Below are positions 1-57,247 of a DNA stretch of 57,247 nt, one piece after another. The DNA comes from a virus (taxonomy: Duplodnaviria; Caudoviricetes). Both the position numbers and the translations under genes were made by a program. The notes under the pieces were generated by a model, which made no database searches, was not told where the DNA came from, and saw nothing but the letters and a program-made list of their open reading frames with translations. Where the stretch lies: IMG/VR virus record IMGVR_UViG_3300030107_006392, positions 1 to 57,247 of that record, one strand, 5' to 3'. Positions within the stretch are counted from its first letter, which is position 1. The number at the start of each line of letters is the position of its first letter.

Positions 1-102
1 AGGCATCATAGATGAATCAGCAACCGTTCCTCCTAATGCTCCGAATGATGCACCTGTACTAAGCGGATTATTAAGCATAGATTCAGTTACCTTTTGAGCG
101 CC
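1..102. repeat. Left-end copy of 56876-56977 (100/102 identical)
   Basis: Direct comparison; differences at 72/56947 and 95/56970. Confidence 0.95.
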
Positions 103-1179
103 AGTTGTTAAACCAGGAGAAATATCTATTGCTGGCTTTCCAAATTGTATTGCTGGAAAATTACCTGATGCTGAACTTAGTATCTCCGCCACACTATCAC
201 CATTATTTGCTAATGCAGCGCTTGCTGCATCTGTTGGTTTTCCTCCTAAAGCTTGTGTTGGTTTTCCTCCTAAAGCTTGGCTAAGACCACCAAGAGCGGC
301 GCTTCCAATTCCTGCCGTAAGACCAGCAGTCATTCCTTTCTTTAAAGGATCATCTTCTCCAAGAGCAAAACTTTGAAGAGCCTGCCCTCCTCCTGCTCCT
401 AAACCAGTAGCCAGAGCAGTTCCTAAAACTCCTCCACCAAATGCCCCACTCAAAAGTCCTGGTGCAAATGCAGCACCAAGAGCAGGCATCAAGAACCCTT
501 CAGGCAATCCCGTCACAGGATTTCTCGTAACTCCTCCCAAAGAAGCAAGTCCAGCTACCTCATCAGGACGCATATGCATAAGCATAGTATCACCGCCACG
601 CCCTTGAGCAGCTAACATATTAGCTTGATTGCGTAAATTAACCATACCGCCTCCTTCTGCAACTCTTCTTATTTTATAAGGTTCTGGTGCTCCCTCTGGA
701 TCAACAGTATCAAAAATATTCCTACTAGGAGTGGACGGAATACTAGGTATTAATTGACCTGAACCCAATTCTTCACCCCCTTTTATTGAAAAATTTCCAA
801 CTGAAACACTTGGTTTATCTCCTAAATTAATACTAGCCAAATTAGGATTTGTATCACTTGGAGAAGTAAGGCCTGTAATACTTCTAGCAATATTAGAAAA
901 AGCACCTATTCCTAATTTAGCTGGAATACTTAATCCTGCTGTAAGAATACCTAAAGGCACATCAATCAGAGCATCTCTAACTGTATAATTATATCCAAGT
1001 CCAGTTGATGGATCAGGAATATCATCTACAGACATAGATGCCCCATACTTTACATCTCCAGCTTGATTAGCACCTTCTGCTCCATAACCCATTCCATAAC
1101 CTAGTGGTCCCTCAAATGACTGTGTAGCATCATCCATGCCTGCACTGTACTCACCACCAAATTCTTCTCCAATTGCCAT
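1..1179 (-). CDS. Internal virion/ejection protein, 5' part; runs off the left end and continues in 56180-56875 through the end overlap (~624 aa in total)
   Basis: Not in the ORF track. ATG at 1179, open frame to base 1 (MAIGEEFGG...AQGRGGDTMLMHMRPDEVAGLASLGGVTRNPVTGLPEG...). Same frame and sequence as the 56180-57247 ORF in the overlap. Confidence 0.75.
   Translation of the reverse strand, partial: MAIGEEFGGEYSAGMDDATQSFEGPLGYGMGYGAEGANQAGDVKYGASMSVDDIPDPSTGLGYNYTVRDALIDVPLGILTAGLSIPAKLGIGAFSNIARSITGLTSPSDTNPNLASINLGDKPSVSVGNFSIKGGEELGSGQLIPSIPSTPSRNIFDTVDPEGAPEPYKIRRVAEGGGMVNLRNQANMLAAQGRGGDTMLMHMRPDEVAGLASLGGVTRNPVTGLPEGFLMPALGAAFAPGLLSGAFGGGVLGTALATGLGAGGGQALQSFALGEDDPLKKGMTAGLTAGIGSAALGGLSQALGGKPTQALGGKPTDAASAALANNGDSVAEILSSASGNFPAIQFGKPAIDISPGLTTGAQKVTESMLNNPLSTGASFGALGGTVADSSMMP
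274..333. repeat. Exact 60-bp copy of 57188-57247
   Basis: Direct comparison. Confidence 0.95.
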
Positions 1180-1188
1180 ATTTAATTC

Positions 1189-1485
1189 CTAAGAAGTAGT
1201 AACTGTTACTGTCCCAATACCAGAAGAAGCAGTAACCGAACTGCCGTACCCAATATTAGGTAATACAATTTTTAATATTCCATTATCATTATACACTGAA
1301 CCAGTTTCTAACTGTGCCCCGCTTGTAGGAAGATCCGTTAAAACTAAAGTTGTTCCACGAATAGGACCAGGATTACCTACCTGTTCTACTAAATAATTTA
1401 AAGTACGAATTAAATCATACATATATTGCGAATCATATTCCTTAGTAGGAACAGGAAAAACAGGAACTCCTGCTGTAAATGTCAT
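1189..1485 (-). CDS. Small tail-associated structural protein
   Basis: 98 aa, coupled to the nozzle gene; position in tail module. Confidence 0.5.
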   Translation of the reverse strand: MTFTAGVPVFPVPTKEYDSQYMYDLIRTLNYLVEQVGNPGPIRGTTLVLTDLPTSGAQLETGSVYNDNGILKIVLPNIGYGSSVTASSGIGTVTVTTS

Positions 1486-3779
1486 CGCCTTCCATCCGCA
1501 CGAATATTAATACGTGGAACTCCCAATCTCCACTGAACCCCTTCATTATCACTTGCAACTTTTAAAGCAATGCTTCGACCTCTAACCCTAATAAATGCTT
1601 GATTAGTAAACTGCTCAATGGGCGTTGTAGAGGTTCTAGTTACTGAAGCATCCTGTGACTGATCATATGTAGAGCCAGGAAAATTACGAGCTTTTATTGT
1701 AAAAGTTGCACTTGGATCAGAAGAAGTAGAACCATCAAAAGTCATATCAGGAATTAATCTATCAACAAAACTAAACACCTCTCCCTGTCCTATATCAAAT
1801 TGAGAACTTTCAACATAAGATGTAATAGGGTCTCCATCATTATCATTTCCGTTCTCATGATTAAAAAGATACGGATTAGATTCAATGCCCGTAGCTTGTG
1901 GGAAAGAACGTATGCCTCTATCAATCCAAGCTGTTCTAGCTAACGAACCATAGTACCAGACATTTTCTCCATAATTATAAATAATATAAGAATCATTTTC
2001 TTGTGATTCAGATGAAGGATAGAACCAAATAGCTTCCGTAAACTCTGAATTAATTCCTGCATAAATTGTACGAAGTCTGTTACTATTTAAATTTCCAAAT
2101 ACTTTAAATCTTACAGGGCATGGTAGTTGCTGAACCCTTCCATCGTACTTGTAAAAAGTTTCACGACCCATCCAAAACAATACATCATCAACATTGCCTA
2201 CAGCATTCGGTGAAATAATAGTAGTGTTATTAGAAATTTGAGTAAATGCAAAAGTATCTGGCGCTCCGACAAATGTCATGGAATACATCGCAGTATCTGT
2301 CCAGATAATAATTTCACGTTTAGTTTCTACTGCTTTTACAAATTCAGACCCAGAACCCAAAGGCATATCCCCTGCCGTAGCACCCGTAATGTCCCAATCT
2401 GTTACGCTTTCTGCATTTGACCAGCGAACAAGCAATGCGTCTTGTTGCGTAGATCCTGCTGGATTTGTACCAAAACAAATAACATGTCCGTCTCTATCCG
2501 AAGTAAGAACTTGACGTGCCACTACAGGCACATCAATTCCTCCAGACAAACTAGTTAAATTAACTCCTCTAGTTAAAACTCCATTTGTTTTTTGCCATAT
2601 ATAAACAGCACCATCGCGCACATTAAACAACAAGTCTTCTTCATAATTATCTTGTGACCACAACCTTATTTCATTTAATACAGTTGTATCTGCTCCTTGA
2701 CCCCAACCAATAAAACTTCTTGCATCCTGAACAGTTGATCCATCACTATGAGTAGCACCTGTGGTTCCCCTTGTTGCACGAGCAATACCCGTTAAATCAT
2801 TAGTAGAAATTCCCGTGTACGTTATCAACTCACTGTTAATTAACACAACACCTAAATATGTAACAGTAGCCCCTGCGGTGTGACCTGCGGCTGTAGTTCC
2901 AAACGCCCCTCTAGTAAGATCAGTAAAAACATTCCCATTTAAAGTTCCGTATTTTATTACCTCTGACCCAATAGTAATTGTTCCTTTATCAGCAAATCCT
3001 GTAGAACTAGCTACCGTAATAGAGGTATCGCTATCTAAAATTGTAGAACTTAAAGAAGAAGATCCAGAAGAAAAATCTGTAGCACTCGTTAAAGTAATGT
3101 TAGAAGTGCTTGAAGTGCTGGATATAGCGCCATTAAGAGTGGTTGCTGCTTCTCCTAAAACTTGTCCTCCCCATAATCCAGCGCCCCATCCATTTCCACC
3201 TGATGAGGAATTAAGCCCAGTATTTATTTGATAGATTGCGGTAAAAGAATCTCCTCCTGATCCCGCACCCGATGAGGTGGCCGCGGAGTCAACAGTTATT
3301 ACATAAACATTAGAATCAGTAACACTTGTTATTTGATGCTCTATATTTAAAGAAGCCGCAGGAATACCATTAACTGCGCTTAGTCCTGTGAAGGAAACAA
3401 AATCATTAACTACAGCACCATGACCTATATCAGTAACCGTAATAGTTTTTTCGGTATTAACTGTAACCAAAGCCGCCGCTGTTAAAGTAACAGTTCGACT
3501 TATAGGCGTTATGTCATAAAAAGAATTTCCTTCTTCTAGGTAAAATTTAAGATTAGTTCCAAGACCTAAAAAATTTGACCCATCTAATGTTACCCAATTA
3601 TGCAAAGATCGACAGGCTCCTTGAAAAGAAGAAGGAGAAGCCTTAGTCCAACCACCTATTTTTTCTGGCAACCCATATCTAAATCTAATTTTATCACAAT
3701 CAAACCATCCACCTTCATTAGCATAAGAAGTTGTATCTCTAACAATTCCTGGTCTAAATGTAATGTTCTGATAGGCCAT
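1482..3779 (-). CDS. Tail nozzle/DNA-stabilisation protein (P22 gp10 / tubular B-like) with inserted Thr/Ser-rich beta domains
   Basis: 765 aa; FRPGI..EGGW.DCDKIRFR N-terminus, LLVRWS, IIIWTD, LFWMG, C-terminal R.RGR...DGRR. Confidence 0.75.
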   Translation of the reverse strand: MAYQNITFRPGIVRDTTSYANEGGWFDCDKIRFRYGLPEKIGGWTKASPSSFQGACRSLHNWVTLDGSNFLGLGTNLKFYLEEGNSFYDITPISRTVTLTAAALVTVNTEKTITVTDIGHGAVVNDFVSFTGLSAVNGIPAASLNIEHQITSVTDSNVYVITVDSAATSSGAGSGGDSFTAIYQINTGLNSSSGGNGWGAGLWGGQVLGEAATTLNGAISSTSSTSNITLTSATDFSSGSSSLSSTILDSDTSITVASSTGFADKGTITIGSEVIKYGTLNGNVFTDLTRGAFGTTAAGHTAGATVTYLGVVLINSELITYTGISTNDLTGIARATRGTTGATHSDGSTVQDARSFIGWGQGADTTVLNEIRLWSQDNYEEDLLFNVRDGAVYIWQKTNGVLTRGVNLTSLSGGIDVPVVARQVLTSDRDGHVICFGTNPAGSTQQDALLVRWSNAESVTDWDITGATAGDMPLGSGSEFVKAVETKREIIIWTDTAMYSMTFVGAPDTFAFTQISNNTTIISPNAVGNVDDVLFWMGRETFYKYDGRVQQLPCPVRFKVFGNLNSNRLRTIYAGINSEFTEAIWFYPSSESQENDSYIIYNYGENVWYYGSLARTAWIDRGIRSFPQATGIESNPYLFNHENGNDNDGDPITSYVESSQFDIGQGEVFSFVDRLIPDMTFDGSTSSDPSATFTIKARNFPGSTYDQSQDASVTRTSTTPIEQFTNQAFIRVRGRSIALKVASDNEGVQWRLGVPRINIRADGRR

Positions 3780-3784
3780 ACAAG

Positions 3785-4327
3785 TTACTCCACTAACTCA
3801 GGCCAATCATACAAAATACCTGTTGTTGTAGAGCTTCCATCATTGTTTGCCGTGGTCTTTAAAAACAATGCTTCTATTGCATCAGTATCTCCAGCATCAT
3901 CGATAGCTGTTTCCATTTCTGTTGCTTTAGCGCGGATAGCGTCTCGCCATGTTTGAATGTTTGAAGGGATAGCTGTACCTTTGTCTGTTTTTCTAATTAC
4001 AGCCCAATCTGTTTGTAGCAACAATTGTCGTTGCTGTTCCTTTACTTCATTTTTTAATGTTGTCTTTACTCCGTAAGTTGTCACGCCATTTGATGTAACA
4101 TCATCTAAATTTCTTTTCGTGGAGTTAACACTGCCATCTGCATTATGAGAAGAATTATATAATTTGTGATTTGGGAAAGGCTGTAGAACAATCTCTTCTA
4201 TCCCAGCTTCTTTCTTTTCTTCTTCCGACCACAACCCCCAAGTGCTAGGGTGTGTTATTCCTTCATCAGAAACCCAACTTTGACCTAAGTTAATGGTTTT
4301 ACTTCCAGCTTTAAAAATTGAAGACAT
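3785..4327 (-). CDS. Tail fibre assembly chaperone-like protein
   Basis: LLQTDWAVIRK...IP...WRDAIR...WP motif; downstream of the fibre genes. Confidence 0.65.
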   Translation of the reverse strand: MSSIFKAGSKTINLGQSWVSDEGITHPSTWGLWSEEEKKEAGIEEIVLQPFPNHKLYNSSHNADGSVNSTKRNLDDVTSNGVTTYGVKTTLKNEVKEQQRQLLLQTDWAVIRKTDKGTAIPSNIQTWRDAIRAKATEMETAIDDAGDTDAIEALFLKTTANNDGSSTTTGILYDWPELVE

Positions 4328-4354
4328 GATTAAAATCCTTTATTATTAAAAAGT

Positions 4355-4558
4355 TCATAACGATCCCTTCCAAGTTATCCCAGCTAACAAAAGGATAATA
4401 GCACCAGCAGAACTCATTAGAACTATTTCAAGTCGTTTTAATCGAGCAGCTACCATAGAATATCTTTCAGCGCACACAGCTTCGTGGGTTTTAAGATGAG
4501 CAGATAATTCTGCTAAATCTTTTGCTATTTGTTCTCCAAATAATTTCTTTTGTGCCAT
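4355..4558 (-). CDS. Small coiled-coil protein with C-terminal TM helix
   Basis: HEAVCAERY...LKRLE plus hydrophobic C-terminus. Confidence 0.6.
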   Translation of the reverse strand: MAQKKLFGEQIAKDLAELSAHLKTHEAVCAERYSMVAARLKRLEIVLMSSAGAIILLLAGITWKGSL

Positions 4559-7065
4559 TATCTAGCCCTGTTATTAGACTCAAAAGGTGATCTTGCCCAA
4601 GCAATAAACATATATTCTTGTCCACTTGCATTATGTTCTGAAGCACCCGTTAAAGATTTAAAACCATTGCTATAAATATTAAAAGGACTCGATCCTAAAT
4701 TAGCATCTGTCTCATTAGAGCTAAGTCTTAAAGATCTATCCGTAGGATTTCCGTAAGCATTTGTAGTTTGCACATCGTTATAAACTGCCCAATTTGCTGT
4801 AGTATCTATTGATTTTATCCAAATCATCGAGGGTCTCATGCCCGTCCAGACAAAGGGACCCGATGTGGTTCCGTTCCCAACATAGGAACTTATCCGATTA
4901 AAACCAGGTATTTCAACAAACACATATGCTGACAGTGTATCACCAGAGCCATTTGTAAAAGTATGAGTCCCCACACCGATAGATGTGGTGCCTCCAGCCG
5001 TTGGGTCGGGACCCCATTGGCGATCATCTCCCCATACGTATTCTTGGCTTTCTGTTGCAAATCCAATATAACCTCGCGCTGGCATAACTTTGTGCCAACA
5101 AATAGAAACTGAATTTTTATTTGTTGCTTTTACAAACATAAATTCAACTTTCTTACCAAGCCCATGTAAAATTGTTGATGCGGAACCATTCCCAGTAAAT
5201 TGAATTATGCTTAATCCATTATCTGGATTAGCAGCTCTTGTTATATTGGTTTGCGAACTGTCACTAATTTTAGTCATGCCATTTGTAACTGTTCCGCTAG
5301 ATCCAGTTTTCCAATTAAATGCTAAATATTTTTCGGCAGAAGTATTTACTTGAGCAAAAGTTCCTAATGTAAAGCCATCAGAATCAAAACTTTTAAGCGA
5401 TTGTGCCGTTGTTACTATCCCGCCCAGATCGCTTCTGTTTGGACTCCAATGTTTTGTAGCTCCATTGACATTATCGAACAGCATCCAATCATCTGTTGCA
5501 TCAAGATTTTTAATAAGAACAAATCCAGGTTGAAAGCTTAAACTAGATATTTCTAGTTCGCTTCCTGTTCCTGTATATTGAAGTGGTTCGCATTGGTCAG
5601 TAGATTTGGGGACAGTAGGTGTTGTTATATTGGCAACATTTAAAGTTTTGAAACCAGTTGGCGGGGTGTATGATAGAGTCTGTTGACCACAGTTTAATTC
5701 AATCGTGCCCGCTGCACCATACCCAAGAACAGGCGTGTAATCCGTATCTGTCAAATCCGTATATGCGGCATTAGTTCCAGCGGCTGGATCACCTGATGCT
5801 TGCCAAGTATTATTAAGGCCCCACCAAATCTTATTGTTATCTAAATCTACTGCACACTGAAGAATATCATCCGCACTTGCGCCACTACCGTAAGAGGTTT
5901 GAGACCCATCTTTCACTTTGGCGCCACTGTAGGGGTTATAGTAATAAATCCCAGTGGAGTTCATATTGGCAGACGTGTCTAAACTACCATAATAGGTACC
6001 TGCGAGAACGCCTGTACTAGCTAAGTTAACTCCAGAAACTTTGGTTTCCCAGTACCATTGTCCACTAGTAAGTCTGGCAATAGAAAACTGTGCAACATAA
6101 TCTGCAACATATACACCTTTTAAATTACCTAAAGAAATTGTAACATCATTGTTTCCTGCAACATTAACTGCTTCTGGATTTATTCTTCCATAGTTTCCTA
6201 AAGAACTATCCGCATCGTTTGTAGTTACATCTACCTGTCTGTTTTTCGCAGCAGTTATTGTCGAACTATGAAGCAATGCAAAATGACCATCGTTTCCAGA
6301 AGTATCCGCACCCATGCCACTGGCGTTTTGACCTGTGCCTGTTTCTTTAAATTGCAATCTAAAACCATTGTTTCCATATGTTACAGAATTAGGATCTATA
6401 GGAGTCCATATGCCTGTATCTGAATTTATTTCTCCAAATGAAGTTGGATCATAAGCAGTACCGTCTATAAAGATGCAATCTCCTGCAAGCACAAACCCCG
6501 CCTCGTTACGTGATGAAGTACTAGAATGGTCCACATCTGTACCTAGTACTTGAGTGGGTGCTGTCCCTGAACCAGTATAAGCAAACCCTCGAAATACTTG
6601 ATCTTCGGCGGGCCAGCTAGCAGAAGATGTATCCGTAACTTGTACGCCATTAACATATAGTTTTACTCTATTTGTATCAGTGCTTTGAGTAGTATCAATA
6701 GCTAAAACAAAATGGTAAAATGCTGAAGTATCTTGAAATTTAGGAGACCATGTAATATCGGCATTGTTACCTGCACCAAGCCACATATTTATTTGATCAA
6801 TTGAATTAAAAATAAATGCATCATGCCCACCACTTCCAGCAGCCACACCATTATTAGCAGCAAAAATACCTTGGGATGCGGTTCCAATAACAGATCTTTT
6901 TATCCACGCGGATAAAGTCATTTTAGTAGTGCTTGTTGAAGTACTTGACAATTGCCTTTGCATGGCTTCATCGTTAGCTCTAAAAAAGGCAAACGAATTA
7001 GATACAGTGTAACTACCTGACCCTGCAGCTCCACTTCCAAACCATTGTGATCCAAACATAGGCAT
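4558..7065 (-). CDS. Tail fibre/receptor-binding protein with LamG/ConA-like and SPRY-like domains
   Basis: MTLSAWIKRS, YHFVLAIDTT...KLYVNG (LamG); GQWYWE, AVDLDNNKIWWG (SPRY); YTGTG/FQPGFVLIK repeats. Confidence 0.75.
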   Translation of the reverse strand: MPMFGSQWFGSGAAGSGSYTVSNSFAFFRANDEAMQRQLSSTSTSTTKMTLSAWIKRSVIGTASQGIFAANNGVAAGSGGHDAFIFNSIDQINMWLGAGNNADITWSPKFQDTSAFYHFVLAIDTTQSTDTNRVKLYVNGVQVTDTSSASWPAEDQVFRGFAYTGSGTAPTQVLGTDVDHSSTSSRNEAGFVLAGDCIFIDGTAYDPTSFGEINSDTGIWTPIDPNSVTYGNNGFRLQFKETGTGQNASGMGADTSGNDGHFALLHSSTITAAKNRQVDVTTNDADSSLGNYGRINPEAVNVAGNNDVTISLGNLKGVYVADYVAQFSIARLTSGQWYWETKVSGVNLASTGVLAGTYYGSLDTSANMNSTGIYYYNPYSGAKVKDGSQTSYGSGASADDILQCAVDLDNNKIWWGLNNTWQASGDPAAGTNAAYTDLTDTDYTPVLGYGAAGTIELNCGQQTLSYTPPTGFKTLNVANITTPTVPKSTDQCEPLQYTGTGSELEISSLSFQPGFVLIKNLDATDDWMLFDNVNGATKHWSPNRSDLGGIVTTAQSLKSFDSDGFTLGTFAQVNTSAEKYLAFNWKTGSSGTVTNGMTKISDSSQTNITRAANPDNGLSIIQFTGNGSASTILHGLGKKVEFMFVKATNKNSVSICWHKVMPARGYIGFATESQEYVWGDDRQWGPDPTAGGTTSIGVGTHTFTNGSGDTLSAYVFVEIPGFNRISSYVGNGTTSGPFVWTGMRPSMIWIKSIDTTANWAVYNDVQTTNAYGNPTDRSLRLSSNETDANLGSSPFNIYSNGFKSLTGASEHNASGQEYMFIAWARSPFESNNRAR

Positions 7066-8279
7066 TAGCTAAACGCCAACTGTGGGGTGCCAAGTTGAAT
7101 AGAACCAGAAGCCTTTACAAAGTACGGAACCACATCTACTGCACTTGCTGCTGTACTAAGGGTAATTCCTGCTCCAGCAGGACTTTCATAATCCGTACCA
7201 AGGCTTAAAGTTCTTGATCCAGTACCATCTTGAATAAAAACAAATACTCCTGATTGACCCACAGATTCAGTGGATGGATTATCAAGTGTTACATTGCCTG
7301 TAAGGGTTAAAACAAAATTTTGATGAGCAGAAAAATCAATGGTCACATTACCAGTGTTTGATGTATCCGTATCAGTTTCTGCAAGTATAATTGTGCCACC
7401 ATTTAATTGACCAGCAATTGTTACATTTGTGGTTCCTGTAGGAATTTCAATAACATCTGCATCCGCATCATTTTTAATCGTGACATCGTTAGTTGCACCT
7501 TGACCCGTAAGAATAAGACCTTCCGCAGCAGTGTACCCCATTGCCGCGTTATCTCCCGCAGAGGTGTCTCCATCAGCATTAACCGTAGATGCTGTGACAT
7601 CTCCAACTATGTCTACATTTGTAGCTCCTGTAGCAATTGTAATTACATCAGCGTCTGCGTCATTTTTAATTGTTACATCATTACTAGAACCTTGTCCTGT
7701 AAGAATTAAACCTTCAGCAGCAGTATACCCAACAGCCGCTTTGTCACTAGCCGCAGTATCTCCTAAAGCATTAAAAGTACCACTTGAAGTAACATCTCCA
7801 GAAGCAGTTAAAGTAGCTAATTGTAAATTGGATAGAGCATCTACAACAGCCGCTCCTGACCCTGCTCCGTCCATGTAAACAATGGCAGACTTGCCATTTT
7901 CTATTGTTATATTTGCTCCAGACCCTTGCGTTAAAATAACAGAATAAGGTCCACTAGATCCTGAATCTGTGGTTGCATTTATTATAATAAAAAAGGCAGC
8001 AGTAGTGTTAGGAGCCACCGTTACAGTGTTATTTGCACCGAGTGCTCCCGTAAATTTAATTACGCGATACATGCCATCCTGAAGATTTTCAGTTCCAGAT
8101 CCAGGCGCAGCCTCTCTTACTGTTAACGTATGCGTAGTTCCAGAAAGACCTACCGCTTTGTAAGAAGCTATTCTATCAAGAATATCAAGATTGTGGTTGG
8201 TGGTAGTTCCCCACGCCCCAGACTGCTCACCAGAACCTATTTTCTCTATACCAAAACTTGTTGTATAAGTGCTTGCCAT
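7065..8279 (-). CDS. Tail fibre protein with an internal ~63-aa duplication
   Basis: Start MASTY at 8279 after GAGG; GEQSGAWGTTTN N-terminal anchor; C-terminal QDGTGSRTL motif. Confidence 0.75.
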   Translation of the reverse strand: MASTYTTSFGIEKIGSGEQSGAWGTTTNHNLDILDRIASYKAVGLSGTTHTLTVREAAPGSGTENLQDGMYRVIKFTGALGANNTVTVAPNTTAAFFIIINATTDSGSSGPYSVILTQGSGANITIENGKSAIVYMDGAGSGAAVVDALSNLQLATLTASGDVTSSGTFNALGDTAASDKAAVGYTAAEGLILTGQGSSNDVTIKNDADADVITIATGATNVDIVGDVTASTVNADGDTSAGDNAAMGYTAAEGLILTGQGATNDVTIKNDADADVIEIPTGTTNVTIAGQLNGGTIILAETDTDTSNTGNVTIDFSAHQNFVLTLTGNVTLDNPSTESVGQSGVFVFIQDGTGSRTLSLGTDYESPAGAGITLSTAASAVDVVPYFVKASGSIQLGTPQLAFS

Positions 8280-8286
8280 AATTACC

Positions 8287-8889
8287 TCACGCCACGTCCC
8301 TGTTTCCAATTTCTACCCAGTTAGGTGTTTGGCTTGGGACAATAGGTTGCCAAACAACTGAGGAATTAATTATACTTGTAATTTCTAAACCTGTAACTCC
8401 TACTGTCATTTCCGTAATAGATACCGTGCCAATAGCACTAGAAGCTTGTACCCCAGTTTCAACAACAGTAACACCTGTTCCTTCAGTTACTGATTCTGTT
8501 CCAGTTGTTCCTGCAGCTTGAACACCAGTTACACTAAAACTAATGCCACCTTCTATATCAAAAGTGCCAATGCTAAAACTAGAAGAAACACTAGTAGGAC
8601 TAATAGTAGCATCACCTGAGACAGTATAGCCTGTGCCTATAGCAAAAGAACCTGATACACCACTCTCAACAATGGTTATACCAGTACCTTGACCTACAGA
8701 ATAACTTCCAAAAGAATACTGAGCAAGTATTCCTGTCTCTGAAACAGTAACACCTGTTCCCTCAACAACAGATTCCGAGCCAACATTCATTGACATGGAA
8801 AGGCTAGACAGCCCTCCTTCATTCCACGCCCCTTGATTCCATCCAGCACGGCCCCAGCCTGTGCCAAAAATAATGGTGACGCTTGACAT
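8287..8889 (-). CDS. Tail structural protein (GWG N-terminus, V/T/G-rich beta repeats)
   Basis: Composition and synteny. Confidence 0.55.
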   Translation of the reverse strand: MSSVTIIFGTGWGRAGWNQGAWNEGGLSSLSMSMNVGSESVVEGTGVTVSETGILAQYSFGSYSVGQGTGITIVESGVSGSFAIGTGYTVSGDATISPTSVSSSFSIGTFDIEGGISFSVTGVQAAGTTGTESVTEGTGVTVVETGVQASSAIGTVSITEMTVGVTGLEITSIINSSVVWQPIVPSQTPNWVEIGNRDVA

Positions 8890-8892
8890 AAT

Positions 8893-9402
8893 TTAAGCTA
8901 AACGAATGATCGCATTATTAGCATCGTTTGCTGGATACTGAATAGTAAAGTCTCCTGAACTAGAGGATTTGTTTCCTCCAAAATCCAATACTGCAACAGA
9001 TGGATAAGCTGCGTGACCCACATCACCACCTGTTCCCGAAGTGCTTAAAGTATAATTATAAATTACAGCACAACGAGCATTGGAGATTGTAGACGAACTC
9101 CAAGTTGTATCAGCAAAATCTAAAAAAGCTGTAGGCACAGCGCTACTGTTATCAGAAAGTCCTAGTGTAACGCTACCTAAAGCTTGACCCTTAGCAGTAT
9201 AATTGGTTCCACTAACTTCATTAGTGGCCGTATATCCTGTTAAGTCTTCATTTGCATCGGTACGACTAGCAGTAAACATGGCGATATAAAAAGTATCTGC
9301 TGCTATAGAGCTTGAACCAGTGCGCGAATGCGACATCCAAAAGTGAATACCGCAAGTGATTTCTTTTTTATAAGAACCACACATTGCTTGATTAATTGCC
9401 AT
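8893..9402 (-). CDS. Virion structural protein
   Basis: NEVSGTNYTAKG, VAVLDFGGNK..SGDFTIQ motifs typical of phage tail-module proteins. Confidence 0.6.
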   Translation of the reverse strand: MAINQAMCGSYKKEITCGIHFWMSHSRTGSSSIAADTFYIAMFTASRTDANEDLTGYTATNEVSGTNYTAKGQALGSVTLGLSDNSSAVPTAFLDFADTTWSSSTISNARCAVIYNYTLSTSGTGGDVGHAAYPSVAVLDFGGNKSSSSGDFTIQYPANDANNAIIRLA

Positions 9403-9701
9403 TACAATCTCCTTATAATTTCAGCTTCCTTATGAAAGCCTTCTTTTTTTAAAATGTTCCACAAGGTGGTACGGTCCGATGTTATAGCCCTCTGTAAATA
9501 CTCCGCAATAACTGCTTTAACTTTTTCACGAAAAGCGAGAGCTTGCTCACGAACATGAGGCGGAGCATCATTTGAAATAGAACAAATTTTATTAACGCAC
9601 ATTTCAGCCATCTCTTCTGAAGAGTGCCCTCGATCATTTGTAGTAAATACTTTAACAGGACCAATCTCCCCTGTTCCTACAGAACTATTATCAAATGTCA
9701 T
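9402..9701 (-). CDS. Hypothetical phage protein
   Basis: 99 aa, translationally coupled within the operon. Confidence 0.6.
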   Translation of the reverse strand: MTFDNSSVGTGEIGPVKVFTTNDRGHSSEEMAEMCVNKICSISNDAPPHVREQALAFREKVKAVIAEYLQRAITSDRTTLWNILKKEGFHKEAEIIRRL

Positions 9702-10339
9702 GTAACTTCAATCCTCAACTGACCTGATCTATAAACATCTTTTCTATCTCTACCTTCACCAAGATTTTTAAGTCTTGGCAAGCACTCTTGGTAACGACCT
9801 TGATAATAACTTAATAATTCAGGATCGCCTTTCATAAATATATAAGCTTCTATTAAACAAGCATAAAGCAATGTATCCGAAGCATTTGTTCCTAGCCATG
9901 TAGTTGTATTAGTGGAAGATAAACCTTCAGGAGAATAAACATAATGAAACTCCATTGTATAATCTACATCAGGCAACGGAGCTACAATTAAATTTGTATC
10001 ATTAAAAATTGCATAGAACTTTGGTCTTCCTGTTTCTGTTGTATCAGGATAGGACTCTTGAATAAAATTAACATCTTTGTTAAGGAGGAAATGATATGTG
10101 TTGGAAGAAATAACCGATAAAGAAAAAGGCGCTAAAAAATCATTAGGCAACGCTAAGTATTTATTTGACGCAGATAAAGTTCCTTGTTGGTTTTTACGAA
10201 ACACCGCCAGTTGAGTTTCTAATAAAATTCGTTGTTCTGCATTAGAAATAAACTGATCAATCTGAGAAACAAAAACTGTTTCTGTATTGTCCGTATAATC
10301 TTTAATTGCTTGCACCAAAGTAGAATAAGTTAAAGACAT
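9698..10339 (-). CDS. Head-tail adaptor/tail tubular A-like protein
   Basis: FISNAEQRI, LPNDFL, GRPKFYA, P.PD..Y, LLYACLIEAY. Confidence 0.7.
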   Translation of the reverse strand: MSLTYSTLVQAIKDYTDNTETVFVSQIDQFISNAEQRILLETQLAVFRKNQQGTLSASNKYLALPNDFLAPFSLSVISSNTYHFLLNKDVNFIQESYPDTTETGRPKFYAIFNDTNLIVAPLPDVDYTMEFHYVYSPEGLSSTNTTTWLGTNASDTLLYACLIEAYIFMKGDPELLSYYQGRYQECLPRLKNLGEGRDRKDVYRSGQLRIEVT

Positions 10340-10343
10340 ATTG

Positions 10344-10697
10344 CTAACTCGTTTTAATAGTTACAGTTCCAATAGAAGAACTTATTTGCATTGTTGTAAG
10401 ACCTTCAGTTCCTAAAACCTTAGCACTATTACCATCCCCTACTGGGTCCCAAGAAAACAAACCACGACCTGCTGTAGCTCCATTGGGACGAGGATCAAAT
10501 AATGCTTGAGGATCAGTAATAGGAATTACACCTACCCAGTTCTGAGGTTGATCAGGATCAAAAACGTCTTTGCCAACACGAAGTCCAGTGCGTATTCCTT
10601 TTTCCACTTCATAAACTAAATCACTTAAAGGATAACGGAACCCTGTTTTATCACAATAACCATAAGCATACTTGCCTCGTGCGTAAGGATAACTCAT
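10344..10697 (-). CDS. Conserved phage neck-region protein
   Basis: CDKTGFRY...DPDQPQ...DPQAL..PRP. Confidence 0.6.
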   Translation of the reverse strand: MSYPYARGKYAYGYCDKTGFRYPLSDLVYEVEKGIRTGLRVGKDVFDPDQPQNWVGVIPITDPQALFDPRPNGATAGRGLFSWDPVGDGNSAKVLGTEGLTTMQISSSIGTVTIKTS

Positions 10698-11395
10698 GCT
10701 GAATAATACTCCGCTAAAGGAATTAATCTAAAAGGAGCCTTAACTCTATTTTCTTCAGCCGCTAATTGAAACTGCTCCTCATAAATTTGTTTTAAAAGAG
10801 GAACCCTTTGAGAGGCTTCAGGTTTTTTTAAAGAAATATAGTACGCTAAACCTGCTACCATTGCTGGCAAAAACAAAGCTGGAATATCATAATTATTCGA
10901 TCCCTTTATTCCTGTATCAGTCATTCTTCTTACACGCCAATATACAAACTGTGCGCTGTCAAACTCACTGCTTGCTGTCGGGTAAATGTAAATTACAGGA
11001 GCAGATCTTTGTCTATCAACCCAATATTGATTTGGACGGCCTTGCTCTAACTTGTCTGGGATTGTTGCATATGTAACAGGAGATACACGCGAAAGACTTG
11101 AATCAATTTGAAGGTTTTGAGTTCCTGGATTAGTACGAACCACCGCTTCAATAAGATCAATAGTATCGTCATCTAGAGTATAACTTTGTGTGCCTTGAGT
11201 AAAAGCAAAAGACTTTTCTTCAATACACCACAAGTTAAGACCTCTGTTCTGCCACTCAAGCCCCATAAGATTTAAACTACGCCTAGCTGTTTTAAGATCA
11301 TATCCAGTACGCATCTCTAAACCACAACGCTCAAATGCCTCTTCAGCCATTTCGTTTATATCCAGATTAAAAGTAGCTGTTGTTTCAACCGCCAT
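10694..11395 (-). CDS. Head-tail adaptor protein
   Basis: EEAFERCG..RTGYDLKTARRSLNL...WQNRGLNLW; GRPNQY; AGLAYY. Confidence 0.7.
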   Translation of the reverse strand: MAVETTATFNLDINEMAEEAFERCGLEMRTGYDLKTARRSLNLMGLEWQNRGLNLWCIEEKSFAFTQGTQSYTLDDDTIDLIEAVVRTNPGTQNLQIDSSLSRVSPVTYATIPDKLEQGRPNQYWVDRQRSAPVIYIYPTASSEFDSAQFVYWRVRRMTDTGIKGSNNYDIPALFLPAMVAGLAYYISLKKPEASQRVPLLKQIYEEQFQLAAEENRVKAPFRLIPLAEYYSA

Positions 11396-11406
11396 TTTAA
11401 TTCCTT

Positions 11407-11949
11407 TTATTTATTTTTATTATTAAAGCGGCGATTGTAAGAACTAGAAGCTACTCCACCACCACCTTGCATACCGCGTTTGCGTTTACTAAGTTCGTAC
11501 ATATCCTCACCAGCCTCACGCACAGACATAGAACCTTTTTTGCCAAGCTCACCAGCCATAGTTCCACGACCACTCATAGTGTCTCCACTAAAATATCCAC
11601 CAGCTTCCATAAGAATTTTTGAATCATCCATTCTAGGAATACGAGTGCGACCTGCCATAGCCATGCCATCACGTCTATCTCTAATCATACCGCCCCCTTC
11701 TTTAGGATTTTTACCACCAATTTTCATTTTTTTAACAGCGTTTCTTGCATGTCTTCTGCCTGTCGCTGTTTCATCATCGCTGAAAGCATCTATTATTTTG
11801 CTTACTCCTGACAATATAGCTGCACGAGGAGAAAATTTACCAAGAGGACTTACTCTTCTAGTGTACTCTGCTTCTTTTTCAGCAGGCAAAGCTGTATCAA
11901 AACCTCGACCTACTTTAGGATTTTTGCTAAACCTAGAAATATCTGCCAT
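11407..11949 (-). CDS. Basic low-complexity protein with repeated xxGG motifs (probable internal head protein)
   Basis: KMKIGG, KEGGG, MEAGG, MQGGG. Confidence 0.5.
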   Translation of the reverse strand: MADISRFSKNPKVGRGFDTALPAEKEAEYTRRVSPLGKFSPRAAILSGVSKIIDAFSDDETATGRRHARNAVKKMKIGGKNPKEGGGMIRDRRDGMAMAGRTRIPRMDDSKILMEAGGYFSGDTMSGRGTMAGELGKKGSMSVREAGEDMYELSKRKRGMQGGGGVASSSYNRRFNNKNK

Positions 11950-11958
11950 GTTAATCTC

Positions 11959-12162
11959 CTAAGCCATAGGACCATAGGTAAAAAGTCCTTTGGTTTGCCT
12001 GATTACATTTCCACCTTGATTGACTCCATAGGCCGCTACACGACGCTGCTTGGCTTCCCCAACATCACCGCCATCTCCTTCTACAGCAACAGGCATATTA
12101 CCATATGCATCTTTGGTATTAACCTTGTTCTTAGAAGCAGTCTTTGGATTTAATGTAGGCAT
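11959..12162 (-). CDS. Small hypothetical protein
   Basis: 67 aa ending TKG...GPMA; coupled to the upstream gene. Confidence 0.55.
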   Translation of the reverse strand: MPTLNPKTASKNKVNTKDAYGNMPVAVEGDGGDVGEAKQRRVAAYGVNQGGNVIRQTKGLFTYGPMA

Positions 12163-12560
12163 TATTTCTTCCTTTTCTTTCTACCCTTGTCCATGGTTTT
12201 AACCGCAGCAAATTTTCTGCGACCCATTGCTTTTTCCATACCTTCACTCTCACGTCTTCTACCAGCAAGTTTTCCTTTAGTCTTGCGATTACGTGAACCT
12301 AAAGATTCATCAAGCCGTGCATTAAATCCCTGTGTTTTCTTTTTCTTTAATGCACCTCCCTTGCTCATGGTTTTTTTTGGTCGCCCTACTTTTGAACCAT
12401 ATGTACCTTTACCGTGCGGCATAATTCTATCTCCTTCACTGTTTGCTATTGCCAATGCTTGTTTACGATTAGTAACTTTTTTACCTGAACTGCTTTTAAG
12501 AGTTCCGCGTTTAAATTCACCCATAACCTTAGACACCTTTGCATCACGGGCAGTAGCCAT
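12162..12560 (-). CDS. Very basic protein (KVMGEFKRGTL.S...RKQALAIA domain)
   Basis: Motif common in small basic phage proteins; Lys/Arg rich. Confidence 0.6.
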   Translation of the reverse strand: MATARDAKVSKVMGEFKRGTLKSSSGKKVTNRKQALAIANSEGDRIMPHGKGTYGSKVGRPKKTMSKGGALKKKKTQGFNARLDESLGSRNRKTKGKLAGRRRESEGMEKAMGRRKFAAVKTMDKGRKKRKK

Positions 12561-12715
12561 TAAACAAACCTCATTACTATCGTAAACAATGCAAAAATTA
12601 TTGCTACATTAAATCCCCACATCATTATCTCTAAACGATTTAAGTAGCGATCCATTGCATCCCATCTTACTGCACATTTTTTTTCATGTGCCATAAATTG
12701 TGAGACTACGTTCAT
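12560..12715 (-). CDS. Small membrane protein, 51 aa, similar to 4355-4558
   Basis: Hand translation MNVVSQFMAHEKKCAVRWDAMDRYLNRLEIMMWGFNVAIIFALFTIVMRFV; fills the gap exactly. Confidence 0.6.
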   Translation of the reverse strand: MNVVSQFMAHEKKCAVRWDAMDRYLNRLEIMMWGFNVAIIFALFTIVMRFV

Positions 12716-12716
12716 A

Positions 12717-13697
12717 TCAACCATCAAACATAAATGTAGCAGAGGTTAACAAGTCAGCATCCACAGGCATATCAAAACTCATGCTTGCAGGAAACCGAAT
12801 GCCACTTCCTCCAATGTTAGGATAATTAACAACTCCATCACCTTGACCAGGATTAAACACTAACTTTGCTGTTCCTGAAGCAGACGATGTTGCGCCATTC
12901 TCCATAGATATTTCAGCCTTGCCTGCGTTTGCTCCTTGCACCATATACCAGTTCTTTAAACGAGTATCCTGATTATTAATCATAATTCTAATACCCGCTA
13001 TAACTCCAGCACTAACACTGTTGCTATCAGAAGCCGAAGCTTTAATTGAAGAGATAAATTTAAAATATTTAGAACCTGCTGTTGTCGCAGAGCTTGGTCC
13101 TGTTATATCTTCTGTCTGATATTTTCCGTAAACATCTAACCCTGTTACCGTGTATGTAATAGAACTAGAGTTTCCATCTGAAGTTATATTAACTTTTCTA
13201 CACAAGCTACCTAAATCAACATGATTAGCATTGTCACCTACAGTAACGGCATTTGTTGTACCACTACTGTAAATTAAATCCACCCGTGAATACAAATTTG
13301 CTGTGTAAACACTTGCTGAATTAGGTCCCGTTAATGTTTCACTTACTTCACGACCAGACTCATTAAGACCTTTGACCGTAAAAGTTAATGAAGAATTATT
13401 GTTGCTTGAAGAAATTGAAACGCGGCGAGGAGAAAACACGGTAAAGTTTACTCGTCTCTGTCCATCTTTTTCCTCTGAATCAGCGCCATTAATAGAAAGC
13501 TGACCTGCTACACTTTGAGAAGCACAGATGCCATCACCATCTCCAGCCGTTGCCATGCCCCCATCTAAAAGGACATAAAACTGATCATCAGTTACAGCTG
13601 CTGCATCAGCTAACGCATCACTATCTGCAGCAGGATTGCTTTGGTTTTCAGCCGAGCCTGAGTAGGTATATGTAAATGACTTTAACGTAGTCATCAA
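12717..13697 (-). CDS. Virion structural protein with an internal repeat
   Basis: Two copies of RxVxIxS..N.S.lT(F/Y)TVxGl...G....ExxTGP. Confidence 0.6.
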   Translation of the reverse strand: MMTTLKSFTYTYSGSAENQSNPAADSDALADAAAVTDDQFYVLLDGGMATAGDGDGICASQSVAGQLSINGADSEEKDGQRRVNFTVFSPRRVSISSSNNNSSLTFTVKGLNESGREVSETLTGPNSASVYTANLYSRVDLIYSSGTTNAVTVGDNANHVDLGSLCRKVNITSDGNSSSITYTVTGLDVYGKYQTEDITGPSSATTAGSKYFKFISSIKASASDSNSVSAGVIAGIRIMINNQDTRLKNWYMVQGANAGKAEISMENGATSSASGTAKLVFNPGQGDGVVNYPNIGGSGIRFPASMSFDMPVDADLLTSATFMFDG

Positions 13698-13714
13698 AAC
13701 CTCCTTCTAGTTCG

Positions 13715-14176
13715 TTAGGAATAATTAGTATTTTGCTGATAAAGAACAGTAAGCCTTACTTCGCCAGCAGATGTTGCCGCTGAGTTAGTAACATTCAGTC
13801 TTACATCACTTGTTCCGACATCTTCCCACGCTAAGGCACCCCCAGCTTTTGTAGTGGGATACTGCCTGCCAGCCGTTGTGCCAATGGTATAGGCATTAAC
13901 AAAAGCAGTAGCTGAACCGCCAACTGCTCCCACACTGATATTGGTTGTGCCACTCGCCGCAGTAATAATATCAAAAACAATGTCGATGATTTGCGAATTT
14001 GCTGGAATGATTACATCCGTTGCAGACGCTGCAATAGCACCGCTTGACAAATCAATGGCTAAAGACTGAGCCATTACCACCTGACCGACATTTTTCATAT
14101 CAGTGCCAACGGTTGTCCCTGTTGTCTGGCTAATAGTGCCTGCTTTAATTGGACCAGAAAAAGTTGTTGAACCCAT
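13715..14176 (-). CDS. Capsid decoration/cement-like protein
   Basis: TTFSGPIKAG N-terminus, IPANSQI; directly after the capsid gene; RBS AGGAG. Confidence 0.6.
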   Translation of the reverse strand: MGSTTFSGPIKAGTISQTTGTTVGTDMKNVGQVVMAQSLAIDLSSGAIAASATDVIIPANSQIIDIVFDIITAASGTTNISVGAVGGSATAFVNAYTIGTTAGRQYPTTKAGGALAWEDVGTSDVRLNVTNSAATSAGEVRLTVLYQQNTNYS

Positions 14177-14181
14177 TTTAT

Positions 14182-14254
14182 TCTCCTATGAGAGATAAGC
14201 CAAACTGTCTTCATAGAGTCTGCTGGGACAGTCAGTAAGGCTAGTTAACCCCAG
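14182..14254 (-). ncRNA. Structured RNA downstream of the capsid gene, resembling the Mu-gpT-DE motif
   Basis: Crossing pairings CTGGG/CCCAG, AGCC-TTACTG/CAGT-TTGGCT, CTATGA/TCATAG; the position matches that motif class. Confidence 0.5.
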
Positions 14255-14282
14255 AAAAAAAAAGGGGGCATAAAGCCCCCTT
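14255..14282 (-). terminator. Rho-independent terminator after the major capsid gene
   Basis: GGGGGC-TTTAT-GCCCCC followed by T9 on the minus strand. Confidence 0.85.
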
Positions 14283-14288
14283 CCATTA

Positions 14289-15206
14289 TTAAGATCCACC
14301 TTCGCAACCAAAAATTCCGAGAGGATCAGAAACGCCAAACGAATAACGCTCCCTTGCTTTGTAACGCACGTTACCCGTATCAAAGTCACCATCCATAGAC
14401 TGCTGGAGAGGAACACGAGTAAAGTGTTTCATGCCATTAGGCACATCAGTAACAATGTACCAAGAGTTTGAATCAGTAAGATAATGGTTTACTGCATACC
14501 CCTCTGGAACCGTACCATTGTGCTTGATAGCGTTGATGTCATTATCTGCCGTACCTGTGCGACCATCCGAATCTAGGATACGAGTTGCCACAAACATGTT
14601 GTTTGGCGGGACAATAAGTTTACGAGGACGGGCAGCGATCAACAAACCCTTCTCATCAACCCAACCAGCAATTTGAATTACAGCGGCCTCAAGCGAGGTC
14701 TCATTCAAATCAGCCTGCGTTGTTGGAGTGTTTGAGTTCGTGCCACCAGCAACTGTAGGATGAGCAGTGTTGAAAAGAGAAACACCGTCACCTGAGTTAT
14801 AGTTGTTGGTTGTTGGAAGACCTTGGTTAAGAGGAACCGCAGCTTTTACCTGTTTGGTATAAGCCATGGCTCTTGCCAAAGCTTTTGTATAACGGGCTGA
14901 AAGAGAGTCATACAAGTTATCTTCCATTGCCTCTTCCGTAATAGCAAAGCCCATCGCAATGGTTTCATTGTTATAACGGACGGAAAAGCTTTCGCTTGCA
15001 GTATCGTAAGCAATAGCTTCGCCTTCTGGTTTAACAGGAGCTTGCCCGAAACCCGTTAACTTTACTTCTTCCTCGAATGAACGATCAGAAGTTTCAGTCT
15101 CATAGATTTCTGCACTCTCATCTTCGTAGGTTTCATAACTCAAACCAAACAAAGCATTGAGACCAGGAAGCAGCTCCTTCAGCATTTGTGCTCGTGAAAT
15201 AGCCAT
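14289..15206 (-). CDS. Major capsid protein (HK97 fold, Mu gpT-like family)
   Basis: MAISRAQMLKELLPGLNALFG..., KPEG, ITEEAMEDNLY, RYKARERYSFG.SDP; RBS AGGAGG. Confidence 0.9.
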   Translation of the reverse strand: MAISRAQMLKELLPGLNALFGLSYETYEDESAEIYETETSDRSFEEEVKLTGFGQAPVKPEGEAIAYDTASESFSVRYNNETIAMGFAITEEAMEDNLYDSLSARYTKALARAMAYTKQVKAAVPLNQGLPTTNNYNSGDGVSLFNTAHPTVAGGTNSNTPTTQADLNETSLEAAVIQIAGWVDEKGLLIAARPRKLIVPPNNMFVATRILDSDGRTGTADNDINAIKHNGTVPEGYAVNHYLTDSNSWYIVTDVPNGMKHFTRVPLQQSMDGDFDTGNVRYKARERYSFGVSDPLGIFGCEGGS

Positions 15207-15218
15207 TTCTCAGCCTCC

Positions 15219-15833
15219 TTATGCTAATGTGCTCGTATCGTACTGATGCACACCTGGGTTCCATGTAACAAGAACATCAGGATATGTATCAGTCCAATTA
15301 TTATTAGGCGCATCAAATAGCCCAATAATACGAACAGCTAGGGTTGCGGTTGTAGCAGCATCAGCGTCAACTGTCATTTTACTTTGTTTACTTAAATCCA
15401 AAGTATTAACAGAAGTAATGTTCGTCAAAGCAGAGTTTTTCCCTGCATCTGCCGAAGTCATTGCTGCATCTGACTGTACCTTGAAGACAGCACGAGGATT
15501 GTCCCAGACAAAAACTTGAACATCACTATGTCCACTGGCAGTCATCGCGCTTGCTACAAGATGATTAGAAAACGTAAGTGCTCCTGTGCTTCCGTCAATA
15601 TAACGAAAACCACAGGCTATCCCTATAGGAGTATTCGTTGCCGAAAACGTAGTCGTAGGGGTAGCTGCAATAGCAGTTGTAACACCAGCAGCAAAATGTA
15701 CAGGCTGACCTGAATAAATTGCGTTAGTGTTATTGGAACCCAAAGGATACATGGTTTGACCACTTGTATTGTATCCCTGACCCAGTATTCCGACTTGAAC
15801 CATCCCATAAGGAGCTTGTACTGAACCAGCCAT
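15219..15833 (-). CDS. Head-associated structural protein
   Basis: APYG, DNPRAVFKVQ, VRIIGL; immediately upstream of the capsid gene. Confidence 0.6.
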   Translation of the reverse strand: MAGSVQAPYGMVQVGILGQGYNTSGQTMYPLGSNNTNAIYSGQPVHFAAGVTTAIAATPTTTFSATNTPIGIACGFRYIDGSTGALTFSNHLVASAMTASGHSDVQVFVWDNPRAVFKVQSDAAMTSADAGKNSALTNITSVNTLDLSKQSKMTVDADAATTATLAVRIIGLFDAPNNNWTDTYPDVLVTWNPGVHQYDTSTLA

Positions 15834-15864
15834 GATTCACTTTCTCCTTATAAAATGCGGAGAG

Positions 15865-16332
15865 CTATTGCCCTCCTTTGCCAAAATCTACCCTTGTCTT
15901 CCTCTCAGGTTTAAGGAGAGGCATACGAGGGTCCTGTTCCCGCATGAAATTTGAATCCACTGCTGCCATCTGTTGATCAGCAATAGTTCTGTAATGATCT
16001 GCTCTATTCTTACTAGTCTCCGCAGGCATCTTGCACAAAAGCAATCCCCCTACTTCGATGTTTCCATCCGAGCCAAAACGCGAATCTACATCAGACTGGA
16101 TGCATAGTTCAGGATGATCTTCCGCTTTACATGGAACCCATCCACCCCTAAACATTTTAGAAACATTAGTATTGTCTGCATGACCTATCACAGAGGTACG
16201 AACCCACCTAAATACCCATCCCTCTTGCGGATCAGGATTAGGTAATATTGATGGTGGAACCCACCCAGTTTCTTTGCGTGACTCTACATCACGAGTTTCA
16301 TGCTCTCTACGAGTCCGAGAATCATCTTCCAT
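15865..16332 (-). CDS. Conserved head-module protein
   Basis: WVPPSILP...FRWVR...IEVGGLLLCKMP. Confidence 0.65.
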   Translation of the reverse strand: MEDDSRTRREHETRDVESRKETGWVPPSILPNPDPQEGWVFRWVRTSVIGHADNTNVSKMFRGGWVPCKAEDHPELCIQSDVDSRFGSDGNIEVGGLLLCKMPAETSKNRADHYRTIADQQMAAVDSNFMREQDPRMPLLKPERKTRVDFGKGGQ

Positions 16333-17239
16333 GCGCCATTTCCTTTGCTATTTGGTTTGCATATTGCTCAACAGTAATACCAAGTTTTTTGGCGAGATTA
16401 ACCTGATGATTGTTAAGCGTTACTTTGCGTGGGGTCTTAGCGTTTCGTGTCGCTGGAGCCACCACGGATTTGCGGGGAACTTCAACTTTCTCTAAAGCTC
16501 CATCCTCAAAACGGTCAGGAAAAACTTCCCTAACTCTCTGATCCACTCGTTCATAATAGTGTTCACTTCGTGGATCAACTCTTTCTTTAATAAGCTTGTC
16601 ATGAACCGCATACGCTACTGCGGTCATTTCTGTATCCTTGCCAAACCATTCATTTTGCCTAAGCCATTCAATAGCCCTAGGATCAGGCGGGGCAACATAC
16701 TGTTGTTGCTGTTGAGGTTGCGGTTGCGGTTGCGGATTTGCAACCTGCGATTGTTCTTTAGGAGGACGCACCTCCTCTACCCTTTTCTGAGAATACTGTG
16801 CATCATTAATCTGCTTTTGAGCAGCTACAATACGATCTGTATCTCCAGCATCATAAGCTTCTCTAAATTCTTTTTCTGCCATCTGAAGTTCCGTATTAGC
16901 TTTAGATTCCGTGGCATTAAACAGCGCTTGATTTCCTTGCTGTATAAGATTTTTTAAATCACGGTTTTCCGCTAACATTCTTTGAGCATGAGCCAGCGCT
17001 TCTTGATTTTCTTTTTGCGCCACCTCCTTCGCACGGCGTTGCTCGTGAAACTCGTACTTCAGTCTTTTGATACGCTTCTGTACCCGATCCGAGTACTGCC
17101 CTATCTCCTCTTCCGAGATATCAAAGTCTGCCGCGGCTTCCGCATCTTTCGGGGAAACTTTATCTTCTTCAGGCGTATCATCTACTACTTCAATTTCAAT
17201 ATCGCTTTCGGCTGCGACTGCCGTTTCTTTTTCAATCAT
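16322..17239 (-). CDS. Capsid scaffolding protein
   Basis: Acidic N-terminus, coiled coil, QP tract, WLRQNEWFG, C-terminal AKKLGIT.EQYA. Confidence 0.7.
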   Translation of the reverse strand: MIEKETAVAAESDIEIEVVDDTPEEDKVSPKDAEAAADFDISEEEIGQYSDRVQKRIKRLKYEFHEQRRAKEVAQKENQEALAHAQRMLAENRDLKNLIQQGNQALFNATESKANTELQMAEKEFREAYDAGDTDRIVAAQKQINDAQYSQKRVEEVRPPKEQSQVANPQPQPQPQQQQQYVAPPDPRAIEWLRQNEWFGKDTEMTAVAYAVHDKLIKERVDPRSEHYYERVDQRVREVFPDRFEDGALEKVEVPRKSVVAPATRNAKTPRKVTLNNHQVNLAKKLGITVEQYANQIAKEMAHGR

Positions 17240-17601
17240 TATGCCCTCGTATATCCGCGTGGATCATCTACCACTGCTTCAACTAAATCGTCATTAATAA
17301 GACGAAACTCTTTACCATGAATTTTAATACGTGTTCCTTGAAACGCCCTAAAGATAACGAAGTCACCTTTCTTGCACCAAGGTCCCGATGGAAACCGTTT
17401 CTTATCTGCATAAGCATCAGGTCCCATTGCTAACACCAATCCATAGACACTGGACACAGCCTCATTCTCTCTCGCCTGGTCGGTTTTTATAATACCGCCA
17501 GCAGTCTTTTCCTCCACTTCAGGAAGACCAATCAACAACCTGTACCCCTGTGGATCAGGAAGCTGAGTTGGTTCTTTCTTTAACTCAACCACTTCTGACA
17601 T
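17239..17601 (-). CDS. groES: Co-chaperonin GroES (Cpn10)-like
   Basis: P.GYRLLI...EKTAGGII...VLAMGP...GDFVIF...G..IKIHGKEFRLINDD.V.AVV. Confidence 0.85.
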   Translation of the reverse strand: MSEVVELKKEPTQLPDPQGYRLLIGLPEVEEKTAGGIIKTDQARENEAVSSVYGLVLAMGPDAYADKKRFPSGPWCKKGDFVIFRAFQGTRIKIHGKEFRLINDDLVEAVVDDPRGYTRA

Positions 17602-17651
17602 AACTCACCTTTTATCTGCGTTGCATAAAAGGGGGCAACGATTCCCCTGCG

Positions 17652-17846
17652 CTACTCCTCTTCCTCGTCAACACCGACAATGTCGAGAAGCTCACGTTCT
17701 GCAAGGGCTATACCATCAATACGTCCAACCATACGCTGGTATTCCCCGAAATCCTTTGCGCCTCCTGTAGCCAAATGATCTGCCCCTTCGTTGAGGTAAT
17801 CACGAAGACGTTTTTGTAAAAGACTGGCTAACTGATGTGCATCCAT
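17652..17846 (-). CDS. Small conserved phage protein
   Basis: L.TGGAKDF.EYQRMVG.I.GI. Confidence 0.65.
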   Translation of the reverse strand: MDAHQLASLLQKRLRDYLNEGADHLATGGAKDFGEYQRMVGRIDGIALAERELLDIVGVDEEEE

Positions 17847-18106
17847 CAGGAAGCTATTTTTTTAATTTTTGCCCAGTACTTCTTTGCCTGCTCAGGATAC
17901 ATCCTGTCACCCTCCAGAGTTACAAGAGGGACAGCATCTTCTTTGGAAGTCTCTTTCTTTTTAGTTTTTGCTTTTGCACCTACACCCTGCACCCCGACAT
18001 CAACCGAAACAAAAGCTTCGTTTACGTCAGTTGTAGAGGGATCATCTGCCGCATAATGTCCTTTAGCAGTACGGGCACGAACTTTCTTTATTGCCTTTTT
18101 AGCCAT
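17846..18106 (-). CDS. Hypothetical protein
   Basis: RART.KG.Y.ADDP.T.DVNEA motif; coupled to the portal stop. Confidence 0.6.
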   Translation of the reverse strand: MAKKAIKKVRARTAKGHYAADDPSTTDVNEAFVSVDVGVQGVGAKAKTKKKETSKEDAVPLVTLEGDRMYPEQAKKYWAKIKKIAS

Positions 18107-20574
18107 TAACCTTCTCTCCCTTCTTTATCCATCACAGCTTTAGCAATCTCTACGCCCAAACGAGCGCCTTCCATTTTTTCTTTTTCTGCCAGTTCCACGC
18201 CTTGAAACTCTCCTTCAAGAACGTCACTTGCAATACGTGCTCCAATTTGAGCACCTGTAATTTTTTCCTGCGAGGCTATACGCTCACGCTCACGGGCATC
18301 TGTCATCTCCGCTTTGTCCATATCAACCTTGGCTCTCATCATATCAGCCTGAGCTTTGCGCTCTACTTCCATGCGGCGAATATTAAGCTCTTCCTGTTGT
18401 TGCTGAACAATTGGATCTTGAAGCATCTGTTGCGCTTGTTGCTGTTGTACTTCCGCTTGATCCTTGGCAAGAAGTTTATCAGATGCCTGAGCAAGCAACA
18501 CCGACAGTTCTTTTTCCACATCACGAGGCAACGGTTCACCTTCTGGTGGCAAAGGTACACCCAGTTGTTTTTCTATTTCATTTCTATATTCAAACGTCAA
18601 ATGCTCACGTATATGAGATTCAGCAGCGGATTGAATAGCCCCTGCTCTGGGAGACTGGGATACCAATTCCATAATCTTTGGATCTTTTATAGCGTTCATG
18701 TGAACGGTAATGTGAGCCTTGTGATCTTGATAAGAAAAAGCTTTAACAGGTTTTTCGTTAATAAGGTTTTCATTTTCCGTAACAGGATCTGTGGGTTTGA
18801 CATCGTCTTTGTCTGGAACAATTTTGTTTACATCCTGCAAGCCCATCGTCATTAACATCTGCCTGTGCAATTCTGGCAGATCATACATCTGAGGAGCCTG
18901 CGAAGCCAACTGCAAAGCTGCCTGATACTGCATTACCCTTTGCGCCATTGTTGTTGCATTCGGGTCAGAAACAGGAATAACATCTACCCGTCCATCAAAG
19001 TCTTCCGCCCGTGAAGCCCCCGTCTCATATGCATAGTCTGCTGGTAAAAAAGTTTTAATCAAGTTAGATATGATACCAAACTCTTTACGCATGGATGCAT
19101 GAAGACGAGCTTGAACTGCTGACATTACTTTCATGCCACGCTCAATAATCGCAAGCGTAGTACCAACAGGTGCTTCGTTATTCATATCGCTGATCTTCAT
19201 ATCAGCAAGAGAAGCAAACCTTCGGCCTTCCTCTACAATATTCCCCAGCAACTGGTAAAGAACATTGCTGGGTTCTTTGTACGGCATAAAGGTAATGTTG
19301 TCCCGTATAGCTCCACCAGGTACATCCACATCCCTAAACTCGCCTGGCATGATAGGAGTTTCATCTCCCTTGATCCTTAGTCCTCTTGCCTTTAACCCAG
19401 CAGGAAGATTAGACAATGTCCCTGCATCTACCAACTGACGCAGAATAGATGTTGCCGATTTTGTCAAACCGCCAATGCAATGGATTAATCCGTATCCATA
19501 AAAACCTAATGATGGCAAGTACTTATAATGAACAAAATGAAGCATCTTCTTTTTTAAAGGATCTGTTTCTTCCCAGTTGCGATAAATGGAAAGGATTGTT
19601 CCTGAAGACTTGTCCAGTGTTACCACGTAAGGTAACGCTATTCCTGTAGGCTCACCATCTTTTTCATCTTCAAAATTTGCAAGATCAAGATCAACATGGC
19701 ATTCCAAAAGAGTATAGCGATCATCATATTCAAAAGCAGGACGCTCCCCCTGCAAAGCATTATACTGTTCTTGAACTTTAGTATAATCAGGAGATGGCTC
19801 CCCTAATTCAACATCTCGATAAAACCCGCCTATCTGAAGCTTGCGAATTTCGTTCTTTGTTTTTTTCATTACATGGGTATAGCGCCCACAGCTATTTAAA
19901 TCGGAAGCGCCATAAGCTACAACCATATCCTCCGCAGGAACAAACACGGCTGTCGGACGCTCCATATCAGGATCATAATAAACTTTCTTGAAAGCTGAAC
20001 CTGCCAACGGCAATGCGAACAGCATGTTCTCGTGCTCACTCCTGTAATCAGGCATACCTTCCGTAAGCTGATAGTTCATTTCATTCTGGACACGAACCGC
20101 CTGCTCTTCTTTTTCTTCATTGAGATCGCCAATGATTTGTGTACGCACAGGACCTTTCGCAGGAAAGGTTTCCATAATAGACTGCGCCTGAAAACGAATT
20201 ACCGCTTCGGAAAGAACAGGATGAAATACACCACAGGCACCTGGCCATGGCGTTGTCCTGTCTTCTATTTTTAAACCAAGCAGATCCAAACCTTTTATAT
20301 ACGTTTCTTCCCAGTCGCTTCGGGAACTACGATCAGCTTCAAAAGCCCCTATTAATTCAGACTTGATATTTCCCAGTTCCGATTCTTCCAGATACTCCGC
20401 AAGGTTGGAACCAAAATCTTCTTCGCTTTCCATATCGGGATCAAAATCAATAACCATACCGCCATCAGGCGTTTCAATAGATACAGCTTCAGGATTAACA
20501 ATTTCAATCTCAACCTCATCAATAGATGCATCGGCAGGTTCCCCTACTCCAATCATAGCTTTTTCAACTGCCAT
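18106..20574 (-). CDS. Portal protein
   Basis: Start MAVEK at 20574 (822 aa); PWPGAC, GSAFKKVYYD, FYGYGL, DAGTLSNLP; follows TerL. Confidence 0.9.
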   Translation of the reverse strand: MAVEKAMIGVGEPADASIDEVEIEIVNPEAVSIETPDGGMVIDFDPDMESEEDFGSNLAEYLEESELGNIKSELIGAFEADRSSRSDWEETYIKGLDLLGLKIEDRTTPWPGACGVFHPVLSEAVIRFQAQSIMETFPAKGPVRTQIIGDLNEEKEEQAVRVQNEMNYQLTEGMPDYRSEHENMLFALPLAGSAFKKVYYDPDMERPTAVFVPAEDMVVAYGASDLNSCGRYTHVMKKTKNEIRKLQIGGFYRDVELGEPSPDYTKVQEQYNALQGERPAFEYDDRYTLLECHVDLDLANFEDEKDGEPTGIALPYVVTLDKSSGTILSIYRNWEETDPLKKKMLHFVHYKYLPSLGFYGYGLIHCIGGLTKSATSILRQLVDAGTLSNLPAGLKARGLRIKGDETPIMPGEFRDVDVPGGAIRDNITFMPYKEPSNVLYQLLGNIVEEGRRFASLADMKISDMNNEAPVGTTLAIIERGMKVMSAVQARLHASMRKEFGIISNLIKTFLPADYAYETGASRAEDFDGRVDVIPVSDPNATTMAQRVMQYQAALQLASQAPQMYDLPELHRQMLMTMGLQDVNKIVPDKDDVKPTDPVTENENLINEKPVKAFSYQDHKAHITVHMNAIKDPKIMELVSQSPRAGAIQSAAESHIREHLTFEYRNEIEKQLGVPLPPEGEPLPRDVEKELSVLLAQASDKLLAKDQAEVQQQQAQQMLQDPIVQQQQEELNIRRMEVERKAQADMMRAKVDMDKAEMTDARERERIASQEKITGAQIGARIASDVLEGEFQGVELAEKEKMEGARLGVEIAKAVMDKEGREG

Positions 20575-22067
20575 TAATAATACTCCGCATGTCTTGGAGG
20601 CATCCATTCATCTTCCTCATCGGAAGGATTACGAATAAACCCGCCCTGCCTAAACCTCATTAAAGCCTGTGTCGAACTGTCTACAAGGTCATCATGATCA
20701 CCTGCTGGAAAAGATGCAAACTCTTCGATAACTTCTTCAGCCCATCGAGTAGACGGTGCCCATACCATTCCTGAAGCAAACATATCTGCTACAGAATTTA
20801 CCCGTGCTATTTTATCATTTCCTTTTGAAGGGACATACTCCGATACAGGTATTCCCATTTGACGCAACTCAAACACCAAAGGCATACCTGAAGCCTTCCC
20901 TTCAACAATAAATGCATCAGGATCAAAATCCTTCCACATTTCAAAAGCTCGTTTCTTCAACTCTGGAAATTCCATTCTTTCCTTAAACGCATCAAGAAGA
21001 ATAATATGCATGGCATCTTTTTCTTCGTTTAAAAAAACACCCCATGTCGTACAGGCAGAATAATCTGACCTTTCGGTTTTCAGAAAAGCCGTGTCCCAGC
21101 TTTGGATAACAAACTCACAGGGAGGCGGGTACTTGCCCGTCCATTCCTGCCACCATTCCCTTTTTACCAGAGCGCCTTCTTCTGAAGTCGGGTCCTGCTG
21201 GTACTGGGCTGTCCACTTGGACAACGGCAGTTCCGAGCGTAACGCCTCCAGTTCCTTAATGCCCCAGTACTCAGGCCACAAAGGATTGCCCGAAGGCATA
21301 ATAGCAGGAAGCTCAATAACCTCCCATTCATCGGAACCGCTTCGCTTGACGGAGTTATCTATAATCTTTCCCGTAAGATCCCGCTTGCTCCAGCGTGTCA
21401 TCACAACAATAATCGAACCACCAGGCTGTAGTCTCTGTCGAGGACCTGATGTGTACCACTCATACACCCGATCAAAAACTTCAGGATGGTACTGACCTTG
21501 TGCGGCATCCTGTTCCGAATGCGGATCATCAATAATCAAAATATCCGCACCCTTACCTGTAACAGCACCACCAACACCGATAGCAAAGTACTCACCGCCC
21601 TTGTTTGTATTCCAACGCCCAGCAGCCTTGCTGTCAGACTGCAATTGAGACTTGGGGAATATATCTTTAAACCCCTGATCATTAAACAAGTTACGCACCT
21701 TCCTGCCGAAGCCTACCGCCAGTTCTGCCGTGTGCGCTGTTTGAATAACTTTTTTTTCGGGAGACTTTCCTAAAAACCATGCAGGAAGAAGATAGGAAGC
21801 AAACTCCGACTTCGTGTGTCTGGGCGGCATATTGACAATCAGCCTTTTAAGCTTTCCTTCCGCTACCCGTTCAAAGGCTTCAGCCATGGTCTTATGATGC
21901 TTGCCCTCAATAAATGCAGGCCATACAGCTTTTACAAACGACAAAAAATTATGCTGGCTTGCCTCGCGTTTTTTTGCTGTCTCAAGTTTTTCAATAAGAT
22001 CAAGAAGCTCACACTGCTCATGATGAGGCAAAGATGCTATATGTGTCTGCATTGCCTGAAGGTTCAT
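20574..22067 (-). CDS. terL: Terminase large subunit
   Basis: Walker A VNMPPRHTKS, Walker B IIDDP, VVMTRW, YQQDP, nuclease SWDTA and HDDLVDS. Confidence 0.95.
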   Translation of the reverse strand: MNLQAMQTHIASLPHHEQCELLDLIEKLETAKKREASQHNFLSFVKAVWPAFIEGKHHKTMAEAFERVAEGKLKRLIVNMPPRHTKSEFASYLLPAWFLGKSPEKKVIQTAHTAELAVGFGRKVRNLFNDQGFKDIFPKSQLQSDSKAAGRWNTNKGGEYFAIGVGGAVTGKGADILIIDDPHSEQDAAQGQYHPEVFDRVYEWYTSGPRQRLQPGGSIIVVMTRWSKRDLTGKIIDNSVKRSGSDEWEVIELPAIMPSGNPLWPEYWGIKELEALRSELPLSKWTAQYQQDPTSEEGALVKREWWQEWTGKYPPPCEFVIQSWDTAFLKTERSDYSACTTWGVFLNEEKDAMHIILLDAFKERMEFPELKKRAFEMWKDFDPDAFIVEGKASGMPLVFELRQMGIPVSEYVPSKGNDKIARVNSVADMFASGMVWAPSTRWAEEVIEEFASFPAGDHDDLVDSSTQALMRFRQGGFIRNPSDEEDEWMPPRHAEYY

Positions 22068-22122
22068 CTATGCCATTACCCCGACACATACCCAGTGCAT
22101 CCGTATGTAAATTATAAAACTG

Positions 22123-22287
22123 TCAATCATTTGATGCCGTCCCTTCACTGGAATAATAAACCAGCACAAACGAATTACATGCGGGACAACTAAGGTTGGT
22201 TACCATGTCATGATCCTCATGATCTTCGATATCATGATCCCCGCCCCATATTAATTGCGTACCGCAATGCCAGCAATCCATCGTCAT
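22123..22287 (-). CDS. Small Zn-ribbon protein, 54 aa
   Basis: Hand translation MTMDCWHCGTQLIWGGDHD...NLSCPACNS; two CxxC. Confidence 0.65.
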   Translation of the reverse strand: MTMDCWHCGTQLIWGGDHDIEDHEDHDMVTNLSCPACNSFVLVYYSSEGTASND

Positions 22288-22379
22288 CTTCTCGCCAGCA
22301 TTACAATGATAACCACCAGAAGGGCGATCTGAATTGCATCAACCCAAGGAACAGCCATAGCATTAGGAATCGCAGCCAT
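22284..22379 (-). CDS. 31-aa membrane peptide
   Basis: MAAIPNAMAVPWVDAIQIALLVVIIVMLARR; overlapping start/stop on both sides. Confidence 0.45.
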   Translation of the reverse strand: MAAIPNAMAVPWVDAIQIALLVVIIVMLARR

Positions 22380-22873
22380 CAAGATGATCTGCTCCAGACT
22401 TCATAACGACATTGTTCCCCATGAGGTTTCTCCCATATTGCTACAGCAAGCGCCCGATCAGGGGAGCCTCCCTTCTGAAGATAGTCTTCGCGCCAGTCCA
22501 TATTAACCCAGCATGTAGGAGTAAAACGAATAAACTGATCCCTTCCCTTCCTGCAAGCCCATAGTCTTTCGGGACAGACAAGCGCCATCTTCTGTACGCC
22601 AATCGCAAACGCATGGTCAATAAACGGACGTATATCCTTGAACGGGGGATTGGTCACCACCGTCTGCGACATGGTCCGTGTGTAATCAAAGAAATTCTGG
22701 CCTGTGGAAATATCCGTGGTCAGAACCCTGCACCCTGTCTTACGCATCTCATGGGCAAACCGCCCGTCTCCAGAACATGGCTCCCACACAGTGCTGTCAG
22801 GAGCCACCCATCTGTTTACCAACTCCTTAACAATACTCAAGGGTGTTGGATAGTTGTCGTGCATCTTTCGCAT
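22379..22873 (-). CDS. Small amino-DNA methyltransferase-like protein
   Basis: YPTP, WEPCSGDG (SAM-binding), VTNPPF (motif IV); start probably 22873. Confidence 0.75.
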   Translation of the reverse strand: MRKMHDNYPTPLSIVKELVNRWVAPDSTVWEPCSGDGRFAHEMRKTGCRVLTTDISTGQNFFDYTRTMSQTVVTNPPFKDIRPFIDHAFAIGVQKMALVCPERLWACRKGRDQFIRFTPTCWVNMDWREDYLQKGGSPDRALAVAIWEKPHGEQCRYEVWSRSS

Positions 22874-23059
22874 TCTAAGCTCTCCAAAAATTAGAGCTGC
22901 CATCAAGTCAGTGCGAGACCTAGCTTGATGGACAGCCCTTGAGTTTTTCATAATAGCAACAAGGAACTTGAAAAAACCCTATTACTACTACGAGCACCTT
23001 ACCTTTGGGAGGTTTAAAAAGATGACATGTACCCACACCACTGTGCAAGTGTATCAAAT

Positions 23060-23347
23060 CTACCCCCCTTGACCTGGTTCTGTCAACTCTTTATGCAGTT
23101 TTTTTCCCAGCCGTGAGTATCCCTCGATATCATCCCAGTGATCATCGGTGTAGGAGCCTGAGATAATCCGCGCCACCTTATGAAGAATATTTATAATAGC
23201 AAACTCATGGGGCTGTATCTCACATCCTTCCTTGTGGATCATCAAAGAGGTAATAAGCTCCGAAGCCAAAGTAAAAGTTTTATGGGCATCTCCATGCGTG
23301 GCTTCCCTTCTATCGAGAAGCCCGCGTATTCTTTCCTCCTCGGTCAA
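23060..23347 (-). CDS. DUF6378-like phage protein
   Basis: R...HG....F...HEFA....KVAR......DHWDDIEGY. Confidence 0.7.
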   Translation of the reverse strand: MTEEERIRGLLDRREATHGDAHKTFTLASELITSLMIHKEGCEIQPHEFAIINILHKVARIISGSYTDDHWDDIEGYSRLGKKLHKELTEPGQGG

Positions 23348-23772
23348 TGGAGCAAACCTTTCCTGTCAACAACAAACTGCTGTCCTACACCAGAACTGAC
23401 AACGCACAGCTTTCCCTTGCCAACACCCATAAACAACGTCCAGTTGTCATTCCTCTCGTTAATATGCAACATGAACGTCACACCATGATGCCCTTCGCCC
23501 CACCAAACAGGCTCAAGACGATGATGGTACTTAATTTTTTTTAGAATATCATCAGGCAATTTACAATCAAGAGACAGATACTCACCTGGTGCAAGCCGAT
23601 TTGAATTTGATTTTGATTTTATTAAGTCCTTAGTACCTGGTACCTTTTTAGGTACAAGTTCTAATCCTGTATCTGTACTAAAACTAGAAGAATATAAAAT
23701 ACCTGGTACTAATATAGTACATAGTACTAGTATAGTACATAGTACAGGTGTGTGTAAAAATAATCTAGACAT
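23344..23772 (-). CDS. Hypothetical protein with signal-peptide-like N-terminus
   Basis: AAGGAGG RBS before ATG at 23772; hydrophobic VLCTILVLCTILV. Confidence 0.55.
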   Translation of the reverse strand: MSRLFLHTPVLCTILVLCTILVPGILYSSSFSTDTGLELVPKKVPGTKDLIKSKSNSNRLAPGEYLSLDCKLPDDILKKIKYHHRLEPVWWGEGHHGVTFMLHINERNDNWTLFMGVGKGKLCVVSSGVGQQFVVDRKGLLH

Positions 23773-24160
23773 GAAACCTCCTTGGTACATGGTACCATTT
23801 TTAAAATATGGAGGACAGATTGCCCTCTTCCCGTAACCAGAATAACAAAAAAGGGGTGGGGGTGTCAACTATTAAAGACTCCTGTAAGAAGAATAGGTAG
23901 GGGGGTATGAAAAAGAAGGAATTGTTTGAGGGGATTAGCGTGCGGTGGTGGCGGGGGAGCCAAGGTCAGCCAAGGGGGGGTCGGGGGTGGGTGCCCTCTC
24001 CCTGCGGGGGCGTATCAAGTGCAGGTGCCAGAAAGATTCGAGCATTGTTCAGCAGTGCCACCAGAACAATTACCTAGCGCTCCAGTGCAATCCGGCACGA
24101 GTGAAACCATCATCGCAGGTGTGGGGGCATGCTCCCCATCATTAGGGGTAGGGGGTGGGG

Positions 24161-24688
24161 TTATTCTGCGCTGTTCCCTGCCAGTAGTCGGGACAGACGC
24201 TGTTCGAGTTCATGTTGAAGCGTTTCGCTGTCGCGATTGTCTTCTGTTGCGATGCGCTCTTGGAACAGTGAACCACCGCCATGCGCTAGCTTGCCAAGCA
24301 GTTCCAGTGCGCGAACACGACTCGCGCTGTTACTGTCTGCACCTTTGCCCAATGCTTCTAATTCAAGCTGAGATATCACGAACTCCAGTCGGGAGTGCGC
24401 GGAGCGCAGTGATTTTGCATCAGCCTGTGCTTCTAACGCTTTTACCCTACTCCTTACCTTATCCTGATTAGCCAATAGTGATGCCTTAGTCCAAATGGTC
24501 TGAGGTGACATGTTCTTTGTGTCGTAACAATTACGATATGCCTGCGATAGAGACTGAGGTTTAGCGTCTGCGTCCTTGCTCACTAATTCGCGAATAAAAC
24601 AGGATTGCTTAGCAGTCAATTTTGTATCCCTCTGTGCCACCAGTGAACCATCTACAAGAACCAAGTGCCCTTTCTTTTTCTTGCTCAT
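24161..24688 (-). CDS. terS: Terminase small subunit
   Basis: LTAKQ..F.......SQAYR..Y......ASLL....V; RVRALELLGK. Confidence 0.8.
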   Translation of the reverse strand: MSKKKKGHLVLVDGSLVAQRDTKLTAKQSCFIRELVSKDADAKPQSLSQAYRNCYDTKNMSPQTIWTKASLLANQDKVRSRVKALEAQADAKSLRSAHSRLEFVISQLELEALGKGADSNSASRVRALELLGKLAHGGGSLFQERIATEDNRDSETLQHELEQRLSRLLAGNSAE

Positions 24689-24991
24689 GTTATACCTCTT
24701 TAAAATTATATTTATCTATTACCACAGGTATATGGATGAGTACAAGCGCCCAAGGGAAAAATGGGATTTTTCTAAACGGAAATTAATTTTTTGCGGAGCA
24801 TTCCAGAACAAATGTCCAATTAAAAAAAAAGCGGCTCTAGGAAAAACTTTTCGCATTTTATAGGGATTATTTCACATCAAATACAACTTTTTACTTGACA
24901 TGCCCTATACGCCCCAAAGAAGCCCATACAAGAGGATTAGGCATTCTCTATGCCCTACTATTCAGAAAGGGTCTTCCGCGATTTTAGCCCT

Positions 24992-25044
24992 TAACTTATT
25001 GAAATCATTACATCTTTTTTAGAGCATTAGCTAAGTACTTGATA
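24992..25044. promoter_or_regulatory. Two IHF-like sites 40 bp apart
   Basis: Minus strand TATCAAGTACTTA (25032-25044) matches WATCAANNNNTTR; TTTCAATAAGTTA (24992-25004) has one mismatch. Confidence 0.45.
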
Positions 25045-25069
25045 TCATTACCTTTTATTATCGCAGGTT

Positions 25070-25097
25070 TTAACCCCAATTTAACCCCCAGTTTAAC
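25070..25097. promoter_or_regulatory. CtrA-type box within three TTTAACCC repeats
   Basis: TTAA-CCCCAAT-TTAAC at 25070-25085 fits TTAA-N7-TTAAC. Confidence 0.45.
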
Positions 25098-25191
25098 CCA
25101 TGATTTGTGTAAGATTTATTTTTGATTATCGTCTAATACGATATGAGAATATCTGTTGCCTACTTAATAAGAAGTATTCCGACTAAAGGGG

Positions 25192-25220
25192 TTTACATAT
25201 TCTTATGAGTGTAGTAGATT
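25192..25220 (+). promoter_or_regulatory. Sigma70-type early promoter
   Basis: TTTACA-17 bp-TAGATT. Confidence 0.65.
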
Positions 25221-25224
25221 GTCA

Positions 25225-25445
25225 GCGAATCCCTCTCGCTAACCCAGTTGAGAACGATTCGCAACTAGAAAGGAGCATAATTAAGCAGTCTATGTGATTT
25301 GTAGGATAGCAAGCCCTGCACGCTGGCACTTGATCCACTGGGGCGATTCGGCAACTACGGTACGAATCAAAATTTGCTAAAACTGGTTTCGGTCACAGTT
25401 AAAAAACCCAAGTTTTCGGGACTGCTTACCTATGTTCCTTTTTTA
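25225..25445 (+). ncRNA. Unassigned structured RNA: 5' hairpin plus a multi-hairpin domain closed by a ~20-bp stem
   Basis: GCGAATC/GATTCGC; AAAGGAGCATA-AT-TAAGCAGTC pairs with GACTGCTTA-CC-TATGTTCCTTT; several internal hairpins; no credible ORF. Confidence 0.65.
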
Positions 25446-25473
25446 CTTCAACCAACTATAGGAGATTACTGCC

Positions 25474-25668
25474 ATGGTTAACCCAATACAAAGCCCAGAC
25501 CAATATGCTCAAACGCTTTTTAAGGCTGGTTACAGGGCCACCAACAGCCAAGATTCAAGTGACATAGTCGAAGGTTTAAAAGCAGATTACGGTTTTTTAA
25601 ATTACAATTATACGCTCGAAGTTTTGAGTGAATTAGAAGAAATCGAACACAAGATGGAGGGAAAATAA
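25474..25668 (+). CDS. Early hypothetical protein
   Basis: RBS AGGAG; 64 aa. Confidence 0.65.
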   Translation: MVNPIQSPDQYAQTLFKAGYRATNSQDSSDIVEGLKADYGFLNYNYTLEVLSELEEIEHKMEGK

Positions 25669-25669
25669 A

Positions 25670-26071
25670 ATGGCATGGATTGATGAAGCAGAAGCCGAAA
25701 TGAGATTTAAAGCGAACTTTAAAACCATGAGATTTAACAAAACAAAATCAGGAACAGTCCAACTAATCGATTCATATGGTCATGGTAAATCTGCGCGAGG
25801 TAACTGGTCATCTGCCCCAGCGACTTTAATCTGTGACGATGGCGATGGGCATTATGATGTCTGGAGGTTTACAGGGAAGCTAGATGATGCAGTAGAGGAA
25901 GTAGCATGTCTTTATACTGGCAATGACGGCCTGTATATTGTGGAGCATGTTACTAGAGGCCGACTCGATGCCGTACCTGTTCCAGACGATTTTTGGATCG
26001 AGGATACCTCCGACAGTTGGAGTGACGTTAAACCAAATTTGGATAAATACCCTCACGTAATTTGTTGGTAA
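25670..26071 (+). CDS. Early hypothetical protein
   Basis: RBS GGAGG; 133 aa. Confidence 0.65.
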   Translation: MAWIDEAEAEMRFKANFKTMRFNKTKSGTVQLIDSYGHGKSARGNWSSAPATLICDDGDGHYDVWRFTGKLDDAVEEVACLYTGNDGLYIVEHVTRGRLDAVPVPDDFWIEDTSDSWSDVKPNLDKYPHVICW

Positions 26072-26085
26072 AGGAGAATACTATC

Positions 26086-27138
26086 ATGGAATATATCTTA
26101 TCAATAGCCGATCTGCCCGACTACATTCGCTTTGCGATGGTGAAGCAGTGTAACAGCATTAAGGGAAAAAGCGTTTTAATATTAGGTCCTGTGGGTGTGG
26201 GAAAATCCCAGATCCCAGTGCAGGTGGCCGAATCCGAAAACTGGAAAGTAGTAACGGTAAATCTGAGCAATTATCAACCAAGTGAAGTTAGTGGTTGGGT
26301 CACTCAAGTTGGCGATACCATGCAACAGCTAATCCCTGATTGGGCTAAACAAATATTCGATCACGCCAATGAGAGTTCCGACAAGACTCTCTTGATTTTC
26401 GAAGAGTTCCCACAGTGTGATATAGACGTACAGAAGTCCACATCGCAAATAATTTGGGATCGAAGGGTGGCAGGTCTACGATTGCCGGAAGATTGCTTGA
26501 TAATTGCAAATGGCAACAGGAAAAAAGATAAATCAGCAGTCAAGTCAATCCCTGAGCATTTGATCTCACGATTCAATATCGTAAACATCGAGGCAGAATT
26601 GGCTCCAACATTGGCACATTTTGCCAAAATCGGTGTTGCCCCAGAAGTGCAGATGTATTTGACCCAGTTCGCGGATAGTCTGCACAAGCATGAGGCAAAT
26701 GGAACATCGTTCCCATGTCCTCGAACATGGGTGGACGTCAGCGATACCTTGAAACTGAAAGCACCAAAGGCCATCGAGTCTGCCATGATTGCAGGAGCAA
26801 TTGGCGTTGGGGAAGGGGCGAAGCTATCTGGGTTTCTCAGAGTATGGAGAGACCTAGTGCCACCGTCTCAAGTATTTGCTAATCCTGAGACTGCCCCAGT
26901 TCCTGAGAAAGCAGACGTGCGATATGCAATGATCGGGAGTCTGGTTGCTTCATGCACCAACAAAGATGCGAAAGCACTCGCTACTTACATCAAGAGACTA
27001 CCACCCGAATATCATTCTGTGGCAGGGGCTACGATCAAGCGAAAAAACGAGGGTGTGTCTGATCCCTCGAAAAAATTATCGTGTAAAGAATTTACAGATA
27101 TCTTAATTCAAACCGCTCAACTTTTAAATGGGGAGTAA
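26086..27138 (+). CDS. MoxR-like AAA+ ATPase
   Basis: RBS AAGGAG, ATG 26086; Walker A GPVGVGKS, Walker B LLIFEE, ANGN, SRF, PCPRTW. Confidence 0.85.
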   Translation: MEYILSIADLPDYIRFAMVKQCNSIKGKSVLILGPVGVGKSQIPVQVAESENWKVVTVNLSNYQPSEVSGWVTQVGDTMQQLIPDWAKQIFDHANESSDKTLLIFEEFPQCDIDVQKSTSQIIWDRRVAGLRLPEDCLIIANGNRKKDKSAVKSIPEHLISRFNIVNIEAELAPTLAHFAKIGVAPEVQMYLTQFADSLHKHEANGTSFPCPRTWVDVSDTLKLKAPKAIESAMIAGAIGVGEGAKLSGFLRVWRDLVPPSQVFANPETAPVPEKADVRYAMIGSLVASCTNKDAKALATYIKRLPPEYHSVAGATIKRKNEGVSDPSKKLSCKEFTDILIQTAQLLNGE

Positions 27139-27140
27139 TC

Positions 27141-28049
27141 ATGGATATATTACAGAAAAACGCAATGCTAGTTCAGTTGAATATCAATTCGGCTGGCTTC
27201 TGTCGTAAAGATAAATCAGTCACAGATCAGGTGAACAATGAACACGGTGCTTCCTACGATGCAGGGAAATACAACAAGAATTTGTTCAGCACCAAAGATA
27301 CTGAGGTACCCAAGCAGTTAGCACGTCAGGCTCGATCAGTGGTTGATCACTTCTGTCTTCACTGGTCTGGCAACCAACGCCTGTTGCCTGTTGCAAATTA
27401 TGAGAAATTTCTGGAGCGAATCACCGCCATCAAATCTAAGTTCTATCAGGCGGTGGATGACCTAGACCAGAAAATTCCCTCACTAATTGAGCAGAGACGC
27501 ACTCAGTTGAATGGCATGTTCAAAGAATCGGACTATGAGTGCTATAAAGATTTAAAATCTTTGTATAAATTCAATGTCAACTTTTCGCCCATCCCCAGCG
27601 GGGATCATTTCCTAGTCGATTTAGTCGAAGAGGAAACAGCGATCATTAAGCAGGAGATCGAGGAAAGTAATGCCCAGTTGTTAGGGACGGCTACTGAAGA
27701 AAGTTTCGAGAGACTTCACAAAGCAGTTAACCATATCGCTACATGCCTCAAAGACTTTGAAGCAGTCGAGGTTTATAAAGCGGGTGGTAAGAAAAAAGTC
27801 GAGACGACTCGCAGGCTTTACGACACGATGACAAGTAACCTCAGCGACTTAGTCGACATTCTGCCAGCCTTAAACATCACAGGCGATGCCAGACTTGCAG
27901 GCTTGATTGATGATGTGAGGGCAAGCTCTTTGCTCAAGCACAGTGTCGAGGATTTTCGTGATCCAAAACAAAAACACGTTGTTGCAACCGTTCAGACTGA
28001 GGCTCAGGAAATTGCTGAGAAAATGTCTGGATTTTTTGGGGGGGTATAA
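27141..28049 (+). CDS. DUF3150-like helical protein
   Basis: NAMLVQLNI, RKD...T, K.L, RLLP, LPALNITGD..L; typical partner between AAA and vWA genes. Confidence 0.65.
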   Translation: MDILQKNAMLVQLNINSAGFCRKDKSVTDQVNNEHGASYDAGKYNKNLFSTKDTEVPKQLARQARSVVDHFCLHWSGNQRLLPVANYEKFLERITAIKSKFYQAVDDLDQKIPSLIEQRRTQLNGMFKESDYECYKDLKSLYKFNVNFSPIPSGDHFLVDLVEEETAIIKQEIEESNAQLLGTATEESFERLHKAVNHIATCLKDFEAVEVYKAGGKKKVETTRRLYDTMTSNLSDLVDILPALNITGDARLAGLIDDVRASSLLKHSVEDFRDPKQKHVVATVQTEAQEIAEKMSGFFGGV

Positions 28050-28050
28050 T

Positions 28051-29370
28051 ATGAGCGGATTAGTTAGTCAACTAAGGGATGGGGCCATTGCCCCATCCGA
28101 CAAGGTGCTGAGACATGTTAGCCGTGCAAAAATTCGGCTTCAGATATCAGACCCTTTTAGCGGTGCCATTGTGATGCAAATGCCCACAGTTTTCACTGGA
28201 GCATTACCAACCATGGCAACTGATGGAACTTCTCTCTACATCAATCCAGAATTTGCCGAAAGTTTGAGCGGTGATGAAATAGTTGGGGTTCTCACTCACG
28301 AAGTGATGCACAAAATATTCTTCCATCACTTGCGTAGAAACAATCGGGACTCAAAAATCTGGAATGTGTCGGGAGATGTGATTATCAATCACTTGCTACG
28401 CAAGGACGGTAAGACATTGCCAGAGTCTGGTCTGGATTGGGATAGCGTTGGGGAACTGAAAAAATCACGAGAGGATTATTCCACAGAGATTCTTGCTGAT
28501 GAACTAATCTCAAACAAGCAAGAAGAGAAGCAAGACCAAGACCAAGATCAAGATCAAGGCCAGAGCAATGATCAAGAACAGGATCAGGATCAGGATCAGG
28601 ATCAGGATCAGGATCAAGACCAAGGTCAAGGTCAAGGTCAGGATCAAGACCAAGGTGATCCCTTTGCCGATGAGGGTGGCACTGGGATTGTGATCGATGC
28701 TGAGAGCGATAGCGGTGAGCCTTTGAATGCCACTGAAATTTCACAGGCAGAGCGAGAACTTGCCTCGGAAATTCAGAACTGTGCCCAGATTGCAAAGGCT
28801 CAGGGAAAATTACCTGCACATGTTGCTGAGTATGTCAAAGACTTAGCTTCATCAACAGTTGACTGGTGTGATGAGTTTGCGAGATTCTTGGGGAAAGGCT
28901 CTGATCATCGATCAGACTGGAACATCCCCGATAAGAAGTGGCTCAAGCGAGGAATATTCCAACCGCGCAGAGTGCGCGAAGGAACTGGTCACGTAGTGAT
29001 CGCCATCGATACGAGTGCCAGTGTCAGTACCAAAGAATACAAGGCACTGATGGCAGAAGCTAAGTCTATATGCTTGGACATAGATGCTGAGAAAGTCACG
29101 GTCATCTACTGTGATACCCGCATCGCTCATGTCGATAACTTTGACGATCCCTCTGACATCACAGAGCGCGATCTTGGGCGCTATGGCGGTGGTGGCACTG
29201 ACTTTGCCCCACCATTTCAATACGTTTATGAGAACGAGATTGATGTGGACTCTTTTGTCTATCTCACAGACCTCGAAGCACGTATGCCAGAGGAGCCAGA
29301 CTATCCTGTACTCTGGGTATCAACCACCAAACTCGAAGCAGATTTTGGAAAAACCATCCACATTAACTAG
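28051..29370 (+). CDS. Zincin metallopeptidase + vWA protein (DUF2201-like)
   Basis: TMATDG..LYINPEF, HEVMH...H..R, WN...D..IN; MIDAS DTSAS, GGGTDF, YLTD; ATG at 28051. Confidence 0.85.
   Translation: MSGLVSQLRDGAIAPSDKVLRHVSRAKIRLQISDPFSGAIVMQMPTVFTGALPTMATDGTSLYINPEFAESLSGDEIVGVLTHEVMHKIFFHHLRRNNRDSKIWNVSGDVIINHLLRKDGKTLPESGLDWDSVGELKKSREDYSTEILADELISNKQEEKQDQDQDQDQGQSNDQEQDQDQDQDQDQDQDQGQGQGQDQDQGDPFADEGGTGIVIDAESDSGEPLNATEISQAERELASEIQNCAQIAKAQGKLPAHVAEYVKDLASSTVDWCDEFARFLGKGSDHRSDWNIPDKKWLKRGIFQPRRVREGTGHVVIAIDTSASVSTKEYKALMAEAKSICLDIDAEKVTVIYCDTRIAHVDNFDDPSDITERDLGRYGGGGTDFAPPFQYVYENEIDVDSFVYLTDLEARMPEEPDYPVLWVSTTKLEADFGKTIHIN
28531..28659 (+). repeat. Hexanucleotide microsatellite encoding a (QD/QG)n linker
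   Basis: (CAGGAT)6 at 28579-28614 flanked by CAAGAC/CAAGAT/CAAGGT units. Confidence 0.9.
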
Positions 29371-29403
29371 AGGAGCGGGGGCTAACGCCCCCGAATTATT
29401 ATC

Positions 29404-30270
29404 ATGGATAAAGAAGCTTATAAAAAATACAAAGACAACCTCACTGCTTTGAATGAGGTCACCGCACTCGTGGAGAGATTAGCAGAAAATAAAATTAAAG
29501 TTTTTTCAGGTGGGGACAATGCCCCATTTGATAAGGACAAGTATATAACAAGTTGGCAATTAGGAAAACGATTTAAAGAGATGGGCGGTTCGTCTTTGGG
29601 GGAGTTTGATAGCGTGATATCAAGCCTCTACAGACAAGTTAAAAATTGGAGGCGTGAGAGCAAACCTAAAGGTCAACTATCTTTTAAACAAAAATGGGCA
29701 CAAAAAGTTGGCAACCTAGAAAAATCCCTTTCAGAGTGGCGTGAGGAGGTCGTGGTTGAAGTTAAAATTGGAAATCTTATCCCCAACGTACCTGAGTGGC
29801 ATGTGGGATTTGAGAATGGGGCAACCTGTGATCAGTTCCCTTTTAAATTATCCACTGAAAAACCCAGAGGATATGGGTGCTTCAAGGTCAGAGTCGCTAT
29901 CACTACAAACTTTTTAAAAAAGGTGGTTCCTTTTTTTAAATCTGGTGAATATTGTGAACCATTTGTCGAGAGAGTATGCAAGAAAGCATATGGAGACTCG
30001 ACATACCAATACCTCGTTCTTCACATCGATGAGCCAATGTTTGAGGCTGAAGGTCAAAGTTTTGATCATGGGATTAAGGTTAGAAAATTTCATGGGCTTG
30101 AGACTTACGGACGCAAGGCTAATCGTGAGGTTGTGCCAGTGACTCGATATCTTGCATACACTGGAGACACCTGTAAATACGATTCAATTATTGGAACAGC
30201 AACCAGTGCCATTAAAGCATATAAACTTTTGAAGTCTCGCATTGCCAGAGATTTGTTAAAGAAGTTATGA
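29404..30270 (+). CDS. Hypothetical protein
   Basis: 288-aa ORF in the early operon. Confidence 0.7.
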   Translation: MDKEAYKKYKDNLTALNEVTALVERLAENKIKVFSGGDNAPFDKDKYITSWQLGKRFKEMGGSSLGEFDSVISSLYRQVKNWRRESKPKGQLSFKQKWAQKVGNLEKSLSEWREEVVVEVKIGNLIPNVPEWHVGFENGATCDQFPFKLSTEKPRGYGCFKVRVAITTNFLKKVVPFFKSGEYCEPFVERVCKKAYGDSTYQYLVLHIDEPMFEAEGQSFDHGIKVRKFHGLETYGRKANREVVPVTRYLAYTGDTCKYDSIIGTATSAIKAYKLLKSRIARDLLKKL

Positions 30271-30446
30271 GTAGTATTAAAAATATTAACTGGGAAATTG
30301 ATGCGAAGAAAATTGTATCCAATCCCAGTGATTATAGCCCCACCCTGAGATACTTAGCGTGGGGCTATCTTTATCAGAAGAAGACAGGTAAATCTATCCG
30401 CCAGATTAATCTGCCTGATTGTTCTGAAACAACCCCTGACAAGTAG
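30267..30446 (+). CDS. Hypothetical protein, 59 aa
   Basis: ATGA overlap; MSSIKNINWEIDAKKIVSNP...LAWGYL... Confidence 0.55.
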   Translation: MSSIKNINWEIDAKKIVSNPSDYSPTLRYLAWGYLYQKKTGKSIRQINLPDCSETTPDK

Positions 30447-30458
30447 AGGAGAATAATA

Positions 30459-30773
30459 ATGACTAGAGCATTTAGTTCTGAAGACAAAATTGGACTACCA
30501 TTTCATAAATCCAAACTCACAGCCGAACAACTCATAGACATAGCAGATCGCTTTGAAGACATCTTGAAGGAAGTGGAAAGAACACTCGATTCAACCACTC
30601 TTACGAGTAAAGAAAAGAAACAAGAACGACTCTTACAGATGTGTTATAACATAGCTAAAGATTATAAATCTCACTGGATGGGTAGCACTTTTTCTCAGAA
30701 GGGAAAATTGATTGGGAGAAATAATGAGGGTGAGGTGGTCATTGTCGATGACCATGTCTTCATATCGAAATGA
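30459..30773 (+). CDS. Hypothetical protein
   Basis: RBS GAGGAG; 104 aa. Confidence 0.65.
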   Translation: MTRAFSSEDKIGLPFHKSKLTAEQLIDIADRFEDILKEVERTLDSTTLTSKEKKQERLLQMCYNIAKDYKSHWMGSTFSQKGKLIGRNNEGEVVIVDDHVFISK

Positions 30774-30985
30774 CAGTGCTTTTTTATTACGACAGAGACT
30801 CGAAAAAATTAATTGATCGAGTTCCATTAGACGAGTTCATTCGTGAGAATAATTACGATGAGCTTGAGAGAGATGTGGAGTTTATTCACCATGCCCATGA
30901 GGGTGAGGTGGTCATTATCGATCACCATGTCTTCATATCGAAAGGTAAACTTGCCAAAGAAATAACATCTAACAAAATGATCTAG
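30770..30985 (+). CDS. Hypothetical protein sharing EGEVVI.D.HVFISK with the upstream gene
   Basis: ATGA overlap; 47-bp direct repeat. Confidence 0.55.
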   Translation: MTVLFYYDRDSKKLIDRVPLDEFIRENNYDELERDVEFIHHAHEGEVVIIDHHVFISKGKLAKEITSNKMI

Positions 30986-31536
30986 TGTTTAGCCCCTATT
31001 CCCTCGCTGGGAATGGGGGCTTTTTTTATGTCCAAATCTGGCAACGCATCCCATCCATATCGATCTGAAAAAAATTCGCCCACTATATTTAGTGCCTTGA
31101 TAACCCGCAAGACACAAGCCCCACTTGTTGTGGGCTTATCCTCAAGTAGTAGGCTAATGAGAGCCTCCTTGCACGGGTTCCCCCCCCTATGTTTTACATA
31201 CGCAATGATTCTATTTGCTTCAGCATAAGCATTTGCTTGACGTTCAGATATATCTTTATCCCCACCAATGCCACCGCTAGACCAGTTAGATCCCTTAATG
31301 CCTAGCATTCTCGCACGATGTAACACACCCAGAACCTCTTCACCTATCTGGTGTTGGTGTGGTGAAATTTTCTTCTTCAGCAATAGCCTATCTAATTCAG
31401 TCGTGTCTACTTGTCGGAAGCGCAAATCCCCTGCTCTTGTGGAAGCTTCCTCAACAATAAACTCACCGTGATTTAGTGACTCAACTGTCGGAATCCCAAT
31501 GTGCGAATCCGCTGAGATCAATTTCTTTTTCTTCAT
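30982..31536 (-). CDS. Hypothetical protein, possibly a late transcription regulator
   Basis: LDRLL.KK.I...QH..GE; last gene of the replication operon; function is inference. Confidence 0.5.
   Translation of the reverse strand: MKKKKLISADSHIGIPTVESLNHGEFIVEEASTRAGDLRFRQVDTTELDRLLLKKKISPHQHQIGEEVLGVLHRARMLGIKGSNWSSGGIGGDKDISERQANAYAEANRIIAYVKHRGGNPCKEALISLLLEDKPTTSGACVLRVIKALNIVGEFFSDRYGWDALPDLDIKKAPIPSEGIGAKH
30991..31027 (+). terminator. Rho-independent terminator of the early operon
   Basis: AGCCCCTATTCCC-TCGCT-GGGAATGGGGGCT then a T-run; at the convergence of two operons. Confidence 0.8.
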
Positions 31537-33250
31537 AGTAACACCCCGATGGTACATCAAAATCAATAACTCGTTCACCCTGCGCCCCCAACCAACGATA
31601 GCGCATCTTCCAACAAATAATTTTCACTCGCTCTCGTTCACAAAACGAATCGTGAAATCTCGCCACAGTCAAACCAGCGTCAGCAAAATTAAACCAATGA
31701 GCCGAACCACTGAGGTCATAGCCTTTCGGTATTGGTGTGGTGCCTTCCTCTCTTCTCATCTTAGCTGGGTGGGCAACGAACCACACATGAATATCGTGAA
31801 GCTTGGCGAACATACGCACGTCAGTGAGCATGTCGCTTATCTGTTGCGTCTCACTCTTTGACTTATCAGGCAGAGATAAATAACTGAAAGGATCAATTAC
31901 GAGTCCTCTTATACCCATGCGTTGGACAGCAGCTGCGGCTCTGTCGAGGACACTTGATAGGGAGGCTTTCTCACCATCGTTGTGATCGATAAACATGAAA
32001 TGTTCTTTAACAAAGGTCTTGGCTTCACCCAGTTCTTCTCTTGACAGTCGAGGTGTAACACCATCAAAGAATGGTTTGCCCGAAAACTTTTCCATCAGTT
32101 GCGTGATATGAGTGGGGGGGTCATTCTCAAACGAGCATATGGCAAACTTCCAGTGCTTTTCTTTTGCTAAATTAACCATCATATGATCAATGAACGATGA
32201 TTTTCCAGACGATGGAATGCCCGTGACCACAGTCACGAGACCAGTTTTCACGGAATAAATCTGGTCAACTGACGGAAAACCTGTCCCCTCCCCGCGCACA
32301 ACCCCCCGATGATAAAGATTATCTACAGCTTCATTATAATGATCGGCATGATTCAAACCTGTTAACGGATAAGGTGTGGCGGATTCTATTGCTTCACGCA
32401 AAGCTTCTTTGCCGTGCTTTACAAGCACATCATTCGCATCCTTACAATCGTTAGGCCAGTGAACAGTAAAGCATTTAGCCTTTCCAATTCTTCTGGCTAA
32501 CTCCTCTGCCAAAGCTGTTCCTGACTGATCCCCATCAACTGCGAGGACGATACGATCCATACGTTTAAAAAGATCTCTGGCATTCCACACATACGAAAAC
32601 TTCTTATCTTCAGTAGGATCGACTCGGTTCTCGCTAATCTTTTGAGGTGCGCCATTGGGAACGGAAACACTGGCTACACCAGCCGACCATAGAGAAAGAC
32701 TGTCAATCTCCCCTTCGCAAATGGTAAGAGTAGTTTCACCATTTATAAGATGCCCACCGAATAAAGTGTTGGCACCGCCACCGTTCTGGGTGTGAGCCTT
32801 AGCTTCAACGGCACGAAATTTGGTGGCGTAGACTTCTCCATCTTCAATGTACGGAAACCCAATCGCTTCAACCTTTTTCTCAAGCTTAGGGAAATAAATT
32901 GCCGTGCTGAAAACCTGATGTTTCCCCAGCATCTCTTCGCTTATCTTTCTATTTGATGTGAGATATTCCTTAGCAACTGGGGATAAACTTCCCTCCCGAA
33001 CCTGAGCTTTTTCTTTTGGTTTTAAAGTAGCCTTAGGTGTGGTGGATTGGTGCGGAATACAACCAGAGATTCCACAGTGATGGCAATCGTATACTAATCG
33101 GTCAGATTTAATTAAGACTGACAGCACTGGCTCTTTTTTATTACTTCCCTTACGCAAATGCGAACACGCGGGGCATGTGACCCTAATGTTCTCGTTAATG
33201 CGGTGGTGTGCATTTCGACTCGCAACGCGAATCTCTTCATCCAATGTCAT
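31481..33250 (-). CDS. Primase-helicase (T7 gp4/Twinkle-like)
   Basis: Zn finger CPAC...CHHC; TOPRIM ICEGEIDSLS, SVPNGA, DGD..G, KDAND; SF4 helicase TGIPSSGKS, VIDP, FVAHP. Confidence 0.92.
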   Translation of the reverse strand: MTLDEEIRVASRNAHHRINENIRVTCPACSHLRKGSNKKEPVLSVLIKSDRLVYDCHHCGISGCIPHQSTTPKATLKPKEKAQVREGSLSPVAKEYLTSNRKISEEMLGKHQVFSTAIYFPKLEKKVEAIGFPYIEDGEVYATKFRAVEAKAHTQNGGGANTLFGGHLINGETTLTICEGEIDSLSLWSAGVASVSVPNGAPQKISENRVDPTEDKKFSYVWNARDLFKRMDRIVLAVDGDQSGTALAEELARRIGKAKCFTVHWPNDCKDANDVLVKHGKEALREAIESATPYPLTGLNHADHYNEAVDNLYHRGVVRGEGTGFPSVDQIYSVKTGLVTVVTGIPSSGKSSFIDHMMVNLAKEKHWKFAICSFENDPPTHITQLMEKFSGKPFFDGVTPRLSREELGEAKTFVKEHFMFIDHNDGEKASLSSVLDRAAAAVQRMGIRGLVIDPFSYLSLPDKSKSETQQISDMLTDVRMFAKLHDIHVWFVAHPAKMRREEGTTPIPKGYDLSGSAHWFNFADAGLTVARFHDSFCERERVKIICWKMRYRWLGAQGERVIDFDVPSGCYYEEKEIDLSGFAHWDSDS

Positions 33251-33367
33251 TTTCTTACTCCTTCAATTCCCACTTGCCATGATAGCACAAAAATGCTACA
33301 TGACAAATTATCCATGATAGAAAAAGGTGAGGGTATTAAAATTTTCTTCCTTCTTCCCTTAAATCCC

Positions 33368-33622
33368 TCACCTTTTATCATCAAAAATTTCTTTAACATA
33401 ATATCTTCTTTGGGCGCGACTTCGCTTTGAAAGTTTGAAAACGATTCGTTTAACCTCACCAATCTCATAGCCGATCAAAGAACAAATGTCTTCAGCTTGT
33501 CGGGTTTTAAACCAAAGAACTGCTCGTGCTAAATCAGGCGATGTGTTAGCATTTACCACGTCCTTGATCGCGGATAACATAACCGCTTTCCATAAGCGAT
33601 ACTCAGCGTCAGCGTTTTGCAA
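33368..33622 (-). CDS. Conserved phage hypothetical protein
   Basis: E.RLWKAV...AI.D......A..WF.....DIC.L.G. Confidence 0.6.
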   Translation of the reverse strand: MQNADAEYRLWKAVMLSAIKDVVNANTSPDLARAVLWFKTRQAEDICSLIGYEIGEVKRIVFKLSKRSRAQRRYYVKEIFDDKR

Positions 33623-33959
33623 TCGACACCTCTACTCTAGGATTGATCTTGTCCAGCCCCCAGTAAATATGTTTCTCTTTTATTTGGCGATCATTCTTAT
33701 AGATGTATCCCTGCATTGCATCAAGCACCACCGACTCGTCAAGGTCAGGACGGCGAGATGAGTAGTATATTGTCATGGTTATGGAGAGATCGTCCTCAAG
33801 AAGTGGGTTAACTTTTGGACACTGGAGTTGAAAGGATTCTAAAAAGGATAAAGCTTTGGCACTTTTAATAAACCGTGGTCTTTTTCCATGAATGACAAGT
33901 CTTCTGCTATTCGCTTTGGATGCTGGCTCTCCCACTGTCGTAAAATCTATAGTTGACAT
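33609..33959 (-). CDS. rusA: RusA-like Holliday junction resolvase
   Basis: GEPASKAN, RRPDLD...LDAMQG.IYKNDRQI, NPRVEV. Confidence 0.8.
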   Translation of the reverse strand: MSTIDFTTVGEPASKANSRRLVIHGKRPRFIKSAKALSFLESFQLQCPKVNPLLEDDLSITMTIYYSSRRPDLDESVVLDAMQGYIYKNDRQIKEKHIYWGLDKINPRVEVSIAKR

Positions 33960-33983
33960 TCATCAGTAATCCGCTTATATAAT
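33953..33983 (+). promoter_or_regulatory. Sigma70-like promoter in the divergent gap
   Basis: TTGACA (33953-58) and TATAAT (33978-83); the 19-bp spacer is long. Confidence 0.5.
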
Positions 33984-34000
33984 ATTAAGGAAGGAAGACA

Positions 34001-34897
34001 ATGAAAATAACAAATCGAAATAAACTACCGTCCACTATAGCTGATGCGATGGTCTCAACGCAAGCACGTTATTCCAAGGGTGACGCTTGGATGAGCGTGA
34101 CAGGGCTTCAACGCCCACCTCGCATCAGTATTCTTTCGAGAAGACACTGGAAAGACTTGTCGGAAGATGTAAGCGATGGCGTATGGAAACTTTTCGGCAG
34201 TGCTATTCATCAAATACTAGAGGATGGAAAAAGCAGAAACTCTGTTATAAAAGAGGAGCGCTTTTTCACTGAGATATTAGGAAAGACAATCTCAGGTGCG
34301 GTAGACGTACAAGAAGTAAGTGATTTTGGGATTGAGGTCAGTGACTATAAGGTCACTCGTGCAATCAGCGTGATGCCAAACTCATTCTCGTTACCTTCGT
34401 GGACAGAGCAACTCAACGCTTACGCGGAGTTAGTTGAGCGCACCAAGGGTATCCCTGTTACCCGTCTTTTTATATGCGCGATCATCAGGGATCATTCCCT
34501 CAGAGAAGCGGAACGCAATCCTGACTACCCTAAATCTCCAATTCACATCGTTGAAATAGAACTCTGGCCTCAGTCCAAAAGAGAAGACTGGCTTAAAGAG
34601 CGTGTTGCCATTCATCTTAATTCTGAGACGGATGAGAGTCTTATGGATGTATTGCCGGAGTGTACGCCCGAAGAAACATGGAGTCGTGGCGAGAAATGGG
34701 CGGTCAAAGCTTCGCCTAATTCTGTGCGGGCTAAGAAAGTTTTTGACAGCGAAGACGAGGCTATAGCGATGGCTTCAACCAACGCGAACTGGATAGTCGA
34801 ACACCGTCCATCTCAGCCACTGCGATGCCAGAAGTATTGTGAAGTTTCAAAATTTTGCGATCAATTTAAAACTTGGGAGACTGAAAATGAAACGTAA
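34001..34897 (+). CDS. PD-(D/E)XK exonuclease (Cas4/RecE-like)
   Basis: SVT.L, G.AIH..LE, E.R, ISGAVD, DYK, EQLNAY, C-terminal RC..YC.V..FC. Confidence 0.85.
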   Translation: MKITNRNKLPSTIADAMVSTQARYSKGDAWMSVTGLQRPPRISILSRRHWKDLSEDVSDGVWKLFGSAIHQILEDGKSRNSVIKEERFFTEILGKTISGAVDVQEVSDFGIEVSDYKVTRAISVMPNSFSLPSWTEQLNAYAELVERTKGIPVTRLFICAIIRDHSLREAERNPDYPKSPIHIVEIELWPQSKREDWLKERVAIHLNSETDESLMDVLPECTPEETWSRGEKWAVKASPNSVRAKKVFDSEDEAIAMASTNANWIVEHRPSQPLRCQKYCEVSKFCDQFKTWETENET

Positions 34898-35183
34898 AAA
34901 CAAAGTTACACGCGACAAGTTACTTGTCGATAACTATATACTGCAGAAGTCCATGGGTAAAACAAACATAGTCAAGGGGTTGGCGAAGGCTTTCTCCTTG
35001 ACTCCAACTTATATTTATAAGTTGATTAAAAGAAGTCGAGATGAGTCTCCTCGACTCTGGGAAGACAAGAACCTCGAAGCCTCTCCATTTAAGGGTGATC
35101 GTTTAATCGTATCCAATGCCATGACCCCTGCGATCACACCATCATCTTGGTGGAAGCGTTTTCTTAACAAAATTTTTGGTTGA
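34887..35183 (+). CDS. Putative HTH protein
   Basis: LAKAFSLTPTYIYKLIK; RBS GGAG before ATG 34887. Confidence 0.55.
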   Translation: MKRKNKVTRDKLLVDNYILQKSMGKTNIVKGLAKAFSLTPTYIYKLIKRSRDESPRLWEDKNLEASPFKGDRLIVSNAMTPAITPSSWWKRFLNKIFG

Positions 35184-35358
35184 GGTACCCATGTTTAACA
35201 CCAAACATTACCATAAAAACTGTGTAAAAATTTACACGAAACTTATGGAAGAGATTGAGTCTCTTGATGAAGAGCGTGATGAAAAATATCAGCCGAAAAT
35301 TGTTAACAAAGAAGCGGAACAAATTAATGTCTTCGCTTTTCAGAAAAGGAGAGATTAA
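35176..35358 (+). CDS. Hypothetical protein
   Basis: Fills the operon gap. Confidence 0.5.
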   Translation: MVEVPMFNTKHYHKNCVKIYTKLMEEIESLDEERDEKYQPKIVNKEAEQINVFAFQKRRD

Positions 35359-36278
35359 TGACAGCAAAAAAATCAACATGGGAAACTCTCACGACAGATG
35401 AGATGAAACTGGAAGTCGATCAGTATCGACAGCAGAAAGGTAATCTTGACTACATTTCATGGGCGTGGGCGTGGGGAAAGCTGAAAGATAAATTTCCAAA
35501 TGCTACATTTGAGAAGCACTGGTTTGACGATGTTCCCTATACTATGGACGCAAAGGGTTATGCCTATGTACAAGTAACAGTTACAGTGGAAGGCTCCTCA
35601 CTAACTGAGATTCTTCCTGTGCTGGATCACAAAAATAAACCTGTTACTAATCCTGATTCGTTTCAAGTTAACACGACTCTTCAACGGTGTTTGTGTAAGG
35701 CCATCGCTTACCACGGACTTGGATTCCACATCTACGCTGGCGAAGACTTAGAAGATTATACACCAGAAAAAAACTCCAAACAAAAAGAGACTAAACCCTC
35801 ACCACCCTCAAAGCAAAAAGAAGAAATTCAAAAAGTTTTGGATGACCCGTTGTTGAAAAAAATAACACAAACCTTTGATATCGACTCTATCCGTGGGGCC
35901 GATGGCATGTGGGGATCGATCTGTGATGAACAGGGTAACATTATCAGTGGCTATGACGAGGCTGAATCAACAATTATTCTTGATCCGAAAGACTCTCCCG
36001 ATCAGAGACTTAAATACATTAACGATTATTGGCCCGCTATTCTCAGCACTATAAATAATATAGATGATTTACTGAGATTGTACACACGGTCATTCAAACA
36101 AGACCCTAAAATTTACGAAAAAGAAAAAAGGAAATGCTGTCCCACAGGGTTGCGCCACCTCGCATTTGAACTCAACATCAATACAAAAGAAGAACTCGGC
36201 AAATGGGAACCGATGAAATTACTCTCCCATAAAAAAGCAAATATATTAGAAAGTTCATTAACAAAGGAGAAAAAGTGA
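35358..36278 (+). CDS. Sak3/DUF1071-like single-strand annealing protein
   Basis: LDYISWAWAW, LPVLDHKNK, QRCLCKAIAYHGLG.HIYAGEDL. Confidence 0.85.
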   Translation: MTAKKSTWETLTTDEMKLEVDQYRQQKGNLDYISWAWAWGKLKDKFPNATFEKHWFDDVPYTMDAKGYAYVQVTVTVEGSSLTEILPVLDHKNKPVTNPDSFQVNTTLQRCLCKAIAYHGLGFHIYAGEDLEDYTPEKNSKQKETKPSPPSKQKEEIQKVLDDPLLKKITQTFDIDSIRGADGMWGSICDEQGNIISGYDEAESTIILDPKDSPDQRLKYINDYWPAILSTINNIDDLLRLYTRSFKQDPKIYEKEKRKCCPTGLRHLAFELNINTKEELGKWEPMKLLSHKKANILESSLTKEKK

Positions 36279-36619
36279 TGGCTATTGGAAATATTTTTGA
36301 TAATCGTGGCAAACGTGAACGTGGTGGCGAACCTGTTCCATCGTGGCGAGAATGGTCGGGTGATATATCTTTTCGTGAGGAAGATATTAAATATTTAGTA
36401 TCTGAATTTAAAAGCGGAAATAAAGAACCTAAGATGACCGTCAATGGCGAAACAAGACAGAGCAAAGCTGGAAAGGATTATATCAATGTTAAGCTTAAAA
36501 AACATTATAATCCCAATTCTCAAGATAATTATCAGTCCAGTGCTGCTGGTGAGAAGTCTGTTCCAGATACTGAGGAACCTTCCCCAGAAAGTTCTGAGAT
36601 CAACTTTGACGATCTCTAG
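36275..36619 (+). CDS. Putative single-stranded DNA-binding protein
   Basis: G.IF.N, W.G.I, SKAGKDYI.V; acidic tail; follows the recombinase. Confidence 0.55.
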   Translation: MMAIGNIFDNRGKRERGGEPVPSWREWSGDISFREEDIKYLVSEFKSGNKEPKMTVNGETRQSKAGKDYINVKLKKHYNPNSQDNYQSSAAGEKSVPDTEEPSPESSEINFDDL

Positions 36620-36908
36620 GTTTAAATCAAAACGTGTGCGAGACAAGAAATATCTAGCACACATTCGACAGCTTGGGTGTTTGGTTTGCAGAACGCCTTG
36701 GTGTGGTGACGCTCATCACATAACTTTTGCAGAACCGAATGCTTTAAGCATGAAGGTGGGAGATAACTGGGTAGTTCCTATGTGCAGAAACTGTCACCAT
36801 GACTTGCACATGAATGGAAACGAAAGAAAATTTTGGGAGATCGTTGATCGTGATCCTATCACATGGGCAACAAGAGAATGGAAGGAGTGGAATAGTGGAA
36901 ATACGTGA
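36606..36908 (+). CDS. DUF968/HNH-like Zn-finger nuclease
   Basis: RDKKYL..IR...CLVC......AHH...K..D...VPMC..CH..LH; exact start uncertain. Confidence 0.75.
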   Translation: MTISRFKSKRVRDKKYLAHIRQLGCLVCRTPWCGDAHHITFAEPNALSMKVGDNWVVPMCRNCHHDLHMNGNERKFWEIVDRDPITWATREWKEWNSGNT

Positions 36909-37323
36909 CGCGACATTTACATTTGAGGCACAGCTTCACAGCGTCCTCAATAATATGAAGGCACAGACAGGAGTGATAATAAAATTATTAATCCATCCTG
37001 ACGATGTACCTGTGGGGCTGTTGTCCCACACAACAGCGACTCGCTTTGGTGTGGCGATGGTTGAACTGGATGACCATGAAGAACCAGTCGCACCTAAAGA
37101 AGCAAACCTTGTAGCCAGTGCAAGTATTCTGTGTAGAGAGGGAGCATTCCAGAGACATCTAGGAGTGAATGCAGATAATGTTCAGAAAGGAGAGGGGAGA
37201 ACAAGAGAAAAACTCCGTGAGAAGATAGGTGTTTCTTCTTTATCTGAACTTAAAGAAAACAAAACAGCACAAAGATTATTTCGTGAACTTAAATCAAACT
37301 ATGAGAAGGAATTAGAACTATGA
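36895..37323 (+). CDS. Hypothetical protein
   Basis: GTG 36895 after AAGGAG; A..LC....FQ..L...G..S.SEL..N. Confidence 0.6.
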   Translation: MEIRDATFTFEAQLHSVLNNMKAQTGVIIKLLIHPDDVPVGLLSHTTATRFGVAMVELDDHEEPVAPKEANLVASASILCREGAFQRHLGVNADNVQKGEGRTREKLREKIGVSSLSELKENKTAQRLFRELKSNYEKELEL

Positions 37324-37529
37324 CTTTAGGAAATCACATGGACAGACCATCTAAACTGGAAGAAGAAACAACCAAGTATAGCATTTTGTTGCCTACATAT
37401 ACACTTGATGCTCTCAAAGCTATATCTCAGAGTGAGGAAAGAACTACCGCTACAGTGATACGAAAAGCTTTGCACGAATTTATTATCAAACATCCTGCGC
37501 TTAATCTTACAGGAGAAAACAATGACTGA
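37320..37529 (+). CDS. Ribbon-helix-helix DNA-binding protein
   Basis: KYSILLP...DALK.I...E.RT...VIRKAL.EF. Confidence 0.7.
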   Translation: MTLGNHMDRPSKLEEETTKYSILLPTYTLDALKAISQSEERTTATVIRKALHEFIIKHPALNLTGENND

Positions 37530-37863
37530 AATATATACCCTTTATAGAAGAGATGCTGAGGAGACTAGCATCGAAGCCGCAGAGAAACTTGATACAACTA
37601 AACTGGAAACAATAGTTTTTAACACCATTAAACTATTTCCAAATGGATGTATCAGCGATCAGGTAAGGAAACATTGTGCCCAACACCACAATATTTTTTC
37701 TTATTCCTCTGTTACTGCACGATATAAAGCCCTCAAGGAAAAAGGATTGATTGAATATCTCATGGATGAAGAGGGTAATCATGTGAAACGTGCAGGGAAT
37801 AGTGGAAGAAACCAGAAAGTAATGGTTCTTAAAAAGAAACAAATGGAAATTCATTATGAGTAA
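37522..37863 (+). CDS. Winged-helix protein
   Basis: R....TS.EAA...SSVTARY..L..KGLI...R...SGR.Q.V. Confidence 0.65.
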   Translation: MTEIYTLYRRDAEETSIEAAEKLDTTKLETIVFNTIKLFPNGCISDQVRKHCAQHHNIFSYSSVTARYKALKEKGLIEYLMDEEGNHVKRAGNSGRNQKVMVLKKKQMEIHYE

Positions 37864-38305
37864 AACAAAAACAACGCACATACTTTATCGTATGTGGAAT
37901 GCTAAAGAGGAACTCATATACATTGGTATTTCTAGATCGGCAATTGTTCGATTAAGTCAGCATCAACAAACAAAAGAATGGGCTACGGAAATCCATAACA
38001 TAACTTTGGAGTATTTTTATAGTAGAGAATTATGTAAACTTGCAGAAACTAAAGCAATCAAATCAGAAAAACCAAAGTATAACATAGTTCATAATCAGAA
38101 TTGGGATTATATTCCGCAACGAATAATAGAGATGCCAATGCCTTCTATTGAGTCTCTCAATGAAGAGCGTAAAGAATTGTTATCTGCAATGGAAAAGGCT
38201 AGTTCGGACAAGGTTCCTTATTGGCCTGAGTATATTGATTACCTTTACAGTGAGAAGATTCGTTTAGACAAACTTGAACAGCATCTTATTCGGTTTAAAA
38301 AATGA
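37856..38305 (+). CDS. GIY-YIG nuclease family protein
   Basis: LYRM......IYIGIS.....RL.QH...E..AI..EKPKYN. Confidence 0.8.
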   Translation: MSKTKTTHILYRMWNAKEELIYIGISRSAIVRLSQHQQTKEWATEIHNITLEYFYSRELCKLAETKAIKSEKPKYNIVHNQNWDYIPQRIIEMPMPSIESLNEERKELLSAMEKASSDKVPYWPEYIDYLYSEKIRLDKLEQHLIRFKK

Positions 38306-38571
38306 TGACAATTAAAACTGGAGTGAGTGAAATGAACAAAAAAATTTCCCGACCAAGACTTACCAACAAGGTAATTGAAGCTCTTAGAGATGCGTCTACC
38401 GTTTTAGATGCTCAACTTATGGTAATGACACAATATGATAATGATGATTCATACTTTGACACAGAAATTCGCCCACATTCTGATAAGGAAGAAGTAGCTA
38501 CACTAGATAGGGCGACAAAATATATTGATGATCTTATAAAGTGGCATCGTTTAAAAAATGATCACAATTAA
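38302..38571 (+). CDS. Hypothetical protein flanked by 29-bp direct repeats
   Basis: ORF track; start may be at the internal MNKK. Confidence 0.55.
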   Translation: MMTIKTGVSEMNKKISRPRLTNKVIEALRDASTVLDAQLMVMTQYDNDDSYFDTEIRPHSDKEEVATLDRATKYIDDLIKWHRLKNDHN

Positions 38572-39586
38572 AACTGGCGATTGCCGTGATGTATTAAAGG
38601 AGATACCTGACCAAACCTTTAACTGTGTAGTTACCTCTCCCCCTTACTGGGGACTGCGTGACTACAACACAGGGACATGGGAAGGTGGTGATCCTAATTG
38701 CCCTCACAAACGCCTATCTAAAATCAGCAAGGATACATCGACAGGACATCTGGCTATGCATGATCAGGGAGATGTGGTGGGAGATGCTATATATAAAAAG
38801 AAGTGTCCACTGTGTGGGGCAGTAAGAAAAGATAAACAAGTAGGACTAGAAGAAAGCCCACACGATTATGTAAAGAATATGGTTAACATTTTTAAAGAGA
38901 TCAAGCGTGTGCTCCGTGACGATGGAACTGTATGGTTAAACTTGGGGGATACTTACTCATCATATAAGGACAGCAAGTCTGTATCACAGACAGTAGCTAA
39001 AGGAACCTTGTCCGAAGAAGCACACATTATGGAAACAAACCATAGCCGTAACATGCATCTGTTAAAGAGAGCAGGGTTTAAGAATAAAGAACTTATTGGA
39101 ATACCTTGGCGTGTTGCGTTTGCTCTGCAAGAAGATGGCTGGTATTTAAGACAGGATATTATTTGGAGCAAACCTAACCCCATGCCTGAGAGTGTGAAGG
39201 ATAGATGCACCAAGTCACATGAGTATATTTTTTTATTAACAAAACAATCTCATTATTATTTTAATCCGCTTACAGAAAACAACGGCACAGAAATTAAAAA
39301 CAAAAGAAGTGTTTGGAATATAACGCCTGCTTCATTGAAAGAAACACACTTCGCTGTGTTCCCTACATCTTTAGTAGAGCCATGTATCTTAGCTGGATGC
39401 CCCGAAGATGGTAATGTATTAGACCCATTTGGTGGGGCGGGAACTACTGCATTAGTTGCAGATAGATTGAAAAGAAATGCAACAATAATTGAACTCAATC
39501 CTAAGTATATAAATATTGCAGAGAAAAGAATTAACAATGACGCTCCATTGTTTACAACTTTAACAGTCGAAAAGGGAGTAAGTTAA
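38558..39586 (+). CDS. Beta-class N4-cytosine/N6-adenine DNA methyltransferase
   Basis: GDC, VTSPPYW, IIWSKPN, HEYIF, HFAVFP, VLDPFGGAGTT. Confidence 0.92.
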   Translation: MITIKTGDCRDVLKEIPDQTFNCVVTSPPYWGLRDYNTGTWEGGDPNCPHKRLSKISKDTSTGHLAMHDQGDVVGDAIYKKKCPLCGAVRKDKQVGLEESPHDYVKNMVNIFKEIKRVLRDDGTVWLNLGDTYSSYKDSKSVSQTVAKGTLSEEAHIMETNHSRNMHLLKRAGFKNKELIGIPWRVAFALQEDGWYLRQDIIWSKPNPMPESVKDRCTKSHEYIFLLTKQSHYYFNPLTENNGTEIKNKRSVWNITPASLKETHFAVFPTSLVEPCILAGCPEDGNVLDPFGGAGTTALVADRLKRNATIIELNPKYINIAEKRINNDAPLFTTLTVEKGVS

Positions 39587-39589
39587 ACA

Positions 39590-39763
39590 ATGAAAAATAT
39601 TTCTACATCTAAAAAGCTAAAAGAGTTTCATAGAAATAAAATAAAATTTCCAGAAGTAAACAAAGCTGTGTTCGATGAAAGAATGGCTGAGAAAAAAAGA
39701 AGGTTCGATGAACCTGGAATGGAGATCAAATATAAAAAGAGCTTATCTAATAATGATAAATAA
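39590..39763 (+). CDS. Hypothetical protein, 57 aa
   Basis: RBS GGGAG; hand translation MKNISTSKKLKEF... Confidence 0.45.
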   Translation: MKNISTSKKLKEFHRNKIKFPEVNKAVFDERMAEKKRRFDEPGMEIKYKKSLSNNDK

Positions 39764-39920
39764 AAAAAAAGAATGTCCTACTTGTGATGGAACAGGCCGT
39801 GTTATGTCAGAAGAAATTAGTTTTATGCCACAAAATTATGACAGGTTTGCCGAACCTGTATACGAGGAAGTAGAAATAGAATGCCCTGACTGTGAGTCGT
39901 TTATTTTATTTATTTTTTAA
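39753..39920 (+). CDS. DnaJ-type Zn-finger mini-protein
   Basis: CPTCDGTG...CPDC. Confidence 0.6.
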   Translation: MINKKKECPTCDGTGRVMSEEISFMPQNYDRFAEPVYEEVEIECPDCESFILFIF

Positions 39921-39924
39921 AAAG

Positions 39925-39993
39925 TTATCCACAAGCAAAAATGCAACCAAGCGTTTTTTTAAAAAAAATTCTCATTTTATTTTCAATAAGTTA
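39925..39993. promoter_or_regulatory. Consensus DnaA box plus IHF-like site in an AT-rich gap
   Basis: TTATCCACA 39925-39933; TTTCAATAAGTTA 39981-39993. Confidence 0.45.
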
Positions 39994-40046
39994 TTTTTTT
40001 GAAATGCCGTTTTTGGTTGGTTTCTGCGATTTTCAAAAACCCAATA

Positions 40047-40055
40047 TGTTATAAT
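40047..40055 (+). promoter_or_regulatory. Extended -10 promoter
   Basis: TG-T-TATAAT. Confidence 0.6.
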
Positions 40056-40152
40056 AGTAAAAATAGTCGAGGAACCAACCTCGATACTTGCTGAATGTCA
40101 TTTTAAATATAGAGCCGTGTTGCCGTAGCCTTAACCATGAAAGGATAAGACT

Positions 40153-40710
40153 ATGAGAAACAAACACGTTTGGGATGCGGTCAACAATGTTTGGCCTAAA
40201 GACGTTAATCTTGTTCCAACTGAGCGTGAAGCCGTGATAGGCGTTAAACGTCTTTATAAAAAATTTATGGGACACGCTTGGTCTGGCGAAATTAAAATAA
40301 CGTCTGGAAACCGACACACTTGGATAAGACGAAACACTTTATCCATAAACCCCGATCACGGATATTATGGTGGTTGGCGTGATATTGTGCATGGTCTTTC
40401 GCATTATATTTTTATGCGACAAAACCCAAACCTTAAACCACATAACCCAAAACAAGCCTATCTTGAAAGAGCAATAGCTGAGTATGTTGTTGCATCTGGT
40501 TTTCTTGAAGGCCGACACGTTAGGCCACTAAAAGAAAAACCAAAAATATCTTTTAAAGAAAAACCAAAAATATCTTTGGTTGAAAAACGATCTAATCATG
40601 CCAAAGATATGCTGAAAAAACATCAAGATAACTTAAAGCGCACCGCAAAACTTGTCACAAAATGGCAGAAAAAAGTGCGTTACTACGAAAAACGAAACGC
40701 CCCAAGCTGA
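40153..40710 (+). CDS. Basic zincin-like protein (HxxxH...H) in its own transcription unit
   Basis: RBS AAGGA; DIVHGLSH...KPH. Confidence 0.7.
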   Translation: MRNKHVWDAVNNVWPKDVNLVPTEREAVIGVKRLYKKFMGHAWSGEIKITSGNRHTWIRRNTLSINPDHGYYGGWRDIVHGLSHYIFMRQNPNLKPHNPKQAYLERAIAEYVVASGFLEGRHVRPLKEKPKISFKEKPKISLVEKRSNHAKDMLKKHQDNLKRTAKLVTKWQKKVRYYEKRNAPS

Positions 40711-40806
40711 CACTTGGAACGCTTCTAAGAAATAACACTAAACACCGCTACAGTACACGGCTCTTTATTTATAATTGTTACCCTATCAAATGTAAACCTT
40801 GAACAG

Positions 40807-41346
40807 TTATTTGTGGTGATAAGCCCACGATAGATACCAGTATATTCCCCCCACTACTAATAATATTATTATTGTTTTCCCACCTTCAACAAAAATTTTA
40901 TCCCAAAATGCTTTATCTGCCTTAGCTTTTTTCTTAGCTTTCTCCATAGCCAATGCATCTCTTTCTTTCTTAGCACGAATCCTTTCTTCCCGAACCTTGA
41001 GGATTTCGTCCCAAGTACTAGGACCATACTTGTTATTAAGCATGACCTTTAAATTTCTCATTTGAGCATCAAGAAGTTTTTGATGAACGACAGTATCCAT
41101 TGCCGCCGCCATTGAGGTCTCATCATTAGTATCCTCTTCAGTTTTCCTACTGAAGAAAGACAACATGCCTTTATCTTTTTTCTTATCTTGTTCCTTTAAT
41201 TTTTTTTCAAGGGCATCTTTATGATTAAAAACTGTATTGATTTGATTGGCGATTTCAGAAATATCTTTGGCAGTATCCATGCCAGATTTAACAGCAGAAA
41301 CAGCAGCCTTCAATCCTGCAGCTATGGCAACGACTTCAACTACCAT
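40807..41346 (-). CDS. Coiled-coil membrane-anchored protein
   Basis: RBS GGAG before MVVEV; C-terminal TM helix. Confidence 0.6.
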   Translation of the reverse strand: MVVEVVAIAAGLKAAVSAVKSGMDTAKDISEIANQINTVFNHKDALEKKLKEQDKKKDKGMLSFFSRKTEEDTNDETSMAAAMDTVVHQKLLDAQMRNLKVMLNNKYGPSTWDEILKVREERIRAKKERDALAMEKAKKKAKADKAFWDKIFVEGGKTIIILLVVGGIYWYLSWAYHHK

Positions 41347-41450
41347 GATCTTTGCTCCACATTTTTCTCCACAACCATGAATCAAAACGCCCCAATATAC
41401 GAGATAACCAATACATAAAAGGAGAATGCCAAAGCCAGTGGTTATATCTT

Positions 41451-41900
41451 CTATAACTTGCCATTGCTCAAACCTCTTTGTTTGTCTTTTAACTTTTCAA
41501 CGTCCTGTCTCAAAGCCTGTACGTCTTCCTGTAACCGCTTAATGTTAACACCGTTACTCATGCCCTGTTCTAATCGGGACTGTATTTTTTCTACTTGTTT
41601 ACCAAGATGTTCAATTAACATGAACTGCTCCCCATCAGCAGGGGGCTGACCAAGTTCTCCCCTAGGCCATTTAATTCGGAACTCGTTGTTCTTTTCTATG
41701 TCTGCTTTTAATTCGTTTATACCTGTGTTTAAATCTTTCTGAACTAACTGCTCAAAGGTTTCTAATCTATTAAGTCTTTCTACCACCCCGAAGTAACTCC
41801 ATACACCCACACCAACAGCTAACACAATAGAAATAAGATTGCGTACAGGCATAGAGATAGCAGTGCTATCACTCATACTCACAGGTTTATCAACCATCAT
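41451..41900 (-). CDS. TM plus coiled-coil protein (spanin-like position)
   Basis: ISMPVRNLI..TM..KWPRGE.G..PAD.EQ.MLIE. Confidence 0.55.
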   Translation of the reverse strand: MMVDKPVSMSDSTAISMPVRNLISIVLAVGVGVWSYFGVVERLNRLETFEQLVQKDLNTGINELKADIEKNNEFRIKWPRGELGQPPADGEQFMLIEHLGKQVEKIQSRLEQGMSNGVNIKRLQEDVQALRQDVEKLKDKQRGLSNGKL

Positions 41901-42202
41901 TCATTCCCAAGATGTTCCACAGGCAACCATTTTTTTCCGATTACCCCACCGTCAAATTTCTTGAGTACCAGTCTACCTTTCTTACATTCCCACCGCACCC
42001 CTGCGCCACCTTGGGATCTCATGATCTTGCGTTTAACTTTCAGGCATTCACTCATCCCACCTCGTGGGGTGTACTCCTTCAGTTGTCCACTAAGAAACAT
42101 GTGAAGTATCCATCCTGAGAATACTTTCTCTTCAGCGAAAGAAGAATTAATTTTGCCAAAAGATATGGTACAACAAAAGACCAATAATAATAATCTTGCC
42201 AT
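41897..42202 (-). CDS. Secreted-type hypothetical protein
   Basis: Signal-like N-terminus; SECL..KR...C. Confidence 0.5.
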   Translation of the reverse strand: MARLLLLVFCCTISFGKINSSFAEEKVFSGWILHMFLSGQLKEYTPRGGMSECLKVKRKIMRSQGGAGVRWECKKGRLVLKKFDGGVIGKKWLPVEHLGNE

Positions 42203-42268
42203 AATCTATATTCCATATTGAATTGTTACCACCGAATGTGTTTTCCCACCATATTAAAATTTTGTCCA

Positions 42269-42430
42269 TTATTTCCCCACCTTTTTCATTGCGTTTTTAT
42301 GTGCTTGAGTAAATGTTTTACCCGCCCTCATATCATTACGCATCATTGCCATGTGTTTGGAGCTATGATGTTTACTATGTTCTTTAAGAGAATCTATTTG
42401 ACGTTGTGTTAGTTTTTTTCTTTTAATCAT
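42269..42430 (-). CDS. Small basic His-rich protein, 53 aa
   Basis: Hand translation ...LTQRQ...HSKHHSSKHM..M...M..G.TF.QAHK.A.KKVGK. Confidence 0.6.
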   Translation of the reverse strand: MIKRKKLTQRQIDSLKEHSKHHSSKHMAMMRNDMRAGKTFTQAHKNAMKKVGK

Positions 42431-42809
42431 TTCTAAACTTTCTTGTTTTTTTAGCTATCTTCTTAGGTTGTTTAACATATTGCTTCCCTGCTTTCGTTCC
42501 TTTTCTTTTTGCTCTAGTGGTGGAAGCATACTCTTTAGATGACAAAGACTTTATAGCTTTTTCTGGAAGATATCTTTCTCCTGTTTTACTGGAAGGTTTA
42601 CCAGATTTAGTTTTCCATTTTTGTTTAGTCCATTTAGAAAGTTTATTAGTGGATTTCTTTTTTCCTGAGTACGTTCCACCAGCATCCTTATAATACTTAG
42701 TAGCTAATTGCATAGCTCTAGCACTATGCTTACCTCCCATTTTTGCTTTTGCCTTTGCCTTTGCCCTAGCCCATTTAGCAGGGTCACGCTTTTTTGCTAC
42801 ACTCATCAA
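42423..42809 (-). CDS. Basic protein, DUF5872-like
   Basis: SARAMQLA.K.YK.AGG.Y, L.KWTKQKW.T.SGK...ERYLP.KA. Confidence 0.7.
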   Translation of the reverse strand: MMSVAKKRDPAKWARAKAKAKAKMGGKHSARAMQLATKYYKDAGGTYSGKKKSTNKLSKWTKQKWKTKSGKPSSKTGERYLPEKAIKSLSSKEYASTTRAKRKGTKAGKQYVKQPKKIAKKTRKFRND

Positions 42810-42818
42810 ACATTTCCC

Positions 42819-43067
42819 TTACCACTTTTTACAACTCCAATACCTAGCACTCAATTTACTTGGAGGACTAGTGTCACACTTATGTCTAGCTCTAAAAGAT
42901 TTTCTACGTTTCGGCTGATCTTTCTTGATGCTCATGTTAGGATCACCAAACCTAATTAATTTTACTTGATTGTTTTGTTTTGCTAATACCGCAAATTTTT
43001 TATTTTTCTTTGGAGTTCTTTTTGGTTTGTTGTACCCACTAAACTTCTCGCCTCTATATTCTATCAT
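42819..43067 (-). CDS. Small basic conserved phage protein
   Basis: IRFGD.NM......RRKSFRARHKC.....SARYWSC..W. Confidence 0.7.
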   Translation of the reverse strand: MIEYRGEKFSGYNKPKRTPKKNKKFAVLAKQNNQVKLIRFGDPNMSIKKDQPKRRKSFRARHKCDTSPPSKLSARYWSCKKW

Positions 43068-43402
43068 TTGTTTTTCCCATTTGATTTCATAGCTGAAAAC
43101 CCCATGTATGCACCCACTACTCCTGCCATGGAAACATAGAAAAGACTAGAAAGATTCCCCAGTAACTGGACACGGTCATCAGGAACAATAGGCAAAAACA
43201 CAAAGACAGTAAAAACAAGCATGGATACAAGAGCAACCCATGCCATATGTCTTTGAGCATCAGCCTTTTCCTCGATGGTTTCTTGTTCATGCATGGCTGT
43301 GACTGCGGAGAGTTCCACATCGCTAACCACACCGTCTCCGTCCAGATCATATTGTGCATACTCACTTTTGTTCTGTAGTTTTTTCTGCTCTTTCCCCATC
43401 AC
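43064..43402 (-). CDS. EF-hand-like plus two-TM membrane protein (holin-like)
   Basis: DLDGDGVVSDVE loop; two hydrophobic helices; lysis region. Confidence 0.6.
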   Translation of the reverse strand: MMGKEQKKLQNKSEYAQYDLDGDGVVSDVELSAVTAMHEQETIEEKADAQRHMAWVALVSMLVFTVFVFLPIVPDDRVQLLGNLSSLFYVSMAGVVGAYMGFSAMKSNGKNK

Positions 43403-43517
43403 AACAATCCATCACTGGCCTATGACATGAGTTACATTCATAGTGCGATTTAACAAACAACATGTGTCCATATTGACCACACCAAGGACACAAAAATTCT
43501 TCACCTTCAGGTATCAC
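43362..43517 (-). CDS. Small Cys-rich Zn-finger protein, 51 aa
   Basis: Hand translation CPWCG...HYECNSC...DCCDGE. Confidence 0.6.
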   Translation of the reverse strand: MIPEGEEFLCPWCGQYGHMLFVKSHYECNSCHRPVMDCCDGERAEKTTEQK

Positions 43518-43959
43518 AAAGAAACAAGGCTTTTTCTGCAGCCCTCCTCCTCACTAATCCAGCAAGTATTCTTCCTCCAGCCCTTCGCCATTTAGGAAAC
43601 TCTGATGCTACCATTTCTCTAGGAGCATTCCTGTTTAAAAGGGAACGAAGTGTGCTGCTTTGCAACCTGCCGCTACCTAAGTTATATACAAAAGAAACGA
43701 GACTGCTAAATTCATTATTGTTTAATCGGACTTTAATGAGTCTATCAACTGCTTTTTCGCTATTATTGATTTCTCGTAGAAGTAACTCCTCGGCTTCTGC
43801 TTCATCAATCGGGGCGTGAGATAAGGTGACACGACTGCCGTCAAAGGTGCGAGTACTGCCGAACCCAATAGTCGCAACATTTGCTGAACACAGGTACGGG
43901 GCAGAACGAAATCCTTCAAACAGTTTTATTATCTGCAAACCCCGTTCATTTATATTCAT
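43507..43959 (-). CDS. Endolysin, GH24 lysozyme
   Basis: FEG...PY.C.A...TIGFG (the usual Asp position is Cys/Ser), SFVYNLG, GLVRRRAAE..LF. Confidence 0.9.
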   Translation of the reverse strand: MNINERGLQIIKLFEGFRSAPYLCSANVATIGFGSTRTFDGSRVTLSHAPIDEAEAEELLLREINNSEKAVDRLIKVRLNNNEFSSLVSFVYNLGSGRLQSSTLRSLLNRNAPREMVASEFPKWRRAGGRILAGLVRRRAAEKALFLCDT

Positions 43960-44405
43960 TTACTTCCACGAGCTATTGCTCTTCCTCCAAACCAAAACGA
44001 TATGACCGCTGCAAACAAGGCTTTTGTTTCTTCATCCCAAACGGCATTGAGAGCATCAAGACCGCTGACTCCTGATGCGGTGAGCGCCAAGTAAGCTGAG
44101 ATTTCGACAAAACAAAACAACATGAAGAAAGCGTAAGTAATAACAGGACGGACACTACCACGCAGACCATCGACCCACTTGACCCCAGTCGGTTGCATGG
44201 ATTTATGGAGCGATTCAATTTCTCTAATGTCTGCCTCCACATTGATAGCCTCCAGTTTCTGTGATGCTAACTCTTTTTGTTGACGTATCTGAACATCCAT
44301 TACTGCAAGTTCATGTTTTTTATCTGACTTGTCTTGAAAGTAGTCCATAACTTTGGGCAAAAAAGAAGTACCAAAGCCCATTAAAGACCCAAGTAAACTT
44401 AACAT
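43956..44405 (-). CDS. Holin (3TM, GTA-holin-like)
   Basis: W...LRGSVRP.ITY, FWFG.R; directly upstream of the lysozyme. Confidence 0.75.
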   Translation of the reverse strand: MLSLLGSLMGFGTSFLPKVMDYFQDKSDKKHELAVMDVQIRQQKELASQKLEAINVEADIREIESLHKSMQPTGVKWVDGLRGSVRPVITYAFFMLFCFVEISAYLALTASGVSGLDALNAVWDEETKALFAAVISFWFGGRAIARGSK

Positions 44406-44426
44406 ACGTGCCTCCTTATTAATCTT

Positions 44427-47400
44427 TTATTGAAATGCCTCTTGACGCAGTTCAGGAATAGCTTCTACTGCCAGCAACTCTTCGGCTGTTATCTCTTTAA
44501 TTAAATCTCTCTTTGCTTCAGCGCTGAGATTTGATCGCAGTATATCTAAACGCTCTTTCCTAAGCTCCGAAAGAACTCCAGCAATAGCTTCTACTTCTAT
44601 CTCCAAATCTAAAAGTTCAAGGCGCTTTTCTTCAAACTTTTCTGCCTCACTTACAGTTAGCTCCCCCTGTTCCAAATCTTTTAAGGTATTCACCGCCTGC
44701 CCTACGGCCTCTCTAAGATCATAGAACTGTGTTACTAATCCACGAGCATCTGGTCTCGCAAAGAATCTTTTAATAAACGGATACTCACTGAGTTGCTTGC
44801 TAGGACGTTCTCCCAGTTCTTCAGAAGTCTGCCTCATCACCTGATCTATTGTATCAAACAACACTGTCCCTAAAGTCCCGCTATATCCCTTTATCATATG
44901 GTCTATCTTTACAGGAGAAGCATTGAGTGCCTGCCCAAGTTCTATCGCCAGCGCAGATGTACGACTGTTTGCCCTGTATCCTGGCTCTAACCGTTCCAAA
45001 TAAGACCCTTCAATTTCACGGCCTGTCCAAAAACTAAAGTTTGTAATAGCCTCACCGATAGGAAGCACTGCTTGTGGGATAGGATTAAACTCAAAAGTAT
45101 TTGCTAAACCTCTCGTCAAAGCAGTTACAGTATCTCTAGGCACATCTTTTCCAAACATAAGTGCCATTGTTCTTTCAGGTAAAGTCTTAAATAAAAACCC
45201 TACTTCAAACGGGATCGGTATTCTGAGGGGCGGTCCCTCATAACCAGGTATGAACTTGGATGGGATGATCCAATAGTTGTCTTTTATTTCTGGGTTCTGG
45301 TTGATATATTCTTCGTCATCATGAACTAGCGCCCAGTATGCTGCGCTGCTCATCCCCACTAACAATGCCCGTGTAATAAAGCGTCTTTTAACAATATCAG
45401 ATTCTACTCGTGGGGTGAAACCTTTAGCTCCCATTGAGGCTCGATAAAGAACATCAAGCCCCTGTAAACGTGCATTTAAAAACGGAACCATCACTGCTAA
45501 ATTCTGAATAACTGCGGATGATCCCCGTGCTGAAAAGTTAATAACTTCCTGAGCTTCGTAAATTGCCTGCACCTCATCGCCAGTTTCTTGCAATACCTTT
45601 TCATATACAGCAATTCGTGTGGCTGCATCCGATGCCCGTGATGCGGTGCCTGATGCATCCCATATAGCTTTAAGGGGATTGCGTATTATCCTTCCCATTT
45701 TGGATGGATACTTATATTTCAACAATTCTTTTTCAATAAAGTCTGTCATCTTGGAAGGATCACCACCAAAATCAAAGCCTGTCATTAATCCTGCGGAAGC
45801 TATTGCATCAGCCGATGTACTGCCTTTAAGCGCCTTTACAAAACCACTGGTTGTTCCAGCTAATGCCCCTGTATTACGACCACTCGTTGCCCAAGCAGAA
45901 AGAGAATCACGCAACATATTGGCTACCATGAAGTCAGGTGAACGAGTAACCATTTCTCTTAAAAACCTAGCAGGCATTCCTAAAAAATTAACAAAAGGAT
46001 TTATCTGTTGATTAGAGTTATAGTTTGCTAATGCAGAATACATAGCCTGATCACTGATATGCAGTGTCATTTCCTTGCCTTTAACTCTAAACGTAATAGA
46101 ATTAGTAGAACCCTTCTTAACTTTAACAGTTTGCGTGGGGTCTAGAATAGCCATGTTCCGCATAGCACGTTGCACACCTACGTTAAGCATTCCAGTCTGA
46201 ACAGCGCTTAATGCATTCTCAGTTACAGTATCAAGGAACCCCCCAATAGGCATCCCTTTCCTAGAAACTCTGGTACTTACCCCAGTTTCATCTGTATATT
46301 TTTTAGCATAAGCTTCCGCTATAGTTTTTTCTTTCGCATCAAATGTAGTAGGGAGCATGGTCTCATTGCCATCAGCATCCGTAGCAATAACCGCATAAAC
46401 CGTTCCCGTTCCTTTTAGTACAGGAGGAACATGGGTAGTAATGCCAGCGAACATATTGCCTTCACCAGAAATTTCCCCTAGATTTTCTTCCTTCTGATAT
46501 TTGCTGTCTAGCTGTCTATAGAATGGAATATAATCCCCTGTTTCCTTCCATTTCTCTGCTTGGGTTGCATCAAGCACCCCAGTATCTACAAGGAAATCTA
46601 CAAAATAACTATTCCATACCTGATAGTCTTGAAAGATATCAGAGAAATCTTTATTAAACTTAATATTTTTGTCCCCTATAAGCGTGTTAACCTGAGCAAC
46701 ATCAACGCCCATGATTTGAGCTATCTCAGATACGCTGTTTCCCAATGCTAAATACTGTGCAATCTGCTCCTGAGTAAGAAGTTTCTCTCTTCCTTCTTGT
46801 ATTAATCGTGCAGCCCTTCGGGCAATAGAATAAAAATGAAATGCTTTAAAACGATTGCCGTTTCGCAAAGGTTCAATAATTGGAATAAGTCCTGTATCAG
46901 TTCCAGCGATACGACTACGCTCTCTTGTGCCATCAAAATTAATCTGCTCTGCATCTTCAGGAATTGCTTCTACTTTTGTACCGCCACCTCGATAAACAGG
47001 AACCCCTTTTGATAGGGCATACGCCGTAATAGCTGTGCCTCTACGAGCCATGCGTAACGCAGCATGAGCAGAACCACTCGCACTCAAGGCACCAGCATAT
47101 CTTGCATCCTTCTCGGATATTGCTACATCCCCCCGTCTGGCAGGGTCCCAATTATCAATAACATTCTGACGAAACCATTTTCCAAACTCACCAAAACTAT
47201 CCAGCTTTGTCCCGCCTAACATGCCCAAGCTTCCCAGAAACTTTTGGCCTAATGTTTCATGGCGATTTTCTTCCACAGTCCCTGAAGGAAACTCCACCCC
47301 CATCTCCATCGGAGCGCTCTTAATAGAATAATTTTGAGATATAGGACGTGCCTGTTTTGATGGAAGGGTTAACGTATTAGGTCCAACTTTTTTGGGCATG

Positions 47401-50400
47401 TTAATTTCAATGGCTGTTCTTTTTGCCAAAGGGGATACTCCATTCAGATTATAAGTACCGTTTCTGGCAAGACGTGAAGCAGTGTCTACATACTCTCTTT
47501 CAAAATTAGCAGGACGTGATCTTCTTTCAGAGTATGTAGGTCCTTCAGGAAAAATAGTTGCCAGTGCAAAATAAGGTCTTCTCTGTCCTTCTAAAATTCC
47601 TTCGGGCAAGAACTGAAACCCTGCTTTAATTATCTTTTCAGACTCAGGATCTTTCCATGAAATCTCGTAAGCTCCGTACTCTCCTCTTTCATTAGCTTCT
47701 GTACGAAATTCCCCCTTACGAACAGGGTCTGCATACGCATCCATCATTGAACCTAAAGCTTGCCCTACATTTTCATAAGGAGTGTACGCTAAGAAGTCAG
47801 GTTCATGTTCTTGAGCATGTTCATACCCTACTGTTCTCCTGTCTCCTCTAGGCATAATGACAGGTATAGACTGGCCTTTATATTGTTTAGGAACGCCAGT
47901 TGATGTAATTCTTCCCCATACACGGGACACCTCTCCATCAGGAAGTCTGCGCCCAACTAATGCTTGTTGTCGTGGGGATAAGTTTCTAAAGTTTCGAGCC
48001 TGTTTGTCTGGTGTTAAATCTTCAACAACTTGTTTATCAAGACGAGATATTTTTCCATCAAGTATTTTAACTCTTCTTGTAGCAGTAGGTTCATATTCAG
48101 TACCTAAGATATCCCAAAACTTTTTTGCTTTCTTTTGAATGTCATATATACGCAAGTCATTATCTGCATTAGCAAATAAATTTTCTACTATTTTTCGACC
48201 TGCCCCTTGTCCACGTTTATTTTTTGCTACTTCTATATTAACCAGTCCTTCAATTTCGTCAGTAGCATTTCCTGTTTCTTCGTCAACAACTAAATTAATT
48301 TCTACTCTTCCAAGCCTAGCTTCTTTTAAAGTTTCTTTAGATGGGCGACCTCCATCAGGAGGAAGGTTATTTTCTATAAACTTTTTATCATAAACCTCAA
48401 ACCCTAATCTAGCCACACCAGGTGCAGAACTACCTGCTCTTATGCCAGCAGTGAAGATTAAATTTTCATTTTCTAGTTGATCAAAAAAACCTGACTTTAA
48501 TTCTAAACGTGGGGCGATAGGAGATTGATTGATAGGTCTAGCTTGTTTATCTCCAGCATCAACTTCTGTGGGCTGTTGAGTTTCAAGAACTTCATCAACA
48601 GGATTGAACTGTTGGTCTACTTCTGGTTCAGTTCTATATCGACTGTTGTATCTATCGTTTCTTGTCCATCCATATCGTTCAGCAATTTCTTGCTCTGCTG
48701 CTTCAATCCTGTCTGCATATTTGGTGACGATAGAACGAACCCTGTCTTGAAGATCGGGTCGTCCTCCAAAGGTTCCTTCAAGGTAAATTTCGCCATTAGG
48801 ATTTTCCTTCCAACCTCCAAAGTTGCCTACATAAACATTTTGGGATGCTGCTTTATTAACAACCATCCCTTCAGGGTTAGGTATATCAGATATCTCGAAA
48901 CTGTTCAATGCATTAATAACTTTGTTCTGAAACTGGCGATTGTCTGTTTTTTCTATGCCATCCTTAGTTTGATAGGTATCACCCATCTCCATAAAGTTAA
49001 TAATATTTGCTCCATTTTCTGTAGATACAGGAGAAAAATCTGTACTATCAAATTCTTGTTGCAATATAGAATCTAAATTAGTTATCTCTTCATTAGTAAA
49101 AGGTCTTCCTATATTTACAGCTACCGCATTCTTGTCTCTTAATGGAACACTTTTGTTAAAAAATAAACGATGTGCTCCAACACCATCTTGTTTTAATAAA
49201 ATACCCCTAGCTGTCATGTACATCTTAACTAAATCAAGAGTAGCCTCATCAACTTCACCAGGCTGTCCCTTATACTTCATAGGCATCAATGCATACGTTT
49301 GAGTTCCTGGACTTACTACTCCTTCATAAACACCTGGTGCATCAAAACTTCTTGGTGAAAGCAACCCAACTTCTTGCGCCAACAAATCTCTACCATTATC
49401 ATCAGTAAGAGCCTTGGACATGGTGAAGTGATAGTCTGCCTGTTCATTCATAGGAGCATTAAATATTTCAGGAAAGTGACCACTTTCTTGAGAAGGTTTA
49501 GTCTCCCAAGATATTTGACCAAGGTTTTTTTCTAGTGCATCTTGGTAGTCAAAAGTCATTTCTGACACAGGCTTGCCATCTCTACTAGCTTTTTGAACTA
49601 CCCACATAGCCGCTTGAACTTGGTAAGGAGTCCATCCTAATTGATCTGCTATACGAGTAACTTCATTTTCAACAAAGTCATATTGTGCAGGGGTAGGAGT
49701 TCCCCCCTCAGATGGAAAACCAAAAACCCTCATCATGTGCATATCAACAGTAACACCCTGTGATCGTGACGGATCAATACTTGCCATGATATTATTATAA
49801 AAGGTATTAGTTTTACGTCCAGGCCAGTCAATTCCATCAAATAATTTTTCTAACCTTGGAACCATAGCTGAAGGAAACTTGCCAGTTAGTATAGGTCTGC
49901 CAGCTTTCCATTGATTATAAGCTTGAATAGCAAATTGAAAGTTTGCTAACACTGGAGTAGAGCCAGCACTAGTAATAGCAATGGCTTGGGCTATTTTATC
50001 TGCCTCTTCTTTATTTCCATCTACTAAATCTAATATTGAATTGCCTGATCGTTCATACCAAAACCTGCCAGGCTCCCCTTCTTCAGCAATTTTCAACATA
50101 TTTTTACGCAATGTTCTTAACTTCTGAGGGCTATCTATTCCTTTAGGAGCACCAACATATTGACCTGTTGTTCCAATTCTTCTGGCTTGTTTATCGCCTT
50201 CACTTGATTGGAAGAAAGGTCTGTAGAACTTGACACTGGACTCACCGCCTCTAAGCCGTGGAGGAACAGCACTCAACCCATCACTTCTACCTACACTATC
50301 CACAAAGTTATTAAGATTATCAATGTCTGTAGAGTCTATAGAAAGTCTATCATTAGCAATTTTTAAAGATGGAACTTGTTCTAAGAGTTCTTCACGATTA

Positions 50401-52403
50401 GCTCTGTTCTCCATTAAGCTATCAAAAAATTCTACTTCTTTCTTAGTTAAAGCAACACTTCCAGCTTCTTCAAATGTTCGTGCTTGTCTATCAGGGGCAG
50501 CTTCTACTACTACATCTTCATCTACCAACAAATCTTCGGGTTTAAAATCTTCTAACGCTACTTCAGGAGTAATTCGCCCCGTAAAATCAGGGGCAAACTC
50601 CACCCTTTCAAATATTTGCTTGGCTTTAAAAATGTCAGCCTCTGCCAAGCCTCCCTTGACAGACCTGAAGAAATTAAGAATACGTTGCCATATTGACAGG
50701 GGTCGCCCCTTGAGAGGTGCCTGACCACTCACATGTCCCCTGAACATTTCAGCCGCCGCTTCTTCTATCTGTGCAGTCTCATCAAGATCTCTATAAGTTT
50801 TTCTTATAACCTCCATTACGGTCTTATCAGGATCAGACCAATGCTTGGCAGTTGATGCCGCCTTAGCAAGGAAGTTCATGTCCTTGTCGTTAAGAACTCC
50901 AAGGTCTACCCATGAATGGACAGTCTCGTGATCGGTAAGACCAGCAAGATATTGCGCCATAAGCTTAGGTTTTTTAAGAGTTTCTTCGGGAAGGGCATCG
51001 AGACTAAGCATGATAGCCGCTTTAGCCGATTGATTCTGGGGAGTGAACTGTGCTTCTGATGGAGCAACCTGCACTTCGCCTGCAATTTCAGGGCGGTTAA
51101 GGCTTTCGGTTATGATTAAAGCAACCTTTTTTGAAATGCCACGAACCTGTAACCTCTTGGTTAGATTGGCTCTCATTTTTTCTAAAACTTCAGGGGGGTA
51201 TGTTTGCTTAGGCGAGACATTGGGTGTTGCATTTTTAATTTTCTGCAAGGTGGATGTACTATCTTCTACATCCAAATCCCCAATCTCACCTTGTTCACTC
51301 ACATATAAAGTGTCAGGAGTACTGACTATTTCTTCAGACGCTATCAATTGTTGAGGAGGCTGAGGTGTTACCTCTTCTACTTCAGGTAATTCATCGGGTA
51401 AACCTTCGGTAACATCGGGGAGTATCTGCGATGTGGGTTGGTCAGTAGGTCGAGCCAATGGAGAAGTAACAGTACCAACAGTACCACCAGTAAGACCACC
51501 AACAATACCAGCATTAACAACATTACGAAGACGTTGGTTAAGCTCAATGTCATTTCCTGCCACACCCGCAAGCTCAGTTCCTTCACCTGTTAACTCCTGT
51601 ATAATTTGTTGAGCTAATTCTGTAGCACCTTCTGTTGTAAATCCTCTCGTACCTAACTGTAAAAATCTTTTAGTAATGGATCGGGAAATTTCCTGTTTAG
51701 TTTTGTTACGGAATGGAGCGGATAAAGCACTCAATCCCACCATGTCCAAAGCAGCCATAATAATGCCAGGACCTACTGCAACCTTGGAAGCTAAATCAGC
51801 TTCCACCTTTTCCTGCTCTAGCAAATAATCATAAGTATCACCGTAATTAAGAGCAAAAGAACCTAACCCAGCACCTGCTCTTGCTCCTACAGCCATACCT
51901 CCTGGCCCCAAAGGTGCGCCTACAATAGCACCAGGAATTGCAGTAGCTACAGGTACAGCAAGAGAAGCAAGACCTTGACCTAATCCAGAACCAAAAGCAT
52001 CACCAATACGATCAAGATCACCAGACATTATAGCTTCCAAAGCATCTGGCTCACGAGGAACAAATTCATCAGGAGAGTCTTTGTATTCCTGTGCTGTTTC
52101 AGCACCCCAATCCCTCATAGAATCACTGCCAAACGCACGACCAAGACCTTCAATAGCCCTTGCGCCTAGTTTGGGATTGCCTTCGGTAAGGGTAGATAGA
52201 AAGCTGCCTTTTAGCTGAGAGAAAAACCCTTCTTCAGAAGGTTGCTCTGGCGGTGCATCTATAACTTGGTCACTGGAAGTCTGACCCGCAAGTAATTGCT
52301 GATGGATGTTATTAACTGTTTGTTGTTGCTCATCAGGAGAAAGCTGTAGAAAAGAATCATCAACATTAATTCCTGAAAATTCCCCTATCTGTAATATAGG
52401 CAT
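44427..52403 (-). CDS. Large polyvalent ejection protein (zincin, HhH-glycosylase-like, GNAT, BECR-like, LPD38-like C-terminus)
   Basis: HETVH...EEAAAE; VTVDMH..R/QAAMW; KRGQGAG; GYEH...H/TIFP; NFS.RG, PFLNARLQG, NYW, RIP.PFE.G. Confidence 0.85.
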   Translation of the reverse strand: MPILQIGEFSGINVDDSFLQLSPDEQQQTVNNIHQQLLAGQTSSDQVIDAPPEQPSEEGFFSQLKGSFLSTLTEGNPKLGARAIEGLGRAFGSDSMRDWGAETAQEYKDSPDEFVPREPDALEAIMSGDLDRIGDAFGSGLGQGLASLAVPVATAIPGAIVGAPLGPGGMAVGARAGAGLGSFALNYGDTYDYLLEQEKVEADLASKVAVGPGIIMAALDMVGLSALSAPFRNKTKQEISRSITKRFLQLGTRGFTTEGATELAQQIIQELTGEGTELAGVAGNDIELNQRLRNVVNAGIVGGLTGGTVGTVTSPLARPTDQPTSQILPDVTEGLPDELPEVEEVTPQPPQQLIASEEIVSTPDTLYVSEQGEIGDLDVEDSTSTLQKIKNATPNVSPKQTYPPEVLEKMRANLTKRLQVRGISKKVALIITESLNRPEIAGEVQVAPSEAQFTPQNQSAKAAIMLSLDALPEETLKKPKLMAQYLAGLTDHETVHSWVDLGVLNDKDMNFLAKAASTAKHWSDPDKTVMEVIRKTYRDLDETAQIEEAAAEMFRGHVSGQAPLKGRPLSIWQRILNFFRSVKGGLAEADIFKAKQIFERVEFAPDFTGRITPEVALEDFKPEDLLVDEDVVVEAAPDRQARTFEEAGSVALTKKEVEFFDSLMENRANREELLEQVPSLKIANDRLSIDSTDIDNLNNFVDSVGRSDGLSAVPPRLRGGESSVKFYRPFFQSSEGDKQARRIGTTGQYVGAPKGIDSPQKLRTLRKNMLKIAEEGEPGRFWYERSGNSILDLVDGNKEEADKIAQAIAITSAGSTPVLANFQFAIQAYNQWKAGRPILTGKFPSAMVPRLEKLFDGIDWPGRKTNTFYNNIMASIDPSRSQGVTVDMHMMRVFGFPSEGGTPTPAQYDFVENEVTRIADQLGWTPYQVQAAMWVVQKASRDGKPVSEMTFDYQDALEKNLGQISWETKPSQESGHFPEIFNAPMNEQADYHFTMSKALTDDNGRDLLAQEVGLLSPRSFDAPGVYEGVVSPGTQTYALMPMKYKGQPGEVDEATLDLVKMYMTARGILLKQDGVGAHRLFFNKSVPLRDKNAVAVNIGRPFTNEEITNLDSILQQEFDSTDFSPVSTENGANIINFMEMGDTYQTKDGIEKTDNRQFQNKVINALNSFEISDIPNPEGMVVNKAASQNVYVGNFGGWKENPNGEIYLEGTFGGRPDLQDRVRSIVTKYADRIEAAEQEIAERYGWTRNDRYNSRYRTEPEVDQQFNPVDEVLETQQPTEVDAGDKQARPINQSPIAPRLELKSGFFDQLENENLIFTAGIRAGSSAPGVARLGFEVYDKKFIENNLPPDGGRPSKETLKEARLGRVEINLVVDEETGNATDEIEGLVNIEVAKNKRGQGAGRKIVENLFANADNDLRIYDIQKKAKKFWDILGTEYEPTATRRVKILDGKISRLDKQVVEDLTPDKQARNFRNLSPRQQALVGRRLPDGEVSRVWGRITSTGVPKQYKGQSIPVIMPRGDRRTVGYEHAQEHEPDFLAYTPYENVGQALGSMMDAYADPVRKGEFRTEANERGEYGAYEISWKDPESEKIIKAGFQFLPEGILEGQRRPYFALATIFPEGPTYSERRSRPANFEREYVDTASRLARNGTYNLNGVSPLAKRTAIEINMPKKVGPNTLTLPSKQARPISQNYSIKSAPMEMGVEFPSGTVEENRHETLGQKFLGSLGMLGGTKLDSFGEFGKWFRQNVIDNWDPARRGDVAISEKDARYAGALSASGSAHAALRMARRGTAITAYALSKGVPVYRGGGTKVEAIPEDAEQINFDGTRERSRIAGTDTGLIPIIEPLRNGNRFKAFHFYSIARRAARLIQEGREKLLTQEQIAQYLALGNSVSEIAQIMGVDVAQVNTLIGDKNIKFNKDFSDIFQDYQVWNSYFVDFLVDTGVLDATQAEKWKETGDYIPFYRQLDSKYQKEENLGEISGEGNMFAGITTHVPPVLKGTGTVYAVIATDADGNETMLPTTFDAKEKTIAEAYAKKYTDETGVSTRVSRKGMPIGGFLDTVTENALSAVQTGMLNVGVQRAMRNMAILDPTQTVKVKKGSTNSITFRVKGKEMTLHISDQAMYSALANYNSNQQINPFVNFLGMPARFLREMVTRSPDFMVANMLRDSLSAWATSGRNTGALAGTTSGFVKALKGSTSADAIASAGLMTGFDFGGDPSKMTDFIEKELLKYKYPSKMGRIIRNPLKAIWDASGTASRASDAATRIAVYEKVLQETGDEVQAIYEAQEVINFSARGSSAVIQNLAVMVPFLNARLQGLDVLYRASMGAKGFTPRVESDIVKRRFITRALLVGMSSAAYWALVHDDEEYINQNPEIKDNYWIIPSKFIPGYEGPPLRIPIPFEVGFLFKTLPERTMALMFGKDVPRDTVTALTRGLANTFEFNPIPQAVLPIGEAITNFSFWTGREIEGSYLERLEPGYRANSRTSALAIELGQALNASPVKIDHMIKGYSGTLGTVLFDTIDQVMRQTSEELGERPSKQLSEYPFIKRFFARPDARGLVTQFYDLREAVGQAVNTLKDLEQGELTVSEAEKFEEKRLELLDLEIEVEAIAGVLSELRKERLDILRSNLSAEAKRDLIKEITAEELLAVEAIPELRQEAFQ

Positions 52404-52416
52404 TATTTAATCGTGC

Positions 52417-54780
52417 TCATTTTTTAGTCACGCTCCACGATACAGGAGACACAATTGGCAAATTTCTACCGCCCATATAATTTTCCCGCAATATTTGTGA
52501 CGCTGCTATACGAGCATTCTGTGGATTCATTTTCCCGTAATCAAGATATGTTCCTTCTATTAACTTACGTCTAATTTCACGTTCCTGTTTTTTACCATCT
52601 CCTTTCATATAATTTTGATAAGCACTTTCTAAGCGCGATTTCTTTAATGTCTCGTCAGGCACAGTGGGAGGGGAATAAGTTGCTCTTATAGATTGTCTTA
52701 CACCAGGCTTAACACGTCCTGGCTTACCATCTTCCATAAAGAAATATTTTTCTGGATTTCTAGAGTTTCTATAATCTTCTAATATTCTATTTTCATACGC
52801 TTGATATTCACCTCCTCTTGCTAATTTTTCAGCAGCTATATCCGTAGCTCTTTTCTGATTAGCGAGAGTGGCAAGAGCTATTTGACGTTTAGCTAACGCG
52901 GCTTTGTCATCCGTAAATTGCTTAACTCCTGCCTGAGCACCAGGAATAGAACTCAGGAATGTTGCGCCAGGCTGACTGGCCTGTTGCATAATGCCAAGCC
53001 CTGCCGTTAACAAGCCCATAGCTTTAGCATCATCCTGTGACTTCGTTATATCCGCAAGCAACTGTGCATATTGACCATCGCCAGCACCAGTCGGTGAACC
53101 ATCAACAGGCTGTAAATAAGAAACTTTTTTATCAGCTTTATTATCTACATTACTTATCATTTCCTCGCCATATTTTCCCCCTTTAAAATTTTCATAAGCC
53201 TTTTGTTCTTTAAGCATATTAGTTCGGATTGGGTCTTCCAAAAATTCAGCAGTGGATCGATCGCCTAAAAAAGCATATGATTGATCGGGTGCAAGATTAG
53301 CCAAAGCGGAAAGCCCTTCCCTACCTTGCCCCGTATAAGCATCTGGAATACCCCCAAACGCTTGTTTTGTTGTTACTGATGGATGGGCTTTTTGTGCTTC
53401 ATACTTTTGTTGAGGAGTTTGCGCTGTAGCATGAACAGGTGCATTTTTTGCTTTTATCTCATTTATTATAGATTGAACAAACTGATTACCTGCGCTAGGG
53501 GTACTGATATTTTCTTGTCTAATATCCCTCGCTCTTCTTTCCTGATTTATCCTTGCTATATTCGCTTGAGCCTTAGCCAAAGCATCCGCTTTCCGTTGCT
53601 CTTTTGTATCTAAAGTAGGAGGAACAAGAAGCTCATAGTTATCAATAACTCCATCAGTTTTTCCTAAAAGTTCAGAAGGTTGGGGTGTAGTTCTTCCTAA
53701 CCGTTGCAACGCTGCTAAATTTAAATCTGGCAACTTACCCCTTGGAACAAATCCCGTTTCACTACCTGCATCATTACCAGAAGGAACTAAGCTCATAACA
53801 TACGATTTAACAAAATCCGAAGCATCACCCAAAAGATTACCTAATCCTGCCTTTTTATTTACATCTGCTACTGCTCGTGCTATTTGCTGGTTATCGTCTA
53901 CGGACGCTACTTGTCCAGCAGTCGAACCATAATAAGGAGAAAAATCCTCTGCAGCATTATTTATACTATACCGATCATAAAACACATGCTTCCCTATTCT
54001 TTTCCCAGCACTTTTATCTTGATCCATAATAGGAAATGGTGTTGCTAAATCAGGATTTTGAAACAAAACAGCATTACCCACTGGGTTTTCATTACCAAAG
54101 TCCATAAGCAATTCTTCTATTACATCTTCAGTCTCATCCGTTGCTTCCCCTAACTTAGAAAGATCGCCCTTTAAATCATTCAAAGGGGAAAACTGATATC
54201 CTTTTGCTGATGGTTGTTTCAGAACGCCTTCAAGAGTGTTAGGAAATTTTTTAGAAAGAATGCGATTAACAATAACAGACGCTACGGCTTTCTTTCCTTC
54301 TGCTGATTCACCCCCTGCTTCTGCTTCAACCATTTGTGCTAATAACTTCCTGTCAATATCACCCAGCATATTGATAAACTTATCAACGCTTTCCATGCCG
54401 CCCCCTGTCTGCATATAAACAGGACCGCCCGCTTCCATTCCCATAGAGGGCGGTGGAGCAGGAGGCATCGGCATTTGAGAAGGAGCCGAAGGAGGTATTT
54501 GCCCGGCGGACGGAGGCATTTGCATCCCATTTGATAGGGCTTGCATCATAGGAGGTGGCGCCATCATATCTTCAGGGGGCGCTATCATATCTTCTAATAC
54601 AGTTTTTTTATCTTGCTCTTTTAATTGACCAGTGTATTCATCTCTAACTTTTTTACGTCTTTCAATTTCAGTCATAACAAGATAGGTAGGAGCATTACCC
54701 GTAGGTTGTTGAACCTCCTGCATTAACTTATCATCAGGAATACCTTTTAAAATTTCCTGCATCTGTAAAATATTTGGCAT
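52417..54780 (-). CDS. Ejection protein with a SleB-type (Hydrolase_2) cell-wall hydrolase domain
   Basis: Start MPNIL at 54780; LAQMVEAEAGGES.EG..AVASVIVNR....FPNT...V..Q...QFS; IGKHVFY. Confidence 0.8.
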   Translation of the reverse strand: MPNILQMQEILKGIPDDKLMQEVQQPTGNAPTYLVMTEIERRKKVRDEYTGQLKEQDKKTVLEDMIAPPEDMMAPPPMMQALSNGMQMPPSAGQIPPSAPSQMPMPPAPPPSMGMEAGGPVYMQTGGGMESVDKFINMLGDIDRKLLAQMVEAEAGGESAEGKKAVASVIVNRILSKKFPNTLEGVLKQPSAKGYQFSPLNDLKGDLSKLGEATDETEDVIEELLMDFGNENPVGNAVLFQNPDLATPFPIMDQDKSAGKRIGKHVFYDRYSINNAAEDFSPYYGSTAGQVASVDDNQQIARAVADVNKKAGLGNLLGDASDFVKSYVMSLVPSGNDAGSETGFVPRGKLPDLNLAALQRLGRTTPQPSELLGKTDGVIDNYELLVPPTLDTKEQRKADALAKAQANIARINQERRARDIRQENISTPSAGNQFVQSIINEIKAKNAPVHATAQTPQQKYEAQKAHPSVTTKQAFGGIPDAYTGQGREGLSALANLAPDQSYAFLGDRSTAEFLEDPIRTNMLKEQKAYENFKGGKYGEEMISNVDNKADKKVSYLQPVDGSPTGAGDGQYAQLLADITKSQDDAKAMGLLTAGLGIMQQASQPGATFLSSIPGAQAGVKQFTDDKAALAKRQIALATLANQKRATDIAAEKLARGGEYQAYENRILEDYRNSRNPEKYFFMEDGKPGRVKPGVRQSIRATYSPPTVPDETLKKSRLESAYQNYMKGDGKKQEREIRRKLIEGTYLDYGKMNPQNARIAASQILRENYMGGRNLPIVSPVSWSVTKK

Positions 54781-54784
54781 CGCA

Positions 54785-55777
54785 TTATCCTGTAAGCATT
54801 TTGTAAAGACCAAGACCACCAAGACCAGCCCCAGCCAATTGACCAGTAAACGATCCTGGTGCTTTGTATTGATAAACTTCTGATTGTGGGGTAACAGGAA
54901 CTCCCTGTAACAATCCAGCCAGATACTGAAGTTGTCTGCGCTCAAAGTCACGTTGGTTAAGAAAGTCCTGATAGGCAATATCAAGGTTTGCCTGATCCAT
55001 TTTTTGCTGGGCTGAACCAACACCTTGAAGCGCCCCTGCCTGAGCCATCTGTTGTTGGAAAAGCAATGGATCAATACCTGCTGAAGCAGCCGCTGCGTCC
55101 ATACCATACCTAGCCTCCGAAAGTCTTTCGGCACCAGTCAATTGAGCGGCTTTCATACGTGCTTCTCTGTCTCTGAGAAACTGGTCTCTAGCTTGTTGCT
55201 GGGCAGCTAAATAAGACTGTTGTCTCTGCTGAGACTCCACGTCTCCCATTCTCTGTTCAAACTTATCTCTTTCCAAAGCCTCTTCAACAGCCGCTCTACT
55301 TCCTCTACGAGTGCCTCTTGATACCCGTGCATCAGCACGTTTTCTTGCTTGTTGATCAAATATTTCTTGCCCTCTCATCCTTTGCCTATCCAGCACATCT
55401 TCTAAATAAGGGTCTTGATATTTTTTATAATCGGTACTTGGGTCATACTGATTTACTTGACCCGTGTAATCTTGCGCCTGAAAAGCCCTAGGTCCAATAT
55501 TCATAATGCCCGCATAATAATCTTGAGCATCCATCATTCCTTTGGGGGCTTGTGTTGCAGAAGCTATTGACATATCAAAAGCAGATTGTTGTTCAGGAGT
55601 AAACTGAGCTATACGAGCGCCACCATATGGATTATAAGCTTGTTGAGATAAAGACTCCCCTCGATCCAACAACCTTTCATAATATGGTTGAGCATATTGA
55701 GGAAGACTAGTTTGCGTTACTGTACTTTGCGTAGGAGTTGGACTTGGACCTCCACCACTACCACTACCTTTTCCCAT
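54785..55777 (-). CDS. Internal virion/DNA-transfer protein
   Basis: MGKG(S/G)n start, Gln/Ala-rich helices, Gly-rich hydrophobic C-terminus. Confidence 0.7.
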   Translation of the reverse strand: MGKGSGSGGGPSPTPTQSTVTQTSLPQYAQPYYERLLDRGESLSQQAYNPYGGARIAQFTPEQQSAFDMSIASATQAPKGMMDAQDYYAGIMNIGPRAFQAQDYTGQVNQYDPSTDYKKYQDPYLEDVLDRQRMRGQEIFDQQARKRADARVSRGTRRGSRAAVEEALERDKFEQRMGDVESQQRQQSYLAAQQQARDQFLRDREARMKAAQLTGAERLSEARYGMDAAAASAGIDPLLFQQQMAQAGALQGVGSAQQKMDQANLDIAYQDFLNQRDFERRQLQYLAGLLQGVPVTPQSEVYQYKAPGSFTGQLAGAGLGGLGLYKMLTG

Positions 55778-56183
55778 AAGACTTCTCCGTTATATAAAAA
55801 CTAAGGTCCCATCCAAGTTTTTTAAGGACACGAACCCATCCTCTTCGTCCAGTTAATTCAATACCTGCACACCCATTGTCACGTCCCCAGCTTTCAAGAA
55901 CATGATCTAATTTTGGCGCCCAATAACTTAAATGTTTTCCTCCTAAAAATTGCCCTGTAAGCATTCTTTTTTGAGGATACTCTGTAAAAGAAGTTGTGCA
56001 ACATGCTACAATAACTCCCTCTTCAAAAATAACCCAGAGTTGGCATTTCCCATTTCTTAACAAATGATACACATCTTCAATTAAAAACCTACCACCTGAT
56101 CTATCCACGGCTGGTTTCAAAAGGGGAGCTACTTCTTCCCAACATTCACTAATCCTATCTGGTGGTACTATTGAAACATTCAC
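55764..56183 (-). CDS. GNAT-like virion assembly protein
   Basis: QLW, YP.K..L....GG, GC..IE..GRRGW.R.L. Confidence 0.6.
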   Translation of the reverse strand: MNVSIVPPDRISECWEEVAPLLKPAVDRSGGRFLIEDVYHLLRNGKCQLWVIFEEGVIVACCTTSFTEYPQKRMLTGQFLGGKHLSYWAPKLDHVLESWGRDNGCAGIELTGRRGWVRVLKKLGWDLSFYITEKSYGKR

Positions 56184-57247
56184 CCAACCATTGCCTCTTC
56201 TAGTATCTCTTCAGCCGCACCCTCTCCCATATAAGAAGGGCGCTCTGTAGTGCCCGTAGCTTTCTTTCTTAAATTTGCTCTAGCATTATCAAGCCTTCTT
56301 GCCCCTGCTTCTGTATTTCCATCGCCCATTAAAGCTACATCATCCGCAGAAAATATATATTCTCCACCACTAAAATTTATTTCTTGATCAGGAAAGTCGC
56401 CATTTAAAATATTACCGCGCTGTATGTCATCACGCCCCCCATCTTCCCCTGCAATAAGGCCATCTGGATTTCCAATTCTACGAGCAGATTCTTCTTGTAT
56501 AACCAAAGTCCTTAGTGCATCAAAAGCTTCAGGACCAAAGTAGGAAACAAACGATTCGATTGCTACCTCTGGTTGGGGATGCTCCCCACGAACCGCATCA
56601 ACAGCTTCTTGAGTTAACATCAAAGCTACTTCATCTTGTCCACCAGAAGGTATAGAAGCAATACCTTCAGCCATAACAGACTCTTCTTCTAAAGATCCAC
56701 CTTCCTGTCTATAAACACCTTCTCCAAAGAACATTCCTTCTGGACCAAACCCATACTGAGTTAAATCTTGTTGAGCTAATCCTGTTCTTGTTAAAGGAGA
56801 ACCTTGGAAAGTTTCTCCTGAACCACGATAGCTTCCTCCTGATGTTCCTTCACCAGGCATAGGTCCAGAATATTCAGGCATCATAGATGAATCAGCAACC
56901 GTTCCTCCTAATGCTCCGAATGATGCACCTGTACTAAGCGGATTATCAAGCATAGATTCAGTTACCTTTCGAGCGCCTTCTTTTAAACCACCAAGACCTT
57001 TTGATAACGCACTATCAATCCCAGAAACTCCAGTTAAACTAGTAGTTGTATCAATCCCTGTTAATGGATCAAATTTTCTTGTAAACGCTTTAGGATCTAA
57101 ACCTTGTGCGTCAGCTAATGTATCTATTGATTCTCTTGGACCAAAAGTTTGTGAACCAGAAACAATTCTATCAGGAGTTCCACCTATAGCTTGGCTAAGA
57201 CCACCAAGAGCGGCGCTTCCAATTCCTGCCGTAAGACCAGCAGTCAT
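56180..57247 (-). CDS. Internal virion/ejection protein, 3' part (5' part is at 334-1179)
   Basis: GG.DD, S.GEYIF.AD.V...GDGN.EAGA..L C-terminal domain; overlap with the left end. Confidence 0.75.
   Translation of the reverse strand: MTAGLTAGIGSAALGGLSQAIGGTPDRIVSGSQTFGPRESIDTLADAQGLDPKAFTRKFDPLTGIDTTTSLTGVSGIDSALSKGLGGLKEGARKVTESMLDNPLSTGASFGALGGTVADSSMMPEYSGPMPGEGTSGGSYRGSGETFQGSPLTRTGLAQQDLTQYGFGPEGMFFGEGVYRQEGGSLEEESVMAEGIASIPSGGQDEVALMLTQEAVDAVRGEHPQPEVAIESFVSYFGPEAFDALRTLVIQEESARRIGNPDGLIAGEDGGRDDIQRGNILNGDFPDQEINFSGGEYIFSADDVALMGDGNTEAGARRLDNARANLRKKATGTTERPSYMGEGAAEEILEEAMVG

What the first reader, a model, noticed from the sequence alone, without database searches (positions are those of the whole stretch)
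25225..25445. Unassigned ~220-nt structured RNA as the first early transcript
Seen: right after the promoter, a 5' hairpin (25225-25262), then a domain closed by a ~20-bp stem with a 2x2 internal loop (25269-25290 with 25420-25441), ending in a U-run. Inside are TGTAGG/CCTGCA, GATTCG/CGAATC and AACTG/CAGTT (TTCG in the loop) hairpins with A-rich linkers. The CGAATC/GATTCG pair occurs in both the 5' hairpin and an inner hairpin, so alternative folds are possible. I cannot match it to tRNA, tmRNA, a riboswitch or a ribozyme. Inference: a phage sRNA (decoy or anti-defence), or an attenuator controlling the AAA/vWA operon.
Basis: partly seen in the sequence, partly recalled or inferred. Interest (0 to 1): 0.72.

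Follow-up and report, generated by a model that had tools for sequence, protein, structure and literature searches.

The report
Structured early leader RNA of phage
A marine phage opens its early gene block with a conserved, tightly folded non-coding RNA of about 220 bases that fits no known family; related phages carry other folded RNAs at that spot, followed by a self-cutting hammerhead ribozyme.

Summary
On the + strand, 25225-25262 is a hairpin. 25267-25291 pairs with 25419-25443 (P1: 23 pairs, one 2x2 loop) around a 127-nt branched domain, followed by six U (25439-25444). Fold z is -4.0 (+) against -2.6 (-). No shuffle gave as long a helix (0 of 300). Rfam, ARAGORN and phage BLAST gave nothing.

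The element is under selection. Against the only close relative, the P1-closed domain is 94% identical (168/178), while four-fold sites of the adjacent AAA gene are 62% identical (86/139). Marine metagenome variants carry a compensatory C-G to A-U change in the GAUUCG/CGAAUC hairpin and wobble-compatible changes.

New context: relatives with 69-72% AAA identity share the promoter motif. They carry non-alignable leaders, and most have a type III hammerhead just before the AAA ribosome site, once per genome record. The window has no hammerhead.

Best reading (0.45): a detachable early leader RNA. P1 plus the U-run, by partial termination or RNase III, would do what the hammerhead does in relatives. 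Rivals are an attenuator or a simple mRNA-end processing site. Transcription, release and function are not shown. It is a candidate RNA family with few members. Interest 0.55.

The parts
25184..25197 (+). Conserved promoter-proximal motif TAAAGGGGTT + -35 hexamer TTTACA (25192-25197)
   Evidence: -35 hexamer; the motif AAAGGGGTTKMM lies 287-386 nt upstream of the first start codon in 11 of 13 loci tested; it occurs once in the window.
25215..25220 (+). -10 hexamer TAGATT. The predicted start of transcription is about 25226-25228 (inferred).
   Evidence: The spacer and -10 are poorly conserved in L012 (18 of 30 identical over 25192-25220).
25225..25262 (+). 5' hairpin (7 + 5 + 2 pairs) at or next to the predicted 5' end
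   Evidence: pair probabilities 0.88-1.0 apart from one pair at 0.50. Kept in the metagenome variant (U-A to U.G). The 5' arm is not conserved in L012.
25267..25291 (+). P1 5' strand (contains the SD-like AAAGGAG); internal loop at 25280-81
   Evidence: L012 changes 25279, 25280 and 25429 remodel the 2x2 loop into two new pairs plus one U.U mismatch (pairing worked out by hand).
25292..25418 (+). 127-nt branched inner domain. It holds a three-way junction (UAGCAA 25307-12 / UUGCUA 25374-79; GCCCUG 25313-18 / UGGGGC 25339-44; GAUUCG 25345-50 / CGAAUC 25363-68) and two near-isoenergetic ways of closing it: P2 25296-301 / 25409-14 or P2' 25293-98 / 25392-97.
   Evidence: -57.5 against -56.6 kcal/mol. 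Compensatory 25349 C>A with 25364 G>U, and wobble-compatible changes at 25316 and 25317. L012 has U-A to G-C in P2, together with a one-base bulge.
25419..25443 (+). P1 3' strand
   Evidence: In a metagenome variant, 25416-25446 is replaced by 77 letters that I could not see.
25439..25444 (+). Run of six U directly after, and partly within, P1: a possible leaky intrinsic terminator or sRNA 3' end
   Evidence: Identical in L012. The terminator scan did not call it, because that scan allows loops of only 3-8 nt.
25460..25476 (+). AGGAG ribosome site and ATG of the first ORF (25474-25668). In L012 the same site and ATG open the AAA gene directly.

Best explanation
25225-25445 is a real, strand-specific, selected non-coding RNA. 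It is the leader of the phage's early transcript, made from a promoter whose motif is shared across this phage family.

Its core is a 127-nt branched domain clamped by a 23-pair helix (P1), whose 3' strand runs into six U. I read it as a detachable RNA module. P1 plus the U-run would separate a compact RNA of about 180-220 nt from the downstream message, either by leaky intrinsic termination or by host RNase III cutting the P1 stalk. Read-through or processed transcripts would express the two small ORFs and the AAA/vWA genes. In most relatives a type III hammerhead does the same separating job at the same junction.

The released RNA is probably the selected product. Its role is unknown; I guess host take-over or counter-defence.

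Shown: the fold statistics, strand bias, conservation above neutral sites, a few compensatory changes, the position, and the hammerhead in relatives.
Inferred: transcription from this promoter, release, and any action in trans.
For: 1. Structure
- z -4.0 to -4.7 on the + strand against -1.3 to -2.6 on the - strand.
- P1 has 23 of 25 positions paired; 0 of 300 shuffles reached this.

2. Selection
- Window against L012: 168 of 178 positions identical in 25267-25443, against 86 of 139 four-fold sites in the adjacent AAA gene.
- The stretch 25221-25248 just upstream is only 11 of 28 identical, so the high identity is not uniform.

3. Pair-preserving changes
- C-G to A-U in GAUUCG/CGAAUC.
- C-G to U.G and U.G to C-G in GCCCUG/UGGGGC.
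- U-A to U.G in the 5' hairpin of a variant seen in contigs of 3 studies.
- U-A to G-C in P2 of L012.
- The G.U-tolerant changes only make sense on the + strand.

4. Context
- The promoter motif precedes the leader in 11 of 13 loci.
- Six of 14 relative loci have an Rfam hammerhead hit (E 7e-6 to 0.05), 16-21 nt before the AAA start.
- Six parse as canonical, with 88 of 90 stem cells paired.
- The hammerhead occurs once per record in 3 of 3 relative records searched.
- In leader types C, D and E the predicted fold is also a domain closed by a 5'-3' stem. In L031 and L021 it ends next to the cleavage site.

5. Need for read-through
- In L012 the leader, ribosome site and ATG are fused straight to the AAA gene. 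The operon therefore depends on passing P1 and the U-run, which fits a leaky or processed junction.
Against: - There is no transcript evidence of any kind.
- Only two full sequences of this RNA type exist (window, L012), plus partial metagenome variants. RNAalifold on the two found 0 pairs with changes on both sides.
- The inner fold is ambiguous: two conformers lie 0.9 kcal/mol apart.
- The variant breaks 2 of 6 pairs of UAGCAA/UUGCUA at the window's register and one pair in each P2 version.
- In that variant, the P1 3' strand and U-run (25416-25446) are replaced by 77 unseen letters. P1 may therefore not be universal.
- The high identity to L012 could partly reflect recent recombination of the intergenic block: 25100-25191 is also 90% identical.
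- P1 is A-U rich next to the U-run and encloses 127 nt, which is unlike a textbook terminator.
- Group B leaders of relatives are not unusually stable (z -0.8 to +1.9).
- A hammerhead at that junction is explained equally well by a need for a defined mRNA 5' end.
Confidence: 0.45

Rival explanations
1. A cis-acting attenuator, riboswitch-like or protein-controlled. The inner domain senses a signal that stabilises or melts P1. P1 plus the U-run then terminates or lets pass transcription into the small ORFs and the AAA/vWA genes.
For: - The geometry is a P1-closed branched domain directly followed by a U-run, 30 nt before the first ribosome site.
- The operon of L012 has no other visible entry.
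- Two near-isoenergetic inner conformers exist.
- The inner domain is strongly conserved.
Against: - No riboswitch family matches.
- Relatives put a hammerhead, not a terminator, at the junction, and carry non-alignable leaders. That is odd for a sensor of one conserved signal.
- No competing antiterminator pairing was found. The duplicated GATTCG idea fails in the variants.
Confidence: 0.25
2. A plain mRNA processing and stability element with no function of its own. P1 would be an RNase III stalk, as in the T7 early leader or the rRNA leader-trailer helix. It would give the early message a defined, protected 5' end, the job done by the hammerhead in relatives. The excised piece would be waste.
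For: - P1 is a duplex of 23 pairs with an internal loop.
- There is a single hammerhead per relative record, exactly at the leader/ribosome-site junction.
- Perreault 2011 (PMC3088659, passages read) proposes that phage hammerheads process long transcripts. It notes that the 5' end of a haloarchaeal virus transcript maps to a hammerhead site.
Against: - Waste RNA should drift. Yet the inner 127 nt are 121 of 128 identical to L012, where neutral sites are 62% identical.
- Within group B, leaders are more alike than four-fold sites: 90% against 69%, and 62% against 41%.
Confidence: 0.2
3. Not an RNA feature. It would be a DNA-level element of the divergent intergenic region (origin or regulator-binding region), or a chance palindrome.
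For: - The same intergenic region holds direct repeats TTTAACCCC x3 (25068-25099) whose copy number varies between variants.
- Relatives have two TTATCCACA (DnaA-box-like) repeats there.
Against: - There is strand asymmetry of fold stability.
- The changes tolerate G.U pairs.
- The element lies downstream of a conserved promoter motif and upstream of a ribosome site.
- 0 of 300 shuffles reach the P1 helix.
Confidence: 0.07

Closest known systems
Type III hammerhead ribozyme (Rfam RF00008) in phage transcripts
   Same: Relatives carry one at the same junction between leader and first ribosome site. Whatever it does there (cutting leader from message) is the likely job of P1 plus the U-run in the window.
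   Different: The window and L012 have no hammerhead core. Rfam E<=0.5 gave 0 hits in the whole window. The core pattern is absent from 24689-25473.
RNase III processing stalks: T7 early-leader R sites and the rRNA leader-trailer helix (recalled; the rRNA case only from the listing and abstract of PMC10250234)
   Same: A long-range duplex of about two helical turns with an internal loop. It lies in the leader of a polycistronic early transcript and encloses or adjoins an RNA to be released.
   Different: Cleavage is untested. The stalk here is followed by a U-run and encloses a conserved 127-nt domain of unknown function.
Riboswitch-type transcription attenuators and the sRNAs that arise from their terminated leaders (recalled)
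   Same: A P1-closed branched domain, then a U-run, then the ribosome site of the first gene.
   Different: There is no match to any riboswitch class. No separate terminator or antiterminator pair is present; P1 itself abuts the U-run.
Y RNA / bacterial YrlA-like RNAs (recalled)
   Same: The architecture is a terminal stem made of the 5' and 3' parts plus a branched module. A vWA protein is encoded nearby.
   Different: There is no Rfam hit. The vWA protein is DUF2201_N + DUF2201; its vWA_Ro60 hit is below cut-off (19.6 against 27.7 bits), and no TROVE domain was reported.
HK022 put RNAs (recalled)
   Same: Structured RNA made immediately downstream of early promoters.
   Different: put consists of two stem-loops that act on RNA polymerase in cis. 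Nothing here was or could be tested for that, and a hammerhead that cuts the leader off in relatives fits it poorly.

Membership tests
Hammerhead ribozyme type III (RF00008) | Core CUGANGA ... GAAA with an NUH cleavage triplet and three stems; covariance-model score | tested here: not met
   Window: 0 Rfam hits at E<=0.5. 7 core-pattern matches in the window, at chance level (5.6 expected), none in 24689-25473. L012's leader has none either. The feature is met in relatives: 6 of 14 loci at E 7e-6 to 0.05, all below the gathering score of 48.5 bits.
Any Rfam family (riboswitches, ribozymes, phage RNAs, Y/YrlA, pRNA, 6S, IMES and others) | Covariance-model match | tested here: not met
   Gathering threshold over the whole window: 0 hits. 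E<=10 on 24700-25700: 5 hits, all E>=1.6 and 16-62 bits below their cut-offs. E<=0.5 over the whole window: 0 hits.
tRNA / tmRNA | Cloverleaf or tmRNA detected by ARAGORN | tested here: not met
   0 genes in the window.
Intrinsic (Rho-independent) terminator | Stable stem directly followed by a U-run | tested here: inconclusive
   Six U (25439-25444) follow P1. However, the stem encloses 127 nt and its last 8 pairs are A-U rich.
RNase III processing site | About 20 or more pairs of duplex, often with an internal loop; cleavage by RNase III | not testable with these tools
   The duplex of 13 + 10 pairs with a 2x2 loop is present. Cleavage cannot be computed.
Ro60/Rsr-associated Y RNA | Partner protein with a TROVE domain encoded nearby | tested here: not met
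   Pfam on the six ORFs downstream of the leader (25474-30270) shows no TROVE domain. There is only a sub-threshold vWA_Ro60 hit on the DUF2201 protein.

The most novel reading that the evidence does not exclude
This family of marine phages keeps, right behind a conserved early promoter, a swap-in site for unrelated compact RNAs. There are at least five non-alignable leader types among genomes with 69-93% identical AAA genes. Each RNA would be released by a built-in 3' device: a hammerhead in most, a P1 stalk plus U-run in the window. The leaders would then be an RNA counterpart of the protein anti-defence or host-take-over gene hot-spots at the start of phage early operons. Phage hammerheads would serve as 3'-end makers for such RNAs.
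Probability: 0.15. Interest if true: 0.85.

Novelty: new variant of a known kind. Interest (0 to 1): 0.55.

Why it matters
The natural role of hammerhead ribozymes in phage genomes is still open. Here one phage family shows, at one fixed junction, either a hammerhead or a long stalk with a U-run, behind leaders that are conserved within a type but not alignable between types. That gives a simple testable system:
- Does the junction make a free small RNA, or only trim the message?
- What do the leader RNAs do early in infection?

For the window itself, the result is a candidate RNA family with a few sequence variants, found in seawater metagenomes of several studies.

Tried and rejected
Searches for a known identity
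- Rfam at three settings, ARAGORN and blastn against 50,697 phage records: nothing.

Searches for more copies
- nhmmer/blastn of the RNA against the first loci: only L002.
- Gapped pattern TAGCAAGCC..TTGATCC in IMG/VR: 120 or more stretches, chance matches, a wasted scan.
- A 19-base stretch of the window in IMG/VR: only L012's contig plus one chance hit, L178.
- AAA alignment against genome contigs: no relative.
- Covariance model R1 over 32 sources (180,781 bases): only the window and L012.

An early idea that failed
- I first thought the window's leader was homologous to group B leaders through shared short motifs. The nhmmer profile of group B finds nothing in the window's leader. Local alignments to 7 other leaders are not above shuffles (the first scoring scheme was uninformative). 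Only the promoter motif is shared.

Other rejected ideas
- Kissing interaction between hammerhead loop 1 and the leader: complementarity is not above shuffled loops (154-298 of 300 shuffles as good).
- Antisense targets of the RNA within the phage genome: nothing longer than 11 bases apart from P1 itself.
- Best-duplex test between the two halves: 46 of 1000 shuffles as good, so it is not a useful statistic.

Expression
- No RNA holder listed among 20 public runs.

Protein context
- PADLOC and NCBIfam on the operon proteins: only weak P-loop hits.

Literature
- Three full-text searches listed no description of this locus.

Tools and files not available
- Supplements of Perreault 2011, which list its phage hammerheads, were not seen.

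Full report
**Where it lies.**
The window is one IMG/VR virus record of 57,247 bases, estimated 95% complete, and the element occurs once in it. The finding sits in a 786-base gap (24689-25473). To the left is a leftward block that includes a terminase (20574-22067, Terminase_6C). To the right is a rightward block:
- two small ORFs (25474-25668, 25670-26071);
- an AAA_5 ATPase, whose real start is ATG 26086;
- a 302-aa protein;
- a DUF2201_N + DUF2201 vWA protein;
- then primase-helicase, exonuclease, Sak annealing protein and a methylase.

The ATPase is a distant relative (under 30% identity) of the N4 gp24-like ATPases of cultured phages. No cultured phage is close.

**The observation.**
P1 is 13 + 10 pairs (25267-25279 / 25431-25443 and 25282-25291 / 25419-25428) around a 2x2 loop. 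Six U (25439-25444) follow.
- The + strand folds at -73.2 kcal/mol, z -4.0, with 0 of 200 shuffles as good. The - strand has z -2.6.
- On 25227-25446 the contrast is -4.67 against -1.26.
- An ungapped helix with 23 of 25 positions paired was reached by 0 of 300 shuffles; the maximum was 21.
- A looser duplex statistic was not exceptional: 46 of 1000 shuffles as good.

Inside P1 the fold is less certain.
- Two ways of closing the junction differ by only 0.9 kcal/mol.

**It is not a known RNA.**
- Rfam gave no hit at gathering score in the whole window.
- With E up to 10 on 24700-25700 it gave only noise: 5 hits, all E>=1.6.
- With E up to 0.5 on the whole window it gave nothing.
- ARAGORN found no tRNA or tmRNA.

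**It is conserved beyond neutral expectation, but the family is small.**
Searches with the neighbouring ATPase found one close relative, L002 = L012, with the same leader in L024 and L025 (93% protein identity).
- Four-fold degenerate sites of the ATPase gene are 86 of 139 identical (62%).
- The P1-closed domain is 168 of 178 identical (94%) and the spacer with ribosome site is 29 of 30 identical.
- The promoter spacer and the 5' arm of the 5' hairpin are only 18 of 30 and 11 of 28 identical.
- Caution: 25100-25191 is also 90% identical, so recent exchange of part of the intergenic block cannot be excluded.

In L012 the leader, ribosome site and ATG are fused directly to the ATPase gene. The window's two small ORFs are an insertion relative to it.

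**Substitutions against L012.**
- One is compensatory in the MFE's P2 (U-A to G-C, with a one-base bulge).
- Several are wobble-compatible.
- Three remodel the P1 internal loop while keeping the stem.
- One breaks a pair of the weak AACUG/CAGUU hairpin (pairing judged by hand).
- RNAalifold on the two sequences reports no pair changed on both sides.

**Metagenome variants.**
Twenty public DNA runs from 13 studies of sea water hold part of the stretch. I laid four of them. Contigs from three studies carry a variant about 94% alike. Applying its tabulated changes to the window gave:
- GAUUCG/CGAAUC keeps all six pairs through a C-G to A-U double change.
- GCCCUG/UGGGGC keeps all six through C-G to U.G and U.G to C-G.
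- The 5' hairpin keeps seven through U-A to U.G.
- UAGCAA/UUGCUA loses two of six pairs at the window's register.

In this variant, 25416-25446 (the P1 3' strand and the U-run) is replaced by 77 letters that the tool does not print. This is the main open point. The variant is not in IMG/VR.

**What relatives carry at the same place.**
Relatives with 69-72% identical ATPases are L013, L014, L016, L018, L021, L026, L029 and L031; L162 is at 43%.
- All share the motif AAAGGGGTTKMM about 290-390 bases before the first start codon. Counting the window and L012, it is present in 11 of 13 loci tested. It occurs once in the window.
- Their leaders cannot be aligned to the window's. The nhmmer profile finds nothing, pairwise scores are not above shuffles, and the covariance model hits only the window and L012 among 32 sources.
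- By eye the leaders fall into at least five types.
- Within type B, leaders are more alike than four-fold sites: 90% against 69%, and 62% against 41%.

**Hammerheads in relatives.**
- Immediately before the ATPase ribosome site, 6 of the 14 loci searched give an Rfam type III hammerhead hit. E is 7e-6 to 0.05, and all scores are under the gathering score.
- Six parse as canonical (L013, L014, L016, L018, L021, L029), with 88 of 90 stem cells paired and a few compensatory pairs.
- L031 (bulged stem II), L026 (forked stem II) and L022 (an extra U) are atypical and may be inactive (judged by eye).
- L012, L019, L020, L023, L033 and L162 show none.
- In three relative records, one of them 100% complete, the hammerhead occurs exactly once, at this junction.
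- The predicted folds of L031, L021 and L026 are also domains closed by a long 5'-3' stem. In L031 and L021 it ends next to the cleavage site.
- Type B leaders are not unusually stable.

**Reading.**
One fixed junction, between a conserved promoter and the first ribosome site, carries either a self-cutting ribozyme or, in the window's type, a long stalk with a U-run. In each case the leader in front of it is constrained within its type. The simplest common function is to cut the leader from the message. I therefore favour (0.45) a detachable leader RNA. It would be released by leaky termination at the U-run or by RNase III in P1, with the compact RNA as the selected product.

Perreault et al. 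2011 (PMC3088659, passages read) propose that phage hammerheads process long transcripts. That fits the third reading below as well as mine. The rival readings are:
- an attenuator that gates the operon (0.25);
- a mere 5'-end processing and stability site whose excised part is waste (0.20), which fits the hammerhead but not the conservation of the inner domain;
- a DNA-level element or chance (0.07), which is disfavoured by the strand asymmetry and the G.U-tolerant changes.

None of transcription, termination, cleavage or trans action has been observed.

**Novelty.**
The RNA matches no curated family, and three full-text searches listed no description of it. The kind of element (a structured phage leader or leader-derived sRNA) is known, and the hammerheads in relatives are new members of a known class. 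What is unusual is the alternation of junction devices behind swap-in leader types.

With two full sequences and partial variants, the structural model is supported for P1 and the GAUUCG/CGAAUC arm, and is tentative elsewhere.

Noticed in passing
L013 563-617, L014 1437-1492, L016 1436-1490, L018 1434-1489, L021 1436-1494, L029 1435-1494; atypical in L031, L026 and L022: Type III hammerhead ribozymes lie 16-21 nt upstream of the AAA ATPase start in relatives of this phage, once per record in the 3 records searched. All score below Rfam's gathering score. Three look atypical: a bulged stem II, a forked stem II, and an extra U at 10.1.
   Followed up: yes
window 25068-25099: Three direct repeats of TTTAACCC(C) with an 11-12 base period lie about 100 bases upstream of the promoter. 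Metagenome variants carry an extra copy (insertions behind 25087-25089). They may be iterons or a regulator-binding array.
   Followed up: partly
L005 about 3262-3290 (also L004, L006): Two direct repeats containing TTATCCACA lie in the same intergenic region of group B relatives. The match to the DnaA-box consensus is recalled, not tested. This hints that the divergent region may also hold a replication origin.
   Followed up: no
window 25474-26085: The two small ORFs (64 and 133 aa, no family hit) are absent from the closest relative, where the same ribosome site and ATG open the AAA gene. A metagenome variant also skips 25671-25726. This is an accessory-gene insertion point right behind the leader.
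   Followed up: partly
window 24982-25018 and 25025-25053: A roughly 24-base motif (TAAsTwyTTGAwATCATTAC) occurs twice. The first copy is also found on other, more abundant metagenome contigs that otherwise do not match (records 2 and 11; depth about 100 in X6). Similar CTAAGTnnTTGAT words occur upstream in L012, group B and L162.
   Followed up: no
window 25407-25420, - strand: There is a terminator-like hairpin plus T-run on the - strand (CCCGAAAACTTGGG TTTTTT), inside the RNA domain. No leftward gene ends nearby, so it is probably a by-product of the + strand structure.
   Followed up: no
window 44427-52403, - strand: A 2658-aa ORF carries LPD38 and DUF7178 domains (a large polyvalent protein). 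A 905-aa protein with a cell-wall hydrolase domain lies next to it at 52417-55134.
   Followed up: no
L019, L020, L023, L033 (upstream 400 nt of the AAA gene): Relatives at about 50% AAA identity have a long, GC-rich, stable leader (L020 z -3.2 on the + strand, -2.8 on the - strand). It lacks both the promoter motif and a hammerhead. It shares a GTCACC...GTGACCGGCT inverted repeat with the region upstream of the promoter in group B.
   Followed up: no
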